A DNA stretch of 62,639 nucleotides, filler included, from Asterionella formosa (lineage: Eukaryota): assembly GCA_002256025.1 (NCBI GenBank). It is 11 parts of 11 records of this genome, joined end to end, with 100 filler letters (N's around TTAATTAATTAA, not from the genome) between each part and the next. Parts side by side here need not be neighbours in the genome. Positions count along the whole stretch, not along the records: positions 28,539 to 34,141 come from NKIB01012992.1; positions 34,242 to 39,844 come from NKIB01012993.1; positions 39,945 to 45,544 come from NKIB01012994.1; 8 more parts are not named here. The stretch is one strand, 5' to 3'. This document shows positions 1 through 62,639 of this stretch, one piece after another (the first letter of the stretch is position 1; each line of letters opens with the position of its first letter). The notes beneath the pieces were generated by a model that worked only from the letters and a program-made list of their open reading frames with translations, had not been told where the DNA came from and searched no databases. The translations under genes and the position numbers were made by a program.

Positions 1-261
1 CACCAGCCATACCAACGAAAGTCGTCAAAATAGGATCGCCTGGTACTAGAGCAACTCTCAGTACACGACGATATTCTTTTCAAAGTCGAACGATCGAATC
101 CTAGATCCTAGTCACGTTTTAGATCAACTTCAGGAGTCGGTGCTCTTTCGATAAGAGCAATCGATTGTACAATCATTCACTCCTCTTCATCTGACCAATT
201 GTTTGCCCCACTCCTGCAGTCAGAGACAGAGGACCTGCAGGAGCTGGGAGCTCAATTTGTA

Positions 262-3181
262 ATGGAACAGCAGAGCCCCAGTACTGAAATAACAGATTCA
301 CCATCAACAAACAATTACATGAATCCCGACAATCGACGCACCCTTTATGGGTTGTTAAGAATCAAAACGGCAGCCGACAGGTTGCCTTTCGTGTTTCTTT
401 TCATCGTCACGCATGGTAAAATGGCAGTACCTGCGTTTTTGATAGGTTACATTTTCTTGTGCTGCTTGTGGTTGCCCGTCTGGGGCCTTTCCCTTGTCGT
501 TTCTGAATATGGCGTCTACGTCCTAGCTGTTGGGACTGTCTACTTCCTTGGACGCGTCATTATTCGGTGAGTTTTGATTTTCCTGCGATTGATGGAATGA
601 TGCATCGAACCAGGACATATGTTTGCTGACTCCGATTTCTATTCCAACTTATAGTTTGCTGGCTTTTCCGGGATCCTCGCACAAGGTCTCGGGAGAAATC
701 GAGAATGAATTTTCCAAATATTCAGTTCGCATGCTCGATGCTTCTTTGACATGTGTAATCGATATCTGTTCCGCTGTTATTGCCCAACACAATAAGGCCG
801 GTAATTTTGCGGGTTACGACGTTTTGTCGTTGTGGAAACGATCCAAAGCATACCAGGACCGTGTCTTAGGATTATACTATGATGTATTATCCCATTTTTA
901 TCAAGATACTATCTCAAGTTTAGGATTGCCAGCAACTGCCAAGAGTTCATCTCAAACGACAAGATACGGCAACAATAAAATGTTGGGGGATGTGGGTAAT
1001 CTTGGAAATATCACGGTGAGTCGTCGTGAGTTGAATACGTTTTGGACTTACCTTTGTTCACTCATTAATGCAACCACAGACGCAAGCACGAACCGATGGG
1101 AGATCGCTATTGATATTATTAGGAAGGATACTATTGGGACTGTACAATCTCGAGTCGCAAGCATCGGGTTTTTTGAATCAAAGTGGTGACAAGTCAGTGT
1201 CGGAAGGTGCCGCCAACACTGCCAACTCATTGCTTGGTACTGCAAAAGAATTGCGGGACATTTTACCTTCCTTCAAATCACAAACTGGCACTATTGGAGA
1301 TGGTGACGACGAAGACGAGGACATGGACGGGGAAGAGTTGACTGTTGACGCCGTCCGACGAAAGTTTGGCAAGGATGGCGGGTCAGTCTTTTCAGCTGCC
1401 AAAGGTGCCTTTTCGTCGATTCTGCCCCTGTTGGACCCTCCACTGCATCCCTCGATTTTTGGTCTGGACGTCTTGCGCGGGACAGTGTTGTCAAGGTATC
1501 GTGGAGCGGGGCAAATTTGGGTGCAGCGGCCTTCTGGGGGACGCATTGATGTTATTCACATACCTGCCATCGGTTGGGATCTGGCTCATGGCCGAAATGG
1601 CAAAGCTATCTTGTACTGCAATCCAAATGCGGGGCTATCTGAAGTTGCGACGGGTATGAGTTTGTCAGGTGGGAACATAGCTCCCGACGATGATTCTGGC
1701 AACGATATTTGTTGGACCGACTTCTACACATCAAAAGGATACGATATGTACCTATTCAACTATGCTGGATTCGGACGCTCCCAGGGAAGTGGAGTTGCCA
1801 CACAAGCAGCAAGAAATCCTGGCTGTCTCGCCTGTATCTTCCGCATTTTCTTAAGCATGTTTGTAACCTTCAAACCAACACCATCAAGTCTTCGAGCAGA
1901 TGCGACTGCTGTTGGTGCTCATTTGATCAATAGTTTAGGAGTCGACTCGCTAATTATTCACGGCGAGTCCATTGGCGGTATGGCTGCATCAGGTGCTGCC
2001 AGGACGCTGAGTCACTTGCCTGCATCCAAGGACAAGGTCAAGTTACTCATTTGCGATCGAACTTTCTGCAACCTAGAAGCTATCGCACAACGGTTAATTG
2101 GTGCCTGGACTGGTCCGGCTATCCGCTTGTTGACATTGTATGCCTGGAACACCGATGTGGCTGGAGATTATCTTGCGTCGGCCTGTCCCAAAGTCGTGGC
2201 CAACGACGCCGCCGACACTATTATTGCTGACCCAGGTTCTCTGCGGGGTGGAATTTCCATGTGGAAGGAATTAAGGCGAGAAATATCTACCAAAGGAGTA
2301 GGTTGGTCAATTGAAACACCATTGGATTATCGCATGGCCGACTTTGAAAGCAAGGGTATTCCAAGTATGCCATATCCCCAGTGGCCGGCTGACAAGCACT
2401 TGACATTGCAGGAATCCTTTCATTTCGCCGCCTGCGCTCGACGCATCGGCAAGATGGCGACTTTAGAGCGGAAGGTTCGATCCCGAAGAAATTCTCGTGA
2501 ACTGGAAAGTGGGTATGACGTTGGGGAGTCCTCCATCGCGGATGGAACCTATTTGGATGGCAGCGATGACCTTGAGTTGTCTGGTCTGGTGAAGTGTTGG
2601 AGGGCCATGTCATGCTGCGATGGATTATGCGGTGCACCATTGGGATCTTCTGTTAAACAGGGCAACGATTGGACTGTATCGTGGTTGATGGGAACAATTG
2701 TTTTTGGTGCCCAAGTAGTTGCTGGCGCTGCAGAAAGAAGAACGCCTGGGTCGACTCCTATGGTCGTCGCTCCGATCGACTTTGACTGTCGGCCGGCTGG
2801 ATTTGAACGGGAGGAAACGGGCACCATGATTCATCCCAAGCCAATCCCTGAAGTGATGGCAACTCTGAAGAGCGTCGTGGAAAGTGGCGATGAATCTGTC
2901 CTTCTCGGTAAGTCCTTTTTTATCGTCAATACTTTTCCTCCGTGTTGTTTCTAACATCGCTTCCTTTAGTACTTTCCGAGATCAAGTACTGTATTGGTAT
3001 AATGGAATACATCTTCGCCCGACTGTCCTCTGCCACGGTTGTTGAGGAGGCTTGTCGAGGACTTCGCCTTCAAGATAGGTTGGGATTATTTTTGGATCTC
3101 CATTGTGGCCACAATAATCAATATTCCGCTTCCGAAAAGGTCAAGCTAGAAGCAATTCTGCGGGAAGCGGTGGGTGTCTAG
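262..3181 (+). CDS. Membrane-anchored alpha/beta-hydrolase (ABHD-like), 4 exons: about 262-566, 655-1015, 1080-2907, 2970-3181
   Basis: GT..AG introns at 567-654, 1016-1079 and 2908-2969 join four ORFs in frame. N-terminal hydrophobic helices; motifs LYCNPNAG, FNYAGFGRS, nucleophile elbow HGESIGG, DRTF; candidate catalytic His in HCGHNN. Start codon uncertain. Confidence 0.8.
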
Positions 3182-3314
3182 GCCCTTTTAAATCATCGGT
3201 TTGACATAGTGGTTTCATATTTATTTTATGTGTGTCTTATTGTTTACGACAATGCTGTCTTTGTGGGATTGCAAAGTTCAAAAACTGCAGTGCGTAAAAC
3301 CTATGGACCTAGTT

Positions 3315-3767
3315 TTATTTAGAGTCTCCCAAAACCTCAATCATTTCCATTGTAAACACAAGCACTGAACCTCCAGGAATTGAGCCCCCAGCGCCACGAT
3401 CTCCGTACCCTAGTTCACTCGGAATATAGAGCTCCCATTTGCTTCCTTCCTTCATTAACTGCATGGCTTCAGTCCATCCCTTGATAACTTGATTTGGGGC
3501 AAAGGTAAGTGGTTCCCCTCTCTTGTAACTGGAATCGAATTCAGTTCCGTCAATGAGTTCTCCCTTGTAGTGGCATTTGGTTGGAGAGTTGATTGTAGGG
3601 GTCTTCCCAGTTCCTGCGGTGACCTCCTTGTACATGAGACCTGAGGGCAACGCGATGACTCCCTCCTCCGATCTCTTCTTAGACAACCAGGCAAGACCAT
3701 CTTCCGAAGTTCCAGCAAAGGCGGTTGCGATGAGCAAGACGAACGCGAAGATAGTCGAGCGGAACAT
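3315..3767 (-). CDS. FKBP-type peptidyl-prolyl isomerase with signal peptide (Mip/FkpA-like)
   Basis: MFRSTIFAFVLLIATAFA signal peptide; LPSGLMY, HYKGELIDGTEFDSS, VIKGWTEAMQLM and IPSELGYG FKBP motifs. Confidence 0.93.
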   Translation of the reverse strand: MFRSTIFAFVLLIATAFAGTSEDGLAWLSKKRSEEGVIALPSGLMYKEVTAGTGKTPTINSPTKCHYKGELIDGTEFDSSYKRGEPLTFAPNQVIKGWTEAMQLMKEGSKWELYIPSELGYGDRGAGGSIPGGSVLVFTMEMIEVLGDSK

Positions 3768-4000
3768 GGTGAGTCTGGGACTGGTAGTTTTGGGCTCCGT
3801 TGGTATACATAAATTAGGACCGGTATGCATACCGAATTTTATACGGGTTTGCTAATAGGATACCGGTAACTCTGGTACCTGGTGTACCTGGTACCTGGTA
3901 CCATACTTCGAGTACATGATAGTGCTACAGAACACTGCACAGGGACGCAACTCTGCCAGTTTTATATTACAGTGCGGAGACTCAGTCGCAAGTTTGTAAA

Positions 4001-5609
4001 ATGTCGTCATCGGATAATCTCCTCCAGGATTCTTCGTCCCAAGGCTGCAGCAATCGACAAGAATTCGACGATATCGAAGGGCTGATTGCTAAGGAGCAAG
4101 AGCAGATAGAAAGAGAACAAGCGCTCGAGAATGGGGAGGCATTAAAACCACCTGATGTTGCTATGATGCCCGCCGCGGGCAATAGCAATGATGAGCACCC
4201 CATGGACCATTTCGCTGGTATGCTTCGTGAAAGTCAAACAGATCTCAAGATCAAGGAAGCGTCTCTGGTTACTCCAGAACTGTTGAGCATGGCAACCCCG
4301 GGAGCTATTCGTATTCACGGCATTGACGCTCAACGAGAAACGGAGCAGGGAATTCTCGACGATGAAGAGCCTCTGAACAGATCTGCTGCGTTTGCTGACG
4401 AACCAATGATGGGCCAACCGTACATATTATGCCATCGCGAAGAAAACATAGTCAAAGCTACGTTGATTGAAGAGGATGAAGAAGCCCCAATCGGTCCCGT
4501 TGTCGTCGCTGAGGAGCAGACAGAAACAACGAAGAACCGAAGGAAGTTATTCATTGGGTTGGGCTTACTACTAATTGTGTCTGCTGTTGTCATTGGGGTT
4601 TCCGTCGCTTTAAAAGAAAGAAAAAAGGGAGGAGTGAGTTCTTCCGGTGCAGCTGATCCCACTATCGCTCCAAGCCAACTTGGCCCTTTAGCACCTTCAA
4701 GACCACCGTCTGAATTACTAACAGCCGGTGCTTTCCTCGACGTATACCGTGGCACTGTCCACGAAGCAAACGGTACCATGGGAAGTTATGATTTCCAAAC
4801 CTACCATTTGGCTGCCAAGGGAAATGGGATTTTGGAGTTTTTGAATCGACCGGATATTGCCCTCACGATTTTCGCCCCCGCGGGTCGTGCCTTTCAGAAT
4901 GATGTCATTACCACAGAATTTGTCGCCAAGTACTTGTCTGACTCGTGGGTGGGCCACTCGAGATCTATGTTTCTTAACTTTGTCGTGGTACACGATATTC
5001 CTTTGTTCTCTAGTACAATCAAGGATGGTTCTTTGTTTACTACTGAGTCAGACTCACAGATAACCATTGAGCGAACCAACACAGATTTCGCTGTCATTAC
5101 TGAAAATGTCTCTATTCCAGTGAAAGCCCCAGTACAGGTTCCTGATATTCCTGTATCTAATGGCGTCATTCATACCCTCTTTGATTTCTATTATCCACCT
5201 TGGTTCAATCGCACAATTTACGAGGTGTTGGTGGCAACGAATGCGACTCGAGGCGGTGACTTGAGTATTCTACTAAGCCTCTTGGATACCTCCTCTACTT
5301 TACGTGCGATTGTCCAGGAGCGTGGTGGAGGTCCACTCTCCCTCTTTGCACCTATAAACTCTGCATTTTCGGGACTTTCAAGTGGACTTGTTGATGCTGC
5401 TATTGCAAATGGGCTAGAAGACAACTCGACTTTGTTCATGCTAATCAAGAACCATTTCGCTTCTGCCAATTATGTCTCGAAATTTCAGGCTTGGAAAAGG
5501 ATTCCCGAAGGCACGAAGGTTGGCACTGATCAAATTGTTCTCCAATCCAAATCAAATTCTCTTTTAACAGTGACTTTTGTCAACAATGAGACTACAACCA
5601 TTAATGATA
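4001..5609 (+). CDS. Type II membrane fasciclin (FAS1) domain protein, 3'-partial
   Basis: Acidic N-terminus, RRK plus a hydrophobic TM helix, two FAS1 repeats (LTIFAP...SNGVIH; LSLFAPINSAF). Runs into the contig end. Confidence 0.82.
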
Positions 5610-5709
5610 NNNNNNNNNNNNNNNNNNNNNNNNNNNNNNNNNNNNNNNNNNNNTTAATTAATTAANNNNNNNNNNNNNNNNNNNNNNNNNNNNNNNNNNN
5701 NNNNNNNNN
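5610..5709. other. Artificial contig linker. The same linker occurs at 11319-11418, 17027-17126, 22733-22832, 28439-28538, 34142-34241, 39845-39944, 45545-45644, 51244-51343 and 56943-57042
   Basis: Identical N44-TTAATTAATTAA-N44 with stops in all six frames. Contig lengths fall from 5609 to 5597. Confidence 0.99.
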
Positions 5710-6480
5710 CCGGTAGTACATTATCTTGGTTCATCATGATGGAAGACAGGATGTACTACCGGTAGTACCGGTACCTGGTACTGATTTTACCAACCAGTAT
5801 TCAGTACATCTAATACGTCTGGTTCAAGTGTGGCTGGCGTGATTTTACAAGACCGGGATACTTAAGCGAATCTGGAGCAGGTGAGTAAATTCAATTCAAC
5901 CAATCAGAATATGTATAGTGACGTAGGAACTTACCCTGGAGTCCTTTCGGACTGAGAATTATTCAGCAAAACATACCTACGCAAGGCCCACAGTATACGA
6001 GAACATTTTGGCATGTACAAAATTCTGATTCCAATATTTTGGCGACTGTTGAAAAAGCCGATCGGGTCGACTTTTTGGAGGAGGATTTCTCTACATCTTC
6101 GGGGTTTCATAAAGAATGAAATAGATAGCCGTGTACCCTATAACGTCAGGAGTTAACCTCTGCAGAGAAGTGGCAGTTATTCCTCCTTGATTTTTTGAAA
6201 AGCTTCGTAGACCCTTTCTTTGGGATAGTTACGATTCCAAGAGGGATAACTGCCGCTTCTCTCCAGAAATGAGGTCCTTAGCATATCTGAATATTGATCA
6301 TACCCCTAAGTCGAGCAATGACTGTATCTAAGCATATGCAAAGTGGTCATATTGGTGAAAGCTAATTTTTCCTTTAACTCTTTTATTTAGTTGGCTGTAT
6401 GTACTATGTGGATTGAAGTACATCATGAAAATATTTGGAGAAAAACAGACCTCATGATGTATAACTTCGGGGCTGCAACC
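5710..6480 (+). mobile_element. 3' end of a Kolobok-like DNA transposon
   Basis: 5775-6180 is homologous to 55043-55450, which follows the Kolobok-like transposase. Ends ...GGCTGCAACC|TTAA (YY terminus plus TTAA target). Confidence 0.6.
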
Positions 6481-7811
6481 TTAATATACCAGTATTTATG
6501 GAGCATCCTGCGTTTTCTGTCTTGTCGCTTTGAACCAAACAGAATAATCCTTGTTCACCAACAAATATAAAATTATTTTCAGGTATTTAGAAAATTTCAT
6601 TTGCTGCATCGACCCACTGAGACTGAATTTTTTGTCTAGATGAATGTAAATATCTTTTGAACCAGATGTTCAATTTAACTTCCAGTACCTGGTACTGTTA
6701 CCGGTAGGAAGAGGATGCTAATGTAAAGACCGATGCCTGATGAGATCAATACCGGTACTTCTGAACAAATTTCAGAGCAAGGCCAGCTAAGTGTTAGTCG
6801 AATTAATCAAACGAATGGGATAGTAAAACTGGGGTCAACACAGTTTTTTACTGGATCCGTGTGTACCTGGTTCCTGGCTGACCTGCCATATAGCATTCAG
6901 CATGATAATCGCTCCACAACATGCATGCAAGTTGCAGCTTCGACTTTTGAAAAAGATCTCAGGACAAGGATATCGCCATCGCAAATGTCATTGGCATTGC
7001 TCGCATTGTTGTTGATTGTTGTTTCATGATGGTGACCGGTAAGAATACAATTATAGTAAATACATTAACAACTAGCTAGAATACAATAACATGCTGTCAT
7101 TTTTTCTGTAGACATAAAATATTTGGGGTGTTGTTCCAGATGTACGAATGGGGTACAAGTATCTGGGGGGATACGAGACACCAGGTTTTACGGTACCAGG
7201 TATCTCGTCGGGCAGGCATGAGACGATCCAGTGGGAGTGCGTCGAAGATCTTCCTGTCAACCTATCCGTACCGGTAAACCTGTACGTGGAACCTGGTACT
7301 CGGAATCACTGGTATCGGTACCCCTGTACCGTGTAACAGGTACCGGTACCTGGTACCAGCTACCAGCTACTCCCAGCTACCAACCAGGTGCAGGTAGGTT
7401 CCAACTGTTGCAGGACCTGGGACTGGGTACCTGGTACCAGATAGTAGACCCTTTATATCACCGTTCACCTGTACACATGTAGTATGATGCTACGTTACCT
7501 GGTACCGGTAGATGGGTCTAGCATTTTTACATGTCCGTTGACTTTGAATATACCATGTGCACGACGGAGTGCTTGCTAGTAGCACCTACTCCTAACCGGG
7601 GTATCATACTATTACAGAGACACGCGATTGTTTCCGGACATTTTGGCTCGCACGTCGATTTTTGCTGTAAATACCCGGGGGTGCCTGGTACTATGGAATT
7701 GATGAGACACACTGGATGGAGTCTTGCTGTCGTTGATCCTTTGTTGCTTGAAGTGGCCGGCCTTTGCAAACAGCTGCATTGGCTTGAACCCCCACGGTAT
7801 CTGCCACCACC

Positions 7812-10800
7812 ATGCCCGCCGAAGCAGCCGAAAGACTCAACCAAGCTCAAGCACCAGTACAAGCACAAGAACAAGGGAATTCAGCTGAAAACGTTCCCGA
7901 CCACCTTTCAACCTACACCAGCGAGTCCATTGTGAAGGAGGTATCCGATGACGATCTGTCTCCTCGCGAGAGGGCAATGAGAGAGGCCGACGAAGTGCTG
8001 TGTACGCTTGCACAGCAAGACTTGGATGGATTTAATTTACTTGGAGTCGTTGCGAATCCTAGGGGGCATTCAATTTCCCAATCGTCGGACTACAGGCGAC
8101 CATCGCCTCTATCTACATCCACGGGGCAAGACCAAAGTTCGTTTGAAGCCACAATAAGCTCGGTCACCGAACAAATTGATACAATAAACAACATTTTTGA
8201 TTCCTGGTCCCGTCAGTATCTTGGGACAAACGATGACACGTCGGGCTTGATGGAGTACCTCCCTCCGTCAGAAATCGTAGGTCAGCTGGCAGCGCTACCA
8301 GATGAGTTGACGAATTTAGATCTGGCTAGCGTTCAGGTGTACTTAGAAGAAAGTGGTTCATCAGCACATCAGTTCACGTCACGGAAAAACGAACAGCATC
8401 ATTGGCATGAGAACATTGCTCCTGATAGTGACTTGGGAGACATGGAAGCAAATGACGATGAATTCATGGCTAGAATAGAAGAGCAAATTCCTGACATTTT
8501 CTTTGAAACATACTTTGATCTTACAGACCCAAATACATTTTGCAAACTTTTGGTTGGAAAAGAACATCTCGACACCAAGGAGGAGGTGAATAATGACGAG
8601 CGAGAAAATGGAATTGATACTAATGGAATCAGCCACATGTTGGAATCGCTGCGGGCTCCGACAAGAGACATTCTTCGACTGCCGCCGCCTGACTCATTCA
8701 CTGGACATCTCGATAGAGTTGAAATTGCTTTATTACAGCAAGTGCGGTCGAAGTCAATTGCATTTTTTCACGAAACAAACCGCTTTGGTCAGCTGAAGGA
8801 ATGGATTGCAGCTCTGGTCGACGAGGTTCAGAGAGTGCGTATTCTTTTGGACGATGTTCAGACCAAGTCTGTGGTAGCGTGGGAGCTGATACCGTTGCTG
8901 GACAAGCAACGACAAGATTTGGCTGTCCTCAGCAGGACCTTGGACTCTGCCAACGAGGTCTTACGGTGCAAATCCAGTATTAGTGGCCTGTTAAGTGCGA
9001 ACGATGACTTAGGCGCAGCCGAGCAAATCCAATACGGGAGAAAAATTCTTCACAGTCAGGTTGACTCAGATCATTTGTCCAAACTTCAGGCATTAAGTTC
9101 AGTTGATGATCAACTCAACCAATACGAGTCGTTGGTTGTCGCTAATTTGGGAGAAGAGTTGGTTGAAGTCCTCCTATCATGGCATACCGCCAGCAAGGGT
9201 GCCAGGGAAAGAGCTCGAGATCTAAGTCATGGTTTAGAAATTTGCGAGGCAATGCCACGTATTGCTCGCTTGTATGGCAATCGGCTACTTGATAATGTTC
9301 GAGTGACAGTTCGAACAACCGTCGGAGAATTTTCAGAGGACCAAGCTGATGCTTCGGTCAAGGCATGTGTCACGTCTATGTCGCTAGAACGCTTCCAAGA
9401 TTGCCTAGAGATGTTATTCGAACAATTGATGGAAATGCTGAGAAGTGCCGTGGCGGTGACCGAATATTGCAAAGCAGAAGGTATAAGATTTTCTGACAAC
9501 GATGCACGGGGCACTGTCGCGTCTGCGGCAGAACTTTCGTCGAAGTCACTGTCGGAGCTCTTGCGTCTTAGAAAAGAAGCACACTCATTGGTTACTCTTG
9601 AAGAAATGAAGGGTTTTTGGGATATGTGCATAGCGTTTACTTTACAACTCGAAAAGCTGAGCGATTTCAAGGCAACTGGTCTTCGAAGTACGTTGTTAGC
9701 CCAAGCGAAAGCATTTATAGAGAGGCAGCACGAAAGCAACATGTCTGCTTTGGTCGCTGCCCTGGATTCAGAGCGATGGATACAGTGTGACGTTTCAGCA
9801 GAAAGACAAGCAGCCCTTACGAGACTTTGCTCTGGTCGGGCGGTTACAAGCACTAGGATTAAGATTGACGAGAGTAAAATGGAAGAAAAAATGCCTGAGG
9901 CGGAGGTGGAAGGAGTTCGATGCAAGGTCGTTTGGTCCTGCCTGCTTTTGGTAGAAATGTTGATGAACAATATTACTTGCGCCGCCCATTTCCAGTCGCT
10001 TGCAACAAACGTTGTGGCAAAAGTTGCGGAATTGTTACGATTGTTCAACTCGCGCTCTACCCAGTTGGTTCTTGGCGCTGGAGCAATTCATTCAGCTGCT
10101 CGGCTCAAATCGATCAACGCGAAGCATCTTTCTCTTGTTACACAATGCCTGGGAATGATTATTTCCATTCTCCCTCATATTCGAGCAGCATTGATGGCTC
10201 AGTTACCGACAAAGCATCACGGACTCTTGAACGATCTTGATGCAATCAAGAAGGAGTATAAAGAACACAACGAAAAGGTGTTGAATAAGTTTGTGACGAT
10301 AATTGGCGGCATTGTAGAGCACGGCTTGGCTCCAAGAATTGGCGGCACTGATTTCGATTCTCGGTCTCGGTCAAACTCCGACCGTAGCAATTTTGACTCG
10401 GCTACGTGCTGTGTGTTTCTAGATGGAGTCTCAATGAACACAAAGAAAATGCATCAAGTTTTGAGCCAACTCTTACCTCCAGATCATTTGCAAGATGTAT
10501 TCTCGAGAATTTTTGCATATGTTGACCAAAAGGTGCCCGACCTGTTTCTCGCCACATCTGCTACCGGAAAGTTCAATTTTCCAACAACCGACGAAGGGAA
10601 GCGGCAGATGCTTTTAGAAATTGAAGCTATGACTGCAGCCTTGAATGGCTTGCCGGGTGTTCGGCCTTGGGAATTCACCGCTATTGATGTCTTGGAGCGT
10701 AAGCTTGATTACGCACTTCGATCAAGCCAGAAATGTGATGAAAAGGCAGGAGGACAAGTGAACGACGACACTATATCTCAGAGGGACGGAAGTCCTGTGC

Positions 10801-10967
10801 AATCATCGTTGCCTCATTCAGATGACGGCGCGTTTCCAGAAACGACCGGACGCATGGTGGATGAAGTGTCTTGGACATCTGACTCGAAAGAGCTGGAACC
10901 GGCTGCAGGTGTCGAGCTTATCAAACAAGCCGATGGTGGAGAGGAAATAAACGGAGAAGCTCTGTAA
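7812..10967 (+). CDS. VPS54: GARP complex subunit Vps54
   Basis: Intronless 1051-aa ORF with HLDRVEIALLQQV coiled coil, LDSERWIQCDV, and LLRLFNSRSTQLVLGAGA...LKSINAKHLSLVTQCL Vps54 signature. Confidence 0.9.
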   Translation: MPAEAAERLNQAQAPVQAQEQGNSAENVPDHLSTYTSESIVKEVSDDDLSPRERAMREADEVLCTLAQQDLDGFNLLGVVANPRGHSISQSSDYRRPSPLSTSTGQDQSSFEATISSVTEQIDTINNIFDSWSRQYLGTNDDTSGLMEYLPPSEIVGQLAALPDELTNLDLASVQVYLEESGSSAHQFTSRKNEQHHWHENIAPDSDLGDMEANDDEFMARIEEQIPDIFFETYFDLTDPNTFCKLLVGKEHLDTKEEVNNDERENGIDTNGISHMLESLRAPTRDILRLPPPDSFTGHLDRVEIALLQQVRSKSIAFFHETNRFGQLKEWIAALVDEVQRVRILLDDVQTKSVVAWELIPLLDKQRQDLAVLSRTLDSANEVLRCKSSISGLLSANDDLGAAEQIQYGRKILHSQVDSDHLSKLQALSSVDDQLNQYESLVVANLGEELVEVLLSWHTASKGARERARDLSHGLEICEAMPRIARLYGNRLLDNVRVTVRTTVGEFSEDQADASVKACVTSMSLERFQDCLEMLFEQLMEMLRSAVAVTEYCKAEGIRFSDNDARGTVASAAELSSKSLSELLRLRKEAHSLVTLEEMKGFWDMCIAFTLQLEKLSDFKATGLRSTLLAQAKAFIERQHESNMSALVAALDSERWIQCDVSAERQAALTRLCSGRAVTSTRIKIDESKMEEKMPEAEVEGVRCKVVWSCLLLVEMLMNNITCAAHFQSLATNVVAKVAELLRLFNSRSTQLVLGAGAIHSAARLKSINAKHLSLVTQCLGMIISILPHIRAALMAQLPTKHHGLLNDLDAIKKEYKEHNEKVLNKFVTIIGGIVEHGLAPRIGGTDFDSRSRSNSDRSNFDSATCCVFLDGVSMNTKKMHQVLSQLLPPDHLQDVFSRIFAYVDQKVPDLFLATSATGKFNFPTTDEGKRQMLLEIEAMTAALNGLPGVRPWEFTAIDVLERKLDYALRSSQKCDEKAGGQVNDDTISQRDGSPVQSSLPHSDDGAFPETTGRMVDEVSWTSDSKELEPAAGVELIKQADGGEEINGEAL

Positions 10968-13247
10968 CATCCAATCACCATGTTCTCTGTTTGCACATTG
11001 AGCCACATTAGAGCGCGATAGAACGTCGTCGTCCGTCAAAGTACCTTGTCCGGGTCGAATAAAGTCTAGTTGCTTTATGTGCTATCGTATGTAATCTTGT
11101 GATCGTCGCACCGACAGCCGTTCGCAGCTTGATTTGCTTCCCAGTGGCTGTGCCTAAACGATGTAGAACCGAAATATTATTTTCGACGAAAACATTTCCT
11201 GATAGAAAAAGGTATTAATCTGCGAAGTCGATACTCCCGAGTCGAAAGTTGCAGTCGATTACTGCTCGACATAGCGATGCTCACATCGTACATGTTCACT
11301 TGATAGGAATAATACCGTNNNNNNNNNNNNNNNNNNNNNNNNNNNNNNNNNNNNNNNNNNNNTTAATTAATTAANNNNNNNNNNNNNNNNNNNNNNNNNN
11401 NNNNNNNNNNNNNNNNNNTTCAGTGATATCATGCATGGGATACATGAATCCTGCTATGCAATTGGAATATCCCACATTACAGAAAATGGGCGGTATCCAG
11501 ACTGTAATTATCCTGTAAATAACAAATGATATCCACTTGATGACTGACATGAGACATATTCAATGTTTTGTCATGTAAATATAATAATAGCATTGCTATT
11601 GTTGCACTTGTGCAATCTGTTCAGCATTCGGCTGGTTTTTGTTAGGCACATAGGCCACTAGCTGACCAACAGGAGGGTTCATGAACACTAAAATTTCCTG
11701 AGCAGATTCATAAAAATCGGCAGGTATGGCCCTTGACACAGTATCCTAACTAGACATCGTCATAGGGTTAACCCATGGATTTGTAGGAAAAATGTATGCA
11801 AGGCAGAAAAGATGAATAGGGTTAGCTGTGTCAGTATGATAATTCGCTCTGTGTAGAATTTTTACGCAAGAGGAACAGTACGTGGGTTAGCAGTGTAAGT
11901 ACTAGTGTTAGTAGTAAGATAACTTGAGGGGCCTTATGTTTAGCCGTTGGTTCACAACTGCATGCATGGCTGGCTGCAATCATGATTGCATGTGCGCTGC
12001 CACAACCGCTTTGTGTAAAAATATTGTGTACAATTTTTTTTAATTCACACACTTTTTTTCTTGATGCATTAAACAATCCGTCACGCTTGGTTTCTTGATG
12101 CATAATATGGTTGCCTTCAACTTTATTCATGGCATCATCAAAACTGTTATCGGAATGATCATCTGGGAGTACTTCAATGTTCATTCATTCGGACAAGGCG
12201 ATTTCTGTAAGGCACCTTTGGAGTAGAAAGAAGATACTTCGTGCTGGAGAGGTTAGGCAAGCAATGTTATGGAATAAACTCACAGTAATCAACAAAGCTT
12301 CCACGAAGTTCCATGAATCTCATCTTGCTTGCTTGCTTGAAAGACTCAAGATGTCGAACTGGTATGAATGAATGAAAGGTGTTATTCTTGATGTTTAGTA
12401 GATTGAAATCCTAGATCAATGGGACCACTGGGACTTGAGAATACATCAACGTTGTTAATTCTAATTTGACTCTTTTTGAATTCAAAGTGAAGTATCTAAC
12501 TATAAGTAGTAGTATTTGTTGAATATCTTATTTGTTAATTCTTGTGTGCAACTCGATCTCCTCGGTTGACACTAAAGTATACAAGAAGGTGTTAGTCGTT
12601 CTCTCCTGATAGAACTCTGATATATCTATGTAAACCTAACCTTATAGGTATATCTGTAGTTGAGCGAGATCGCTCACCAGGTAACTTGTAGTCTACCTGG
12701 TATTCCGAGTACCTGGTTCTCCTGGTAGTGTCACGTGAAACTGACGCGAAATGGTACCTGGTACCTGTTTTTAGGTTCAATACTTACTAACTATTAGGGG
12801 GAGAGATTCCTGAAGGAAATACACGACCAAGGGTCGAGACTGCCTGCGAGTATTCTTGTGTTCGAGGCTTGGGTGGCGCGAGTAGGTTGACCGAACAAGT
12901 GGCGCCCCCGGCACTGCAAGAAGGTCGACCTGCGAGGGCCTCCCAAGCCAAGTACACAAGATTACGAGTAGGCAGACTCCTCCTTAGTAGGGTATTACCT
13001 AGTAGGCAATTCACAAACTAGCTATCGGCGCGCTTTTCGCCACTACATTGCCCTTTCAGTTAACATTGAAAACCTATTCTAGATAGTTTGTATGTTGGAT
13101 GCGAACTAGCCAATTGCCCATCATATAAAACATATATTGCATATTTCATATGTACAGTTTTTGGATTACTCAATCCTGCAATTGCCCATCATATAAAACA
13201 TATGTTGTATATTTCATATGCTCCGTTTTTCGACTGCCAAACTAGTA

Positions 13248-15460
13248 CAGTGAAACCTCCCTATAAGATACAGCCTGTTTGCTCCTACATTTATGGCCTT
13301 TTCGTATCCTATAGGGAGGTGTATATAATAAGGATGAGGTTCAGCAAGTTTACGCTGTTTTGTACTCCATATGTACTACAGTACCAGGTTACATAATATG
13401 TACAATATGCATAGACCAAGGCAGGGTTGTTTAATCCAATTATTTGCAGTTTGTTTTAAAAACATTGATTTTTATTTGGAAGAAGAAAAAAGATTCAATT
13501 GGAGGTTGAATAAGCCTAGAATGAGACCTTTTTTGAACAGTGGCAATTATTTCAAGAAATGGAAGTTCCTGCTCAAATAAATCCATTTTGTTTACATACA
13601 TACATCAGTGCTGTTTCTAAACCAAGCAATGCATTTCTTGAGGTATAGGAACCTTATTGGACACATCACTGATTGCTGCCGTAGCACTGCCTTCGTCCAA
13701 GGCACTGTCATCCTCCTCATCCCCTTCATCAATATATTCAGCAACCAAATTTGCAATCAAAGATTCAGCACATGGGATTGCATATTCACCAATACAATCT
13801 TGTACATAATGAATATCAACTTCCCCAAGCCTCTCCATCAGCTCCTCCACTTCAGTTTCAGTTTCCTCTGGTACTGATACACATTCTTCATCACATACTT
13901 GTTTAAACCCACATGCTTTAAAGCATTTTTTAATTGTTTCAGTCATGACACTTCCCCAGGATGTAGCCATAAACTTCAATGCATCAATAACCTGCAATTT
14001 CTTAGCCAGATCTGCTGCATGTTCTTCCATTTCGATAAATTGTAATAACTGCAAAACTTGATGCTTACAGGAGAGAGCTTTCACACTTCTAATGATTCCA
14101 GCATCCAAAGGTTGCAACAAATTTGGAGGGAAAAATTGAATCTTTACATGTGTTAGCCTTGAGCTTCTTGTCTCCTCATCAACAATGTGTACAGGGGCGT
14201 TATCCAAGAATAAAAGAATCTTCCTGTTCTGAGAAGCCATGTATGCATTCAAATCCAAAAGATACTCATTAAAATAGGATTTGTCATCCAAGCTTTACTA
14301 CTTGACCTGTACACAACTACAAGGCGGCTCAAATCAATGTTTCGAAAACAACGAGGCTTCTTGGATTTCCCAATTATGAGCGGCTGCAGCTTTTCCCCAG
14401 CTGCACTGCATGTCAAGGCAACTGTAACTCGATCCTTAGCTAATTTTCCTCCTTTGCATGATTTTGATACTTGATTGAGAGTTGAATTTGGGAGAGCATG
14501 ATAAAAGTATCCAGTCTCATTCATCTTGAAAATGTTGGCTGGAGTATATTCATCACACAAACTAGCCAAGAAAGCTTTCCAATCTTCAGCCTTATCAATG
14601 TCTACATTCCCAGACTCTCCACAAATAGCATAGGATTTGAAATTGTGTCTCTTCTTCCATTTTTCTAGCCAGCCATTAGATGCCTTAAAATTATGATCTT
14701 GCTTAAATGCTTTGGCAATCGACAAAGCTTTGCTTTGTAGGATGGGTCCACTAATTGGATATCCAGTTGCGCAAGCAGTGCAAAATCATCTCCACAATAC
14801 TGTGTTGATTTCTGTACCAGTATTAAGGCAAGCCATTTTCATGGATCGCATCGATTTTCCTTCCATCAGTAAGTCGTCCTGCTTTTTCTTTGCTTTTTGA
14901 ACAGTTCCAATGCTTATGCCAAGTTGAAAAGCAACTTCTCTAACACTTTCCCTTCACCAAGAAGCTTTATTGCCGCTAACTTTGTATTGATGGAAACACT
15001 TTTACGCTTTAACTTCATTTCCGACATGCTTGTCACAACTCCTTCAGTTACCAATGGCGATGATGTCTGAGTCTTGGAGATTGTAATAAGTGAAAGAATT
15101 GAAGCAAATGTTCAAGTAACAGTCAAGCTTCCTTTCTGTAAAGTATAACTAAAATTTATTATGAAAGGGTCATGAGCAAGTACTAATGTCACGAGTGGTG
15201 ATACTGCCACCAGATCATTGCTACCGGTACTAAGCAAGATGATGTGGTAGGTATTCTACTGACGCTTCTATTACTGTGCTTGCGTAAGCATGTATTTTTG
15301 TATGCGTAAGCATGAAGAATGATACTCCCAGTAGTACTGAAGATTGTCAGTCCACAGCAGTGATTTGAGATGATCAAAACATGCAAAACAAGGAAAAAAC
15401 TATTGGTGCAAACTGAGTGCAGACTGTCCGGTGCTCGTTTTTATCTTATACCGAGGTCAG
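13248..15460 (-). mobile_element. pogo/Tigger DNA transposon, decayed
   Basis: TA|CAGTGAAACCTCCCTATAAGATAC terminus at 13248 with an inverted subterminal copy at 13304-13320; related TATCTTATACCGAGGT near 15442. The second full TIR was not found. Confidence 0.75.
13617..15027 (-). pseudogene. Tigger/CENP-B-type DDE_1 transposase pseudogene
   Basis: FKASNGWLEKWKKRH, GESG, NETG, KGGKLAKDRVT, SKAWMT, LFLDNAPVH and LQPLDAGII motifs spread across frameshifted ORFs. Confidence 0.9.
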
Positions 15461-17126
15461 AATAACCCAATTTTTCAGCGAAAGTGTATCCAAGTGTATT
15501 GTTGGATAATTCGACTTCTCATATGATTCATATCGTTGCATCGTGCTTGCTTCATCATGGTGGCGCCAAAATTTCGGTTCCCCAATCTGTTGATTTCCGC
15601 AGCCTTTCCGGCCTAATACTTCTCTAGATTTGATATGCTGTGATAAATAAATTAATGATTGTTCAAAAGCGACCACAATGAGTCGTTGGGTATCAAAACT
15701 TGAAAGGTTATGGTAGGTCAAAGTTAGGCTTCCATCTTGTCATTGAACCGGTGTTTTCATCAGATATGATCAGCCTTTAAATTTTAACTATATTTTTGTA
15801 GTATGTTTTCTACATGTTCTACACTATCTCAAATCAGATCTCAGCAGCAAGTTTTAGTGCTCATATGTTGGCTTTTTTCTGCTACTCTACAATAGTATTG
15901 TTTCATTGCTTTCTAATCACAATATTTCTTTTGTTACTTCTGCATAATCTTCAACAATGACAAACGAAAAGTGTTCAATCTCAATGAGCTATCGCAAACT
16001 CCGCAAAGCAGCCAGAACATGATGGAACCGGTGTTCTGCATTAACTAGTATTCAACAAGGAAAAGAGGACAGTTATGTGCTTGTTGATTGTTGTTGTCAT
16101 ATTTGAGTTCCCACCATTGTCGAGTTTATTAATTATGAAACGAATTTCTTCCTCTTCAGAACGTTGATGAAGGCTATTTTCATGTTACTCCTCCACTTCC
16201 TGATGATGGAACAAATCAGTATCCACTGGTCAAACCAGCTTTTTCAATGAGGTGAAAAATGTTGCCAGTTGATTGTTGTTTTCACGAGGTATAATGAACA
16301 CACACTACCATTATTCTTTTCCTGTTTCCTAATGCTAGCAAGCCACTTTTATCGAAACTCGCACAACGATTGCAAAGTCTTCAGGTCGCAAACAATGTGG
16401 GCAAAATATCTTGCCAGCACCAACAACATATACCTGTCCTTCTCAATTTTCCAAGCCACAAACGCCCACATCAGCCAGTAAATTTTCGACGTATCCTGCT
16501 CCTCCTCCTGCCGGATACTACCAGAAGTCTGCATCGCCAGCACCAAACCTCCACTGTTGCTCCTCCAACACCTCCGCAACCACAAGTCTGAATCAATAGA
16601 GAAACCAGCACTGCCTCTAAATCAATTCAGGCATTGGTTTCTGCTCCTCCAGGCCAAATCTGAACATTTCTGAAATTTTTGTTGTTGCAACGACAAAAAA
16701 ATGTGAGTTGACAATTGTTAATGAAAATGCGTTGACAAATTTTCCCACGATTCTTCCGCTGACCCATTTTCTTTTTCACTTTTTATTCTACTGCCTGCTT
16801 GTCATTTACACATCTTACCTTTCGATTTCCGTTTCATACTTTGGTTGCCTAAAAACATCTTGTCGAATTTTCTATGCTTGTTACAATCATTCTTGTGTGA
16901 CTACTTTTCATGCATATACCGGCAATCGGTGGTCCATGCATTTTTGATGTGTCCGAACTTTTTCCCATGAAAATTCTACTCGTGACTTTGCTCGATGGTC
17001 CCTGCTGCTCAAACTTAAAATTGACTNNNNNNNNNNNNNNNNNNNNNNNNNNNNNNNNNNNNNNNNNNNNTTAATTAATTAANNNNNNNNNNNNNNNNNN
17101 NNNNNNNNNNNNNNNNNNNNNNNNNN

Positions 17127-17554
17127 AGCCATTTCGTTTTCATTGGATTTCTTTTCAAGCTCTTAACAGTTTGCATACAAACATACTGTGCACTGTAGAT
17201 GATGATCAATCGAAAACATATGATGACTTGAACGACAAATGGAGATTTTGTCATAAGCCCTCGTTCCTCTCAACATGGCTGTTTTGTCATTGTTGCAAGA
17301 ATCAGAGCGAGGACTGGCGAGGATGATGAGCCAAACCACATTACTCTAACTGGTACGTTATCCTACCAAGAAATTTAAATAATGGGACCTAAAAGAAACA
17401 ATACATATAATAATTAAATTTCCGTCAAAAGGGTTACTAATTAGATTACGAGGGCATTTATCAAAATTATTAGATGATATAACGAAAAATTATGATCAGA
17501 AGATCATAATCATATGATGCATCATGGAATTATGATGGTTTTTATTTGCAGACG
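17127..17554 (-). mobile_element. End B of the CGTCTG-TIR element family
   Basis: Ends TTTTTATTTGCAGACG; homologous to 41592-42000 and 57043-57600. Confidence 0.7.
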
Positions 17555-18864
17555 ATATTTGAAATGCATACCTTAATGCTCCTGAGACAACTGAGAAAGT
17601 AAATACTACTGTTGGACCTCAGTTTGGTTAAGATGAAGGCAAGACCATCATCATTGTCCGTGCACCATACGGATTGAAAAGTTCGGGTGCGGCATGGTGC
17701 TCACACTTTGCCAACTCATTGAGGGACCTTAATTTCACCCCTACATATGCTGACGCAGATGTTTGGATTTGAACTGCCTATGATGATTCAGGGGACCAAT
17801 ATTAGGAGTATATTTTTGTTTAAGTTGATGATATTCTTTGTATTTCACATGCACCTGCCACAATTCTTCAACAATTGCATTATGAACCATTTAATTACTG
17901 GCTAAAAGACGTCGGTCCGCCACAAAGGTATCTTGGTACTACAAATGGAACATATACACTCCCGGATTCAATGATTTCCACATGGTATATGTCTGCTGAG
18001 GCTTATCTAGAAAAGGCGATCCCCATAGTAATAGAGGATTATTTTGGTCCTTTGAAGGCTTTGTTCAGCTCACGTATAAGTGCACCAGCGTCACCTGACT
18101 ATCACCCTGAACTTGATCAAACTGATTTACTCCTTGATGATGACATCGGAATTTCACGTTGGGCAATTGAACTTGGTAGGATTGACCTCGCCCAGCATAC
18201 AGGCGCAGTCTTATCAAAGTTTCTTGAAGCACCCCAACAAGGCCATCTGGTGGTTGCTATAGTAAAAGTCCTTTATTTTATTCAAATGTACTATTTATGC
18301 TCCTGTATTGTTTTTGACGCTTCAATACATGATTGGTCTGAATATGATTGGTCCTCTACTATGAATTGGAGTCAGTTTATCCTGACGCAATTGAACCTAT
18401 TCTCGATAAACATGCCTAAGCCGCTTGGACGAGCAAATACAGATCAACATGGTTCTCTAAATCTTAAAATACTGTTGAATCTTCTTCTACGTTCCGTTCA
18501 GAGTTTGTGGCACTGAAAATTGCTTCTGAGCTAAATGATGGACTACAATACAAGTTATGCATGTTTGGTGAATCCATTCTCCAAAAGAAACACAATTCCA
18601 TTGCATAGTACCACAAAGTTCGTGAAAGTGTGGCTGCTAATTCTTGACGTGTCCTTCATGAACCAGGCAACACCAACCTGGCGGATGTCTCAACAAAATG
18701 GTTACCCCCAGCCGACTTATAAACACATGGGTTGTTGTAAATGCATGCTGTGGTAATCCTCGATTATTTCCAGGCTATTTGTCTTGTGTCATCTATCCTG
18801 GAGGGTTATGTTGAAATCTCTTGTCGTGATTGAGCAATATTCAGCAGTATATGTTGATGTCAGT
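17555..18864 (+). mobile_element. Ty1/copia (CoDi-like) RT/RNase H remnant with start of the 3' LTR
   Basis: DI*NAYLNA, YGLKSSGAAW, ADADVW, VDDILCIS, PQRYLG, RWAIELGRID and NLAD motifs with stops; purine-rich GGAGGG then TGTTG at 18809. Confidence 0.82.
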
Positions 18865-20271
18865 GGGTAGGCTTCGAAATTTAGAAAATATTTTATCATG
18901 TGTATTATAACATAAAATACTGAACTCATAACCCCAAAATTTGGTCAACACAAACACAATTTTTTTAAAGTTAGAAATAAAAGTGCAGCATATAGAAATA
19001 TATCTATCCATGTATGGGGACTACATATGATTTCCAGGAATATTTCATGACATGCATGCTCATACCCAAAATGGTGCTCTCACCAAAATGGGTACCTGAT
19101 GGTAATATGCATATATATATGTATGCATCAATCAGCCTTAGTACTGTGTACATCGTTTGTCATCCTCTGTTTTAGATCATTGCAACGATGTTATCATCAT
19201 CATCCAGACGGGGGCAAAGGAGACCAGCCAGAGAGGCTGTCCCTTCCTCCCCAAGGCTGCGAGAACATCGCCGTCTCGAGTAGGAACAAGATTTGTAATC
19301 CCAAGATGAGGAAGAGAAAGAAGATGATGCAGATGAAGGCGCCAGTTATGATGACAGCAGGGCTGATGCCTCTGGTGGTTCTCTGATTGGTGTTTCGTAT
19401 CTTTCATCAAGGAACAATGGCAGTAATTCGTTGCATTACAGTGAAAGTGCAGCCAACCGTACAAAGAGTTACAAAAAACAACTGTGGGTATATATAGCAG
19501 GCGAGATCAGCCACCAACATTTCCAAAGGCCCGCCGCAACCTGCAGAGTCAGGGGCAGCAGTTTAGTTTGAACGAGGTCATGTCATTATTGGACACTTTT
19601 CTGACACATCTTCCAATTGGATCACATGAATGGGAATGTGTAGCATCTGAGCACAATGAAAATTTTCCAGACAAGGATCAGACTGCACTTCAATTCGGCG
19701 AAAGTTTGCACAACTAGATAAAGTGAAAATATCAACTGGTGACCCAACATGTCCTGCTGAGGTCCAATATGCTAAGCAAGTATTCCAAAAAATAGAGGAA
19801 AGAGCAGATGCTAATGGTACAGTTTATTCTATGGACCTTGGGATAGAAGATGGCAACAATGTCGATGATGAATTCATGATACTTGGTACAGTCAAGACAA
19901 TGCTGAAGCGGTTGAAACTTCGGATAGTACTCCTGATCGTTCTGCTCCTGAACCAAGAACTCCTGCTGTTTCTGCTGGAGAAACTGTTGCAAGATCTGCT
20001 AGTGCAAGATTTCCTCGTTCTATGGTATCCCCTCGGCTCAGGGATAAACCTATGTCAAACAGTCTCAACAAAATATTGGATCTAGTTTCAACAAAATTGC
20101 TTCAAAAAGCGTACAAGAATGATAATATTCCAATGCAGATGCAAATGTAGCAACAACAGCAACAGGAAATTCAACAGCAGCAGAACGTGACGAGGAACAT
20201 GATGATGATGTCAATCATGTCATCCATGTTGAACCATGGGACATCGCAAACAACCACCTCAACTACCATTG
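18865..20271 (+). mobile_element. PIF/Harbinger left end with decayed Myb/SANT-like (DUF6818-like) accessory gene
   Basis: GGG terminus homologous to the 35594 end. LPIGSHEWE...TGDPTCPAEVQYAK motif; paralog of 34737-35258. Truncated by a CGTCTG element. Confidence 0.7.
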
Positions 20272-22732
20272 CGTCTGCAAAAAGAACTATCATGCATATA
20301 GGATCAAGGGTATTGTACAATAAGTGGCACATAATTTTTACATATATGATAGTTTTTGGATCAAAAATATGATCACTGTATCATGTAATTATGATCATGA
20401 AGTGTGATTATACTATCATAACACTAATACCATTGCATCATATAATTATTCAAACATGGGCCTATGATGTGTATACTTTTGTCATACATTAACATAATCG
20501 TAATTCTCATCGAAATCACTGTCTAAAATATGATGAAATGGTTCGAAGTTTAGAACTATATTTAAAATGGTTCTATGTTTCTACATCTTGAGTGGCTACA
20601 GAATGTTCTACAATTCTCTCATCGCAATGATTGGTGCTTCAGCTTTCACTTCCACCTTCCCTCCAATACAATTCTTTCTATTCACTTCCACCTTCGGGGG
20701 GGGCGGCCGCGCCGGGGGGGGGGGGTGGGGGGTACTGGTTGCCTTGCCCTTGTTTCCCTGCTTTCTTTTTACTCCTGACGGTTCTGAGTTTGCATTTGCT
20801 CATTGTCCCATTACTATCTAAACCGTTTCGTTGTCCCAATCAGCCATAATAACAAAGGGAAGCAATTCATTATTAGCTGTTCATGTTTTGCTTACACAAC
20901 AACATGCATTTCGCTTCTATCATCACTTACCACAAATTGAGGAAGTAACTGATGTATATTTCTGTAAAATATTGTGCACATGTCAGTTGAATATTGAAAA
21001 AGCAATTATCGATCAATAAATAGGCTCCAACGCTGCTATTTGTGACTTGCAAATACTGATTGTTTACCACCATCCTGAAAGAAGCTAAACAAATGTGTCA
21101 GTGTTTCTAACAGCTGTGGATTGATCCAAAGATGGCTGATAGCACTTACCGATTCCTTTTGTCCACATTGATGGTTGGCCACCAAATCCAAAAGGAGCTA
21201 CTATTGAATCACTGAAAGGAGACGAGGAGTCATTCCGTATTTGTAATCCCAATAAGCAATTGATCATCCTGCCATTTGCTCTTGATTTGGTACCATGCAC
21301 AGCTTGCTTGTTGAATCCGCCCTTCTCCATATTTACTCCTTCTTAGCCGCATGGTATATCACCGTGTTGTATCATCACTTCAGTTTTTCGCATCATGTGT
21401 TGTGAGATCCTTCATTTCAGGAAGTGTAGTATGCATGACAAGGAACCTGAAAGGCATTTGTTCTTGACTTAGTACCATCCATTGATTCCGCCTTTCTCCT
21501 TATTCACTCCTTTAAGCCGCAAGTATCATTGTGTTGTAGTATCACTTTCGTTTTCCGCGATATCATGTGTGATGATCCTTCATTTCAGGAGCAAAGTGTA
21601 TGCATGACAAGGAACATGAAAACATGATTTCAAATGTTTCAGCCATGTATACATATATAAAGATTTGTAAGTTTAAATGTATTTATAGTTAAACATTTGC
21701 GTAGTTCAAACACGCTCATTACTATATGGCACATCCTGTCTATACTATCATCAATTTTGATTATACATAATTCAAATATATACAACAATGCATGATGAGT
21801 TCATAGCTTTCCACGACCCGATGAATTTTTCAATTTTTGTGTGTCAATTCTTGTACCTACAAGTTGATTCCTATGAAATCTCTTGATCTATTCTGCGTTT
21901 TTTCGCCACAAATTTTTTTATTGTTTCACTGGACAGCATTCGAATTGATTGGCTTTGAACGTAGTTATTATCAAAGTCCATCCCATTGCAGAATGGTGAG
22001 TCTCAAAACTATGTATCAGCCAGTCGATTAAAATGGGACCATCTTTTGTGCACCCTTGTTGTGTTTGTACACTGAATTGGCAACTGTCAGCCAAGAGCAG
22101 CCATGGTATGCCACCATATATTGTCCAAAAAAAATTTCGAATGCATTCAGCTATTTTAACTTTTGCTCCTAAACACTATCTCACCACCCTTGCCATAGAT
22201 TTTCTTTATTCTTTGGCCGCACAGGCCCAGGTTGCTTACTCAATGCCTTCACCTGCAAGTTCAGCCAAGCATGTTGGCGTCAAGGCAACAACCTCAACCC
22301 CGATTTTTCTCACATGCTCCGCCCATCATACTTTCTTCATTTATGAAATCGAGGTAGCAATATTGATGTCAGGTGGCGCAGGCTTGTATATAGATTGAAG
22401 ATGCCGAAAGCATTGCTTCCATTTTCCGGTAAGTATCTACTTGTCAACATTGTTTGGGTTAATCCATTCTTGTTCCCGCAAGACCAGCAGTAATCCCTTT
22501 ACTTCCCCTCCCAGCCAACCTTCCTTTTCTTTCACAATTGTCCTGATGTTTGCAAAGAATTTTTAGTTGCCTTTTGCTTTTCCACTGGTTTTGATGATCC
22601 CTTTGGCATTCAAGTCAAGAAACAAGCAACTCATTGAGATTTCTGGAGGTTTTGGTCAGTGGCACCATACAGCAAGCAACAATCAACAGATCATGGCAGC
22701 TGTTCTCCATTTTCTGTAGCAAGCAAGTGACA
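20272..22732 (+). mobile_element. CGTCTG-TIR element (end A) with a decayed IS630/Tc1-like transposase remnant on the minus strand
   Basis: Starts CGTCTGCAAAAAG; reverse-complement homolog of about 58280-60586. Minus strand near 22200-22520 reads KGLLLVLREQEWI...DFINEE...LTPTCLAELAGEGIE*. Confidence 0.75.
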
Positions 22733-25700
22733 NNNNNNNNNNNNNNNNNNNNNNNNNNNNNNNNNNNNNNNNNNNNTTAATTAATTAANNNNNNNNNNNN
22801 NNNNNNNNNNNNNNNNNNNNNNNNNNNNNNNNAAAAAATATATAGTATTCACCTCGTTTTTGTTTGTCGCCTGAAAAGTGACTCTAGCAATTCACCTTTC
22901 ACCATGCCGATCATCGCCCATCATGCCCATTATGAAACGAAATGAGTTCATTGAATACGCCAGTAGCAATTTGTTGTCAAACAGATGCAGTTGGTTGTTG
23001 GATTGCTTGTCTTCTTGTGGGATTCATGTAGTCACATCGTCCATATTTCTTTGGACAAACGATGATATTGGTATATATTATATCTGATGTTGGTGGCAAG
23101 GTTTTGCTCAGGTCATGCATGTGATGATGCTTAACGAATATTCTAGTCATATAGCCTACATACGTAGTACGTGGTACTCAAAACAACCATGCATGGTTTA
23201 AGCTAAACTTTAAGGCTTACTTTTAACACGTTTTGTATTTATGCTGTGACTTGGTATTATCTTTACAAGACCATAATGTTAAAATATATCATTCACATAT
23301 TCATTGATTTTACATATACCCGATTTCGTCCTCACAATTATACTTCTAAAACTAACCTGCCTGCCATTGCTCAATTCGGGCTTGCAACAGGGACCTTTCG
23401 ACTTTCGTTTGATAACATCGTCTGCTGCTTATTATGCTAGTTAGAGCGGATCGGTGAGTTTAACAGTGAAACACTGAATGTGGAACATATATTGGTACTA
23501 TTTATCAAATTTGTGATTTCATTGCTTCCATTGTCGGTTTTGGTCGCTTCCATCCTTGTTTGTTTTTCTGTACTGTCGTTTTGGTTCCATTGTATCTATC
23601 TAGACAAGGGCCGCCCGATGTATGTATCAATTCCTACTCTTTGAAGATATTTTGTTGTTGATCTTATTTGTTGATTTGTATAGTTGTTGACCATCATGAT
23701 GTCAATATTGGCGCCAAGCAATGCTTTTCTTGTACTTGCGCGCTTTGCTACCTTTCTACTCAGAGTTCATATAACAAGCTATGTATCAATGTTCAGCTAG
23801 AGGGACGAATCGATAGTAGTGGAGCAGCCTGGTGGCGATCATGCTTGCTCAGAATGGAATGGATGATCAGGGTTGTTTGGTGGGAGGAACAACTGAGGGT
23901 GGAAGCCACCTCTCTCTTACTTGTGGTGTCACCAGGGTTTAGCTATGTACATGGTTCCAACAACCATATCATCTACACTACATAATAATGCAGATCTCAG
24001 TTGGGTACAGCTTTTTTGGTCCTTTTCTGCACTCCCTCTGTTCCGGTATAGTTGCACCCAACCTTTAGGTCACTGCCTCACATGAAGCGCAACCTCCAGT
24101 AATTCTCCGTATAGTAGCCCCTCCTATTTAAAAATCATTCTCAACATAATGGCATATAATTTATGTTCTAAAAAGTCTACAATTAGTTGAACATCGCGCC
24201 CCAATCGGAATGTTTGCTCGACAGCGACAATAAATCGCCACACTCGTTTCGCATCATCAAAAGAGAGGCCGATAAGACCGTCAACAAGCATGAACAGCTC
24301 ATCATAAATCCGGACATGCACAAAACGTTAGCTGTATTATTCGATGTCTGTAGAATGAACCATTTTCGTCCGGAAGCCCATTCTTGATAGTTTTTTTAGC
24401 TCTATCTCTTTGGCGGTAATAGCCGATATTACACACATGAATACAGGTCAGTATGCTGGCCAACGAAAATCAATAGCCCTAAACGATGCACATGTATCGC
24501 TATTTTGCGTTATACTCGCCTAAATTTACAAATCCAACCGACATACTATATAGCGTACATCGTCTCGCGTAGAAAATTCATAGTGCTTCTACAGAGGGCT
24601 TCTTTGAAGGACGTGGATCGAGCCAGGTTAGTTGCTGAGCGGTGTGCAACTATACTGGAACTGACGGAGTATCATTTTGCTTTTGGATTGTGTGATGGAT
24701 CAAAGTCAATGTTTCCTGTGTAAAAACTGCAAAGCATATGCATGTCTCCACTGATGTTTAATTCTCGGCACTTATGTCATCAGTACATGCTGACAACAAC
24801 ACTATATTATATGTGATGCATACATGGCACATGCATGACATTATACTGAAAAGAGTTCGTTTTAATTTTACTCTCTATAATTTTTACTTCTTCATCTTCT
24901 TTTCCCTTTCTTTCGTTATCATTGTTTGCTTGCCTTTCGCTAGGCGAGAACAATGGCACTGAAACTCATTTCTAACCCAAAACAATATTTTCTATTTCTC
25001 ATTTGATGCTACTACTTATTACATTGAATATCAAACTTTGGTTGCTCCAAACATCATGTTCAATTTCAATTGATTTTGCGTGTTACAATCTTTCTCGTGT
25101 GTTTGACGCTTGTTATACCATTTCTATGCATACTACCGTTTTTCTGGCTGTCATGCTAAAATCTGCAATTTTCATTCCGAAAAATTTGATATGCCCAATA
25201 TTGCCCCTACATAAAAATTACTTAAGAATTTACATAGAGCCTACAGTTTACTTACAAGTCCCCGATTGGAAAGACGAGACATCGAGCGGGAATTGCTGTA
25301 GTATGTAAAGGACTTGAAACGTGTAATAAATAATGTTACTTATTGTAAGGCCAAACCGTGTTGTAAGTGCCTCGGCATCTTGATCGAGTTTGTACAAGTG
25401 AAGCGCTCCATGTATATGAAGAATGATGGGCAATATTGGGCCGATGCAAACCTATATATGTACTCGAACAAGCTTCGCACAAACAAAATGAACTCACAGG
25501 CATGCGACGGTCGGCCGTGTACTGCCTTCAGCATACATTGGAACAACAATGCCGTCATCCTCTTGTCGTGTTGTTGATTCAGGTTCGCCCTCCGCTGTCG
25601 GATGTTCAAACTACACGCACGCCGAATCATGCCGGGGTGACCAGTCAATCCACACAGTGCAAGCGCTTTACGTAGAAGTCAACGACTTGTTTGTACCAAG

Positions 25701-25937
25701 CACAGGACATTTACCGTGGTCCTGCTGCTAGGGAAGGTTTCCCTACCGGTGCACATATAGATCTACTACCATACCATGGAATACTCGAATCGTAGTATCT
25801 CGCTTGTGTCCACTCTGTGGTTGCCAAAACGTTGCCATTAGCATTAATCGATTCAACAAGAAACCAAGCTACTTTGCTCTCTATCAAACTGTTTATTTTG
25901 GGTTAAATAGGTAACTGCGGCACGATACACATTAGTG

Positions 25938-27671
25938 ATGCCTCTCCGAAACGGGACAACGAAAGCAAAGGATGCACGAGCTGCAAAAGGCAAAAGCGAG
26001 GAGGGTACAGTATCAAAGAATACTCTTTCTAATCCAACAGTTCACAGAGCTTACGTTCTCAAAACGTCTCCCAAAAGCAACACCACGAATACGTGCTCTA
26101 GCCTTTATTTCAGGCCAGAAGGATTTCCGCAGATCCCATACGTGATATATCCTCCTCCATTTCAGGAACCAATCAGCACCTTGGCTGAGGTACAAGGAGG
26201 TCTTTCTTCGAGAATTTCTTTTATCAACGGCGATGAGCTTCCTCGCCACGATAAATCTTTGGTCTCGACAGTGCCAACTGTCAAAAGGACTAAAGTGTAC
26301 GTCAAAGCTAAAAAGCCACCAAGACCCCCTGAAAGGATGGCTGGGGCCTTGAAAGTGCTCGCAGCGCTGCAATACCGCGAAAGAAAAAACCTCTTGTCCC
26401 GTGCAAGAACGTTACGAAAGCGAGACGTTTTCATAGCGATTCAGAACAAGTCCATATTTGACAGGAACCCAGATGAGGTCAAGCTCATGGAGGTTCACGA
26501 AAATTGTCGACACAAAAAGAATATCCGAACAAAAGAGCGCGCTGCGGAATTAAAGGATCAAATCGCAAGCATCTTATGCAAGCCACCAAAAGCCAGAAAT
26601 GAACTTGAACGAAGCTTTCTCGAACGAGCTCTGACTTCAAAAAAGAAAAAGAACGAAAGAGATCGACATCGACGTGAGAACCAGAAGGAGGAAAAAACGA
26701 GGAAAATATACCGTTGTCCTCCCAGTGACTCCATTCCCCCCGATAGCGCAGAGCTACAAGTATCCTTTAAGAAAAGGAATGCTTCGGAAAATCAAAATCC
26801 TCATGATGGCATTGTGCGAACCAAAGGCTCTTCTGAAGTGCCACACTCACACCAACTCAACAGGAATTCCGGGTGGAACATAGATCATGTACCATTCTCT
26901 CATTGTGGTGCTACTCATCCCCCAGCTTCGCGAATAGCAAATAGTAACACGTTTATTGGGACTTCAAATTTAAAATCATGGGTACAGGCAGGTCAGGCAG
27001 ACCCAGCGCTTTTATCGGCCGCACCTCCATGGTCGTCGTATCAACTTTCGGGAAATGCGCCTTTCTTCAATTCTTTTGAAGAAGCGATATTGCCGCCACT
27101 GCCACATCAATTTGCATGTTGCCGTCCAATGAGCGGCGTTTTTGATCATTCAATCAAAAATTCATACGAACTTACCTCCGAAGGTCCATGGTGTCTTCCA
27201 ACTGCGCTTGCTTCATTGAGTCCAACATTGATTCCTACGAATGGGCAGCAATTTCACCCTGCGTTGCGTGTACTAGCTCCCCACGATCAAGCTCCTCTAC
27301 AATTGAAATCGCCACCAGAGGGTCAGTTTCTCATTGATCTTCCACTCCCCTCGACGCGCATTCGACATGATGTGGTCTCTCAACTTTATACTGACCTTGC
27401 TGGCGCGATGAGCGGCGCACAAGAAATACGAGATCAAGAAAACAGCAACAACACAGCAGTAGAACATCCGTTCCTCTACAATACTGCTGAATATTCTCCA
27501 CATTTTGATGCAGATTCGACCGAATTAATCGCTGCATGGAATGCTTATCGGAGTTCAACATTATCAACCCGCTTAAACGAAGATGTGAAAGCTTATAATG
27601 GTGCCGAAGTAAGCGATGAAATGTACGAGGAGGAAACCATTGCGTCGTGTGAATGGGAAAATTTTCCATAG
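25938..27671 (+). CDS. Hypothetical protein with repeated basic helical domain (possible nucleic-acid binder)
   Basis: 577-aa intronless ORF with repeated R/K-K-N-x-R...I..K...R..E units and a long P/S-rich low-complexity tail. Confidence 0.7.
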   Translation: MPLRNGTTKAKDARAAKGKSEEGTVSKNTLSNPTVHRAYVLKTSPKSNTTNTCSSLYFRPEGFPQIPYVIYPPPFQEPISTLAEVQGGLSSRISFINGDELPRHDKSLVSTVPTVKRTKVYVKAKKPPRPPERMAGALKVLAALQYRERKNLLSRARTLRKRDVFIAIQNKSIFDRNPDEVKLMEVHENCRHKKNIRTKERAAELKDQIASILCKPPKARNELERSFLERALTSKKKKNERDRHRRENQKEEKTRKIYRCPPSDSIPPDSAELQVSFKKRNASENQNPHDGIVRTKGSSEVPHSHQLNRNSGWNIDHVPFSHCGATHPPASRIANSNTFIGTSNLKSWVQAGQADPALLSAAPPWSSYQLSGNAPFFNSFEEAILPPLPHQFACCRPMSGVFDHSIKNSYELTSEGPWCLPTALASLSPTLIPTNGQQFHPALRVLAPHDQAPLQLKSPPEGQFLIDLPLPSTRIRHDVVSQLYTDLAGAMSGAQEIRDQENSNNTAVEHPFLYNTAEYSPHFDADSTELIAAWNAYRSSTLSTRLNEDVKAYNGAEVSDEMYEEETIASCEWENFP

Positions 27672-28072
27672 AACCTACGCGTTTCCTCGTTCTTGCTTGT
27701 TTAACACATCCTGGTCGGTAAACCAACGTAAATGAAGTGAGAGGAGGCAGGAGTACCGGTATGCATATTCGATTCGATAAAGGAATTGATTTCGTTTTAT
27801 CGAAAAAAAGTGTGAGATTGAAGTACCATAAATATTTTCTTTTTATACTCCTACGGTATGTATGTACGTGTTAAAGTGAGCTCATTTACATACCGGTAGT
27901 TAGGACTCGGACTCAAACGATTCGAATGAGTCAACTTTGATGTACCAAGCTCTCATCAACCACACATTATACCTTGTTACTCCGACTATAATGAGCCGGA
28001 CAATATAAGCTATTTCGGAAGACTGATAGTTTGAAAATGAATGATCATGGTTAAATACCTATGATCAGTAAG

Positions 28073-28438
28073 TGTGAGATAGACATGGGTCAATCTATGA
28101 TTGTATGTTTGCTTCTAGAAATGCAAACAGCATTTGGAGAATAGTTCGTTTGTTTGTTCAAACAGAACAACCTAAACTAGATTAGTAAACTCACAATAAG
28201 AATATAGAAATGGAAAGAGAAACGAACGTCTCTATCTATAGTCTTCTTTGTCTAACAATATAGATCTATACAAAAAGGTAATACTTTAACACGTTTATAA
28301 ATGAACTTAAGTGTTTAACATGTCTACAGAAATGTCTGAAGAGAGCATGAGGCTCATCAAGTTTGATGGCAACGAAATGAACTGGTACCAGTGGAGCGTT
28401 GAAACGCTTGCTCTGGCGAAGGCAAGAGGATTCCGAAC
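28073..28438 (+). mobile_element. Copia 5' LTR (about 28073-28291) and gag start (ATG at 28332)
   Basis: TG...TTAACA-bounded segment, then MSEESMRLIKFDGNEMNWYQWSVETLALAKARGF, a copia gag N-terminal FDG.N...W motif. LTR start uncertain. Confidence 0.65.
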
Positions 28439-28538
28439 NNNNNNNNNNNNNNNNNNNNNNNNNNNNNNNNNNNNNNNNNNNNTTAATTAATTAANNNNNN
28501 NNNNNNNNNNNNNNNNNNNNNNNNNNNNNNNNNNNNNN

Positions 28539-28990
28539 TGATGGAACATAGGTATCTTTGCCGACCTTTCTTTATTGTTGAATTTCTAACAATGAAATCC
28601 GTATTTTTCCTACAGGGAGTGAAGGAATAAAAACAAGGTTTGAACAGCTGGTGTAGGAGCTCGAAAGATGCATGGTCAAACCCACACAAGGTTATCAGAG
28701 CATCATCATGCTTGCTGTTGAACAAAATCCAGAATGGACTCGATAATGGATGCCGTAAGAGCAGATCATTGACAGTCAGTGGAGATGATCCTGGATTAGA
28801 CAAATCAGCTCTAATGCTATAAATGACGGTGGGAGCAGTAGCTGATTGCCATGTAGAGACAATTAATGGGTATTGTAATGGTTGCTAAGGCCGGTGCTAA
28901 CCGTGGACCAAAACCAAAACCCAAAACCATAGTTTTGGTTTGGTTTTGCTTTTGGTCAGAAAGACGAAAAAGCGATGCTAAAGGTTTTTG
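28539..28990 (-). mobile_element. PIF/Harbinger (DDE_Tnp_4) transposase N-terminal fragment
   Basis: HPLSSPFWILFNSKHDDALITLCGFDHASF, near-identical to 34517-34730. Confidence 0.7.
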
Positions 28991-30894
28991 GGAAAATTTT
29001 AACATTAATGAAAAATGCAATATTTTTATTAGACTACTTCTAGAAATAAATAGTATGATTACTATTCGGGAATTAATTAGTTTTCAACTCAATTTGATGC
29101 TGTGGTGGTGGCTGATCACCAGGCTGTGTATGTAGAACTACTGTCACATGCATACAAACTATTGGTACAACCAGCCATGGGAGGCATGCTAGAAAACCCC
29201 TTCGAATGTGTTCATCTATTTATTACTGATTTCAAGGTTTTAAACTCTGGCGCATTTTTTGATTGTTGAATTGAAACAAGCTTTCTGGATTCTTAATCAC
29301 CATGTCATAAATATTTGTCACTGACAAGGGTCCACCATTTGTTGCAAACTGATAAAGCAGGTTGGGTAAAAACATGATTCTTTGAATGATTTAGGAGATA
29401 ATTGAACTCCATAAGCCAATCATTGATTGTCTTCCTCCTCAACAACGGGCTTCATGAGCGATGCAAGTACATGTAGCTAAACTCACAATCTGCGAGATTA
29501 TTCATACTAGCTAGACGAAGTATGAATAAATCTACTTGAATGTTAACATCAAATTTCTGATTTTGAATTTTGAATTCTAATGAATTGTCATTAGTTATTG
29601 AGATGAGCAAGGGAATTATTTTTGTTCAAGCAGCCGAGCAAAGAGTGCATGACCTATGGTACAGTATGTACCACGCTAGATCCACTATATCATTAGATGG
29701 TATAAGTCCTATATAACGTTAACCTTATAGAGTCTTCTATACAGACCATATACTTGTTTACTCTCACTGTTGAGATTTAAACAATACACACTGTGTATGT
29801 ATACCACGTCAACCCTTAGTGAAAGGTGTACCCTTTTACATTACGCACACGACTACCATGGAACCCATACGTAGTACATATACATGTACACGAGAGTGAT
29901 CATGATTAGTACGTGATGCTATACACACGGTTACTAGTATGTAGCTCGTAGTACAAATTGCATTAGTACCCGCAGCTATATGTTACGTGATAACTATTGG
30001 TACAGATGTATCTCTAGAATAGACGTACCAATGCTAGGCTAAAACATGACACCTAGCATGGACTCTTGACACCTAGTATATGCCCTTCTCATCAAGACCC
30101 TTGTGAGTCCCCTTGGACTAGGAGCTAATATAGATACACTCATCATTATGCTCATAATTACCCAGAACCTACTTGTTGAATCCTGACAACCGTAGGGCAG
30201 TGCATTGGTTGGTAAATATTGTCAAAAAATTTCAACAGAGAAAGTAGTACTGACACTGCAAATAGCTAGCAATTTAAAATTCATAAATTATTTCATCTAC
30301 ATTCTATCATTTGGTTGAGGTAGAAATGAAGTGATGGTAAGTCGTAATTTACAGATTGTGTGTATCATACATAGTAATAATAAATTTTTTCCTCCTGGAA
30401 TGTATTATCAGTACTTTCTGTATTACGTATAGATGGGTGTTGTCCGCCAAAGGTAGAAGTCAGCCATTCTCATGTGTACATTTTGTACCGGCCAGTTTTT
30501 AGATGTCGGTTTGACCTAAATTCAGGGTGTGAAGAAGTAGTCTGCAAGTAAAGTTTTGGGAGCATAAAGTTCGGTTTGTTACTATGCATACGACTACGAC
30601 AGACAAGTACTGCTAGCTACAAGCTATATTTTTTGTGCTGACTATATAAAATACAAAATACTATCACTTGCCTTCATAGTTACTTAAAGCTAACCTAATA
30701 TAGGATAACAGAGGTATTTATGTGAGAATTACTACTTGTAGCTAACCTTATTTAGAACAACAGAGCTATTTTTGTGTATTACTAATAATTAAATGTATTT
30801 TAATGGAACTAAATATGAATCCTAACTAATATGTCCATTTTATAAATTCTTGTTTACATTTTGTGCATCACACATATTGGCCACTATTCCAGCA

Positions 30895-32754
30895 TCAGAC
30901 ACCAAAATCTGCAGGGACTGAACCAGCAAATAAATTGTTGCTCAATGATAGTTTTTTGAGAGTTGTGTCAAGTCCAGGCCATATCTCAGCTGGCACTGTT
31001 CCTGTGAATGTATTATTGGACAAATCTAGAGAATTGAGACTTGTCAAGAGTCCAATCTCTGAGGGAAGTGAGCCAGTGAAAGTATTGATGTGAAAAGATA
31101 AAGAAGATAGACTTGTCAAAAGTCCAATCTCTGTTGGAAGTGTGCCATTGAAGGTATTGATGCCCAAATATAGATCAGTGAGACTTGTCAAGAGTCCAAC
31201 CTCTGTGGGAAGTGTGCCATTGAAAGTATTGTAAGACAAATCTAGATAATTGAGACTTGCCAAGAGTCCAATCTCTGTGGGAAGTGTGCCAGTGAAAGTA
31301 TTGTAGGACAAAGATAGACCAGTGAGTCTTGTCAAGAGTCCAATCTCTGTGGGTAGTGTGCTAGTGAAAGTATTGGAGAAAAAAGATAGAACTGTGAGAC
31401 TCATCAAGTGTCCAATCTCTGTGGGAAGTGTGCCAGTGAAAAAATTGTAGGAAAAATCTAGATGAGTGAGACTTGTCAAGTGTCCAATCTCTGTGAGAAT
31501 TGTGCCACTGTATTTATTCTGGTTCAAATTTAGATAATTGAGACTTGTCAAGAGTCCAATCTCTGTTGGAAGTGTGCCAGTGAAAGTATCAGACAAATCT
31601 AGAGTAGTGAGACTTGCCAAGATTCCAATCTCTGGCGGAAGGGATCCATTAATTTGAGAAGAATCAGGGTACAAAAATGTGATATCATTCCCATCATTGC
31701 AACGAATGTAATCCCATTTACAAAAATCGTATTTAGAAACAGTTCCATTATCTTGTAACCATGATTGGTTTGAAAGAAGATCACCAGTCGCATAATTGAA
31801 GACTGCCAATGCAAAAAATTGTGACAAAGTATAGTCTCTGACACTATTATATAATGGCGACTGCTCCAACCATGTCAGTGCCTTTTGTTGTGAGGAGCCA
31901 GTAGTTGAAAGTGCTGTTCCATTATCCCGTGATTTTTCAGCCAAGAACAAAAACAAACTTTGAGACGGGCTTGCTGATGGAGATTCTGATGGAGCCAATG
32001 TTTTGAGTAATGGTTCTGGTTTTGTGAGCTGAATGGGAATAGCAATGATGGCAAGTAAGATGCCAATCACCAAAATAATCACCAAGGTATTTCTCAGTTG
32101 ACGCCGACACTGTGCTTTTCCTTCTGCTTCATGGTCAATAATAGAGGCATTGGCAATTTCTGGATCATCGACAAGAACAGCATTGAATAGTGTTGCAGGT
32201 TCCAGCTGTTCATGTTCATCCTGAACCTCGTTGGTGGCAAGAGCAGTGGCGACATGCAAAAAGAAATCATCGCGTGGAATGACTGCTGGTCCTCTTACTG
32301 AAAATGCACCAGGACGACCTTGCAGCAGTGATGATTCTGTCACAACATCTCGAGGTGAAACTGCTCTTGATAAGACGGCTGGAACAAATATATCAGACGA
32401 ATCGTTGTCAAATTGAGGCACAACTGCGTGTATCTCCTGCCATGTAGTGTTGGCTTCCTGGTCTCGTTCTTCCACTTTCGCCTCCTCTGCAAACGGGATT
32501 TCTTTGCTGGATCCAACATAATTTTCTTTCCTGGCTTCTTGAAGGAGCATTGCTACCGAATCCTCTAATGCAGTGGCTTCCATCTCTTCCTCTTTGGCCT
32601 CTTCTGCAAACCGATGAGCATTGATGAGAGCTTTCGAATGAGTTCCTTCTTGGAGAGTCGCTTCATTGGAACCTCCACTGTAAAGGTCGTTGGGTGCCTT
32701 CTTCTTCCCTCCTCCTGTATCATCATTCTTCTTGTTATTGTTGCTTGACGACAT
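30895..32754 (-). CDS. Type II membrane LRR protein (about 10 plant-type 24-aa LRRs)
   Basis: Acidic N-terminus with PGAFSV, TM helix, S/P stalk, SSQQKALTW...CKWDYIRC N-cap, GTLPTEIGLLTSL repeats, EIWPGL cap. Confidence 0.9.
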   Translation of the reverse strand: MSSSNNNKKNDDTGGGKKKAPNDLYSGGSNEATLQEGTHSKALINAHRFAEEAKEEEMEATALEDSVAMLLQEARKENYVGSSKEIPFAEEAKVEERDQEANTTWQEIHAVVPQFDNDSSDIFVPAVLSRAVSPRDVVTESSLLQGRPGAFSVRGPAVIPRDDFFLHVATALATNEVQDEHEQLEPATLFNAVLVDDPEIANASIIDHEAEGKAQCRRQLRNTLVIILVIGILLAIIAIPIQLTKPEPLLKTLAPSESPSASPSQSLFLFLAEKSRDNGTALSTTGSSQQKALTWLEQSPLYNSVRDYTLSQFFALAVFNYATGDLLSNQSWLQDNGTVSKYDFCKWDYIRCNDGNDITFLYPDSSQINGSLPPEIGILASLTTLDLSDTFTGTLPTEIGLLTSLNYLNLNQNKYSGTILTEIGHLTSLTHLDFSYNFFTGTLPTEIGHLMSLTVLSFFSNTFTSTLPTEIGLLTRLTGLSLSYNTFTGTLPTEIGLLASLNYLDLSYNTFNGTLPTEVGLLTSLTDLYLGINTFNGTLPTEIGLLTSLSSLSFHINTFTGSLPSEIGLLTSLNSLDLSNNTFTGTVPAEIWPGLDTTLKKLSLSNNLFAGSVPADFGV

Positions 32755-33983
32755 GATCTTGATATGAACGGTACATAAGTGAAACCAGAATTAAGGTTGA
32801 CTCCCTGCAGTTTCCCAAAATATTTTCATATAATGAACCTCAATCAACACAAAATTCACGTGTATGATGTAATATGGAGCACTTGTCATTATGGATAGGA
32901 TTTTTGATCCCCTATGTCGCCTACGGGAACGTCATGTCGCCTTTTATTGTTTGGTGAAGCGATTATTTTAGTTTCTCAACTTTTCTGATAGTCGACTAAT
33001 TTAGCAAGCATTCTTTTCCCGCCCTGCTTCTTTGCCTGAACCTCTTGACGACTCAGCATGACTGGTAGGTAATCAATATTATGTGAATGGCTTACGTTTG
33101 TTTACAAGAGCAAATCTCATCCAGAATAATGGCTAATTAAGATGATCTTATTGCTAGAATAGAAACAGCTAATCCGCTAGGGAATAGTGGAAACACTATA
33201 TTTATAGAAGCTATATCTACTGCACGTCATTGGCGAGAGCTTGTCCCTCTAGAAAACGTGAATTTCGGTTGATTGTTGGATTTCAGCCGCCCAACACGAC
33301 TGCATGGGACAGTTCTCGTCCAAATCTACGACCCTCGTCTCTTCCCCCATGATGCACAGGAAACCCTTGTCCCACCCTTTCCAACATTGACCTAATTCTT
33401 GAATATTTTGCTGCCTCATGATTCCTTGAAATCCACCATGTCACATGCGGCGCGCTGATTGCTGACTATTTCTTCCTGCCTTCAGTTTGATGTCCCCCAT
33501 TAAGTCGTCTCCCCGGCCGTTCCTCCTCCACAGTTGCATCATACGATTTGGTTACAAGAGAAACGACAGGACATTAGAGCAAATAACAATCAACAGTTAC
33601 AACGATGATTGTGATGGTCCTGATTTTAGACAAGTTCCCATGGAACCTTTTCATACACGACCAAGATCCATCCTGTGTATTCTATAAAATAGTTTATTAG
33701 GAATAGAAATATCTATACCGGCATAATTATTAATAAATTTTGTTCCTTATACACCGGTAATGGTATACACAAAAGCCCTTTCATCACTACATCACTTACA
33801 GGTCCAGATATGGTATCTAATGAAATGATATTGCAGACAAGCAAACATTTAAGGTTCCTTTTTTCATTTCAACCCTAGTTTAGAGGTAGGGTTAAAAATA
33901 TAATATTGAGTCAGAGTAATTAAACATACACTTCGTAGGAGTAAAACATAAAAATATACACCCTTTCCATTTATGCTTACTGT

Positions 33984-34141
33984 ATGGCACCATTGCAGAT
34001 CATTATGGCCACTGAACATGATTTCATGTTATTTCAACCAGAAGATGATAGTGGATGGTCATGTGGACCATTTACAATTGTGAAAGTATTGAAATCTCTA
34101 TTGCAACTAGTAGAGAAGAAAGGCAAAACCAAATTTCTTGG
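33984..34141 (+). pseudogene. Fragment of transposon-borne Ulp1/C48-like protease
   Basis: FQPEDDSGWSCGPFTIVK, homologous to 48830-48965. Confidence 0.55.
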
Positions 34142-34241
34142 NNNNNNNNNNNNNNNNNNNNNNNNNNNNNNNNNNNNNNNNNNNNTTAATTAATTAANNN
34201 NNNNNNNNNNNNNNNNNNNNNNNNNNNNNNNNNNNNNNNNN

Positions 34242-35594
34242 TTCAACAGTTAAATTTTCATATCGATGCATCCTCTTGTATGCTATGCCGCCTCTTGTTC
34301 ATTATATGCATGAGTTCTATATATTCATCATCGTCGGTCACTGACCATGTCGACTTTCATCTCATCTCCTGATGATGATGATGATGACATTATGATCACA
34401 TTGCTACTGTTAGCAATGTGCTATCCACCAGTAAATAGGACGCCATCATTCAGGGAAAGTTTGACTGTTGATGAGGTCAGAAGAAGAAGTGGCAAAATCC
34501 GTCGCCACGCACTACAGCATCCATTATCGAGTCCATTCTGGACTTTGTTCAACAGCAAGCATGATGATGCTCTGATTACCTTGTGTGGGTTTGACCATGC
34601 TTCTTTCGAGCTCCTACACCAGCTGTTCAAACCTTGTTTTTATTCCTTCACTCCCTGTAGGAAAAATACGGATTTCATTGTTAGAAATTCAACAACAAAG
34701 AAAGGTCGGCAAAGATACCTCTGTTCCATCAGTTGTCTAGCGCTTTCGGCGAAGTGAAGGTCCTGTCCGTTCTTTGTCTGGGAAATTCTCGTTGTGCTGT
34801 GATGCAACAACTTCCCATTCATGGGACCCAATTGGCAGGTGAGTAGAAATGGTTTCCAGCAATGAGAGAATCTCATTGATCCTGAACTGTTGACCCCGAC
34901 TCTGCATGCTTTGGCGAGCTCTTGGAAACGTTGGTGCTCGCCTGGCAGTTGCCGTTCTTGAAACTGAACTATTAGGAGCACGTGAAAAATCGTTGTTTTT
35001 CCTTGATGGGGACTGAGTAACCCCAGAAACACCAATCTGAGAAACACCTGGGACACCCATCCTACTGTCCTCATCGTCACTGGCAAACTCATCAGCACCA
35101 GTGTCATCTTCATTCTCATCGTTGTCCTCCTCCTCTTCTTCTGGTTGAGTCTGTTCTTGTTGTTCTTGTTGCTGGTGACGGCGACGTTCAAGCAGCCTTG
35201 GAGAGGAAGGGAAGCCCTCCCTGGCTGCTCTCCTTTGACCAGAAGAAGATGAAGACATGGCCGAAATCTAAAAGCAATGACGATCGATTTATTGAGGAGG
35301 TTGATTGATATGTAACGATATGCATATGCATATGCATACCCATTTTGGCACGAGCAAGCCATTTTGAGTATGAGCAAGCAAGTCTTGAAATATTCTGGGA
35401 AATTCTATATAGTCATTCATGTCTAAACATCTTTTTATATAATGCACTGTCATTTATAACTGTAAAAAATTTGTGTTTGTGTTGACCAAATTTGGTAATC
35501 CTGGTAAGCACCCAACAAATTTTGGGGTTATGGGTACAACGATTTGTGTTATAATACACGTGATATAATAATTTTTTATTATCAGAGTGCGCCC
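34242..35594. mobile_element. Internally deleted PIF/Harbinger: transposase N-terminus (+, 34347-34740) fused to convergent Myb-like gene (-, 35258-34740)
   Basis: Both ORFs are cut at the same junction near 34740. Right terminus ...GAGTGCGCCC at 35594 is homologous to the 18865 end. Confidence 0.75.
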
Positions 35595-35804
35595 AATATC
35601 ATTTTTGTTTCTTTCAAATGGAACTCTATCAATCTGGTGCTGATTCCTTTTGAATTCGAATATTCAAATGGACACTCAAATCATGGGAGTTCTTAGTAGA
35701 AAACTCCCTATTTCACCCTGCTTTACAACCCTAACCCTAACCCTAGCGATATTCTCTCCAAACTAGGGTTAAGCCGGGGCCACAAACTTTAATGATTACC
35801 GGTA

Positions 35805-36360
35805 TATAGTACCAACTTCATGACTTGATTCTTCATGATTTACAGAACCAATTTCATGACTTGATTCTACATCATTAACTGCGTACCCCATCTTTAACAT
35901 GAATTGATTCTGCATTATTTACTACATATCAACTTCATGACTTGATACGTGCCAAATTCATGACTTAATTCTTCATGACTCACTATGTATCAACTGCATA
36001 ACTTGACTCTTCATGATTTACTGGCTTGATTCTCAATGATTTGCAGTACCAACTTCACGACTTGATTCTCCATGATTAATATTACCAACTACATGACTTG
36101 ATTCTCCATGATTAATATTACCAACTACATGACTTGATTCTCGCTGATTTTCAGTACTAACTACATGACTTGATTCTTCATGATTTACAGTACTAACTTC
36201 ATGACTTGATTTATTGCGTGACCCATCTTAAACATGACTTGATTCTTCATGATTTACGTACCAACTTCATGTTTTGATTCTTCATGATTTACTATGTACT
36301 TACTTCATGAGTTGATTCTTCATGACATATTACGTGCGCACCATCGTCATGCCTTGATTT
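35805..36360 (+). repeat. Minisatellite of about 36 bp (TACCAACTTCATGACTTGATTCTTCATGATTTACAG), roughly 15 degenerate copies
   Basis: Tandem periodicity directly visible. Confidence 0.9.
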
Positions 36361-36559
36361 TCAGCAGGCAGGTGCAAGAATAAACTATCGGTAATCCTGT
36401 ATTTCTACTCTACATACAGTAATGAGAATTTTTTGCTTATTCTGTTACAAAAAATACACACGTGATGCTTTCATATGCTGTTTATAAATCAAATCCATTC
36501 TGCCTATAAGTTTGAAACAGTCTGTAAAGAAAAAGAACATCTGAGAAAACAAAACTCAA

Positions 36560-38563
36560 ATGAATATTAGAAACACAATCATTGATGTGGCATTGGCCCT
36601 ACTCTTGGCTCAAGCTACTGCAAAACAAAAGTTGGTAAGTTCAATATTATACTTTATTTCTTTTTACTGTCAGTTTGCCAAAACAAGAATTAACATTCTT
36701 TGTGGTTTTCTTGTCTAGCCCATGATCAAGCCAACCGTCAAGCCAACTAGGTTTCCTACCTTCCGGCCCACAAGCAAACCAACCACCAAGCCAACCAAGT
36801 TTCCTACTGTCAAGCCAACGAAAGAGCCAACAAGGGTTCCTACCATCAAGGCAACAACAAAGCCAACTAGTTTTCCTACCATAAAGCCTGAGAGCAAGCC
36901 AACTAGGTCACCTACCATCCAGCCCACAAACTCCAGCTCGCTTCAAAGTTTGTTTTTGTTTTTTTCTGGACATTCAATGGACAATGGAACAGCACTTTTA
37001 ACTCCTGGCTCCTCACAGCAAAAAGCATTGGCATGGGTGCAGACTTCAACAAGACTATATAATAGTACCAGAGACTATATTTTGTTGCAATACTATGCCT
37101 TGGCTGTGATATATTATTCAGCTGATTCTGATACTCAATCTGATTTGCGAAATTGGTTGACAATTGGATATCAATTTTGTGACTGGTTGTCTGTTGGCTG
37201 CAATAACAAAAGGACAGCTATCACCTCAATTCTGCTAGATACTGTTCCTTTTTATTTTGATGGATCCATTCCGCCGGAGATTGGATTGCTGACAAGTCTC
37301 ACTGGTCTAGGCTTGTCTGACAATACTTTTAAAGGGACACTTCCCACAGAGATTGGACTCTTGACAAGTCTCACTTATCTTTTGTTGAACTCCAATGATT
37401 TTACTGGCACACTTCCCACAGAGATTGGACTCTTGACAAGTCTCACTGATCTATATTTGTACAACAATCATTTCAATGGTACACTTCCCACAGAGATTGG
37501 ACTCTTGGACAGTCTCAAGGAAATAAATTTGTACGGAATGGGTTTCATAGGCACACTTCCCACAGAGATTGGACTCTTGAAAAGTCCCACTTCTCTTTTG
37601 TTGGACTTCAACTCTTTCACAGGTACACTTCCCACAGAGATTGGACTCTTGACAAGTCTAACATATCTATCTTTGAATAGCAATACTTTCAAAGGCACAC
37701 TTCCCACAGAAATTGGATACTTCACAAGTCTCACGCGTCTGTTCTTAGGCCCTAATATCTTCACTGGCACACTTCCCACAGAGATTGGACTCTTGACAAG
37801 TCTCGATACTCTATATTTGTCTTACAATACTTTCACTGGCACACTTCCCACAGAGATTGGACTCTTGACAAGTCTCACTGAACTACATTTGGACAACAAT
37901 CATTTCAATGGTACAATTCCCACAGAGATTGGACTCTTGGCAGGTCTTTTTATTCTAAATTTGGACAGCAATGGTTTCAATGGTACACTTCCCACACAGA
38001 TTGGACTCTTGACGAGTCTTGAATATCTATCATTGATTTCCAATACTTTCAGAGGCAAGGTTCCCACAGAAATTGGACTCTTGAAAAGGCTTAATTATCT
38101 TTTACTCACTTATCTTGGTTTTGACTCCAATGCTTTCACTGGCACATTTCACACAGAGATCGGAAGTTTGAAAAGTCTTACTATTCTATCTTTGAGCTCC
38201 AATACTTTCAATGGAAAACTTCCCTCAGAGATTGGACTCTTGACAAGTCTGCTTTATTTAGATTGTTCATTTAATTCATTCTCAAATACATTGCCAGCTG
38301 AGATATGGCCTGGACTTGGCTACAGTCTCCAAACACTAAAATTGAGCAACAATTCTTTTGCTGGTAATGTACCTGCAGATTTTGATTTTCCTGGTTCATG
38401 TGGCAATGGTCAAGTAGGCAATGGAAAGTGCTCAAATCCCAAAGTTTGTTGCAGCATTTTTGGTTGGTGTGCCATTGGTCATGCCTGGTGTTCAGGTGAT
38501 TTCTCCCTTCGTGGAGGAAGGCTCAACTCTATGGTGGCAGTTAATTCCACCGGAGCAAACTAG
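36560..38563 (+). CDS. Secreted LRR protein: signal-peptide exon (36560-36634), intron 36635-36718, PT-rich stalk, about 15 LRRs, C-terminal hevein/CBM18-like chitin-binding domain
   Basis: MNIRNTIIDVALALLLAQATA signal; GTAAGT...TCTAG phase-0 intron in frame; PTxKPT repeats; CGNGQVGNGKCSNPKVCCSIFGWCAIGHAWC. Confidence 0.88.
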
Positions 38564-38789
38564 AAATCTGTTAGGGATATGGCAAAGGGACAACGCCTCT
38601 ATTTAGGGTTAGGGCAAAGGGACGACTCCTCTAGGCGCCATCCCTATAGAGCATCCAGCCCCATTGGGGCTGGGCATGTATCTGTAGCGCACAGTATGAA
38701 GAATTTATAGATGGAAACTGGTATGAGAATGAATGTGTTAGTATCGGTCTTTTTTGTTGGATATGAAGATGATGTAGAAGTGCACTGTG

Positions 38790-38813
38790 TTAGGGTTAGG
38801 GTTAGGGTTAGGG
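38790..38813 (+). repeat. Interstitial telomeric (TTAGGG)4; also (TTAGGG)2 at 38603-38614
   Basis: Direct sequence. Confidence 0.95.
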
Positions 38814-38871
38814 TATGTGTGAGGGCTACAATGACTATTATCCAAGCGACGATGGGGTGACTACTTAAGTT

Positions 38872-38928
38872 GCCAAAAAGTAATGAGACTAATGTTACTT
38901 TTCGCCTGAAGGGGCTTCATCAGTTGGC
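38872..38928 (-). ncRNA. Type I hammerhead ribozyme
   Basis: Minus strand GCCAA CUGAUGA a GCC ccuuca GGC GAA A AGUAA cauuagucuca UUACU U U UUGGC. All core nucleotides and stems I, II and III are present. Confidence 0.85.
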
Positions 38929-38951
38929 TTGAATCTGTAGTCTTGTTTTAT

Positions 38952-39780
38952 TTAAGTCATGGTGTGTGCGGGGGGTTGGGCAGGTGTGGTTGGCTGTGAA
39001 ATTACACCAGGAGTGGAGGCTGTATTGATAGTAGGAGGGGAAGGTAGCATGGACCTCGTAGAGGTTGATGTATCCCGTGTAGTATCAAGTTGTATCGTAA
39101 GTAAGTGAGTACTTACTGAAGTGGTGTCCGATCTTAATTTCCGTGGTGATGTATAATTCCCAATGTTTTTAGGGCGATTATAAGCGATTATCAACCGTTG
39201 AATGGTACATAGTTTTCCGGAGAAGTTCCGTAGGGTGGTAAGAATTGGTTCTTTACCCGGGGAGAGTATAGTGTCTCTGAAAATTTGTTGAATGTAAGAT
39301 GAGGGGGGATTGTTCGGATGAAATGGCATGTGGAGGAACACGCATTGTTCTGTATGTGTGTCTGTTCTCTGAGTGGCCGTGTTGGTTTTGTTCGATTTGT
39401 TAACATATAGCTGTTTGATGTATGTGTTAAAAATGGGTAAAAGGGTTTTATCCGAATAACCTCGGACTTGTAGGCGTTTGTAAAAAGAATGGATTGCAGT
39501 TTTGAAATGTGTGTCAATTGTTGTTAGATGGTAGATCCGGTGAATCATTCCAGCGATAAGACCGCGAAGGACACCAGGAGGGTGTGCACTATGTTGTGGT
39601 ATATAGAGATAGGGATTCAAGGATTTTTCAAAAAGTGTCGTATCAATAGAACGGGTATGTTTATTGATAGAGATTGTGAGATCCAGGAAAGTTGTAGATA
39701 ACTGTCGTGGTTCTGCATTCCATTTAAGTATGCCAAAGGTATTCATCGAGTTGAGAAACGAGTTGTGTGTTTTGTTATCT
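38952..39780 (-). mobile_element. 5'-truncated endonuclease-deficient Penelope-like retroelement (RT thumb/C-terminus)
   Basis: FLDLTI...LFEKSLNPYLYIPQHSAHPPG...LQVRGY and IAYNRPKNIG motifs; no GIY-YIG domain. Frame is open up to the telomere junction. Confidence 0.85.
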
Positions 39781-39844
39781 GGTTAGGGTTAGGGTTAGGG
39801 TTAGGGTTAGGGTTAGGGTTAGGGTTAGGGTTAGGGTTAGGGTT
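39781..39844 (+). repeat. Terminal telomeric array (TTAGGG)n
   Basis: About 10 perfect repeats running to the contig end. Confidence 0.95.
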
Positions 39845-39944
39845 NNNNNNNNNNNNNNNNNNNNNNNNNNNNNNNNNNNNNNNNNNNNTTAATTAATTAA
39901 NNNNNNNNNNNNNNNNNNNNNNNNNNNNNNNNNNNNNNNNNNNN

Positions 39945-41047
39945 TTCTTGTGGGCTGCTGCATGACCAGTATTCCAAACCATCTTTCTCCACCAATTTAA
40001 GGCCGATTTCTATCCAGCATAGTATTCGATGTACACGAGAGCATTGCCGGCATTTCGAATATCGATATTCTCAGAACGAACATATATTGATTCAATTGGT
40101 CATCAGGATGTGAAATAAATTTTCGTTGTTTGTGGACTGATCATAACCAGTACTGTGGCAACAAAACTTCCATACCTCCTTTCTCCACCAATTTAAAGCC
40201 GACTTTTATCCAACATAGTATTTGATGTACATGAGATCATTGCTGTCATTTTGAACGTCGATATTTTCAGAACGAACATATATTGATCAAAGGAGACGTC
40301 AGGATTTGTAAATTTGCTGTGCTTGTGGACTGATCATCAGCGCTTTAAGGCTGATTTCTATCTAGAAAAGTATTCAATGTACACGAGATCACCGCCGTCA
40401 TTTCGGATATTGATATTCTCAATACGAACCTATATTGATCAAATTGGTCATCATGATTGTGTGTAAAATTTCGGTGCTTGCTGTGGACTGCTGCATGACC
40501 AGTGCGGTTGCAACAAATATTCCAAACCATCTTGCTCTGCCATTTTAAGGCTGAATTCTATCCAGCATAGAATTAGATGTCCACGAAATCAATGTCGTCA
40601 TAGCCAATATCGATATTCCGAGAACAAACATATATTGATCAAAGGAGGCATCAGGATGAGTAAAATGTTCGGTTGCTTGTGGACTGATCATCAGTGCTGT
40701 GAAAACAAAACTTCCAAACCATCTTTCTCCACTAATTTAAGGCCGATTTCTATCCAGCATAGTATTCAATGTACACGAGATCAATGCCGCCATGGCGAAT
40801 GTTGGTTTTCTGAGAACAAACATAAAAGGAGGTATCAGGATGTGTAAATTTTGTAATTTTTCGGTGATGGTGGACTGATATGATCAATGCTGTAGAAACG
40901 AAAATTCAAAACCATCTTTCTCCACCAATTTAAGGCTGATTTCTATCCAGAATAGTATTTAATGTACAAAAGATCAATGCCGTCAAGGCGAATGTCGATA
41001 TACTCATAATGAACATATATTGATAAAAGGAGGCATCAGGATGTGTA
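39945..41047 (+). repeat. Tandem repeat of about 190 bp, about 6 diverged copies
   Basis: Recurrent CCAAACCATCTTTCTCCACCAATTTAAGGCCGATTTCTATCCAGCATAGTATT... near 39974, 40170, 40345 (partial), 40523, 40715 and 40907. Confidence 0.88.
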
Positions 41048-41591
41048 GATGGCGATTGCGGCACTTCTCATTTTTGATTTACTACCATACTAGGATGTGC
41101 TAGTATGCCATGATGAGTACATTAGCAGGGGCGCAGACATGCAATGCTCAACGATGCTCAACGTGTACCAACGGTGCTTTATTTCCAATCTGGCAGGCTA
41201 TTGTAATCTCTACAATCAACAATGACTTAATAATGTATCTACAACATCAACTACTACTACGTGTGCTGAATTCTACTATGTGAATCTTCCTCTTGCATGT
41301 GTTATTCTTTGCCAGTTCAAATCAAAGAAATATGTCGTAGCAGAAAAAATAATAAGTGAATCGGAATTGGCGGCTCTTTCGTTCATTATATGGTGAAAGC
41401 ATCCCAAAACTGCCATCACACAAATTTGGCGGCCTCCTGCCATTGTTATTAAAGGTTTGTGAAGTGACAAAAAAGACGCTCCTTCCCCCATTGTACCAAG
41501 GAACAATCACAGGTGATTCAACACCGCTTCACCATAGGCGCTGCCCACAAAACAGTCGAGCATACGCAGATTCCTGTGGCTACCAGGCAAA

Positions 41592-43885
41592 GTCTGCAAA
41601 TAAAAACTATCATATTTCCATGATGCATCATAGGATTGTGATCATCTGATCATAATTTTTCGTTATATCATCTAATACTTTTGATAAATGCCTTTGTAAT
41701 TTAAATAGTAACCCTTTTGACTACATATATTTAATTATTATATCAATTGTTTCTATTTGATTCCTGTATTCGAATTTCTTGGTAGGATAATGTACCAGTT
41801 CAAGTAATGTAATTTTGCTCGTCATTTCTATCCGTCATCACTCCGATTTTTGCAACAACAACGAAATACTAGCAATGACAAGCGGAATGACTGTTTGCGA
41901 TAACGTCTTCAATTTATTGGTCAAGTGATCTTTATATCTTCGAGTAATCGTCATGTGCAGTGAACCTTTGTTCATAATCATTCAATTAAGAGTTTACAGG
42001 AGAGAAGAAACCATTCGAACTCGTAATGTTTCCGCACACAGCGCACAAAGTATATCCGTTTCGTCCACTTCAGCATGACAATCTCGCCAATCAACCCGTA
42101 AACAAACACATTCTACCGGTACTTGTTCTCGTTGACATTTTCAATTCTCACATGATACTACATCTACTATTGAGATTCAGCATAGAAAGAGATAAGAAAA
42201 TGTGCGTAACAGACTACTGTCCACATAGCTATAGTTATAGAATGATTCTGATTAGAATGTATTTCATTTTCATATCGCTCGCTCGTTTCTGCATTTGGTA
42301 TACTGTACTTGAATTAACTATTGAACTTGTCCGCATCTTTGATACCATCAAGCAAGAGAGCGAAAGCAAGTGGCTCTTTTCATTATTGTTTGCTCGTTGG
42401 AAGAATTTGATATCTGTCTCGTCATTTGCTTGTTGGAATTGTCCGTTGCCTCAAACTTGCTTGGCGTGTGCGTGCACACACTGTCGACTTGTTTACAATG
42501 GTATGTTGTTCTTGTATTCACTGTTGAACATGTCCGCATCTTTGTTACCATCAGTAGAGCGACAAGTGGGTCTTTTCATTGTTGTTTGCTCCTGTAAAAG
42601 TCGGTGTCCGTGTCATCCTCATCAAAAGAGAGACAAGTTCTTTCGTTGGAAAAATTGGTACCGTATCATCATTCTCTCGTTCAAACCACTGTCCGTTGCC
42701 TCAAACCTGATTAGCGTTTGAGTACCAGTACCCGGTATGTGCACTGTCGACTTTAGTACATTACAGGCGGAGTGACTTTGCTACTAAATTGCGTGATATT
42801 ATAATATACCCTGTACCGGTAGCACGATGCAGAATACAGTTGCTTCCCAATCATCTCATCATGATTGATAAGATGATACTGTGATATCATGATAAGGTTA
42901 CATCGATACATACATCACCAAAGTATGATACGTAATATTGAATAAAGTACATCACATAGCTATGATACATTGATCATAAAATTATGATGATTTTATGAAA
43001 TGTATACGATATAATTTTGATCAAAATATGATCATGTAAAAATAGTACAATGACAATAAAATACAATAAAATATGTACGCAAGTGTTACCAAGACATCAT
43101 AGAATATAAATAAAGCAATCATAAAGTATGTTAATTAATATATATGTTTGTCGTTTAATATATACAGTTAAAGTCAACAGTTAATATGATAGTATTATAC
43201 AGTGGATAGGATCTAAGTATACGGATGCGTTGATATGTACATCACTATAATATGATTTGTGATATGGATTGATGCATATCACATACCGGTATCCTCAACA
43301 ACCGGCCATCACATTAATTGTCATGTCGTCTTTCCTTGTCTTAGCTATATATATGCCGGCATGTGTATTGTGTAAACACTACGCTGGCGGAACATTGATA
43401 TTACGCTGTGCTCTGTTCAACAATTACTACACTCGGTTACCATCACACCAGTTCCATCTCCACAAGCACTGCAATAAGCTCCATGAAAAGCTCCGCGTTT
43501 CCCTTCCACTGTTTTACATCATTGTCTTCTGGCCCTTCGACAACTTTCCAAATGGCATTTCATGGATTTCATGGAAAGGATCAGTCAAACAAGAAACGAG
43601 ACTTACTTCCATTGTTTACACTACACGACTTTATGTTTTCGGAAAAGAAGATGAAGAAAGTTATGAAATCAATCGAAGATTCCTTTGAATACACTCAAAG
43701 ATCAAATGAATTTGAACAGATTCATAATACTCCAGAAAAAATAATGAAGTATGCTGATACAATAGTGGCTGAGATTGAAAAGAAGGAAAGATTGCTTTTG
43801 AAGAGGAAACCCAAACAGTTGGTCTTCGTGGATGAAGACTCTATTCATACAGAGTCACAGTTCCACCATCCAGTGTCGTATTTTA
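41592..43885 (+). mobile_element. CGTCTG-TIR element (end B) with protease-gene 5' region, truncated at the junction with an LRR gene
   Basis: GTCTGCAAATAAAAAC terminus; 42300-43885 is the reverse-complement homolog of about 49555-51090. Confidence 0.7.
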
Positions 43886-45544
43886 CTCAATCTCTGTGGG
43901 AACTGTGCCAGTGAAAGCATTATTGCTCAATCCTAGACCAGTAAGACTTGTCAAGAGTCCAATCTCTGTTGGAAGTGTGCCAGTCAAATTATTTTTGCCC
44001 AATCCTAGATCATTGAGACTTGTCAAGAGTCCAATCTCTGTGGGAAGTGTGCCATTGAAAGCATTGATGCTCAATTCTAGACCAGTGAGAGTTGTCAAGA
44101 GTCCAACTTCTGTGGGAAGTGTGCCAGTGAAAGCATTGATGCTCAATTCTAGACCAGTGAGACTTGTCAAGAGTCCAACTTCTGTGGGAAGTGTGCCATT
44201 GAATGCATTGATACTCAATCCCAAACTGGTGAGCTTTCTCAAGAGTCCAATCTCTGTGGGAAGTGAGCCTGTGAAAGCATTGAGGCTCAAATCTAGATGA
44301 GGAAGACTTGTCAAGAGTCCAATCTGTGTGGGAATTTTTCCAGCAAAAGTATTGTTGCCCAATCCTAGATGATTTAGACTTGTCAAGAGTCCAATCTCTG
44401 TGGGAAGTGTGCCAGTGAAAGTATTGATGTACAAATATAGACCAGCAAGCTTTGTCAAGAGTCCAATCTCTGTGGGAAGTGTTCCATTGAATATATTGTC
44501 ATACAAATATAGTGTAGTGAGATTTGTCAAGAGTCCAATCTCTGTGGGAAATGTGCCAGTGAAAGTATTGCTGGACAAACCTAGATCAGTAAGACTTGTC
44601 AAGAGTCCAATCTCTGTGGGAAGTGTTCCATTGAATTTATTGTCATACAAGTATAGTGTAGTGAGACTTGTCAAGAGTCCAATCTCTGTGATAAGTGTAC
44701 CTGTGAATGTATTATCATACAATGGTAGAGAAGTGAGACTTGTCAAGAGTCCAATCTCAGGGGGAAGGGATCCAACAAGTTGAGAAGAAGAAGGGTTCAA
44801 ATCTGTGATATCTGTCTGACTGTTACAAATAATGAAGTTCCATTCACAAAAATTGTATTGAGGAAAAGTTCCATTATTTTGCAACCATGATTTGCTTGAA
44901 ATTGTTTCGCCAGTTGCATAATAAAAAACCGCCAAGGCATAGAATTGCAACACAATATAGTCTGTGGTAATATTAAATACTGACGACTGTTCCACCCATG
45001 TCATTGCCTTTTGCTGTGAGGATCCATTAGTTGAAAGTGCTGTTCCATTATCAAAGGAATGATCAGCCAAGAACCCAAACAAACGTTTAGAAGGGCTTGC
45101 TGATGGATTATTTGATGGTGCCAATGATGAGATACTGGATGGATTTTCTGATGGTGCCAATGATGAAATAATGGATGCATTTTCTGATGGTGCCAATGAT
45201 GGAATACTGGAGGAATTATCTGATGGTGGCAATGATAGAATACTAGAACCTGTTGGTGGTGATGTAGGAAAAGGTGTTGATTCGGGGTTTTTTTGGCTTT
45301 TAATCATGAAAAAAACAATAATGTACACAATTATGCCGATCACCACAGTTGTTGCCAAGACTACTATCATTTGACGTCGACACTGGGATTTTCCTTCTGC
45401 TCTCTGGTCAACAATAAAGGCACTTGCAATTTCAGGATCATCCACAAGAATAGCATTGAGCATTGTTGCTTGTTCCAGCTGGCCATTTTCATCCTGCACC
45501 TCGTTGGTGGTGAGAGTGGTGTTGACATGCAAAAAGGTATCATC
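43883..45544 (-). CDS. Type II membrane LRR protein (12 LRRs), 5'-partial, C-terminal cap replaced by transposon sequence
   Basis: Paralog of 30895-32754 (NEVQDE...VDDPEIA...CRRQ-TM, SSLAPSEN 33-nt repeats, LRRs). Stop codon supplied by transposon DNA. Confidence 0.85.
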   Translation of the reverse strand, partial: DDTFLHVNTTLTTNEVQDENGQLEQATMLNAILVDDPEIASAFIVDQRAEGKSQCRRQMIVVLATTVVIGIIVYIIVFFMIKSQKNPESTPFPTSPPTGSSILSLPPSDNSSSIPSLAPSENASIISSLAPSENPSSISSLAPSNNPSASPSKRLFGFLADHSFDNGTALSTNGSSQQKAMTWVEQSSVFNITTDYIVLQFYALAVFYYATGETISSKSWLQNNGTFPQYNFCEWNFIICNSQTDITDLNPSSSQLVGSLPPEIGLLTSLTSLPLYDNTFTGTLITEIGLLTSLTTLYLYDNKFNGTLPTEIGLLTSLTDLGLSSNTFTGTFPTEIGLLTNLTTLYLYDNIFNGTLPTEIGLLTKLAGLYLYINTFTGTLPTEIGLLTSLNHLGLGNNTFAGKIPTQIGLLTSLPHLDLSLNAFTGSLPTEIGLLRKLTSLGLSINAFNGTLPTEVGLLTSLTGLELSINAFTGTLPTEVGLLTTLTGLELSINAFNGTLPTEIGLLTSLNDLGLGKNNLTGTLPTEIGLLTSLTGLGLSNNAFTGTVPTEIE

Positions 45545-45644
45545 NNNNNNNNNNNNNNNNNNNNNNNNNNNNNNNNNNNNNNNNNNNNTTAATTAATTAA
45601 NNNNNNNNNNNNNNNNNNNNNNNNNNNNNNNNNNNNNNNNNNNN

Positions 45645-46374
45645 CCGACATGAAGAGCCACACAGGAGGAGTGATGTCCTTTGGGACTGGAGGCATCATA
45701 TGTAAGTCAAGTAAGCAAAAGCTCAATACAAAAAGCTCGACGGAGGCAGAACTTGTGGGAGCTAGTGATTATTTCCCTAACATCATATGGGTCAAGATGT
45801 TCCTCATGGCACAAGGACATATGATTGTTGAAAATTTCCTTGAACAGGATAACGAGAGTGCCATCAAGTTTGAGAAGAATGGAAGAATGTCGGCAGGACC
45901 TAAATCTAGGCGTATTGACATACGTTATTTTTGGATTAAGGACCGCATCAAGGACAACAAAATTACCATACGACACTGCCCAACTTTGTGGATGCTAGCG
46001 GATTTTTTTACAAAACCATTGCAAGGAGCCCTTTTTCGAAAATTCCGTTACGTGATCCTAGGGTACAAACACATCTACACCCTGACCATGAACCCACTGC
46101 CATCAGCCAAGGAGCGTGTTGAAAAATGGCGACCTGATGACTGTGGGACAGGAACTCCGGGTACCGATACTGGCACACTAGTTACAAGGAGAGAAGATTC
46201 GACAGTACCACTTACTTGGTCTGAGGTGGTGCGTAGAGGTACACCAACCATACAGAAGTAGATAAGACTTGTTTCAAGATCATTATCTCGAAACAATCCA
46301 GTTAGTAAGAACAAAGTTTGATCCGACTTTCTTCTTACCTTCAACTCAATCAAATATAACCGATTCTTGAAACA
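45645..46374 (+). mobile_element. Ty1/copia RNase H end with PPT and 3' LTR (46117-46374)
   Basis: KSHTGG, KQKLNTKSSTEAELV, QDNESAI, IDIRYFWIKD and ADFFTKPLQG motifs; AAGGAGCG|TGTT...AACA. Confidence 0.9.
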
Positions 46375-48372
46375 ATCATAGGTTTAGGGCCTATGGTATG
46401 TCGGGGAAAATAGATTTCGCAACAACTATGATTTGTCACTTCCACTTATCAATGCTTCTGCAATGGTATCACCCGGTACTCGGAGTACAGCTAGTAATCA
46501 GTGCCACGTCCCTGGTACAGAGTATGTAACAGGTACTCTGATACTTCGGAGCTTCGGAGTACTTGAGGAAGTCTCGAGTATCGGTGCAGCTGGTACGGCG
46601 GAATATGTACCGGGTACCTGGTACCTTGTACGCAGTGATAATTAAGTAAGTAGTGTAGCCTATGTACTGTACGGAAGCTTGATATGCTTACTGTACGTGG
46701 ATGGTGCTGTGGATGGGACGATCAGCGGTTCGGTTGTACAATGAAGTAAATTGCACTACGTAGATTTGTACGGTCGAAATTGCTGTGACGAAAACACAAG
46801 TGATAACTTGCTCAATATATTTGTCCGCCCCGCCCTAATATGTATCAATGAACGTGGATGGTCTATCCAGATACCAAGGATGCCAGTCACAGTGAAATGA
46901 TTGATTTTCGTATCACAATTTCGCTGTAGCAATAACAGTGACGAAACGAAAAACGAAAAAGCAAGTACGATGATTGTCCTTGGTGCTTCTGGTTCACAAG
47001 TGAACCGCACGACACCCAGTTAGATAAACCCCGTAGCCGGCAACTATCGATGTACTGTAGATCAATTGTGCAACAAAGTACCGGTAGTGCGTAGGTTTGC
47101 GATTACGAATGACGATCACCACGTAGTGAAATAATTCCGTAGCGGAAGATCTGACTCAACGAGAACGAACTACCAGAGTAGTGTATTGTGGTAACTGGTA
47201 AACAGTACTTATGAAACACTCGTGCACAGATGATCGTTTACGGTAGAGTATTTTCGTAGCCAAAATAGTGTGAAGATATGAAAACGATTCACGACGAAAA
47301 AAGAAAAAAACGCCGTTGACGATGTGTTGAGAATGAAAAGCAGGCAACCTTTGAATGCCAAATAGCACTCTTTTGATAAAGATTACTCAATACACTTGTC
47401 TACTTCTGCTGTGTAGTGTAGTATATAGATAGAAAGATGTAGCAGCCAAATGAATGATGCGAAAACAATCGAAAGCGAACGAGATTTTTCGATCGGCGCC
47501 GACAGTGAGATCGAATTAACAATCAACAATTTCGTTTCTTTCAAGGAAACAGCTTGGGCTCATAACCTGCAGTGAAAGAGGGGACGAGAGAGATCGACGA
47601 GGTCGATGAACGAGGAGATGATAGAGGAGGGGAGTCCGATAACTAACCTGACAAGCTCAAAAGGAGATTGGAAGGTGTGTTTGTTAAAAGAGTGATTAGA
47701 TTAAGTTGATATAGAAGAACGATGATTTATGCATAGGTACTGTCAGACAAACAGACACAGACAAATACTGACACGTCATGTAAAGAGGTGATTCACAACA
47801 TCTTAGCGTGCATTTGTTTGTTGAAAAGTTGAACTGAAATCATGAAAATTCATAAACGTATGGTTTTTGCAAGAGGAGACACCTTATGCAATGATACAAC
47901 TGAATTGAGCATTGTTGAATTTCATAACATACTTTCGGCAGCATTTGTTTTTCCTTCTTTGAAACCACAGGAATCAAGCCAAGGAATTCTTTGAAACCGC
48001 AAGAGGTTTTGGAGCAGATACGGGAAGATAATTTTTATGTTGCCATGCCTCCACGTCATTTATGGAAATCAATCGGGTGGGACCAAAAACTAACAAGCGA
48101 ATGTTGATAAATACACAGAAATAATATAAATAATAATGATGAAAATATAGTTTCACATACTAGTTAAGTTATTAGAAGGTTTTCAAAAACTCAAATGTCC
48201 TAACAAATGATGAGATTGGATGATCCCAATGGTCCATTATTTGTTCTTTTTCACTCCCGAAGAACCTAAGACGGTCCTTCTCGTTTCGTCCGAAAATTTT
48301 CTTCTCCACTTTTCAACTGCAGTTCGATATGAGTCTGTAGGCCTTTTCAATTTAATTCCAGAAGGACTATCA

Positions 48373-50056
48373 TCAGTTCAAAGTTACGAAACATTTTTTC
48401 AACTTTTTGTCAATTTTGATGCATCCAGAAATTTGGCCAAGAGGTGCATGATTATACCGTTTGAAGGGAGCAACATTTTCATTCATTTGTTGGATCATGG
48501 ATTTCACGTTGACATCATCATCCTTCTTGAAAGATGATTTGCAAGGAAGTCGTCGAGATACTTCATTCAACATTTTTAATTTTAAATAGGAGCTCAAAAT
48601 TTTGTCGATACAAAATTGAAGAACAGCTATTTCCAACTGAAACATATCCTCATGAATATTTCTCGTTGTCACTTGATGCCAAACTGTTCCAAGATGAAAG
48701 TATGTTGACTTGGCTAGTGGGTCAGATGTAACAGATAACAAATTGTCTGTTCGATCTGCTGCTACCACCTGACGTTTTAAAACTTTCCAGGACTCCGTCT
48801 CCAAACGGAATTGTGTCCGATTGCCAAGAAGATTGGTTTTGCCATTCCTTTCTAATTGCAATAGAGTTTCCAATATTTTCACAATTGTAAATGGTCCACA
48901 TGACCATCCACTATCTTCTTCTGGTTGAAATAACATGGAATCATGTTCAGTGGCCATACTGATCTGCAATGTTGCTTTGGTGCCAGTATAGAAAGATTCC
49001 GATAAACCAATTTCTTCAGATGTATGGTATTCTTGTGGAAGATATCCTGTATCGGTGCATAACAATTCCAATTGTTCGTGCATCCAAGGATGATGCAGTA
49101 CTTACGGGCAAGGTGAAATGCTTGATCATAATGTTCATCCAAACTTGCATCTTTTCCTGGATCACAGACTTGACATAATCCATCATTTATAGGAAAAAGA
49201 TGATGCACAAAATGGTTGTTTTCCTCCTCATGTGATCTTTTGCAATAAACAATTAGCACATAGATACTTTCATGATGAAGAGGATGACAATTACATTGGT
49301 ATACATATGGTTTGTCATTACCCTTTTTTGTGTTGCTTCTCATCCAGATCAAATATAACCTTTTCATCAGTTGGATGAAGTTCATGAATGAAATAATGGA
49401 TCATAGAGGTAAGTGATTTGGGAAAAAAATCAATTTTGTGCTTCAAACTTGCTTCGTTCCCGACTCAGTTCATCAACTGCCTTAGCCAGCATCACATCTC
49501 TGTCTGCATTGATCTTCTTGAATTCGAGGTCTTGATCTAGCGCAGACCTCAGGAGAATGAGCAAAATACGGCACTCAATGGAATTGTAAATCTTTAGGAA
49601 TAGATTCCTTATCCGCAAAGAACAACTATTTGGGTTTCCTCCTCGAAAGCAATCTTTCCTTCTTATCAATTTCTGACACTATTGTATCGGCATACTTCAT
49701 TATTTTTCTGCAGTATTATGAATCTGTTCAAATTCATCTGATCTTTGAGTGTATTCAAAGGAGCAAATCTTCGATTGATTTCATAAGTTGTTTCCACATC
49801 TTCTTTTCCGAAAACATAAAGTCATGTAGAGTAAACAACGGAAGTAAGTCACATTTTTAAATCCGTGAAATACCATTTGGAAATTTGTCAAAGAGCCAGA
49901 AGAATATGATGTAAAATAGTGGAAGGGAAACGCGGAGCGTTTTGCGGCGCTTGTGGAGTGGCAACTGGTGTGATGGTAACCGAGTGTAGTAATTTTTGAG
50001 CAGAGCACAGCAGTGTAATATGCATGTTCCGCCAGCGTAGTGTTTACACAATACAC
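48373..50056 (-). pseudogene. Frameshifted transposon-borne gene with Ulp1/C48 (clan CE)-like protease domain
   Basis: Ordered NNHF (His), VCDPG (Asp) and QPEEDSGWSCGPF (Gln, Cys); 5' part homologous to 43408-43885. Confidence 0.55.
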
Positions 50057-51098
50057 ATGCCGGCATAAATACAGCTATAACAATGAAGAAGACATGACGA
50101 TGAACGTGACGGCTGGTTGTTGAGGATACCAGTATGTGATATGCATCAATCCATATAACAAATCAAATTATGGTGATGTACATATCAACACATCCGTATA
50201 CTTAGATCCTATCCACCATATAATACTATCATATCAACTGTTGGCTTTTACTGTATACATTAAAAGTCGAATATATACATTAAGTAACATACGTTATGAT
50301 TTATTTATTTATTTATTTATTTTCTATGCTGATGTATTGATAACACTTACGTAGATATTTTATCGTATTTTATTATCATTGTATCATTTTAACATAGTCC
50401 TATTTGATTAAAAATATATCATAAACAGGTTAAGAAATTATCACAGTTCTATGATCAATGTATCATAGCTATGTGATATACTTTATTCATTATTACGTAT
50501 CATACTTTGGTGATGTATGCATCGATGTAACCCTATCGTGATATCACATTCTCATCTCATCAATCATTCAATGTTGATTGGGAAATGTATTCTGCCTCGT
50601 ACTACAGAGTATGATATTATAACATGTACTTTAGTAGCTAAGTAACTCCGGTAATGTACACAAGTTGACAGTGTATGTACACACACGCTAATCAGGTTTG
50701 AGGCAACGGATAGTGGTTCCAACGAGCGAATGACAATACCATGGTTACCAATTTCTCCAGCGGCAAACCACAATGATGAAAGACACTTGTGTCTCTATGG
50801 ATGAGGATGACACGGGCGGACAACGACGTTTCTAGGAGCAAACAACAATGAAGAGAGCCTTTTGTCGCTCTATTTATGGTAACGAAGATGCGGACAAGCT
50901 CAACAGTGAATAAAAGAACAACATACCAATGAAAACAAGTTGACAGTGTGTGTACGCACACGATAAGCAGGTTTGAGGCAACAGACGGTTCCAACAAGCA
51001 AATGACAATACGGATATCAAATTCATCCTGCAGCAAACCACAATGATAATGATGAAGGACATTCATCCCTCTATTGTTGATGATACCAATACCAGGCG

Positions 51099-51243
51099 CG
51101 TCTGTAAATAAAAAAACATGAAAATATGATCAAGGGTATCGTACGCTAAGTGGCACAGGATTTTCACATATATGATAGTTTTTTGAGCAAAAATATGATC
51201 AATGTATCATATTATTATGATCACGCAGTAAACTTTTACCGAG
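51099..51243 (+). mobile_element. End A of the CGTCTG-TIR family
   Basis: CGTCTGTAAATAAAAA...GATCAAGGGTATCGTACGCTAAGTGGCAC. Confidence 0.75.
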
Positions 51244-52301
51244 NNNNNNNNNNNNNNNNNNNNNNNNNNNNNNNNNNNNNNNNNNNNTTAATTAATTAAN
51301 NNNNNNNNNNNNNNNNNNNNNNNNNNNNNNNNNNNNNNNNNNNCCACCAGTGATTAGGGTACGAAACGACCTGGGGAAGGCAAAAACTCCAAGTACCGCT
51401 AGTATCCCTCCCACAGCCTCTTCAATTAGCAATCTTTCGGGCACTTCACCAGCAACTGAAAGAAGCAGCACCCCCTTAAGAAATCCAATTCGTGTTGATG
51501 GTTCTTTCCCACGGCCACCCAATGTGGCCTCGCTACCAACAAGGGAAGGAAATGTGACACCATCAGAAAATGAACTTAATGGAATGTCAGGAAGTTCTAT
51601 TAAAAGCTTATACAATCGCTCACAAAGTTCGACTAAAACACCAACTACTTTGAACCAGGTGCAAGTTAACTGGAAATCATCGTTGGACAAGGATTTTATG
51701 AATTGTAAGCGCCAAGGGATGGCTATTCTGGTTATGGAAGCCATGACAAAACGTACGGAACATCATTACCTGACAGTTCCCAAAGAACACCAAGAGATGT
51801 GAAAGGCAAACAACAATTATAAAGCATTCTACCAGATGACTATGGAGGATCTCCATGACAGTGACATTCCTGAGTATAGGCGACTCGATAAAAAAAGATT
51901 CAAGAAATATTTCATTGAGTGCTATGCTGAGACATCGGGCAATTTCTCTGCTTACAATATAAGGAAACGAGCTTGCCATACTGAGGAGCTGAACAGAAGA
52001 TATGCTGCTGCGAGAGAAGAAAATGTTCATCTACCATATGAACATTACCTTACTACGGGTAGTAGTGTTCGGAGAAATATGATGCAGTGTGAAGAAGAAG
52101 AAGAAATGGAAGAGATCTAACCGTAACACATATGCGAATCTTTATGTACCAGTTGTTCAATAATTCAGTAGAAATACAGCAGCAGCTGGCAGCATGACAA
52201 ACAGCACGCCAAGGCACACTAACAACTCATGATTTACGGATCCCTGTTATCATATGACATTGACACAGAATCAGAAAGCAACAATACTCAATCCTGGATT
52301 T

Positions 52302-52617
52302 CATGCGAATACTCCTGAATTGAAAGGGTTTGCTGCAATGTCAATTGAATCCTCGACTCAAATAAAAGAACTCTGCAATACAGTTGAATGGTGAGTGCGT
52401 TCTAGTTGTGTACCTAAATGCTTGTATGGCTTGTCAGCTCATGCATTGTTGTTGACAACAGGCAGGGACAATGAGGTCCGGAATGAAAGTTGTTCTAGTA
52501 AGATTACTGCGCTATTTTGACGGTTATATGAGCAACGCTACTCATAACTCACACTGATCTTCCTCTACATTCAATTGACATTGCAGCAAACCCTTTCAGT
52601 GCAGGAGCATTCGCATG
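52302..52617. repeat. Inverted repeat, arms about 49 bp (52302-52350 and 52569-52617)
   Basis: TGAAAGGGTTTGCTGCAATGTCAATTGAAT and its exact reverse complement, extending outward with 3 mismatches. Confidence 0.85.
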
Positions 52618-53139
52618 CCGTTCCGAATGAGCAGGCTTTATTTCATTAATGAAACTCTTTAATTTAGTTGAATTAGTTGAACAACCTTCAGAAAAATAGT
52701 GGAATGGCCTTCAGATAATTAGTTGAATGAACTTCAGAAAACTACGTAAACAAATTTTACATATTAAGTGAACTTTATTCTAGAATGATGTGAACGAAAT
52801 TGTAAGGCAATGTGAACTAAATTACAGAATTACGTGAAGTATTTCAAATAATTACTTGAAGTATTTCAAATAATTATGTGAATTATTTCAAATAATTATG
52901 TGAAGGTGATCACGTAATATAGTGATGATCAGGAATGCATGCATGATACTTTGATCAAATATTTAACGTGATGTATTCAGATAATATATAGATTTATTCA
53001 ACTACATATTTTGATGTATTCAACTAATTCATGTGATGCATTCAAAATCAACTAGGCTTATTTATGTGATGGTCACTTCACTTACTAATACGCGGCTTAG
53101 ATGTGATACAGTGATGGATAAACAGATACATTTGACACA

Positions 53140-53350
53140 TGTTTACAAACTCTATTGGTTAAATATCAAACATTATTTGATGGCAAATTAAAAGTCTATC
53201 CTCATAAACAGGTACATTTGGAATTATTATCGAATGCTGTCCCTCGTCATCAACGAGCATATCCGGTCGCTCATATTCATTTAGAAGTTTTCAAAACAGA
53301 ATTACAACGATTATGTGATATTGGAGTCCTACAAAAGTGTGGTGCTTCTA
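53140..53350 (+). mobile_element. Ty3/gypsy pol fragment (region just upstream of RT)
   Basis: YQTLFDGKLKVYPHKQVHLEL...RAYPV...ELQRLCDIGVL. Confidence 0.7.
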
Positions 53351-53429
53351 AATGCATACTACGTATTTCACCAGGAGCATGGGTTATTAAATATTCCTTT
53401 GATTACAGATTTACAATTAATACATCAAC

Positions 53430-53727
53430 GTCGACAAGTGTATGTCGATGGGACGAGATGGAGGAGTTAGTTGAGCATTACATGGAAACAGACTTGGTTC
53501 AGCTTCGACTTGATGAAGATGCTATCACGCCACCAGGTCAAGGAAGAAACATTATTTATAAGTTTCTGGTCAAGACATTCTATGGTTCACTTGGGAAAGG
53601 CATCCGCATGGAACTTCCAGATTGTTGTCTGAAGGGGGTTCGGTCGCGTCTCAAGAATAAGGATCCTAAAGAAAAGTACACTGGTTATCAACCAGTGTCT
53701 AAAAGGATTAAACAAAGTAGCAAATGA
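53430..53727 (+). CDS. KolX-like protein C-terminus (P2X7 ballast-like motif)
   Basis: RNIIYKFLVKTFYGSLGKGIRMELPDCCLKGVRSRL...YTGY, located directly upstream of the Kolobok-like transposase. Confidence 0.65.
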
Positions 53728-53912
53728 ATGTTTGTCATCTATTAATTTTATTAGTGTACATTTGAAGTCGTCATTACATTTTTGAAAATATTCTATCATG
53801 TTCAATCTTATCAATGAATATTTCGAATATTTAAACATTGCAATCATAGGTAATGAACAATTAAAATCCTCATTAATTTATGACATAATTACTACATTTC
53901 AAACAAAGGACA

Positions 53913-55561
53913 ATGACGAGGTCAGGTAACTGAACTCGTCTCCTTGCCTCGATTATAAATGGCGGCAAAGCACGCCACAGTCGAAATGAAACTGACGAAA
54001 CAAATTGGTTTGACGAATCAGAAACACCGGCTGATACAACAGAAGTCAGACCTCCACTAACAACACTGAATGGACATCGTTTACTGTCATTAGAATCTTT
54101 GCAGTAGTTTCTACAAACCGATATTACCTGTAGTAAATGCAATGAAAAATTAAGATCGCAATCGTATACAAATGGTGACAAACAAGGAATAGCAGATTTA
54201 CAAACGTACCCCTGCAAAGAATCTAATACCAAAAAATCATTCAAATATAAATGCAATGCATTCCTTGAAATTTACGAATCCATTGACATCGTTGATGGTC
54301 AACCTCCTTCACAGAATTCACGGCTGATTGTTGAAGACTATGTCAGTCCATTTCTCGGAATTGCAAGTCGAATTTCAATTACCTGTGAACTTTGTGATTC
54401 AAGAAAGTATATTGAACCTGTAATTTGCAAAAACAAAGAAGGATTGCATGAGAAAGGCAATCAAATGGGACGCTTTGCAATCAACAACATGTTCGGTCTT
54501 GGTTGTCACGAAGCAGGAATGGGTCCGGTTGATGCTGATATAATATGCTCATCCCTTTCCTTACCTATGCAGAGTGGTTACTGGAGTAGGAAGGGAAGGT
54601 TCAATCAACTGGAGCAATCGAGTAGCAGGACAACAGACAAAAGGCGCTAATAAATACATGTCAGATGTATATGAAAGATTGGGAATGACAACGTCAACCC
54701 AATAACAAACCTCTTGGAGTCAACGGCAGAAAAAGCGAAGAAATGATGCGGAATACAAGAAAACCTCAAAAAGGAAACGCAAACAAAGCGAGGTAATCCA
54801 TAGTTCAAGATTTTCAATTATTAAACAAGAAAAGACAGACAAGAAAAGAGGAAGAACTTACGAATCAGGTATAGCAGTCACAGAGGATACCGAAGGAAGG
54901 GTTCAACCTCCTGCCATCAAGAAATACAACCATTGTGGACTTACCGATCATTTGAGAAGGACGAATGCACAATGTCCATTCAACAACAGCAACACGAGAG
55001 CACCTCCTCCTCTTGTTCAGGGGGTCCAACATGCTGAAACTACTGGTACTGATGCATCTAATACATGTTGTTCAAGTATGGCTGGCGTAATTTTACAAGA
55101 TTGGGATACCGTACTCCGGCCAGTCTTGAGCAGGTGAGTAAATTCAATTCAAGGAATCAGAATATGTGTAGTGACGCAGGAACTTACCATGGAGTCTTTT
55201 CGTACAGAGAATTATGGAAGCAAATATACCTACGCAGAACTCCTATGTCTACAAGAACCCCTTCACACGTACAAATTCTGATTCAAATATTTTGGCGACT
55301 GTTGAAAAAGCCAATAGGGTCGACTTTTTGGAGAAGGATTGCTCTACATCTGAGGATTGCTCTACAACTACGGGGTTTCATGAAGAATGAAATAGATAGC
55401 CGTGTACCCTATAACGTCAGGAGTTAATTTCTCTAGAGAAGTGGCAGTTATCAAAATCTACAAGGGATAACTGCCGCTTCTCTGCAGAAGTTAAATCCTG
55501 ACATTATAGGGTACACGGCTATCTATTTCATTCTTCATGAAACCCTGTAGATGTAGAGCAA
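53913..55561 (+). mobile_element. Internally deleted Kolobok-like transposase pseudogene and 3' flank
   Basis: GHRLL..CSKC..GIASRISITCELC..FAINN..GMG..LSLP N-terminal region fused near 54620 to a basic C-terminus (TYESG, HCGLTDHLRRTNAQCP). Catalytic core absent. Confidence 0.65.
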
Positions 55562-55614
55562 CGTCTGTAAATAAAAAGTATCATGCATATAGGATCAAGG
55601 GTATCGTACGCTAA
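55562..55614 (+). mobile_element. End A of a CGTCTG-TIR element interrupted by Harbinger
   Basis: CGTCTGTAAATAAAAAG...GTACGCTAA, then an abrupt switch. Confidence 0.75.
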
Positions 55615-56942
55615 GGGTCGTTCTTATCATTTTCGATTTGGTTTTTTTTTTGAAAAAGTATCATGTAACGGCTACTCGATTTAAACCGAAAAAATCCATT
55701 CTCCACAAAAATAAAAATGAAATAAAAATGAAATTGTATCACCAAAAAGTATCACGAAAATTCAACGGTTACGGGCTGGCTACAATCATGTGCATATCCC
55801 TCCAGGCTTCCCTCCAGACTATTTCGATGATATTCCATTACTAAAACCATGTAGGAAATTTACGTGTATTATGTAGCAGTATGGAATATATAGCTGACAT
55901 ACCTGCTTAATTCTTGATTTGCCATGAGTCAACACAGATATGCAAGATCCTCTATACACTTCTTCTTACACTTCCGCTTGCCATCATCCCCTTTCCAGTT
56001 TACAAGCAATCAGCACCATGTCATCATTGTCAGTGCACAATGACGAACAAGTGGATCAACATTGGACTGAAGAAGGTGCCGTGAATATCAACGATGGCAA
56101 TGATGATGATGGTAATGATGTCATCAGTAATCAATTTTTTGATAATGAAAACAACCATCAAGTCTTTGATTACGATGACCATGATCAATTCTTTATCCTT
56201 TGTCATCTGGCTCTGGAGGCTGAAACGAAAGTTAAAAAGAGGAAGGCGAAATGGGAGCATGAGAGAATGTCATGGCATTCTCATGTCAAGAAGCTGTGTC
56301 ATTAGCACGCTTTTGAAAAGACTTATAGAATGTCCCTTCGAGCCTTTAAGAAGTTGGTTTACTTACTGGAGAGTGATGTCATTGGAAATTTCTCCAAGTG
56401 CGGGACAGCTACTCCCATTCACCCAGAAATTGTGCTGGCCATTGGCATTCGATGGTTGGCTGGAGGCAGCTACATTGACATTTGTCATGCCTATGGATGT
56501 AGCATAGCTTCAATCTATAGATGCCGAGATTTATTTCTTGAAGCCGTGCTTAACTGTGATTATCTGAAAATAATATTTCCTAAAACAAGGAGTGATTTGG
56601 TGAAATTGGCTATAGCCTTTGAACAAAAGAGCACAGAAGGGTTGATCAGAGGGTGTATTGGTGCTATTGATGGTTTTTTAGCCACAATTAGTCGCCCCAC
56701 GCTACGTGACTGTGGAAACAATCCAGGAGCTTTTTATTCTGGACATTACATGACTTATGGTATCAATGTTCAGGCTATCTGTGATGTTGAGAGTAGATTT
56801 ATATTTTTTGGGGTGATTGCTCCTGGACGATGCAGTGATCAAGTTGCATTTGAGAGAACTGCTCTACCCAACAAAACTGCATTATTTGATTCTGGTTTTT
56901 ATCTTGTTGGTGATGCAGCATATACATTGTCAGATGTCATGT
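55615..56942 (+). mobile_element. PIF/Harbinger transposon 5' part with DDE_Tnp_4 transposase (about 56018-56942, one in-frame stop)
   Basis: TAA|GGG terminus; RMS..F, RWLAGGSY, GCIGAIDG, FYSGHY..GINVQAICD and LVGDAAY motifs. Confidence 0.9.
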
Positions 56943-57042
56943 NNNNNNNNNNNNNNNNNNNNNNNNNNNNNNNNNNNNNNNNNNNNTTAATTAATTAANN
57001 NNNNNNNNNNNNNNNNNNNNNNNNNNNNNNNNNNNNNNNNNN

Positions 57043-57254
57043 TTAGCTGGTACATAATCCTACGAAGAAATTCGAATACAGGAATCTAATAGAAACAATT
57101 CATATAAAAATTAAATATATGTAGTCAAAAGGGTTACTATTTAAATTACAAGGGCATTTATAAAAATCACTAGAAGATATAACGAAAAATTATGATGAGA
57201 TGATCACATTCCTATGATGCATAATGGAAATATGATATTTTTTATTTGCAGATG
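57043..57254 (-). mobile_element. End B of a CGTCTG element abutting or inserted into another copy of the same family
   Basis: Ends TTTTTATTTGCAGATG, followed directly by end-B interior sequence in the opposite orientation. Confidence 0.7.
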
Positions 57255-60200
57255 TAAATGCCCTCATAATTTAAATAGTAACCCTTTTGACTATTTTAAT
57301 TTAATTATTATATGTATTGTTTCTTTTTGGTTCCTTTATTTAAATTTCTTGGTAGGATAATGTCTTACCAGCTAAAGTTATGTGGTTTGGCTCATCATCC
57401 TCTCCAGTCGTCACTCTGATTCTTGCAACAACGACAAATCAGACATGTTGAGAGGAACAAGTGTTTGTGATAAAATCTTCATTTGTCGTTCAAGCCATCA
57501 TATGTCTTTGATGAATCATCATCTACAGTGCACAGTATGTTCGTATGCAATCCGTTAAGAGCTTGAAAAGAAATCCAATGAAAACCAAATGGCTCATCAC
57601 ACAACACGAATATTTCCGGTCTGTCACCACCGGAGCATTGATCAGTGTTACAACCTCAATCATAGCTAAACAACATCCTTTATAGAACAGCATAATCTAC
57701 ATCTATGTTACATCGGCTCTCTAACGAGAACATAATACATTTAGAATTGAAATGCAGCATAGCAGGCGATATGCACAAAGAAGCAAGAGACTGTTTATGT
57801 TTAGTAACAGAGTGATTTTGGTTTCGTAATTTTCATTTCTCATTAGATTTCCTTTCTTGTCATCGTACTAGTTCCTTAACTTTGACGACAGGAGCGTATT
57901 CTTTGATGTATCTGGAATGTTTCAATGGATGGTAGGCAGCACTTGGGCTTAGACACAAAACTTGACAAAAGCACTAATGAAAAGCTAGACACTTTGCTTG
58001 GCCTATCAACCACCATCCAGTCTATACTGCAAAAATGCAAGAAGCACAATTTGAATGCCAATTTATAGATTCAATTTTCAGTAGCCAGTGCAATGTAAAA
58101 CATTAGAAACCGGAAGTCACATTTCATCTAATTACGGTTTTCATTAGCTATACTAGCTACTAGTATTGATTGAGAGGAAGCAATGGTAGAATGCTGCCAA
58201 ACAGGCGGGGGCAAACACAGAGAAGCCTACTAATTTTTCTCCCTAATGATCCCAGACCCTCTTGGATGTTACTTGCTACAGAAAATTGAGAGCAGCCGCC
58301 ATGATCTGTTGATTGTAGCTGTATGGTGCCCCTGACCAAAACCTCCAGAAATCTCAATGAGTTGCTTGTTTCTTGACTTGAATGCCAAAGGTATCAAACC
58401 AGTGGAAAAAGGAAAAGGAAACTAAAAATTCTCTACAAACATCGGGAAAATTGTGAAAGAGAAATGAAGGTTTCTGGGAAGAGAAATGAAGGTTTCTGGG
58501 AAGAGAAATGAAGGTTCTTGGGAGGAGAAGTAAAGGGATAATTGACACTGGTCTTGCGGGAACAAGAATGGACTGACCCAAACAATGTCCTTGACAAATA
58601 GGTACCTACCGGAAAAGGAAGCAACTCTTTCGGCATCATCAACCTATACAAAAGCCTGCGCCACCTGACTTCAATATAGCTATCTCGCTCGACTTCATCA
58701 ATGAAGAAGTCAATAGGCGGAGCATATGAGGAAAATCGGAATTTGGGGTTTTCCTGACGCCAACATGCTTGGCTGAACTTGCAGATGAAGGCATTGAGTA
58801 ACCTAGGCCTGTGCAGCCAAAGGATAAAGAAAACTGTACGACATGGGTGGTGAGATATTGTTTAAGAGCAAAAGTTATCATAGCTGAACGCATTCGAAAA
58901 TTCGTATAGAAAATTTATGGTGGCATACCATGGCTGCTCTTGGCTGACAGTTGCCAAGTCAGTGTACAAACACAACAAGGGTGCACAAAAGATGGTTTCA
59001 TTTTCATCGACTGGCTGATACATAGTTTTGAGACTCACCATTCTGCAATAGGGTGGACTTTGATCATTGCTTTGTTCGAAGCACAATCAATTCGAATGCT
59101 GGAATTGTATATATTTGAATTATGTATAATCAAATTTGATGTCAGTATACACAGGATGTGCCATATGATGAGCGTGTTTAAAATTATGCAAATGTTCAAC
59201 TATATATATACATTTCAACTTACAAATCTTTCTATGTATGTTTTCATGGCTGTAACATGATTTGAAATCATGTTTTCATGTTCCTTGTCATGCATACACT
59301 TTGCTCCTGAAATGAAGGATCATCACACATGACGACAGGGAAAACGAAAGTGATAATACAACACAATGATACTTGCGGCTTAGAAGGAGTGACTACGGAG
59401 GATGGCGGAATCAATTGATGGTAAGTCAAGAGCAAAGGCCTTTCATGTTCCTTGTCATGCATGCACTTCCTGAAATGAAGGATCTCAAGCAACACATGAT
59501 GCGAAAAGCTGAAGTGACAATACAACACAATGATACACCATTTGGCTAAGAAGGAGTGAATATGATGGAGAAGGGCGGAATCAACAAGCTGTGCATGATA
59601 CCACGTCAAGAGGAAATGGCAGGATGATCAATTGTTGGGATTACAAAAACGGAATGACTCGTCCCCTTTCAGTGATTCAATAGCTCCTTTTCGATTTGGT
59701 GGCTGGCCAACCATCAATGTGGACAAAAGAAATCTGTAAGTGCTATCATCGATCTTTGGATCAATCCACAACTGTTAGAAAAACTGACTCATGTGTGTTG
59801 CTTCTTTCAGGATAATGGTAGACAAACAGTATTTGTAAGTTACAAACAGCAGTATTGGAGCCCATTTATTGATTGATACTTTCTTATTCAATTTTCAACT
59901 GAAACATTGTTCTTTTACAGAAATATGCATCAGTTACATCCTCAATTTGTGGTAAGTGAAGATAGAAGCGAAATGCATATTGTTGTGTAAGCAAAACATG
60001 AACAGCTAACAATGAGTTGCTTTTCTTTGTCAGTATGATTGGGACAATGAAACGGATTAAATATTAATGGAAAAATGAGTGAATGCAAACTCAGATCCAT
60101 ATAGGAAAGCAGGGGAACAAGGGCAAGCAAGGCAACCGGCACTACTACAACAACCTTCAGAATTGGATTGGGGGGAAGGTAGAAGTGATAGCACCAATCA

Positions 60201-60586
60201 TTGCAATGAAAGCATTGTAGAACATCCTGTAGCCACTCAAGATATAGAAACATAGAACCATTCTTAAATCGTGTTCTAAATTTCGATCAATTTCATCCTA
60301 TTTTAGACAGTGATATCGATGAGAATCACGATCATGCTAAATTAGATTCATGACAAAAGTACACACATCATATGAACATGTTTAACTAATTATATGATGC
60401 AATGGTATTATAACTATGATAGTATCATCATACTTCAAGCTCGGTAAAAGTTTACTGCATGATCATAATTATGTGATACATTGATCATATTTTTGATCCA
60501 AAAACTATCGTACATGCAAAAATCCTGTGCCACTTAGCGTACAATACCCTTGATACTATATTCATAATGGTTTTTATTTGCAGACG
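57255..60586 (+). mobile_element. Near-complete non-autonomous CGTCTG-TIR element (about 3.3 kb) with transposase remnant (about 58520-58830)
   Basis: End-B subterminal region at left, end A (TTTTTATTTGCAGACG) at 60586; LVLREQEW...DFINEE...LTPTCLAELADEGIE*. Confidence 0.75.
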
Positions 60587-60968
60587 ATGATTGCGCAATC
60601 CATAATCGAAGGCAATGTGTGCTCTAAAAATTTATTACATTCCCTGCTGGAAAAATACTGCTGGCAGCAGTACTAGGCGGTTTGTCATAATTCAAGTTCT
60701 GGCATGACATGCAGACATTTTGGTCATAAATAGCTTGACCATACTGTGCCTGCTGTTCACCATTGAATGACTATACCACCAGAGGTATGTAGCTGTCTTG
60801 CTTGGAACATATCTCGATCCTAGCTATCTGCTGGTGTGTTTCATTGATATGTGGGTAAAATAGGGAAGGTGTCCAAGCTCAAGACTCCCTCCCCCTAAGC
60901 AAAGGGGTGAACAAGCAGCAGGAAAGGGGAGCCTCGGCTATTTGGATAGTAAAATTAGAAAGTAAATA

Positions 60969-61030
60969 GGGGAATGGCTTAGTGGTTAGCACACTTCATG
61001 AGGTGGCAGGTTCGATTCCTGCATTCTCCA
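60969..61030 (+). pseudogene. tRNA-Ala-like pseudogene or tRNA-derived element with shortened anticodon arm
   Basis: Acceptor stem GGGGAAT/ATTCTCC+A, A box TGGCTTAGTGG, T arm GCAGGTTCGATTCCTGC, downstream T run; only 62 nt. Confidence 0.65.
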
Positions 61031-62639
61031 CCTGTCGTTTTTTATGTAGTCCCTGGCTAGTAGGGTTCCGGGATGTGTGTGGCTGACAAGGAGACAGGTG
61101 CCATTGTACTGTACGTACAAATAAAACCGGTACTAATTGTGTCCATTTATTTAGGCAGCCATGAGTGAGATTCTTGGATAGCTTCAACGTTAAATTGACA
61201 ATTTTTTAAATAAAAAAGTAAATAATACCCCACCATGTTATGCAATGGTCGGTGTTGTGAGCCAATGTTTAGGCTTGATCCACCATTGCAGACCCCCCCC
61301 CCTATGCATGTTAGGAGATTGTTAACAAACCAGGGGTCGCCAATGTGTGAGAGATGGGAAGATATGGCGGGGTGGCAACAATAAAGATGTTATATGTGGA
61401 GACTGACCATTGAAAGTAGAGGCAGCAAGTACTTGGTTGGCTGGTGCAAGGATAATAATTATGTTTTAAGGTCAGGTGTTGGAACAGGAGAATGTAGAGA
61501 AGGAAGGATGAGATTCAGTGCCTCTGGTTTGACTCTTATGGGAGTGGTGAGTGTCTGTTTAAAAGTCGGTATCGATTAGTGTGTCTAGTATGGCAGAGGC
61601 GCCATCACCGTATGCACTGGCTTGTAGTCATGAGTGATGCACAGCAGGTGAAGTCTACAACAACACTGAAAGCTGGTAGCTATGAGTAATGAAAGGCTAC
61701 CAGAAAAGGCCTTTAACATCCAGCTTCTAACATCCATCATTTCAATGCGGTGCCAATTCGTGTCAACAGCATGGCTTCCTTCTGTACGAGGAGGCGACAC
61801 CCTTCTCAGAAGTATAGAGGCTCCAATGAAGATCAGGAAGCTCTCATAAACTACTGAAAGTAATTAGCTTGTATCAATCACAAAGAACGCACATGTGCTC
61901 AGTAAATTTATAACATACCTGCAATGGATACGATTGTCACGTTAAAGTAGGTTGCTTGTTTGCTTGCTGTTGTAAATTGTAAATTAGATTGTGAAATTAT
62001 GATCTTAAAGATTAGTTCATCGACATTAAAAGCTCATGGTTAATGGGATTCCTCCAAGGCTATTACTCCAAGGATGAAATCCCACAAAACTCATTACTTT
62101 GCTAGCTAGTAGTTAGTATGAAGAATCATGTTAAGAGCTGCTTAGACTCAAGGCATGCTGTGAGCTTTATCTGTACTCTATTCTTAGTAGTCGAATTCAA
62201 CCTAGCATTGCTACGTCTACTGTAGCTAGATTTAAAAATGTACCAACAATTATGACGTAGTCATATATATGTTAATCATTTTTGTAGCGCATTCTTCTTA
62301 CTAGTCTATTTCTAGATTTGCATTCATTGTTGCGCTCCGTGGCCCAGATAAGGCGGAGCGGTTGAAAGTTTTTGGTGGTAGTAACTTCCTCGAGTTGAAG
62401 TATTGGTAAAATAAATTGTGGTAGCTTCGTTCCTGGTTCAATTCTCTATGACTGCATTTCTAATGTCATCCGGAGAATGGAATGGTGAGTGTTTGTTGGG
62501 TGAAAGATTTTCTTTTTGACCCCACTCGCTCTGGTTGAGTTTTCTGGATTGGAAATACACATCATCATGATTGTTAGACAACATTGTTAGGCAGCGCTTG
62601 AATTTTCCCTATTTTGCCACTGCTTACTAGATTGCAACT

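What the first reader, a model, noticed from the sequence alone, without database searches (positions are those of the whole stretch)
30895..45544. LRR family with near-constant/hypervariable 72-nt cassettes: candidate diversifying receptor system
Seen: three genes on separate contigs (30895-32754, 36560-38563, 43883-45544) with about 10, 15 and 12 repeats. About 40 nt of each repeat (GGCACACTTCCCACAGAGATTGGACTCTTGACAAGTCTCACT) is nearly invariant, even at synonymous sites and between genes. The x positions of xLxLxxNx vary in almost every repeat. Known: those x residues form the ligand-binding concave face; lamprey VLRs and Ectocarpus ROCO LRRs diversify by repeat shuffling. Inference: the constant blocks act as homology handles for unequal crossover or gene conversion, generating a recognition repertoire (immunity, mating or adhesion) in a diatom.
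Basis: partly seen in the sequence, partly recalled or inferred. Interest (0 to 1): 0.72.

Follow-up and report, generated by a model that had tools for sequence, protein, structure and literature searches.

The report
Fast-evolving diatom surface LRR gene family
Three genes of a freshwater diatom encode cell-surface leucine-rich-repeat proteins whose repeats keep a fixed framework and change fast at the exposed binding positions, which is the usual way such receptor-like families evolve and shows no sign of a programmed, antibody-like diversification system.

Summary
Three separate assembly contigs each carry a plant-type 24-residue LRR gene, with 10, 15 and 12 to 13 units. The 42-nt block occurs 20 times at 3 or fewer mismatches, against 0 expected.

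The real contrast is 17 scaffold codons against 7 exposed x codons, not a 40-nt constant half against a 32-nt variable half. The scaffold's synonymous conservation is real but modest:
- Scaffold dS is about 0.23, against 0.24 to 0.79 in the non-repeat parts of the same genes.
- Codons for the same residue are identical in 586 of 684 scaffold cases and 697 of 884 non-LRR cases.

The x codons are near saturation (dN about 1.0). In the 15 closest unit pairs they show 44.5 nonsynonymous and 6.5 synonymous differences. An AlphaFold model (pLDDT 92.6) puts x15 and x17 in the concave beta-strand, and the best structural matches are plant LRR receptor ectodomains.

In-register duplicated units, differing unit counts and position-conserved edge units point to ordinary unequal crossover. 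A recombination test found no mosaic signal, and strain variation could not be tested.

Verdict: a young, expanding receptor-like surface family under diversifying selection. It is a new member of a known kind, and a VLR-like programme is not supported.

The parts
30895..32754 (-). g1: complete 619-aa ORF. It has an acidic N-terminal region of about 222 aa with no known domain, one hydrophobic segment, a Ser/Pro linker, a helical cap domain, 10 LRR units and a C-terminal cap unit.
   Evidence: ORF list. Pfam LRR_14/LRR_1/LRR_8 only. RNA-library contigs match 31566-32736 with 0-5 differences (records 28-31).
32038..32088 (-). g1 hydrophobic segment TLVIILVIGILLAIIAI (aa 223-239), preceded by K..RR..R. 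Read as a signal anchor with the N terminus inside and the LRR outside (type II).
   Evidence: Located by regular expression. The orientation is inferred by eye from the flanking charges; no topology predictor was run.
31648..31959 (-). g1 N-terminal cap domain (aa 266-369), helical, with the conserved C..W..(I/V).C motif.
   Evidence: Alignment of caps from 8 genes. The model shows helices H3-78 followed by the first strands.
30931..31647 (-). g1 LRR array, 10 units. The first is 23 aa and the last is the divergent PAEIWPG unit.
36560..36634 (+). g2 exon 1: MNIRNTIIDVALALLLAQATAKQKL, which looks like a signal peptide.
   Evidence: Sequence read. It is followed by GTAAGT.
36635..36718 (+). g2 putative 84-nt intron (GTAAGT...TAG). 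It holds the in-frame stop seen when the gene is read straight through.
   Evidence: The splice is inferred from the consensus; no spliced read was seen.
36719..38563 (+). g2 exon 2: Pro/Thr-rich linker, cap domain (36947-37261), 15 LRR units and a Cys-rich C-terminal domain.
   Evidence: Pfam PT repeat plus LRR families.
37262..38356 (+). g2 LRR array, 15 units, with a 5-aa insertion after unit 12.
38399..38491 (+). g2 hevein-like (chitin-binding type 1) cysteine motif CGNG...CCSIFGWC...AWC.
   Evidence: Pfam Chitin_bind_1 E 6.9e-4, 20.3 bits, below the 27.8-bit cut-off. In PDB sequences the 10 best of 13 matches, and 12 of 13 overall, are named as agglutinin, hevein or small plant peptides, which I take from recall to be hevein-type; the remaining match is a spider toxin. 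Best E 0.05. Weak.
43883..45544 (-). g3: 553 codons open to the piece end, so the 5' end is cut. Same architecture as g1, with hydrophobic segment 45302-45367, a 36-nt Ser/Pro repeat linker and cap 44774-45085. A stop falls inside unit 13, and no C-terminal cap is found within 480 nt downstream.
43910..44773 (-). g3 LRR array, 12 full units. A truncated 13th unit lies at 43886-43909.
38571..39844 (+). Chromosome-end region next to g2: a degenerate telomere-like 32-nt repeat, (TTAGGG)4 at 38790-38813, an ORF on the minus strand at 38955-39782, then (TTAGGG)10 at 39783-39842 running to the piece end.

Best explanation
These are three paralogues of a young, expanding family of diatom cell-surface proteins with plant-type 24-residue LRR ectodomains and no kinase domain. 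g1 and g3 are membrane-anchored by an N-terminal signal anchor. g2 is secreted, with a mucin-like linker and a possible chitin-binding tail.

The repeat framework (GTLPTEIGLLTSL..L.L..N.F.) is held by purifying selection on fold-forming residues. Its codons look constant mainly because the units and genes share recent ancestry. Ordinary unequal crossover or slippage within arrays, and perhaps some exchange between genes, adds a modest further homogenisation.

The seven exposed positions per unit lie in and around the concave beta-strand and the second short strand. They accumulate amino-acid changes faster than silent changes, which indicates diversifying selection for new binding specificities. 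The ligands are unknown. The most likely role is recognition of other organisms or cells, such as bacteria, parasites, mates or neighbours.

Shown: the anatomy, the fold, the rate contrast, the in-register duplications and the family's presence in several freshwater samples.
Inferred: membrane topology, ligand binding at the x face, the recombination mechanism and the biological role.
For: - **Anatomy and family.** Pfam gives LRR_14, LRR_1 and LRR_8 only, with no kinase. Of 120 listed homologues, the best named non-plant ones are diatom LRR proteins (Stephanocyclus, Cyclotella, Seminavis, Cylindrotheca), with LRR Pfam domains only in the diatom rows I looked at.
- **Fold.** The model has mean pLDDT 92.6 and pTM 0.90, with strands every 24 residues at unit positions 15-17 and 22-25 and a short helix at positions 5-9. 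The Foldseek top hits are the MIK2, ERL1, HAESA, BRI1, FLS2, PEPR1 and PGIP ectodomains, at E down to 1e-22.
- **Rate contrast.** Over 32 interior units, dN(x) is 1.02, dS(x) 0.64, dS(scaffold) 0.23 and dN(scaffold) 0.11. Bootstrap over units gives dN(x)/dS(x) of 1.08-2.44 and dN(x)/dS(scaffold) of 3.3-5.9.
- **Unsaturated check.** From 97 non-redundant units I took the 15 independent closest pairs. At x codons they show 44.5 nonsynonymous and 6.5 synonymous differences (pN/pS 1.8). Scaffold pN/pS is 0.81, and pN(x) over pooled pS is 3.1 (Fisher p 2e-5).
- **Codon positions.** Pairwise difference at x codon positions 1, 2 and 3 is 0.56, 0.63 and 0.40. At scaffold codons it is 0.10, 0.09 and 0.19.
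- **Young family.** Non-LRR dS between genes is 0.24-0.59. Cap-domain dS is 0.24-0.79 over 27 of 28 pairs; the 28th pair is allelic.
- **Array turnover.** Unit counts differ (10, 15, 12+). Near-identical units occur one unit apart (g3 u9/u10, 1 difference in 33 nt), two apart (g3 u2/u4, 2 differences) and six apart (g2 u3/u9, 3 differences), against a mean of 12.7. First units (GSLPPEIG, GGATC-) and last units (PAEIWPG) are conserved by position across genes, while interior units are not. Scaffold dS between units is the same within genes (0.24) and between genes (0.23), and is uncorrelated with cap dS (r 0.07, 28 pairs).
- **Family beyond the window.** An exact 23-nt piece of the block occurs in 17 metagenome contigs. 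Those long enough to compare are 69-77% identical to g1 outside the repeats, and none matches a window gene at 90% or more.
- **Expression.** Contigs of a polyA RNA library match g1's unique part with 0-5 differences over 269-340 nt each.
Against: - Positive selection is not proven. The x codons are near saturation, and NG86 is crude on 72-nt paralogous units. The x-only count in recent pairs is not significant on its own (binomial p 0.07). Ratios against scaffold dS would be inflated if scaffold silent sites are themselves constrained or homogenised. Choosing the closest pairs is a selected sample.
- The non-LRR parts also evolve fast (dN/dS 0.55-0.97). Some of the pattern may therefore be relaxed constraint in a family with many decaying copies. 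L004, L008 and L013 show frameshifts or stops, and g3 lacks a C-terminal cap.
- No direct evidence of recombination was found (PHI p 0.98 or more).
- No binding, localisation or topology data exist.
- It is not known whether the metagenome contigs are paralogues of the same species or genes of related species.
Confidence: 0.7

Rival explanations
1. Repeat-shuffling repertoire regime, as in fungal NLR genes with highly conserved internal repeats. The shared framework DNA lets units be exchanged often within and between family members, some of them subtelomeric. Recombination, and not only point mutation plus selection, is then the main source of new specificities, and arrays differ between strains.
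For: - Scaffold dS is flat (0.13-0.43) and unrelated to gene divergence (r 0.07).
- Unit divergence is equal within and between genes.
- For 11 of 34 units the nearest cassette lies in another gene.
- Single similar cassettes are flanked by unrelated ones (g2 u3/u9), and a two-unit block is shared by g1 u6-7 and g2 u8-9.
- Edge units escape homogenisation.
- g2 lies within about 1.3 kb of telomere repeats.
- Precedent: Paoletti et al. 2007 (PMC1805685, abstract read) and Dyrka et al. 2014 (PMC4986451, passages read).
Against: - PHI test gave no signal (p 0.98 or more).
- Distances in the constant and variable halves correlate (Mantel r 0.34, p 0.018), so units are largely inherited whole.
- Internal identity is only 64% in amino acids and 76% in nucleotides. 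The fungal survey uses a criterion of over 85% (PMC4986451 passage).
- The excess of identical codons is small (86% against 79%).
- Six allelic contig overlaps at 95.5-99.2% identity, three of them 250-700 nt long, show no 72-nt indels.
Confidence: 0.2
2. Programmed somatic assembly or diversification, like the lamprey VLR system. The genomic arrays would be substrates or donors for copy-choice rearrangement, producing different receptors in different cells.
For: Only the superficial likeness: LRR cassettes with a constant frame and variable faces.
Against: - g1 is a complete uninterrupted reading frame, g2 is complete once its one short putative intron is removed, and g3 is open up to the piece end. 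None has a non-coding intervening stretch within the array.
- No orphan cassettes flank them in the 5.6-kb pieces.
- RNA-library contigs match the genomic sequence of g1's unique part.
- A diatom is a single cell with no soma in which clonal selection could act (established knowledge).
Confidence: 0.02
3. The block is conserved for a function at nucleotide level. One example would be a shared target site for a small RNA that co-regulates the whole family, as miR482/2118 does at the P-loop codons of plant NLR genes (recalled). Another would be an mRNA structure.
For: - Some codons are fixed in every unit that has the residue (ACA 27/27 and 30/30, GGA 32/32, TTG 31/31, AGT 25/25).
- An exact 23-mer is shared with genes only 69-77% identical elsewhere.
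- Scaffold dS does not rise with gene divergence.
Against: - Other scaffold codons vary freely at the third base (Gly1 GGC 21, GGT 5, GGA 4, GGG 1; Leu13 CTC 19, CTT 8, CTA 3, CTG 1).
- Conserved residues outside the block keep their codons as well.
- The overall excess is small.
- No small-RNA data were examined.
Confidence: 0.05

Closest known systems
Plant LRR receptor-like proteins and kinases with plant-specific 24-residue LRRs (MIK2, FLS2, BRI1, HAESA, PGIP; Cf-9/Cf-4-type RLPs recalled)
   Same: - The 24-residue unit has consensus L..L..L..L.L..N.F.G.LP.E.G.
- Each unit has a second short strand.
- A helical N-terminal cap is present.
- The best structural matches have E down to 1e-22 and TM up to 0.81.
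- Exposed residues of the xxLxLxx strand are hypervariable with dN above dS, and unit number varies, as reported for plant R-gene LRRs (recalled).
   Different: - No kinase domain.
- g1 and g3 appear anchored by an N-terminal signal anchor (type II), not by a signal peptide plus a C-terminal helix.
- The Pfam LRRNT_2 cap is not detected in the window proteins.
- The framework is far more uniform from unit to unit than I recall for plant receptors.
- The organism is a diatom.
Diatom LRR protein expansions (Seminavis robusta, Cyclotella cryptica, Nitzschia putrida, Pseudo-nitzschia multistriata)
   Same: - Sequence homologues at 35-47% identity have the same LRR Pfam domains, in the diatom rows I looked at.
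- Secreted LRR proteins are the most common secretome class in N. putrida (PMC9054022, passages read).
- Two LRR receptor-like genes with Ka/Ks above 1 are reported in P. multistriata (PMC5485032, passages read).
   Different: In the papers found I saw no unit-level analysis separating framework codons from exposed codons in diatoms. The closest window relatives are unnamed environmental sequences at 47-57% identity.
Fungal NLR repeats with high internal conservation (Podospora het-d/het-e WD40 family)
   Same: - A constant repeat frame with a few surface positions under positive selection.
- Repeats as similar between genes as within them.
- Variable repeat number among family members (PMC1805685 abstract; PMC4986451 passages).
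   Different: - The repeats here are extracellular LRRs, not intracellular WD, ANK or TPR repeats.
- No NOD domain is present.
- Internal identity is 64% in amino acids, below the 85% criterion.
- Exchange between loci and strain polymorphism are not shown here.
Ectocarpus LRR-ROCO candidate receptors (Zambounis et al. 2012, PMC3341825)
   Same: Both are stramenopile genes with 24-residue, 72-nt LRR units and positively selected sites on the concave face (passages read).
   Different: There, each LRR is a separate exon shuffled between genes, and the protein carries ROC-COR GTPase domains. Here the units are contiguous in one exon, and no ROC/COR domain is found.
Lamprey variable lymphocyte receptors
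   Same: LRR cassettes with a variable concave face.
   Different: VLR germline genes are incomplete and are assembled somatically from flanking cassettes (recalled). Here g1 and g2 are complete germline genes, g3 is cut by the piece end, and no donor cassettes are seen.

Membership tests
Plant-specific-type LRR ectodomain (LRR receptor-like protein) | 24-residue unit with consensus LxxLxxLxxLxLxxNxLxGxIPxx | tested here: met
   Unit spacing is 24 in 31 of 33 steps between units in the three genes. The per-position consensus is GTLPTEIGLLTSLxxLxLxxNxFx. Pfam LRR_14, LRR_1 and LRR_8 all exceed their cut-offs.
Plant-specific-type LRR ectodomain (LRR receptor-like protein) | Solenoid fold with a concave beta-sheet and a second short strand in each unit | tested here: met
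   The model has pLDDT 92.6, with strands at unit positions 15-17 and 22-25. Top PDB matches are plant LRR-RK ectodomains and PGIP.
Plant-specific-type LRR ectodomain (LRR receptor-like protein) | Cysteine-containing N-terminal cap (Pfam LRRNT_2) | tested here: inconclusive
   PF08263 was not reported for the three proteins. However, a helical cap with conserved W and C..W..C columns is present in the alignment and the model.
Plant-specific-type LRR ectodomain (LRR receptor-like protein) | Single-pass membrane anchor with the LRR outside, or secretion | tested here: inconclusive
   One hydrophobic segment lies upstream of the LRR in g1 and g3, and g2 has an exon that looks like a signal peptide. 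Orientation was judged by eye only.
LRR receptor kinase | Cytoplasmic protein kinase domain | tested here: not met
   No Pkinase hit in any of the three proteins at E 0.01 or better. The g1 N-terminal 262 aa gave no usable hit in the protein atlas.
VLR-like somatic assembly system | Incomplete germline gene plus flanking donor LRR cassettes | tested here: not met
   g1 is a complete ORF, g2 is complete after removal of one putative 84-nt intron, and g3 is open to the piece end. No other 72-nt arrays or LRR motifs occur outside the genes in the 11 pieces.
Ectocarpus-type LRR-ROCO | One LRR per exon and ROC-COR domains | tested here: not met
   The units are contiguous in frame without interruption. 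No ROC/COR Pfam hit.
High-internal-conservation repeat regime (fungal NLR type) | Over 85% identity between repeats | tested here: not met
   Mean identity between the 32 interior units is 64% in amino acids and 75.7% in nucleotides.
High-internal-conservation repeat regime (fungal NLR type) | Concerted evolution within and between loci | tested here: inconclusive
   For: within-gene and between-gene unit divergence are equal, and scaffold dS is flat. Against: no PHI signal, and the codon excess is small.
High-internal-conservation repeat regime (fungal NLR type) | Positive selection at surface positions | tested here: met
   dN(x)/dS(x) is 1.6 (bootstrap 1.08-2.44). In recent pairs pN(x)/pS is 1.8-3.1. 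These are counting methods, not site models.
High-internal-conservation repeat regime (fungal NLR type) | Repeat-number polymorphism between strains | not testable with these tools
   Only short contigs of public runs were available, and they break inside the arrays. No whole genome is held.
Hevein / chitin-binding type 1 domain (g2 C terminus) | Match to Pfam PF00187 above the curated cut-off | tested here: not met
   20.3 bits against a cut-off of 27.8, E 6.9e-4. PDB hevein-type chains match at E 0.05 or weaker. This is a lead only.

The most novel reading that the evidence does not exclude
Diatoms may run a repeat-exchange recognition repertoire on their cell surface. This would be a large LRR family, partly subtelomeric, in which the shared framework DNA lets units move within and between genes. 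Each strain would then carry its own set of binding faces for telling mates, neighbours, bacteria or parasites apart. It would be a surface-LRR counterpart of the fungal NLR repeat-shuffling system.
Probability: 0.2. Interest if true: 0.6.

Novelty: new member of a known kind. Interest (0 to 1): 0.35.

Why it matters
Diatoms are major primary producers, and how they sense bacteria, parasites and mates is poorly known. Expanded LRR families are the main receptor candidates. This locus gives a clean example showing which seven positions per unit carry the variation, that the family is young and turning over, that one member sits at a chromosome end, and that at least one member is matched by contigs of a polyA RNA library. 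These points make good targets for binding, localisation and population studies. They do not reveal a new mechanism: framework conservation with a hypervariable face and unequal crossover is the known way LRR and other solenoid receptor families evolve.

Tried and rejected
- **Whole genome.** None is held, so the genome-wide unit census was not possible.
- **PHI-type recombination test.** On 32 units with 44 informative sites, neighbouring sites were less compatible than distant ones (p 0.98 to 1.0). Homoplasy in the hypervariable codons probably swamps the test. I count it as no evidence for mosaicism.
- **Neighbour-cassette test.** Overall r was -0.13. The 6 pairs with 5 or fewer differences have downstream neighbours at 9.2 differences against 12.6 overall. 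This is too few to use.
- **Read laying for strain variation.**
  - All four runs are contigs that break inside the arrays.
  - The joints listed within the array (for example 31247 to 31541, skipping 293 with 5 letters between) have sides of only 19 to 26 letters. They most likely join framework blocks of other paralogues, so they are no evidence of unit-number variation.
  - In the RNA run, the bins flanking g1 (28539-29473, 29848-30782, 32840-33026) had no depth while the DNA runs covered them.
  - The very high summed depth over the array (9373 RNA contigs laid) shows many similar units in the sample, but it is not a copy number.
- **Allelic contig pairs from different samples.** L001/L002/L016, L003/L005, L004/L012/L015 and L006/L017 are 95.5 to 99.2% identical.
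  - None shows a 72-nt indel in the overlaps, but three of the six overlaps are only 250-700 nt long.
  - Six differences in the L004/L012 LRR part are all nonsynonymous by my reading. L004 also carries frameshifts, so this may reflect decay.
- **Protein atlas on the g1 N-terminal 262 aa.** No usable hit.
- **The search of earlier findings.** Nothing by place, and by sequence only unrelated bacterial LRR islands.
- **Paper search for a Phaeodactylum LRR survey.** It returned only unrelated LRRK2 papers. The survey I recall (Schulze et al. 2015, Marine Genomics) was not seen.
- **DGR-type mutagenesis.** Not pursued, because this is a eukaryotic nuclear locus with no reverse transcriptase next to g1 or g3.

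Full report
**What the window is.** The 62,639-base window is not one locus. It consists of 11 assembly pieces of 5597 to 5609 nt, in descending length order, joined by N44-TTAATTAATTAA-N44 spacers. Pieces 6 (28539-34141), 7 (34242-39844) and 8 (39945-45544) each carry one LRR gene, and the other eight pieces carry none. The other pieces hold ordinary eukaryotic genes (Vps54, a fasciclin-domain protein) and transposase fragments. The Vps54 protein's named relatives are all pennate diatoms at 44 to 50% identity. The LRR proteins' best named non-plant relatives are diatom LRR proteins. Piece 6 is held by public runs labelled as algal, freshwater, lake and river metagenomes. I laid two freshwater runs from different studies, and they carry pieces of it with 0 to 12 differences per 170 to 350 nt, plus one 722-nt piece with 23 differences. 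The source is therefore most likely a freshwater diatom. I cannot show that all 11 pieces come from one organism.

**Checking the observation.**
- The quoted 42-mer occurs 20 times at 3 or fewer mismatches (6, 6 and 8 in the three genes), against none in 100 shuffles.
- TRF reports 72-nt arrays in exactly the three genes.
- In-frame extraction gives 10 units in g1, 15 in g2, and 12 plus a truncated 13th in g3. Spacing is 24 residues, except for a 23-residue first unit in g1 and a 5-residue insertion in g2.
- Over 32 interior units, amino-acid entropy is 2.1 to 3.1 bits at unit positions 14, 15, 17, 19, 20, 22 and 24, and at most 1.35 bits elsewhere.
- Several scaffold codons are fixed in every unit that has the residue (ACA 27/27 and 30/30, GGA 32/32, TTG 31/31, AGT 25/25).
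- The same residue uses different codons at different positions: Thr is ACA at positions 2, 5 and 11 but ACT at 14, 22 and 24, and Leu is CTT, CTC, TTG, CTC, CTA and TTG. The pattern therefore reflects common descent and not codon bias.

**Two corrections to the observation.**
1. The true contrast is 17 scaffold codons against 7 x codons.
2. 'Nearly invariant' overstates the case. Units differ by 5.3 of 39 nt in the block on average, against 12.7 of 33 nt in the rest. Mean identity between interior units is 75.7% in nucleotides and 64% in amino acids.

**Gene anatomy.**
- **g1 (619 aa, complete).** It has an acidic N-terminal region without any Pfam or atlas match. One hydrophobic segment is preceded by basic residues. 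After it come a Ser/Pro linker, a roughly 100-residue helical cap with a C..W..C motif, the LRR array and a divergent last unit (PAEIWPG...). I read this as a type II membrane protein with the LRR outside. That reading is by eye only.
- **g3.** It has the same plan but is cut at its 5' end by the piece boundary. It ends with a stop inside unit 13, and no C-terminal cap lies in the next 480 nt. It may be truncated.
- **g2.** It starts with a 25-codon exon that looks like a signal peptide, followed by a canonical 84-nt GTAAGT...TAG intron. Then come a Pro/Thr-rich linker (Pfam PT), cap, 15 units and a cysteine motif resembling hevein-type chitin-binding domains. That match is weak: Pfam gives 20.3 bits against a cut-off of 27.8, and PDB hevein or agglutinin chains match at E 0.05.
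- No kinase domain is present in any of the three.

**Fold.** I predicted a model of the g1 ectodomain from a 40-sequence alignment. It has mean pLDDT 92.6 and pTM 0.90.
- Model residue 129 is position 1 of unit 2.
- The periodic strands fall at unit positions 15-17 (x-L-x) and 22-25. A short helix falls at positions 5-9 (TEIGL).
- By established LRR geometry, x15 and x17 point into the concave face, x14, x19 and x20 border it, and x22 and x24 lie on the second sheet typical of plant-type LRRs.
- Foldseek's best PDB matches are plant LRR receptor ectodomains (MIK2, ERL1, HAESA, GSO1, BRI1, PEPR1, FLS2) and PGIP, at E down to 1e-22 and TM up to 0.81.

**Rates.** I used Nei-Gojobori counting on all pairs of the 32 interior units.

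| Codon class | dN | dS |
|---|---|---|
| x codons | 1.02 | 0.64 |
| scaffold codons | 0.11 | 0.23 |

- The values are the same within and between genes: scaffold dS is 0.24 and 0.23, and dN(x) is 0.97 and 1.05.
- Bootstrap over units gives dN(x)/dS(x) of 1.08 to 2.44 and dN(x)/dS(scaffold) of 3.3 to 5.9.
- The x codons are near saturation, so I also took the closest pairs among 97 non-redundant units from the window and 10 metagenome contigs. These were 15 independent pairs with 8 or fewer differences.
  - At x codons there are 44.5 nonsynonymous and 6.5 synonymous differences (pN/pS 1.8).
  - At scaffold codons there are 20 and 9 (0.81).
  - pN(x) over the pooled synonymous rate is 3.1 (Fisher p 2e-5).
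  - The x-only comparison is not significant on its own (p 0.07).
- First and second positions of x codons differ in 56% and 63% of unit pairs, and third positions in 40%. Scaffold positions differ in 10%, 9% and 19%.

Diversifying selection on the exposed face is therefore likely, but it has not been proven with site models.

**Why the scaffold looks constant.**
- The cap domains of the three genes differ by dS 0.35 (g1-g3), 0.75 (g1-g2) and 0.65 (g2-g3).
- In collinear alignments of g1, g3 and two metagenome relatives, non-LRR dS is 0.24 to 0.59 and non-LRR dN/dS is 0.55 to 0.97. Scaffold dS is 0.15 to 0.26.
- Over 28 gene pairs, scaffold dS (0.13 to 0.43) is unrelated to cap dS (0 to 0.79; r 0.07).
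- Among codons encoding the same residue, 586 of 684 scaffold codons and 697 of 884 non-LRR codons are identical (odds ratio 1.6, p 6e-4, pairs not independent).

Most of the silent-site constancy therefore reflects a young family. On top of that there is a modest, divergence-independent excess. It fits some homogenisation of interior units, or, less likely, a constraint on the nucleotides.

**Signs of array turnover.**
- Near-identical variable cassettes sit one unit apart (g3 u9/u10, 1 difference), two apart (g3 u2/u4, 2 differences) and six apart (g2 u3/u9, 3 differences), always in register. In the last case the neighbouring cassettes are unrelated. g1 u6-7 and g2 u8-9 share a two-unit block.
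- The nearest cassette is in the same gene for 19 units, in another gene for 11, and tied for 4.
- First units (GSLPPEIG, beginning GGATC) and last units are recognisable by position in all genes that have them, while interior units are not. This is the classical picture of unequal exchange homogenising the middle of an array.

Against a strong shuffling regime:
- A PHI-type test found no recombination signal (p 0.98 or more).
- Distances in the block and in the cassette are positively correlated (Mantel r 0.34, p 0.018).
- Allelic contigs from different samples show no whole-unit indels in their overlaps, three of the six overlaps being only 250-700 nt long.

**The family beyond the window.** An exact 23-nt piece of the block occurs in 17 metagenome contigs.
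- Those long enough to compare are 69 to 77% identical to g1 outside the repeats. None matches a window gene at 90% or more.
- After merging allelic contigs, they represent about nine further genes of both architectures, some with frameshifts or stops.
- Three of 11 near-random assembly pieces carry a member. This suggests a large family with birth and death of copies, but I could not count it.
- Contigs of a polyA RNA library from the same sample as the best DNA holder match g1's unique region with 0 to 5 differences per 269 to 340 nt (records 28-31). g1 is therefore probably expressed.

**Comparison with known systems.**
- **Fold and motif.** This is a plant-type LRR ectodomain without a kinase, so it is receptor-like-protein-like. 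It differs in having an apparent N-terminal anchor.
- **Evolutionary regime.** It matches what is described for plant R-gene LRRs (recalled). It also matches Ectocarpus LRR-ROCO genes (PMC3341825, passages read) and, most closely in logic, fungal NLR repeats with high internal conservation (PMC1805685 abstract; PMC4986451 passages). It fails defining features of each: the units are not exons, there is no ROC-COR or NOD domain, and internal identity is below 85%.
- **VLR.** It fails the VLR criteria: the germline genes are not interrupted and no donor cassettes are present.
- **Diatom literature.** Diatom LRR expansions and two positively selected LRR genes are in print (PMC9054022 and PMC5485032, passages read). 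My searches found no unit-level analysis in diatoms. One search returned 5 papers holding all three terms, and one search returned 301 holding three of four terms, of which 15 were listed.

**Verdict.** The locus is a young diatom surface LRR family with a purified framework and a fast-changing binding face, shaped by selection and ordinary unequal crossover. The 'homology handle' idea is plausible as a by-product but is not shown to be a system. I score it as a new member of a known kind, with interest 0.35.

Noticed in passing
window 38571-39844: g2 lies at a chromosome end. Its stop codon (38561-38563) is followed by a degenerate telomere-like 32-nt repeat, (TTAGGG)4 at 38790-38813, and a 276-codon open frame on the minus strand. 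That frame's protein-atlas look-alikes are rotifer and nematode clusters carrying PF26215 HTH_animal (score 0.95). (TTAGGG)10 then runs to the piece end. It looks like a retroelement inserted into or capped by telomere repeats, as I recall for telomere-associated Penelope-like elements.
   Followed up: partly
window 38399-38491: The C terminus of g2 has a hevein-like cysteine pattern (CGNG..C..CCSIFGWC..AWC). An LRR protein that binds chitin would be an unusual combination, but both matches are below threshold.
   Followed up: partly
window 43883-43909 and downstream: g3 stops inside its 13th unit (GTVPTEIE*) and has no C-terminal cap in the next 480 nt, unlike g1 and g2. It may be a truncated copy or have an unseen exon.
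   Followed up: partly
window 44427-44783 (+): A 118-codon open frame runs antisense through the g3 array. The repeat unit simply lacks stop codons in that frame, so this is probably meaningless.
   Followed up: no
unit position 24 in all three arrays: Position 24 alternates mainly between Thr (ACT) and Asn (AAT). Asn creates an N-G-T glycosylation sequon with the next unit's Gly-Thr, so a single base change toggles a potential glycan on the side of the solenoid.
   Followed up: no
window 45102-45244 and 36728-36930: The linkers between the membrane or signal segment and the cap are themselves short tandem repeats. g3 has a 36-nt Ser/Pro unit in 4 copies, and g2 has 36-nt and 48-nt Lys-Pro-Thr units. 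Relatives L003 and L005 differ upstream in this linker.
   Followed up: no
window 36025-36325 and 40344-41047: Two further tandem repeats of unknown meaning: a 36-nt unit in 8.4 copies just upstream of g2, and a 192-nt unit in 3.6 copies on piece 8.
   Followed up: no
window 13620-14294 (-), 56306-56941 (+), 45647-46258 (+): Transposon remains on neighbouring pieces: DDE_1 and DDE_Tnp_4 transposase fragments, and an ORF on piece 9 that by eye resembles the RNase H/integrase end of a copia-type element (no Pfam hit).
   Followed up: partly
L002, L008, L016 (metagenome contigs): The same roughly 1.4-1.8-kb non-LRR segment lies upstream of an LRR gene in L002 and downstream of an LRR array in L016 and L008. 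This suggests tandemly arranged family members or a repeated element between them.
   Followed up: no

What the first reader, a model, noticed from the sequence alone, without database searches (positions are those of the whole stretch)
38872..38928. Unannotated variant type I hammerhead ribozyme in the 3' UTR of the telomeric retroelement
Seen, 24 nt after the RT stop on the same strand: stem I GCCAA/UUGGC, core CUGAUGA, an extra A before a 3-bp stem II GCC/GGC, GAAA, a 6-bp stem III with an 11-nt loop, and a UUU cleavage triplet. Known: PLEs carry hammerheads, usually minimal ones with a very short stem III; GUC/GUA triplets are typical; an extra A after A9 occurs in the CChMVd viroid hammerhead. 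Inference: this one could fold as a monomer, and self-cleavage would cut about 60 nt upstream of the RNA's CCCUAA tract, possibly controlling telomere priming.
Basis: partly seen in the sequence, partly recalled or inferred. Interest (0 to 1): 0.7.

Follow-up and report, generated by a model that had tools for sequence, protein, structure and literature searches.

The report
Hammerhead ribozyme in a telomeric retroelement
This is a genuine, conserved hammerhead ribozyme motif at the tail of a telomere-attached Penelope-like retroelement of a freshwater alga; such elements were already known to carry one, so it is a new member, not a new kind.

Summary
The motif is there exactly as described (minus strand 38928..38872, predicted cut 38877|38876). 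It is not a chance match. No strict hit appeared in 100 shuffles. A covariance model built only from 26 related metagenome loci finds it as the single significant hit in the window (34.1 bits, E 9.5e-8). The same type I hammerhead lies on the RT sense strand in 53 of 80 related loci, 47 of them 3' of the RT stop and none antisense, with strong covariation in all three helices.

The features called "variant" are family norms. An inserted A after A9 occurs in 33 of 49 distinct sequences and U at the cleavage site in 45 of 49. All have a real helix III of at least 3 bp, 6 bp here.

The published work already covers this kind. [quoted passage not shown]

New details here are that no Rfam 15 model detects this clade, that helix I is bipartite, and that a conserved GGAUAA box lies between ribozyme and telomeric tract. 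Cleavage and its role remain untested.

Verdict: real, new member of a known kind, moderate interest.

The parts
39781..39844 (-). (CCCTAA)n cap, about 10 repeats, running to the natural end of this contig. On the + strand it is (TTAGGG)n pointing outward, so it is telomere-like.
   Evidence: The window is 11 contigs sorted by length and joined by N44-TTAATTAATTAA-N44 spacers. This contig is 34242-39844.
38952..39780 (-). 5'-truncated C-terminal part of a Penelope-like reverse transcriptase (frame open from 39779; ATG-ORF 39746..38952). It corresponds to residues ~355/416-579/616 of 595-695 aa relatives. The last ~45-60 residues are not conserved.
   Evidence: RNA contigs of a 98.5% identical copy continue 231 nt beyond 39779 where the window has telomeric repeats.
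38937..38942 (-). Distal helix Ib, 5' strand (GACUAC), separated from helix Ia by an 8-nt internal-loop strand (38936-38929).
38872..38928 (-). Type I hammerhead ribozyme motif: helix Ia, CUGAUGA, inserted A, helix II, GAA, helix III, U17, helix Ia 3' strand.
38876..38877 (-). Predicted self-cleavage site (3' of U17 = 38877; the 3' product would start at 38876).
   Evidence: Inferred from hammerhead numbering applied. Not tested experimentally.
38859..38864 (-). Distal helix Ib, 3' strand (GUAGUC), after a 7-nt internal-loop strand (38871-38865).
38838..38843 (-). Conserved GGAUAA box between ribozyme and telomeric tract.
   Evidence: An exact GGATAA lies 17-52 nt (median 28) after the ribozyme in 29 of 52 distinct downstream regions, against 63 of 3499 background 70-nt windows.
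38790..38813 (-). (CCCTAA)4: reverse-complement telomeric repeats at the element's 3' junction, the inferred annealing site for the G-rich telomere overhang.
   Evidence: The same layout is seen in L061: ribozyme, 54 nt, then telomeric repeats to the contig end.

Best explanation
It is a bona fide type I hammerhead ribozyme motif. It belongs to the 3'-terminal module of an endonuclease-less, telomere-attaching Penelope-like retroelement (Athena/Coprina type) of a freshwater alga.

The module reads, 5' to 3' on the element RNA: RT stop, bipartite helix I with the hammerhead core, a GGAUAA box, then the (CCCUAA)n tract.

Shown:
- All invariant core nucleotides are present.
- The three helices covary across about 50 related elements at the same position and on the same strand.
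- The copy in the window is 5'-truncated, bounded by telomeric repeats on both sides, sits at a contig end, and is oriented as expected if the G-rich telomere overhang primed reverse transcription on the CCCUAA tract.
- A 98.5% identical, longer copy with an identical ribozyme is present in RNA libraries.

Inferred:
- The RNA cuts itself 3' of U17 (38877|38876) as a monomer.
- This cut trims read-through or head-to-tail multimeric transcripts, giving a unit RNA whose 5' end starts 63 nt before the telomeric tract.
- The RNA that actually serves as template must be uncut (or re-ligated) at its own 3' ribozyme, because cDNA primed on the CCCUAA tract has to cross the cleavage site to copy the ribozyme and the RT gene, as it did in this copy.
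- In that uncut form the folded ribozyme, together with the GGAUAA box, probably acts as the landmark that presents the telomeric tract to the overhang and to the RT.
For: Motif and chance:
- Motif read; 0 of 100 shuffles give a strict hit.
- The leave-window-out model R2 gives 34.1 bits, E 9.5e-8.

Family:
- Model R1 finds 54 matches at E<=0.01 in the window plus 80 related loci, and all 53 in loci are on the RT strand. 27 of the 54 rows are the model's own seeds; 27 are not.
- 47 of 80 loci have the motif 108-865 nt (median 278) after the RT stop. 6 more have it upstream, from a preceding unit.
- Covariation on 58 rows (53 distinct): 92.4% of cells paired against 62.2% shuffled; 130 double-change cells against 37.8; 0 of 500 shuffles reach the score; slid controls give 30-41% paired.
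- Core: CUGANGA in 38 of 49 distinct sequences, GAAA in 46 of 49, H17 never G.
- Bipartite helix I: the best distal helix averages 5.33 bp against 3.90 +/- 0.16 with mismatched flanks, maximum 4.33 in 300 permutations.

Element:
- Relatives carry DKNLGP and YIDD motifs.
- A predicted structure of relative P0003 (pLDDT 84.5) matches telomerase TERT chains best; ranks 1, 2 and 4-8 of the Foldseek PDB list are TERT.
- Telomeric repeats and orientation.

Expression:
- RNA contigs in runs X2 and X3 (one study) cover 38826-39779 and 38826-39456. No differences are listed inside 38826-38984, and X2 extends 231 nt past the truncation point.

Literature (passages read):
- PMC4209133: monomeric large-helix-III hammerheads in telomeric EN-less PLEs of fungi and protists; the Serpula lacrymans one cleaves at 0.16/min in 1 mM Mg2+.
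- PMC6431247 and PMC8557442: the hammerhead plus reverse-complement telomeric repeats forms the attachment module.
Against: - No cleavage was observed.
- No Rfam 15 hammerhead model matches the window (E<=10) or 11 related loci (E<=1).
- The nearest-neighbour MFE of the 57-mer is not the hammerhead fold (-10.3 against -8.1 kcal/mol; z -0.75). The same is true for all 29 family members tested, so this says little.
- RNA-library contigs span the predicted cut uncut in X2 and X3, and no contig ends at 38877/38876. Contigs cannot show ends, and DNA carry-over is possible.
- U17 and the inserted A are, from recall, not the fastest hammerhead variants.
- In the lizard PLE 'PAc', the hammerhead needed the element's protein to cleave, catalytic mutants did not affect insertion in vitro, and no RNA-seq ends mapped to the site (PMC11167929, passages read).
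- 12 related loci with at least 300 nt after the RT stop show no match at E<=0.01.
- 11 of 49 distinct relatives have changes at core positions 3/4, and 3 have G12 changed to A.
- The window copy is a dead, truncated copy.
Confidence: 0.62

Rival explanations
1. The hammerhead fold is kept mainly as a non-cleaving structural landmark. It is the 3'-terminal fold that the RT recognises and that holds the adjacent CCCUAA tract single-stranded for pairing with the telomere overhang. Cleavage is weak, protein-dependent or incidental.
For: - Every inserted copy, including this one, retains the ribozyme upstream of the junction repeats, so templates were uncut across the site.
- RNA-library contigs are continuous across the site.
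- PMC6431247 (passages) describes the ribozyme fold as exposing the telomeric repeats and calls cleavage 'auxiliary'.
- Some relatives carry changes at core positions 3/4 or G12.
Against: - The catalytic nucleotides, which are not needed for a mere three-way junction, are kept in most members whose RT proteins are only 27-45% identical: CUGANGA in 38 of 49, GAAA in 46 of 49, H17 never G.
- A fungal relative of this ribozyme type cleaves as a monomer in vitro (PMC4209133).
Confidence: 0.25
2. Cleavage at two successive ribozymes in a head-to-tail transcript releases a unit-length RNA with 5'-OH and 2',3'-cyclic phosphate ends. A host ligase circularises it. The telomere overhang primes on the single CCCUAA tract, and rolling-circle reverse transcription lays down tandem units.
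For: - Relatives occur as head-to-tail tandems: L041 and L042 lie on one contig, with ribozymes 4,670 nt apart and only ~110 nt between the ribozyme and the next ORF1 start.
- In 6 loci a ribozyme lies upstream of the element body.
- A re-ligated template would explain an intact ribozyme in inserted DNA.
- Circular RNAs from hammerhead retrozymes, and a link to PLEs, are proposed in PMC5680766 (passages) and in the 2026 bioRxiv preprint 10.64898/2026.07.22.740005 (listing and abstract start only).
Against: - No back-joined RNA was seen (table 5 lists no such joint).
- Successive end additions also give tandems.
- The window copy is a single truncated unit capped by telomeric repeats, as expected from linear, aborted reverse transcription.
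Confidence: 0.1
3. A chance hammerhead-like string with no function.
For: No Rfam hit. The MFE is not the hammerhead fold.
Against: 0 of 100 shuffles. The independent model gives E 9.5e-8. Position and strand are conserved in 53 of 80 related loci, with covariation.
Confidence: 0.01

Closest known systems
Type I hammerheads of telomere-associated, endonuclease-deficient PLEs of fungi and protists (Cervera & De la Pena 2014, PMC4209133: Serpula lacrymans; a variant in Thalassiosira oceanica)
   Same: - Same host element type, position in the flank and strand.
- Type I topology.
- A large, stable helix III allowing a monomeric fold.
- Helices I and II of variable size.
- A nucleotide inserted between positions 9 and 10.1, and a G10.1-C11.1 pair.
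   Different: I could not see their figures or sequences: the figures are not held, and the supplement text gave no hits. Direct sequence comparison was therefore not possible. The paper says there are 'no recognizable tertiary interactions' between helices I and II. Here helix I is bipartite, with an internal loop, in most of the family. U17 is nearly universal here (45 of 49).
Athena/Terminon 3' module of bdelloid rotifers (Arkhipova et al. 2017, as summarised in PMC6431247 and PMC8557442)
   Same: An EN-less PLE at chromosome ends, 5'-truncated copies capped by telomeric repeats, and a hammerhead followed by reverse-complement telomeric repeats at the 3' end.
   Different: - There the repeats, (ACACCC)n or (TCACCC)n, are said to lie immediately downstream of the ribozyme. 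Here 63 nt, including a conserved GGAUAA box, intervene, and the repeat is CCCTAA.
- Rotifer PLE hammerheads have a small palindromic helix III (PMC4209133).
- The 2017 paper itself was not held.
Minimal hammerheads in pLTRs of metazoan EN+ PLEs (Penelope/Poseidon, Cercyon; PMC4209133; PAc in PMC11167929)
   Same: PLE-borne type I motif, with the inserted nucleotide 5' of helix II.
   Different: Those have no helix III or a 1-2 bp helix III and are thought to work as dimers or with protein help. This one has a 6-bp helix III.
Rfam hammerhead families (Rfam release 15 hammerhead models)
   Same: The same catalytic core consensus and three-helix junction.
   Different: No match to any Rfam family at E<=10 around the motif, or at E<=1 in 11 related loci.
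CChMVd viroid hammerhead with an extra A after A9, and Schistosoma-type type I hammerheads with an internal loop in helix I (both recalled, not checked in any call)
   Same: An extra nucleotide between A9 and G10.1; an interrupted helix I that could dock on loop II.
   Different: Unrelated genetic context. No evidence here for a loop-loop contact.

Membership tests
Hammerhead ribozyme, type I | 5' core box C3-U4-G5-A6-N7-G8-A9 | tested here: met
   CUGAUGA at 38923-38917.
Hammerhead ribozyme, type I | 3' core G12-A13-A14 followed by an A15.1-U16.1 pair, and H17 not G | tested here: met
   GAA, then A paired to U38878, and U17 = 38877.
Hammerhead ribozyme, type I | G10.1-C11.1 pair directly flanking A9 and G12 | tested here: inconclusive
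   The G-C pair is present next to G12, but one A is inserted between A9 and G10.1. The same insertion is in 33 of 49 relatives and is reported as conserved in PLE hammerheads (PMC4209133).
Hammerhead ribozyme, type I | Three helices around the core, supported by covariation; helix I open | tested here: met
   92.4% paired; 7 of 9 modelled pairs show changes on both sides; 0 of 500 shuffles reach the score. Topology.
Hammerhead ribozyme, type I | Match to a curated Rfam hammerhead covariance model | tested here: not met
   no hammerhead hit for the window or for 11 relatives.
Hammerhead ribozyme, type I | Site-specific self-cleavage | not testable with these tools
   Only assembled contigs of RNA runs were available, and they cannot show RNA ends.
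PLE-associated hammerheads (Cervera & De la Pena 2014) | Lies in the flank of a PLE, on the sense strand of the RT | tested here: met
   23 nt lie between the ORF stop and the motif in the window. All 53 matches in related loci are on the RT strand.
PLE-associated hammerheads (Cervera & De la Pena 2014) | For fungal/protist EN-less elements: a large helix III compatible with a monomeric fold | tested here: met
   6 bp plus an 11-nt loop in the window; 3-7 bp in the 30 descriptor hits.
Endonuclease-less Penelope-like element (Athena/Coprina type) | PLE-type RT: DKG/DKN motif, RT1-7, thumb; telomerase-like fold | tested here: inconclusive
   The window copy keeps only the C-terminal ~40%. Full-length relatives (27-45% identical in that part) have DKNLGP and YIDD. 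The model of P0003 matches TERT best. The local Pfam gives no hit. No named PLE sequence was available for a tree.
Endonuclease-less Penelope-like element (Athena/Coprina type) | No GIY-YIG endonuclease domain | tested here: inconclusive
   Relatives are 595-695 aa and end ~50 residues after the thumb region. Pfam finds no GIY-YIG, but it finds no family at all in them.
Endonuclease-less Penelope-like element (Athena/Coprina type) | 5'-truncated copies at chromosome ends, bounded by telomeric repeats, with a 3' reverse-complement telomeric tract | tested here: met
   L061 shows a second such junction.

The most novel reading that the evidence does not exclude
Self-cleavage releases the downstream piece (helix-I strand, GGAUAA box, CCCUAA tract) as a short, dedicated template RNA. 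The element's telomerase-like RT then uses it to add TTAGGG repeats. This would be a ribozyme-processed, retroelement-borne 'mini telomerase RNA', with the conserved box 5' of the template acting like a template-boundary or RT-binding element. The perfect (CCCTAA)10 cap on the truncated copy would then not need host telomerase.
Probability: 0.05. Interest if true: 0.8.

Novelty: new member of a known kind. Interest (0 to 1): 0.36.

Why it matters
Penelope-like elements without an endonuclease are the closest relatives of telomerase. How their RNA is prepared and docked on chromosome ends is still unclear.

This locus gives a clean natural example in an alga: telomere, truncated element, ribozyme, conserved box, telomeric tract. 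About 50 comparative sequences come with it. Together they show that the ribozyme is under selection, define its clade-specific consensus (inserted A, U17, bipartite helix I), and reveal an extra conserved GGAUAA box.

No Rfam 15 model detected the ribozyme in the window or in the 11 related loci scanned, so annotation that relies on these models will probably miss ribozymes of this clade. The covariance model built here could help fill that gap.

The finding does not overturn anything. The kind of ribozyme and its association with telomeric repeats are already published.

Tried and rejected
- **Rfam.** At gathering threshold on the whole window, only a tRNA at 60969-61030. Rfam at E<=10 on 38600-39200 and at E<=1 on 11 related loci: no hammerhead family.
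- **Thermodynamic folding**. The hammerhead fold is never the MFE, in the window or in any of the 29 family members tested. This is uninformative for a junction whose core is not modelled.
- **Own genome.** Not held, so paralogous copies could not be compared. tblastn and blastn find only one copy in the window.
- **RT naming.** Pfam gives no family for the RT fragment or for three full-length relatives. A PDB sequence profile gives nothing relevant. The protein atlas was unavailable.
- **Earlier notes of this scan.** None.
- **Papers.** PMC1890498 (Gladyshev & Arkhipova 2007) and PMC5850863 (Arkhipova et al. 2017) are not held. The supplement text of PMC4209133 has no hit for diatom or protist names, and its file 1 was not searched. 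Their figures may show a near-identical diatom ribozyme that I could not see.
- **RNA ends.** All four runs laid were contigs. RNA contigs stop at 38826/38828/38858 next to the telomeric repeat, not at the cleavage site. This is no evidence either way on cleavage.
- **Copy number.** The summed contig depth of run X1 over the element (10^4-10^5 against ~400-600 in the flank; 761 pieces at 90-100% identity) hints at many copies, but it is not a copy number.
- **Hairpin at the GGAUAA box.** 19 of 29 can form at least 3 contiguous pairs, and the window copy only imperfectly. There was no proper control, so this is left open.
- **A pairing between loop 3 and the core** was considered by eye and dropped because it does not covary with N7.

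Full report
**What the window is.** The 62,639-base window is not one stretch of DNA. It is 11 contigs of 5,609 to 5,597 bases, in decreasing order of length, joined by N44-TTAATTAATTAA-N44 spacers. The finding lies in the seventh contig, 34242-39844.

That contig ends, on the + strand, in about ten TTAGGG repeats (39781-39844). The G-rich strand points outward, as at a chromosome end.

**Checking the observation.** Read on the minus strand, the layout is:

1. (CCCTAA)~10.
2. An open frame from 39779 to the stop at 38954-38952.
3. 23 nt.
4. The proposed ribozyme, 38928..38872.
5. 58 nt (38871..38814).
6. (CCCTAA)4 at 38813..38790.
7. Unrelated subtelomeric sequence, then the end of a leucine-rich-repeat gene on the other strand (stop at 38563).

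- Helix I of 5 bp.
- CUGAUGA, then one extra A.
- Helix II of 3 bp with a 6-nt loop.
- GAA.
- Helix III of 6 bp with an 11-nt loop.
- U at position 17, triplet UUU, and a cut between 38877 and 38876.

A strict version of the descriptor found nothing in 100 dinucleotide shuffles of the window on both strands. The loose version finds 0.49 per shuffle, and in the real window it finds one other poor hit at 15334-15444.

**The host element.** The frame 39779..38952 (P0001) has 34 relatives of 498-724 aa at E<=0.001 among longer proteins, all from metagenome or alga data. One is named by its source as from Cyclotella meneghiniana.

It aligns to residues ~355/416-579/616 of 595-695 aa relatives, so the window copy lacks the first ~60% of the protein.

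The evidence that the protein is a Penelope-like RT:

- The full-length relatives carry DKNLGP, upstream of RT motifs that include YIDD. The DKG/DKN motif is named as typical of Penelope-like elements in PMC8557442 and PMC13159263 (passages read).
- An AlphaFold model of relative P0003 (mean pLDDT 84.5) matches telomerase TERT chains best in the PDB. Foldseek ranks 1, 2 and 4-8 are TERT, with a retron RT at rank 3 and an R2 RT at rank 9.
- The local Pfam copy gives no family for these proteins, so absence of a GIY-YIG domain is only weakly shown. The proteins do end about 50 residues after the conserved thumb region.

With the telomeric repeats on both sides, and the orientation expected for priming by the G-overhang, this is an endonuclease-less, telomere-attaching Penelope-like element. 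It is truncated at its 5' end and capped by telomeric repeats.

RNA-library contigs of two runs (X2 and X3, one study) carry a 98.5% identical copy: 14 differences in 954 nt, none between 38826 and 38984. In X2 that copy continues 231 nt past 39779, where the window has telomeric repeats. A longer copy with an identical ribozyme therefore exists and is present in RNA libraries.

**Comparative test.** A scan of metagenome contigs with the protein alignment gave 445 confirmed relatives, of which 80 loci were kept (27-45% identity in the best segment).

The descriptor found a type I hammerhead in 30 of the 80, always on the RT strand and never on the other strand.

A covariance model (R1) was built from the window plus 26 of these motifs. 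It found 54 matches at E<=0.01: the window and 53 loci, all on the RT strand. 27 of the 54 are the seeds, which match by construction, and 27 are new.

Where the motif lies in the 80 loci:

| Loci | Position of the motif |
|---|---|
| 47 | 108-865 nt (median 278) after the RT stop |
| 6 | only upstream of the element body; their contigs end 2-113 nt after the stop |
| 27 | no match at E<=0.01 |

Of the 33 loci without a 3' match, 29 have less than 925 nt after the stop. 12 have at least 300 nt and still no match at E<=0.01; two of those have weak matches at E 0.018 and 0.026.

On the model-fitted alignment (58 rows, 53 distinct, including four rows weaker than E 0.01), the covariation figures are:

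| Measure | Observed | Control |
|---|---|---|
| Cells forming standard pairs | 92.4% | 62.2% after shuffling; 30-41% with partners slid |
| Cells changed on both sides | 130 | 37.8 after shuffling |
| Shuffles reaching the covariation score | 0 of 500 | |

That alignment leans towards the structure. As an independent check, a second model (R2) was built from the 26 relatives alone. It finds the window motif at 34.1 bits, E 9.5e-8; the next best match in the whole window is E 0.12. E-values of these models are rough.

**What is typical of the clade.** Among the 49 distinct sequences at E<=0.01:

| Feature | Count (of 49) |
|---|---|
| Position 17 | U 45, C 4 |
| Nucleotide after A9 | inserted A 33, inserted U 1, apparently none in the other 15 (14 GC, 1 GG) |
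| Triplet | GUU 24, CUU 15, GUC 4, UUU 3, AUU 1, gap at 16.2 in 2 |
| CUGANGA core | 38 |
| GAAA | 46 |

Eleven have changes at core positions 3 or 4. One example is CAGAAGA, which goes together with a GUC site. Three have G12 replaced by A.

The extra A and the U at the cleavage site are therefore not oddities of this copy. Only the U at 16.2 (hence UUU) is uncommon, and it is simply one half of a helix III pair.

**Two further features.**

*Bipartite helix I.* In the window, after an 8 x 7 nt internal loop, GACUAC (38942-38937) pairs with GUAGUC (38864-38859). Across 49 distinct members, the best helix within 9 nt of each side averages 5.33 bp. With flanks swapped between loci it averages 3.90 +/- 0.16, with a maximum of 4.33 in 300 permutations.

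*A GGAUAA box.* An exact GGATAA lies 17-52 nt (median 28) after the ribozyme in 29 of 52 distinct downstream regions, against 63 of 3,499 background 70-nt windows. In the window it is at 38843-38838. It can often form a small hairpin (19 of 29), but this was not properly controlled.

Telomeric 7-mers occur within 150 nt after the ribozyme in 6 of 52 regions. In L061 the ribozyme is followed after 54 nt by telomeric repeats that run to the contig end. Most other relatives have a short C-rich tract there, followed about 20-40 nt later by the start codon of the next unit's first ORF. One contig holds two units with ribozymes 4,670 nt apart.

**Negative and neutral results.**

- No Rfam 15 family matches the motif at E<=10, and none of 11 related loci gives a hammerhead match at E<=1.
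- Nearest-neighbour folding does not give the hammerhead fold as the minimum: -10.3 against -8.1 kcal/mol for the 57-mer and -16.9 against -14.8 for the 84-mer. The same holds for all 29 members tested. Folding programs do not model the core, so this says little.
- RNA contigs of X2 and X3 run uncut across the predicted site, and none ends there. Contigs cannot show RNA ends, and DNA may be present in such libraries.

**How it most likely works.**

Shown: the motif, its conservation and covariation, its place in the module, the telomeric context, and the presence of an identical copy in RNA libraries.

Inferred: self-cleavage 3' of U17 as a monomer. A fungal ribozyme of this type cleaves at 0.16/min in 1 mM Mg2+ (PMC4209133).

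One point follows directly from the sequence. cDNA synthesis primed on the CCCUAA tract must cross the cleavage site to copy the ribozyme and the RT gene. The RNA that gave rise to this copy was therefore uncut, or re-ligated, at its 3' ribozyme.

Cleavage therefore more plausibly serves to trim read-through or head-to-tail precursor transcripts at the upstream unit's ribozyme. That gives a unit RNA that begins 63 nt before a telomeric tract. The uncut 3' copy, with the GGAUAA box, would then present the tract to the overhang and the RT.

I give this 0.62. The identity as a real member of the PLE hammerhead group I put above 0.9.

The rivals:

| Rival | Confidence | Main support |
|---|---|---|
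| Mainly structural, non-cleaving landmark | 0.25 | In PAc, cleavage needed protein and was dispensable for insertion in vitro (PMC11167929) |
| Circular RNA and rolling-circle reverse transcription | 0.10 | Tandem units in relatives |
| Chance | 0.01 | None beyond the lack of an Rfam hit |

**Comparison with what is known.**

- Cervera & De la Pena 2014 (PMC4209133; abstract, section 7 and further passages read) report type I hammerheads with a large helix III, stable as monomers, in telomere-associated endonuclease-deficient PLEs of fungi and protists. [quoted passage not shown]
- PMC8557442 and PMC6431247 (passages read) describe the Athena/Coprina attachment module as reverse-complement telomeric repeats next to a hammerhead.
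- PMC13159263 (passages read) lists a Coprina element from the diatom Phaeodactylum.

The finding is therefore a new member of a known kind. What I did not find in the passages I could read:

- The near-universal U17.
- The bipartite helix I.
- The GGAUAA box.
- The failure of Rfam models on this clade.

I cannot claim that these are unpublished. The 2007 and 2017 primary papers were not held. The figures of the 2014 paper are not held, and its supplement text gave no hits. I ran no literature search for these four features: the three searches used only the terms hammerhead, Penelope-like, telomer, Terminons and diatom.

**Verdict.** Novelty is modest: a new member of a known kind, with some clade-level detail that may be new. 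Interest is 0.36.

Noticed in passing
window 1-62639 (spacers at 5610-5709, 11319-11418, and so on): The window is 11 separate contigs of 5,609-5,597 bases, sorted by length and joined by N44-TTAATTAATTAA-N44 spacers. Features must not be read across the spacers.
   Followed up: yes
window 38838-38843 (-) and 28 other distinct related regions (e.g. L041:4018-4023, L008:2905-2910): A conserved GGAUAA box lies 17-52 nt after the ribozyme in 29 of 52 distinct downstream regions (1.8% of background windows). It is often the 5' half of a small hairpin. Function unknown; possibly an RT-binding or boundary element.
   Followed up: partly
window 38570-38626 (-): Two stacked short fragments each end in GTCCCTTTGCC plus CCCTAA-type repeats, just beyond the stop of the LRR gene. 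38603-38661 and 38706-38743 are very high in summed contig depth in DNA run X1. They look like 3' ends of another telomere-targeting repeat added before the PLE copy.
   Followed up: partly
window 35728-35745 (+), 35785-36314: An interstitial CCCTAACCCTAACCCTA lies on the opposite strand to the terminal repeats. It is followed by about 15 copies of a 36-nt tandem repeat.
   Followed up: no
window 36722-38563 (+), 30895-32754 (-), 43883-45532 (-): Three paralogous leucine-rich-repeat genes with 72-nt (24-aa) repeat units lie on three different contigs. The one next to the telomere has a weak C-terminal chitin-binding match and an N-terminal PT repeat.
   Followed up: no
L020, L033, L030, L039, L051, L061, L034, L036, L037, L003, L011, L009, L025: A subset of related ribozymes has changes at core positions 3/4 (CAGAAGA, CCGACGA, TCGACGA, CGGATGA). 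CAGAAGA goes with a GUC cleavage triplet. Three others (L064, L073, L067) have G12 changed to A. These are either decayed copies or a tolerated core variant.
   Followed up: partly
L061:1742-1792 and 2765-2809: Telomeric repeats occur twice. One set lies about 90 nt after the conserved RT region of a first copy, with no ribozyme in between. The other follows a second, truncated copy with a ribozyme. This suggests stacked end additions, one of them started inside the RNA.
   Followed up: no
L041/L042 (one 8,945-nt contig): Two head-to-tail units with ribozymes 4,670 nt apart. A 752-aa first ORF starts about 110 nt after the ribozyme and precedes the RT ORF, so at least some relatives have two ORFs.
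   Followed up: partly
window 39512-39578: One DNA contig of run X1 skips 65 nt here (GT..AG on the + strand, which is the antisense of the element). This is a deletion variant among the copies (table 5).
   Followed up: no
window 60969-61030 (+): A tRNA match just above Rfam's gathering score (30.2 bits against 29), with a short anticodon arm region in the alignment.
   Followed up: no
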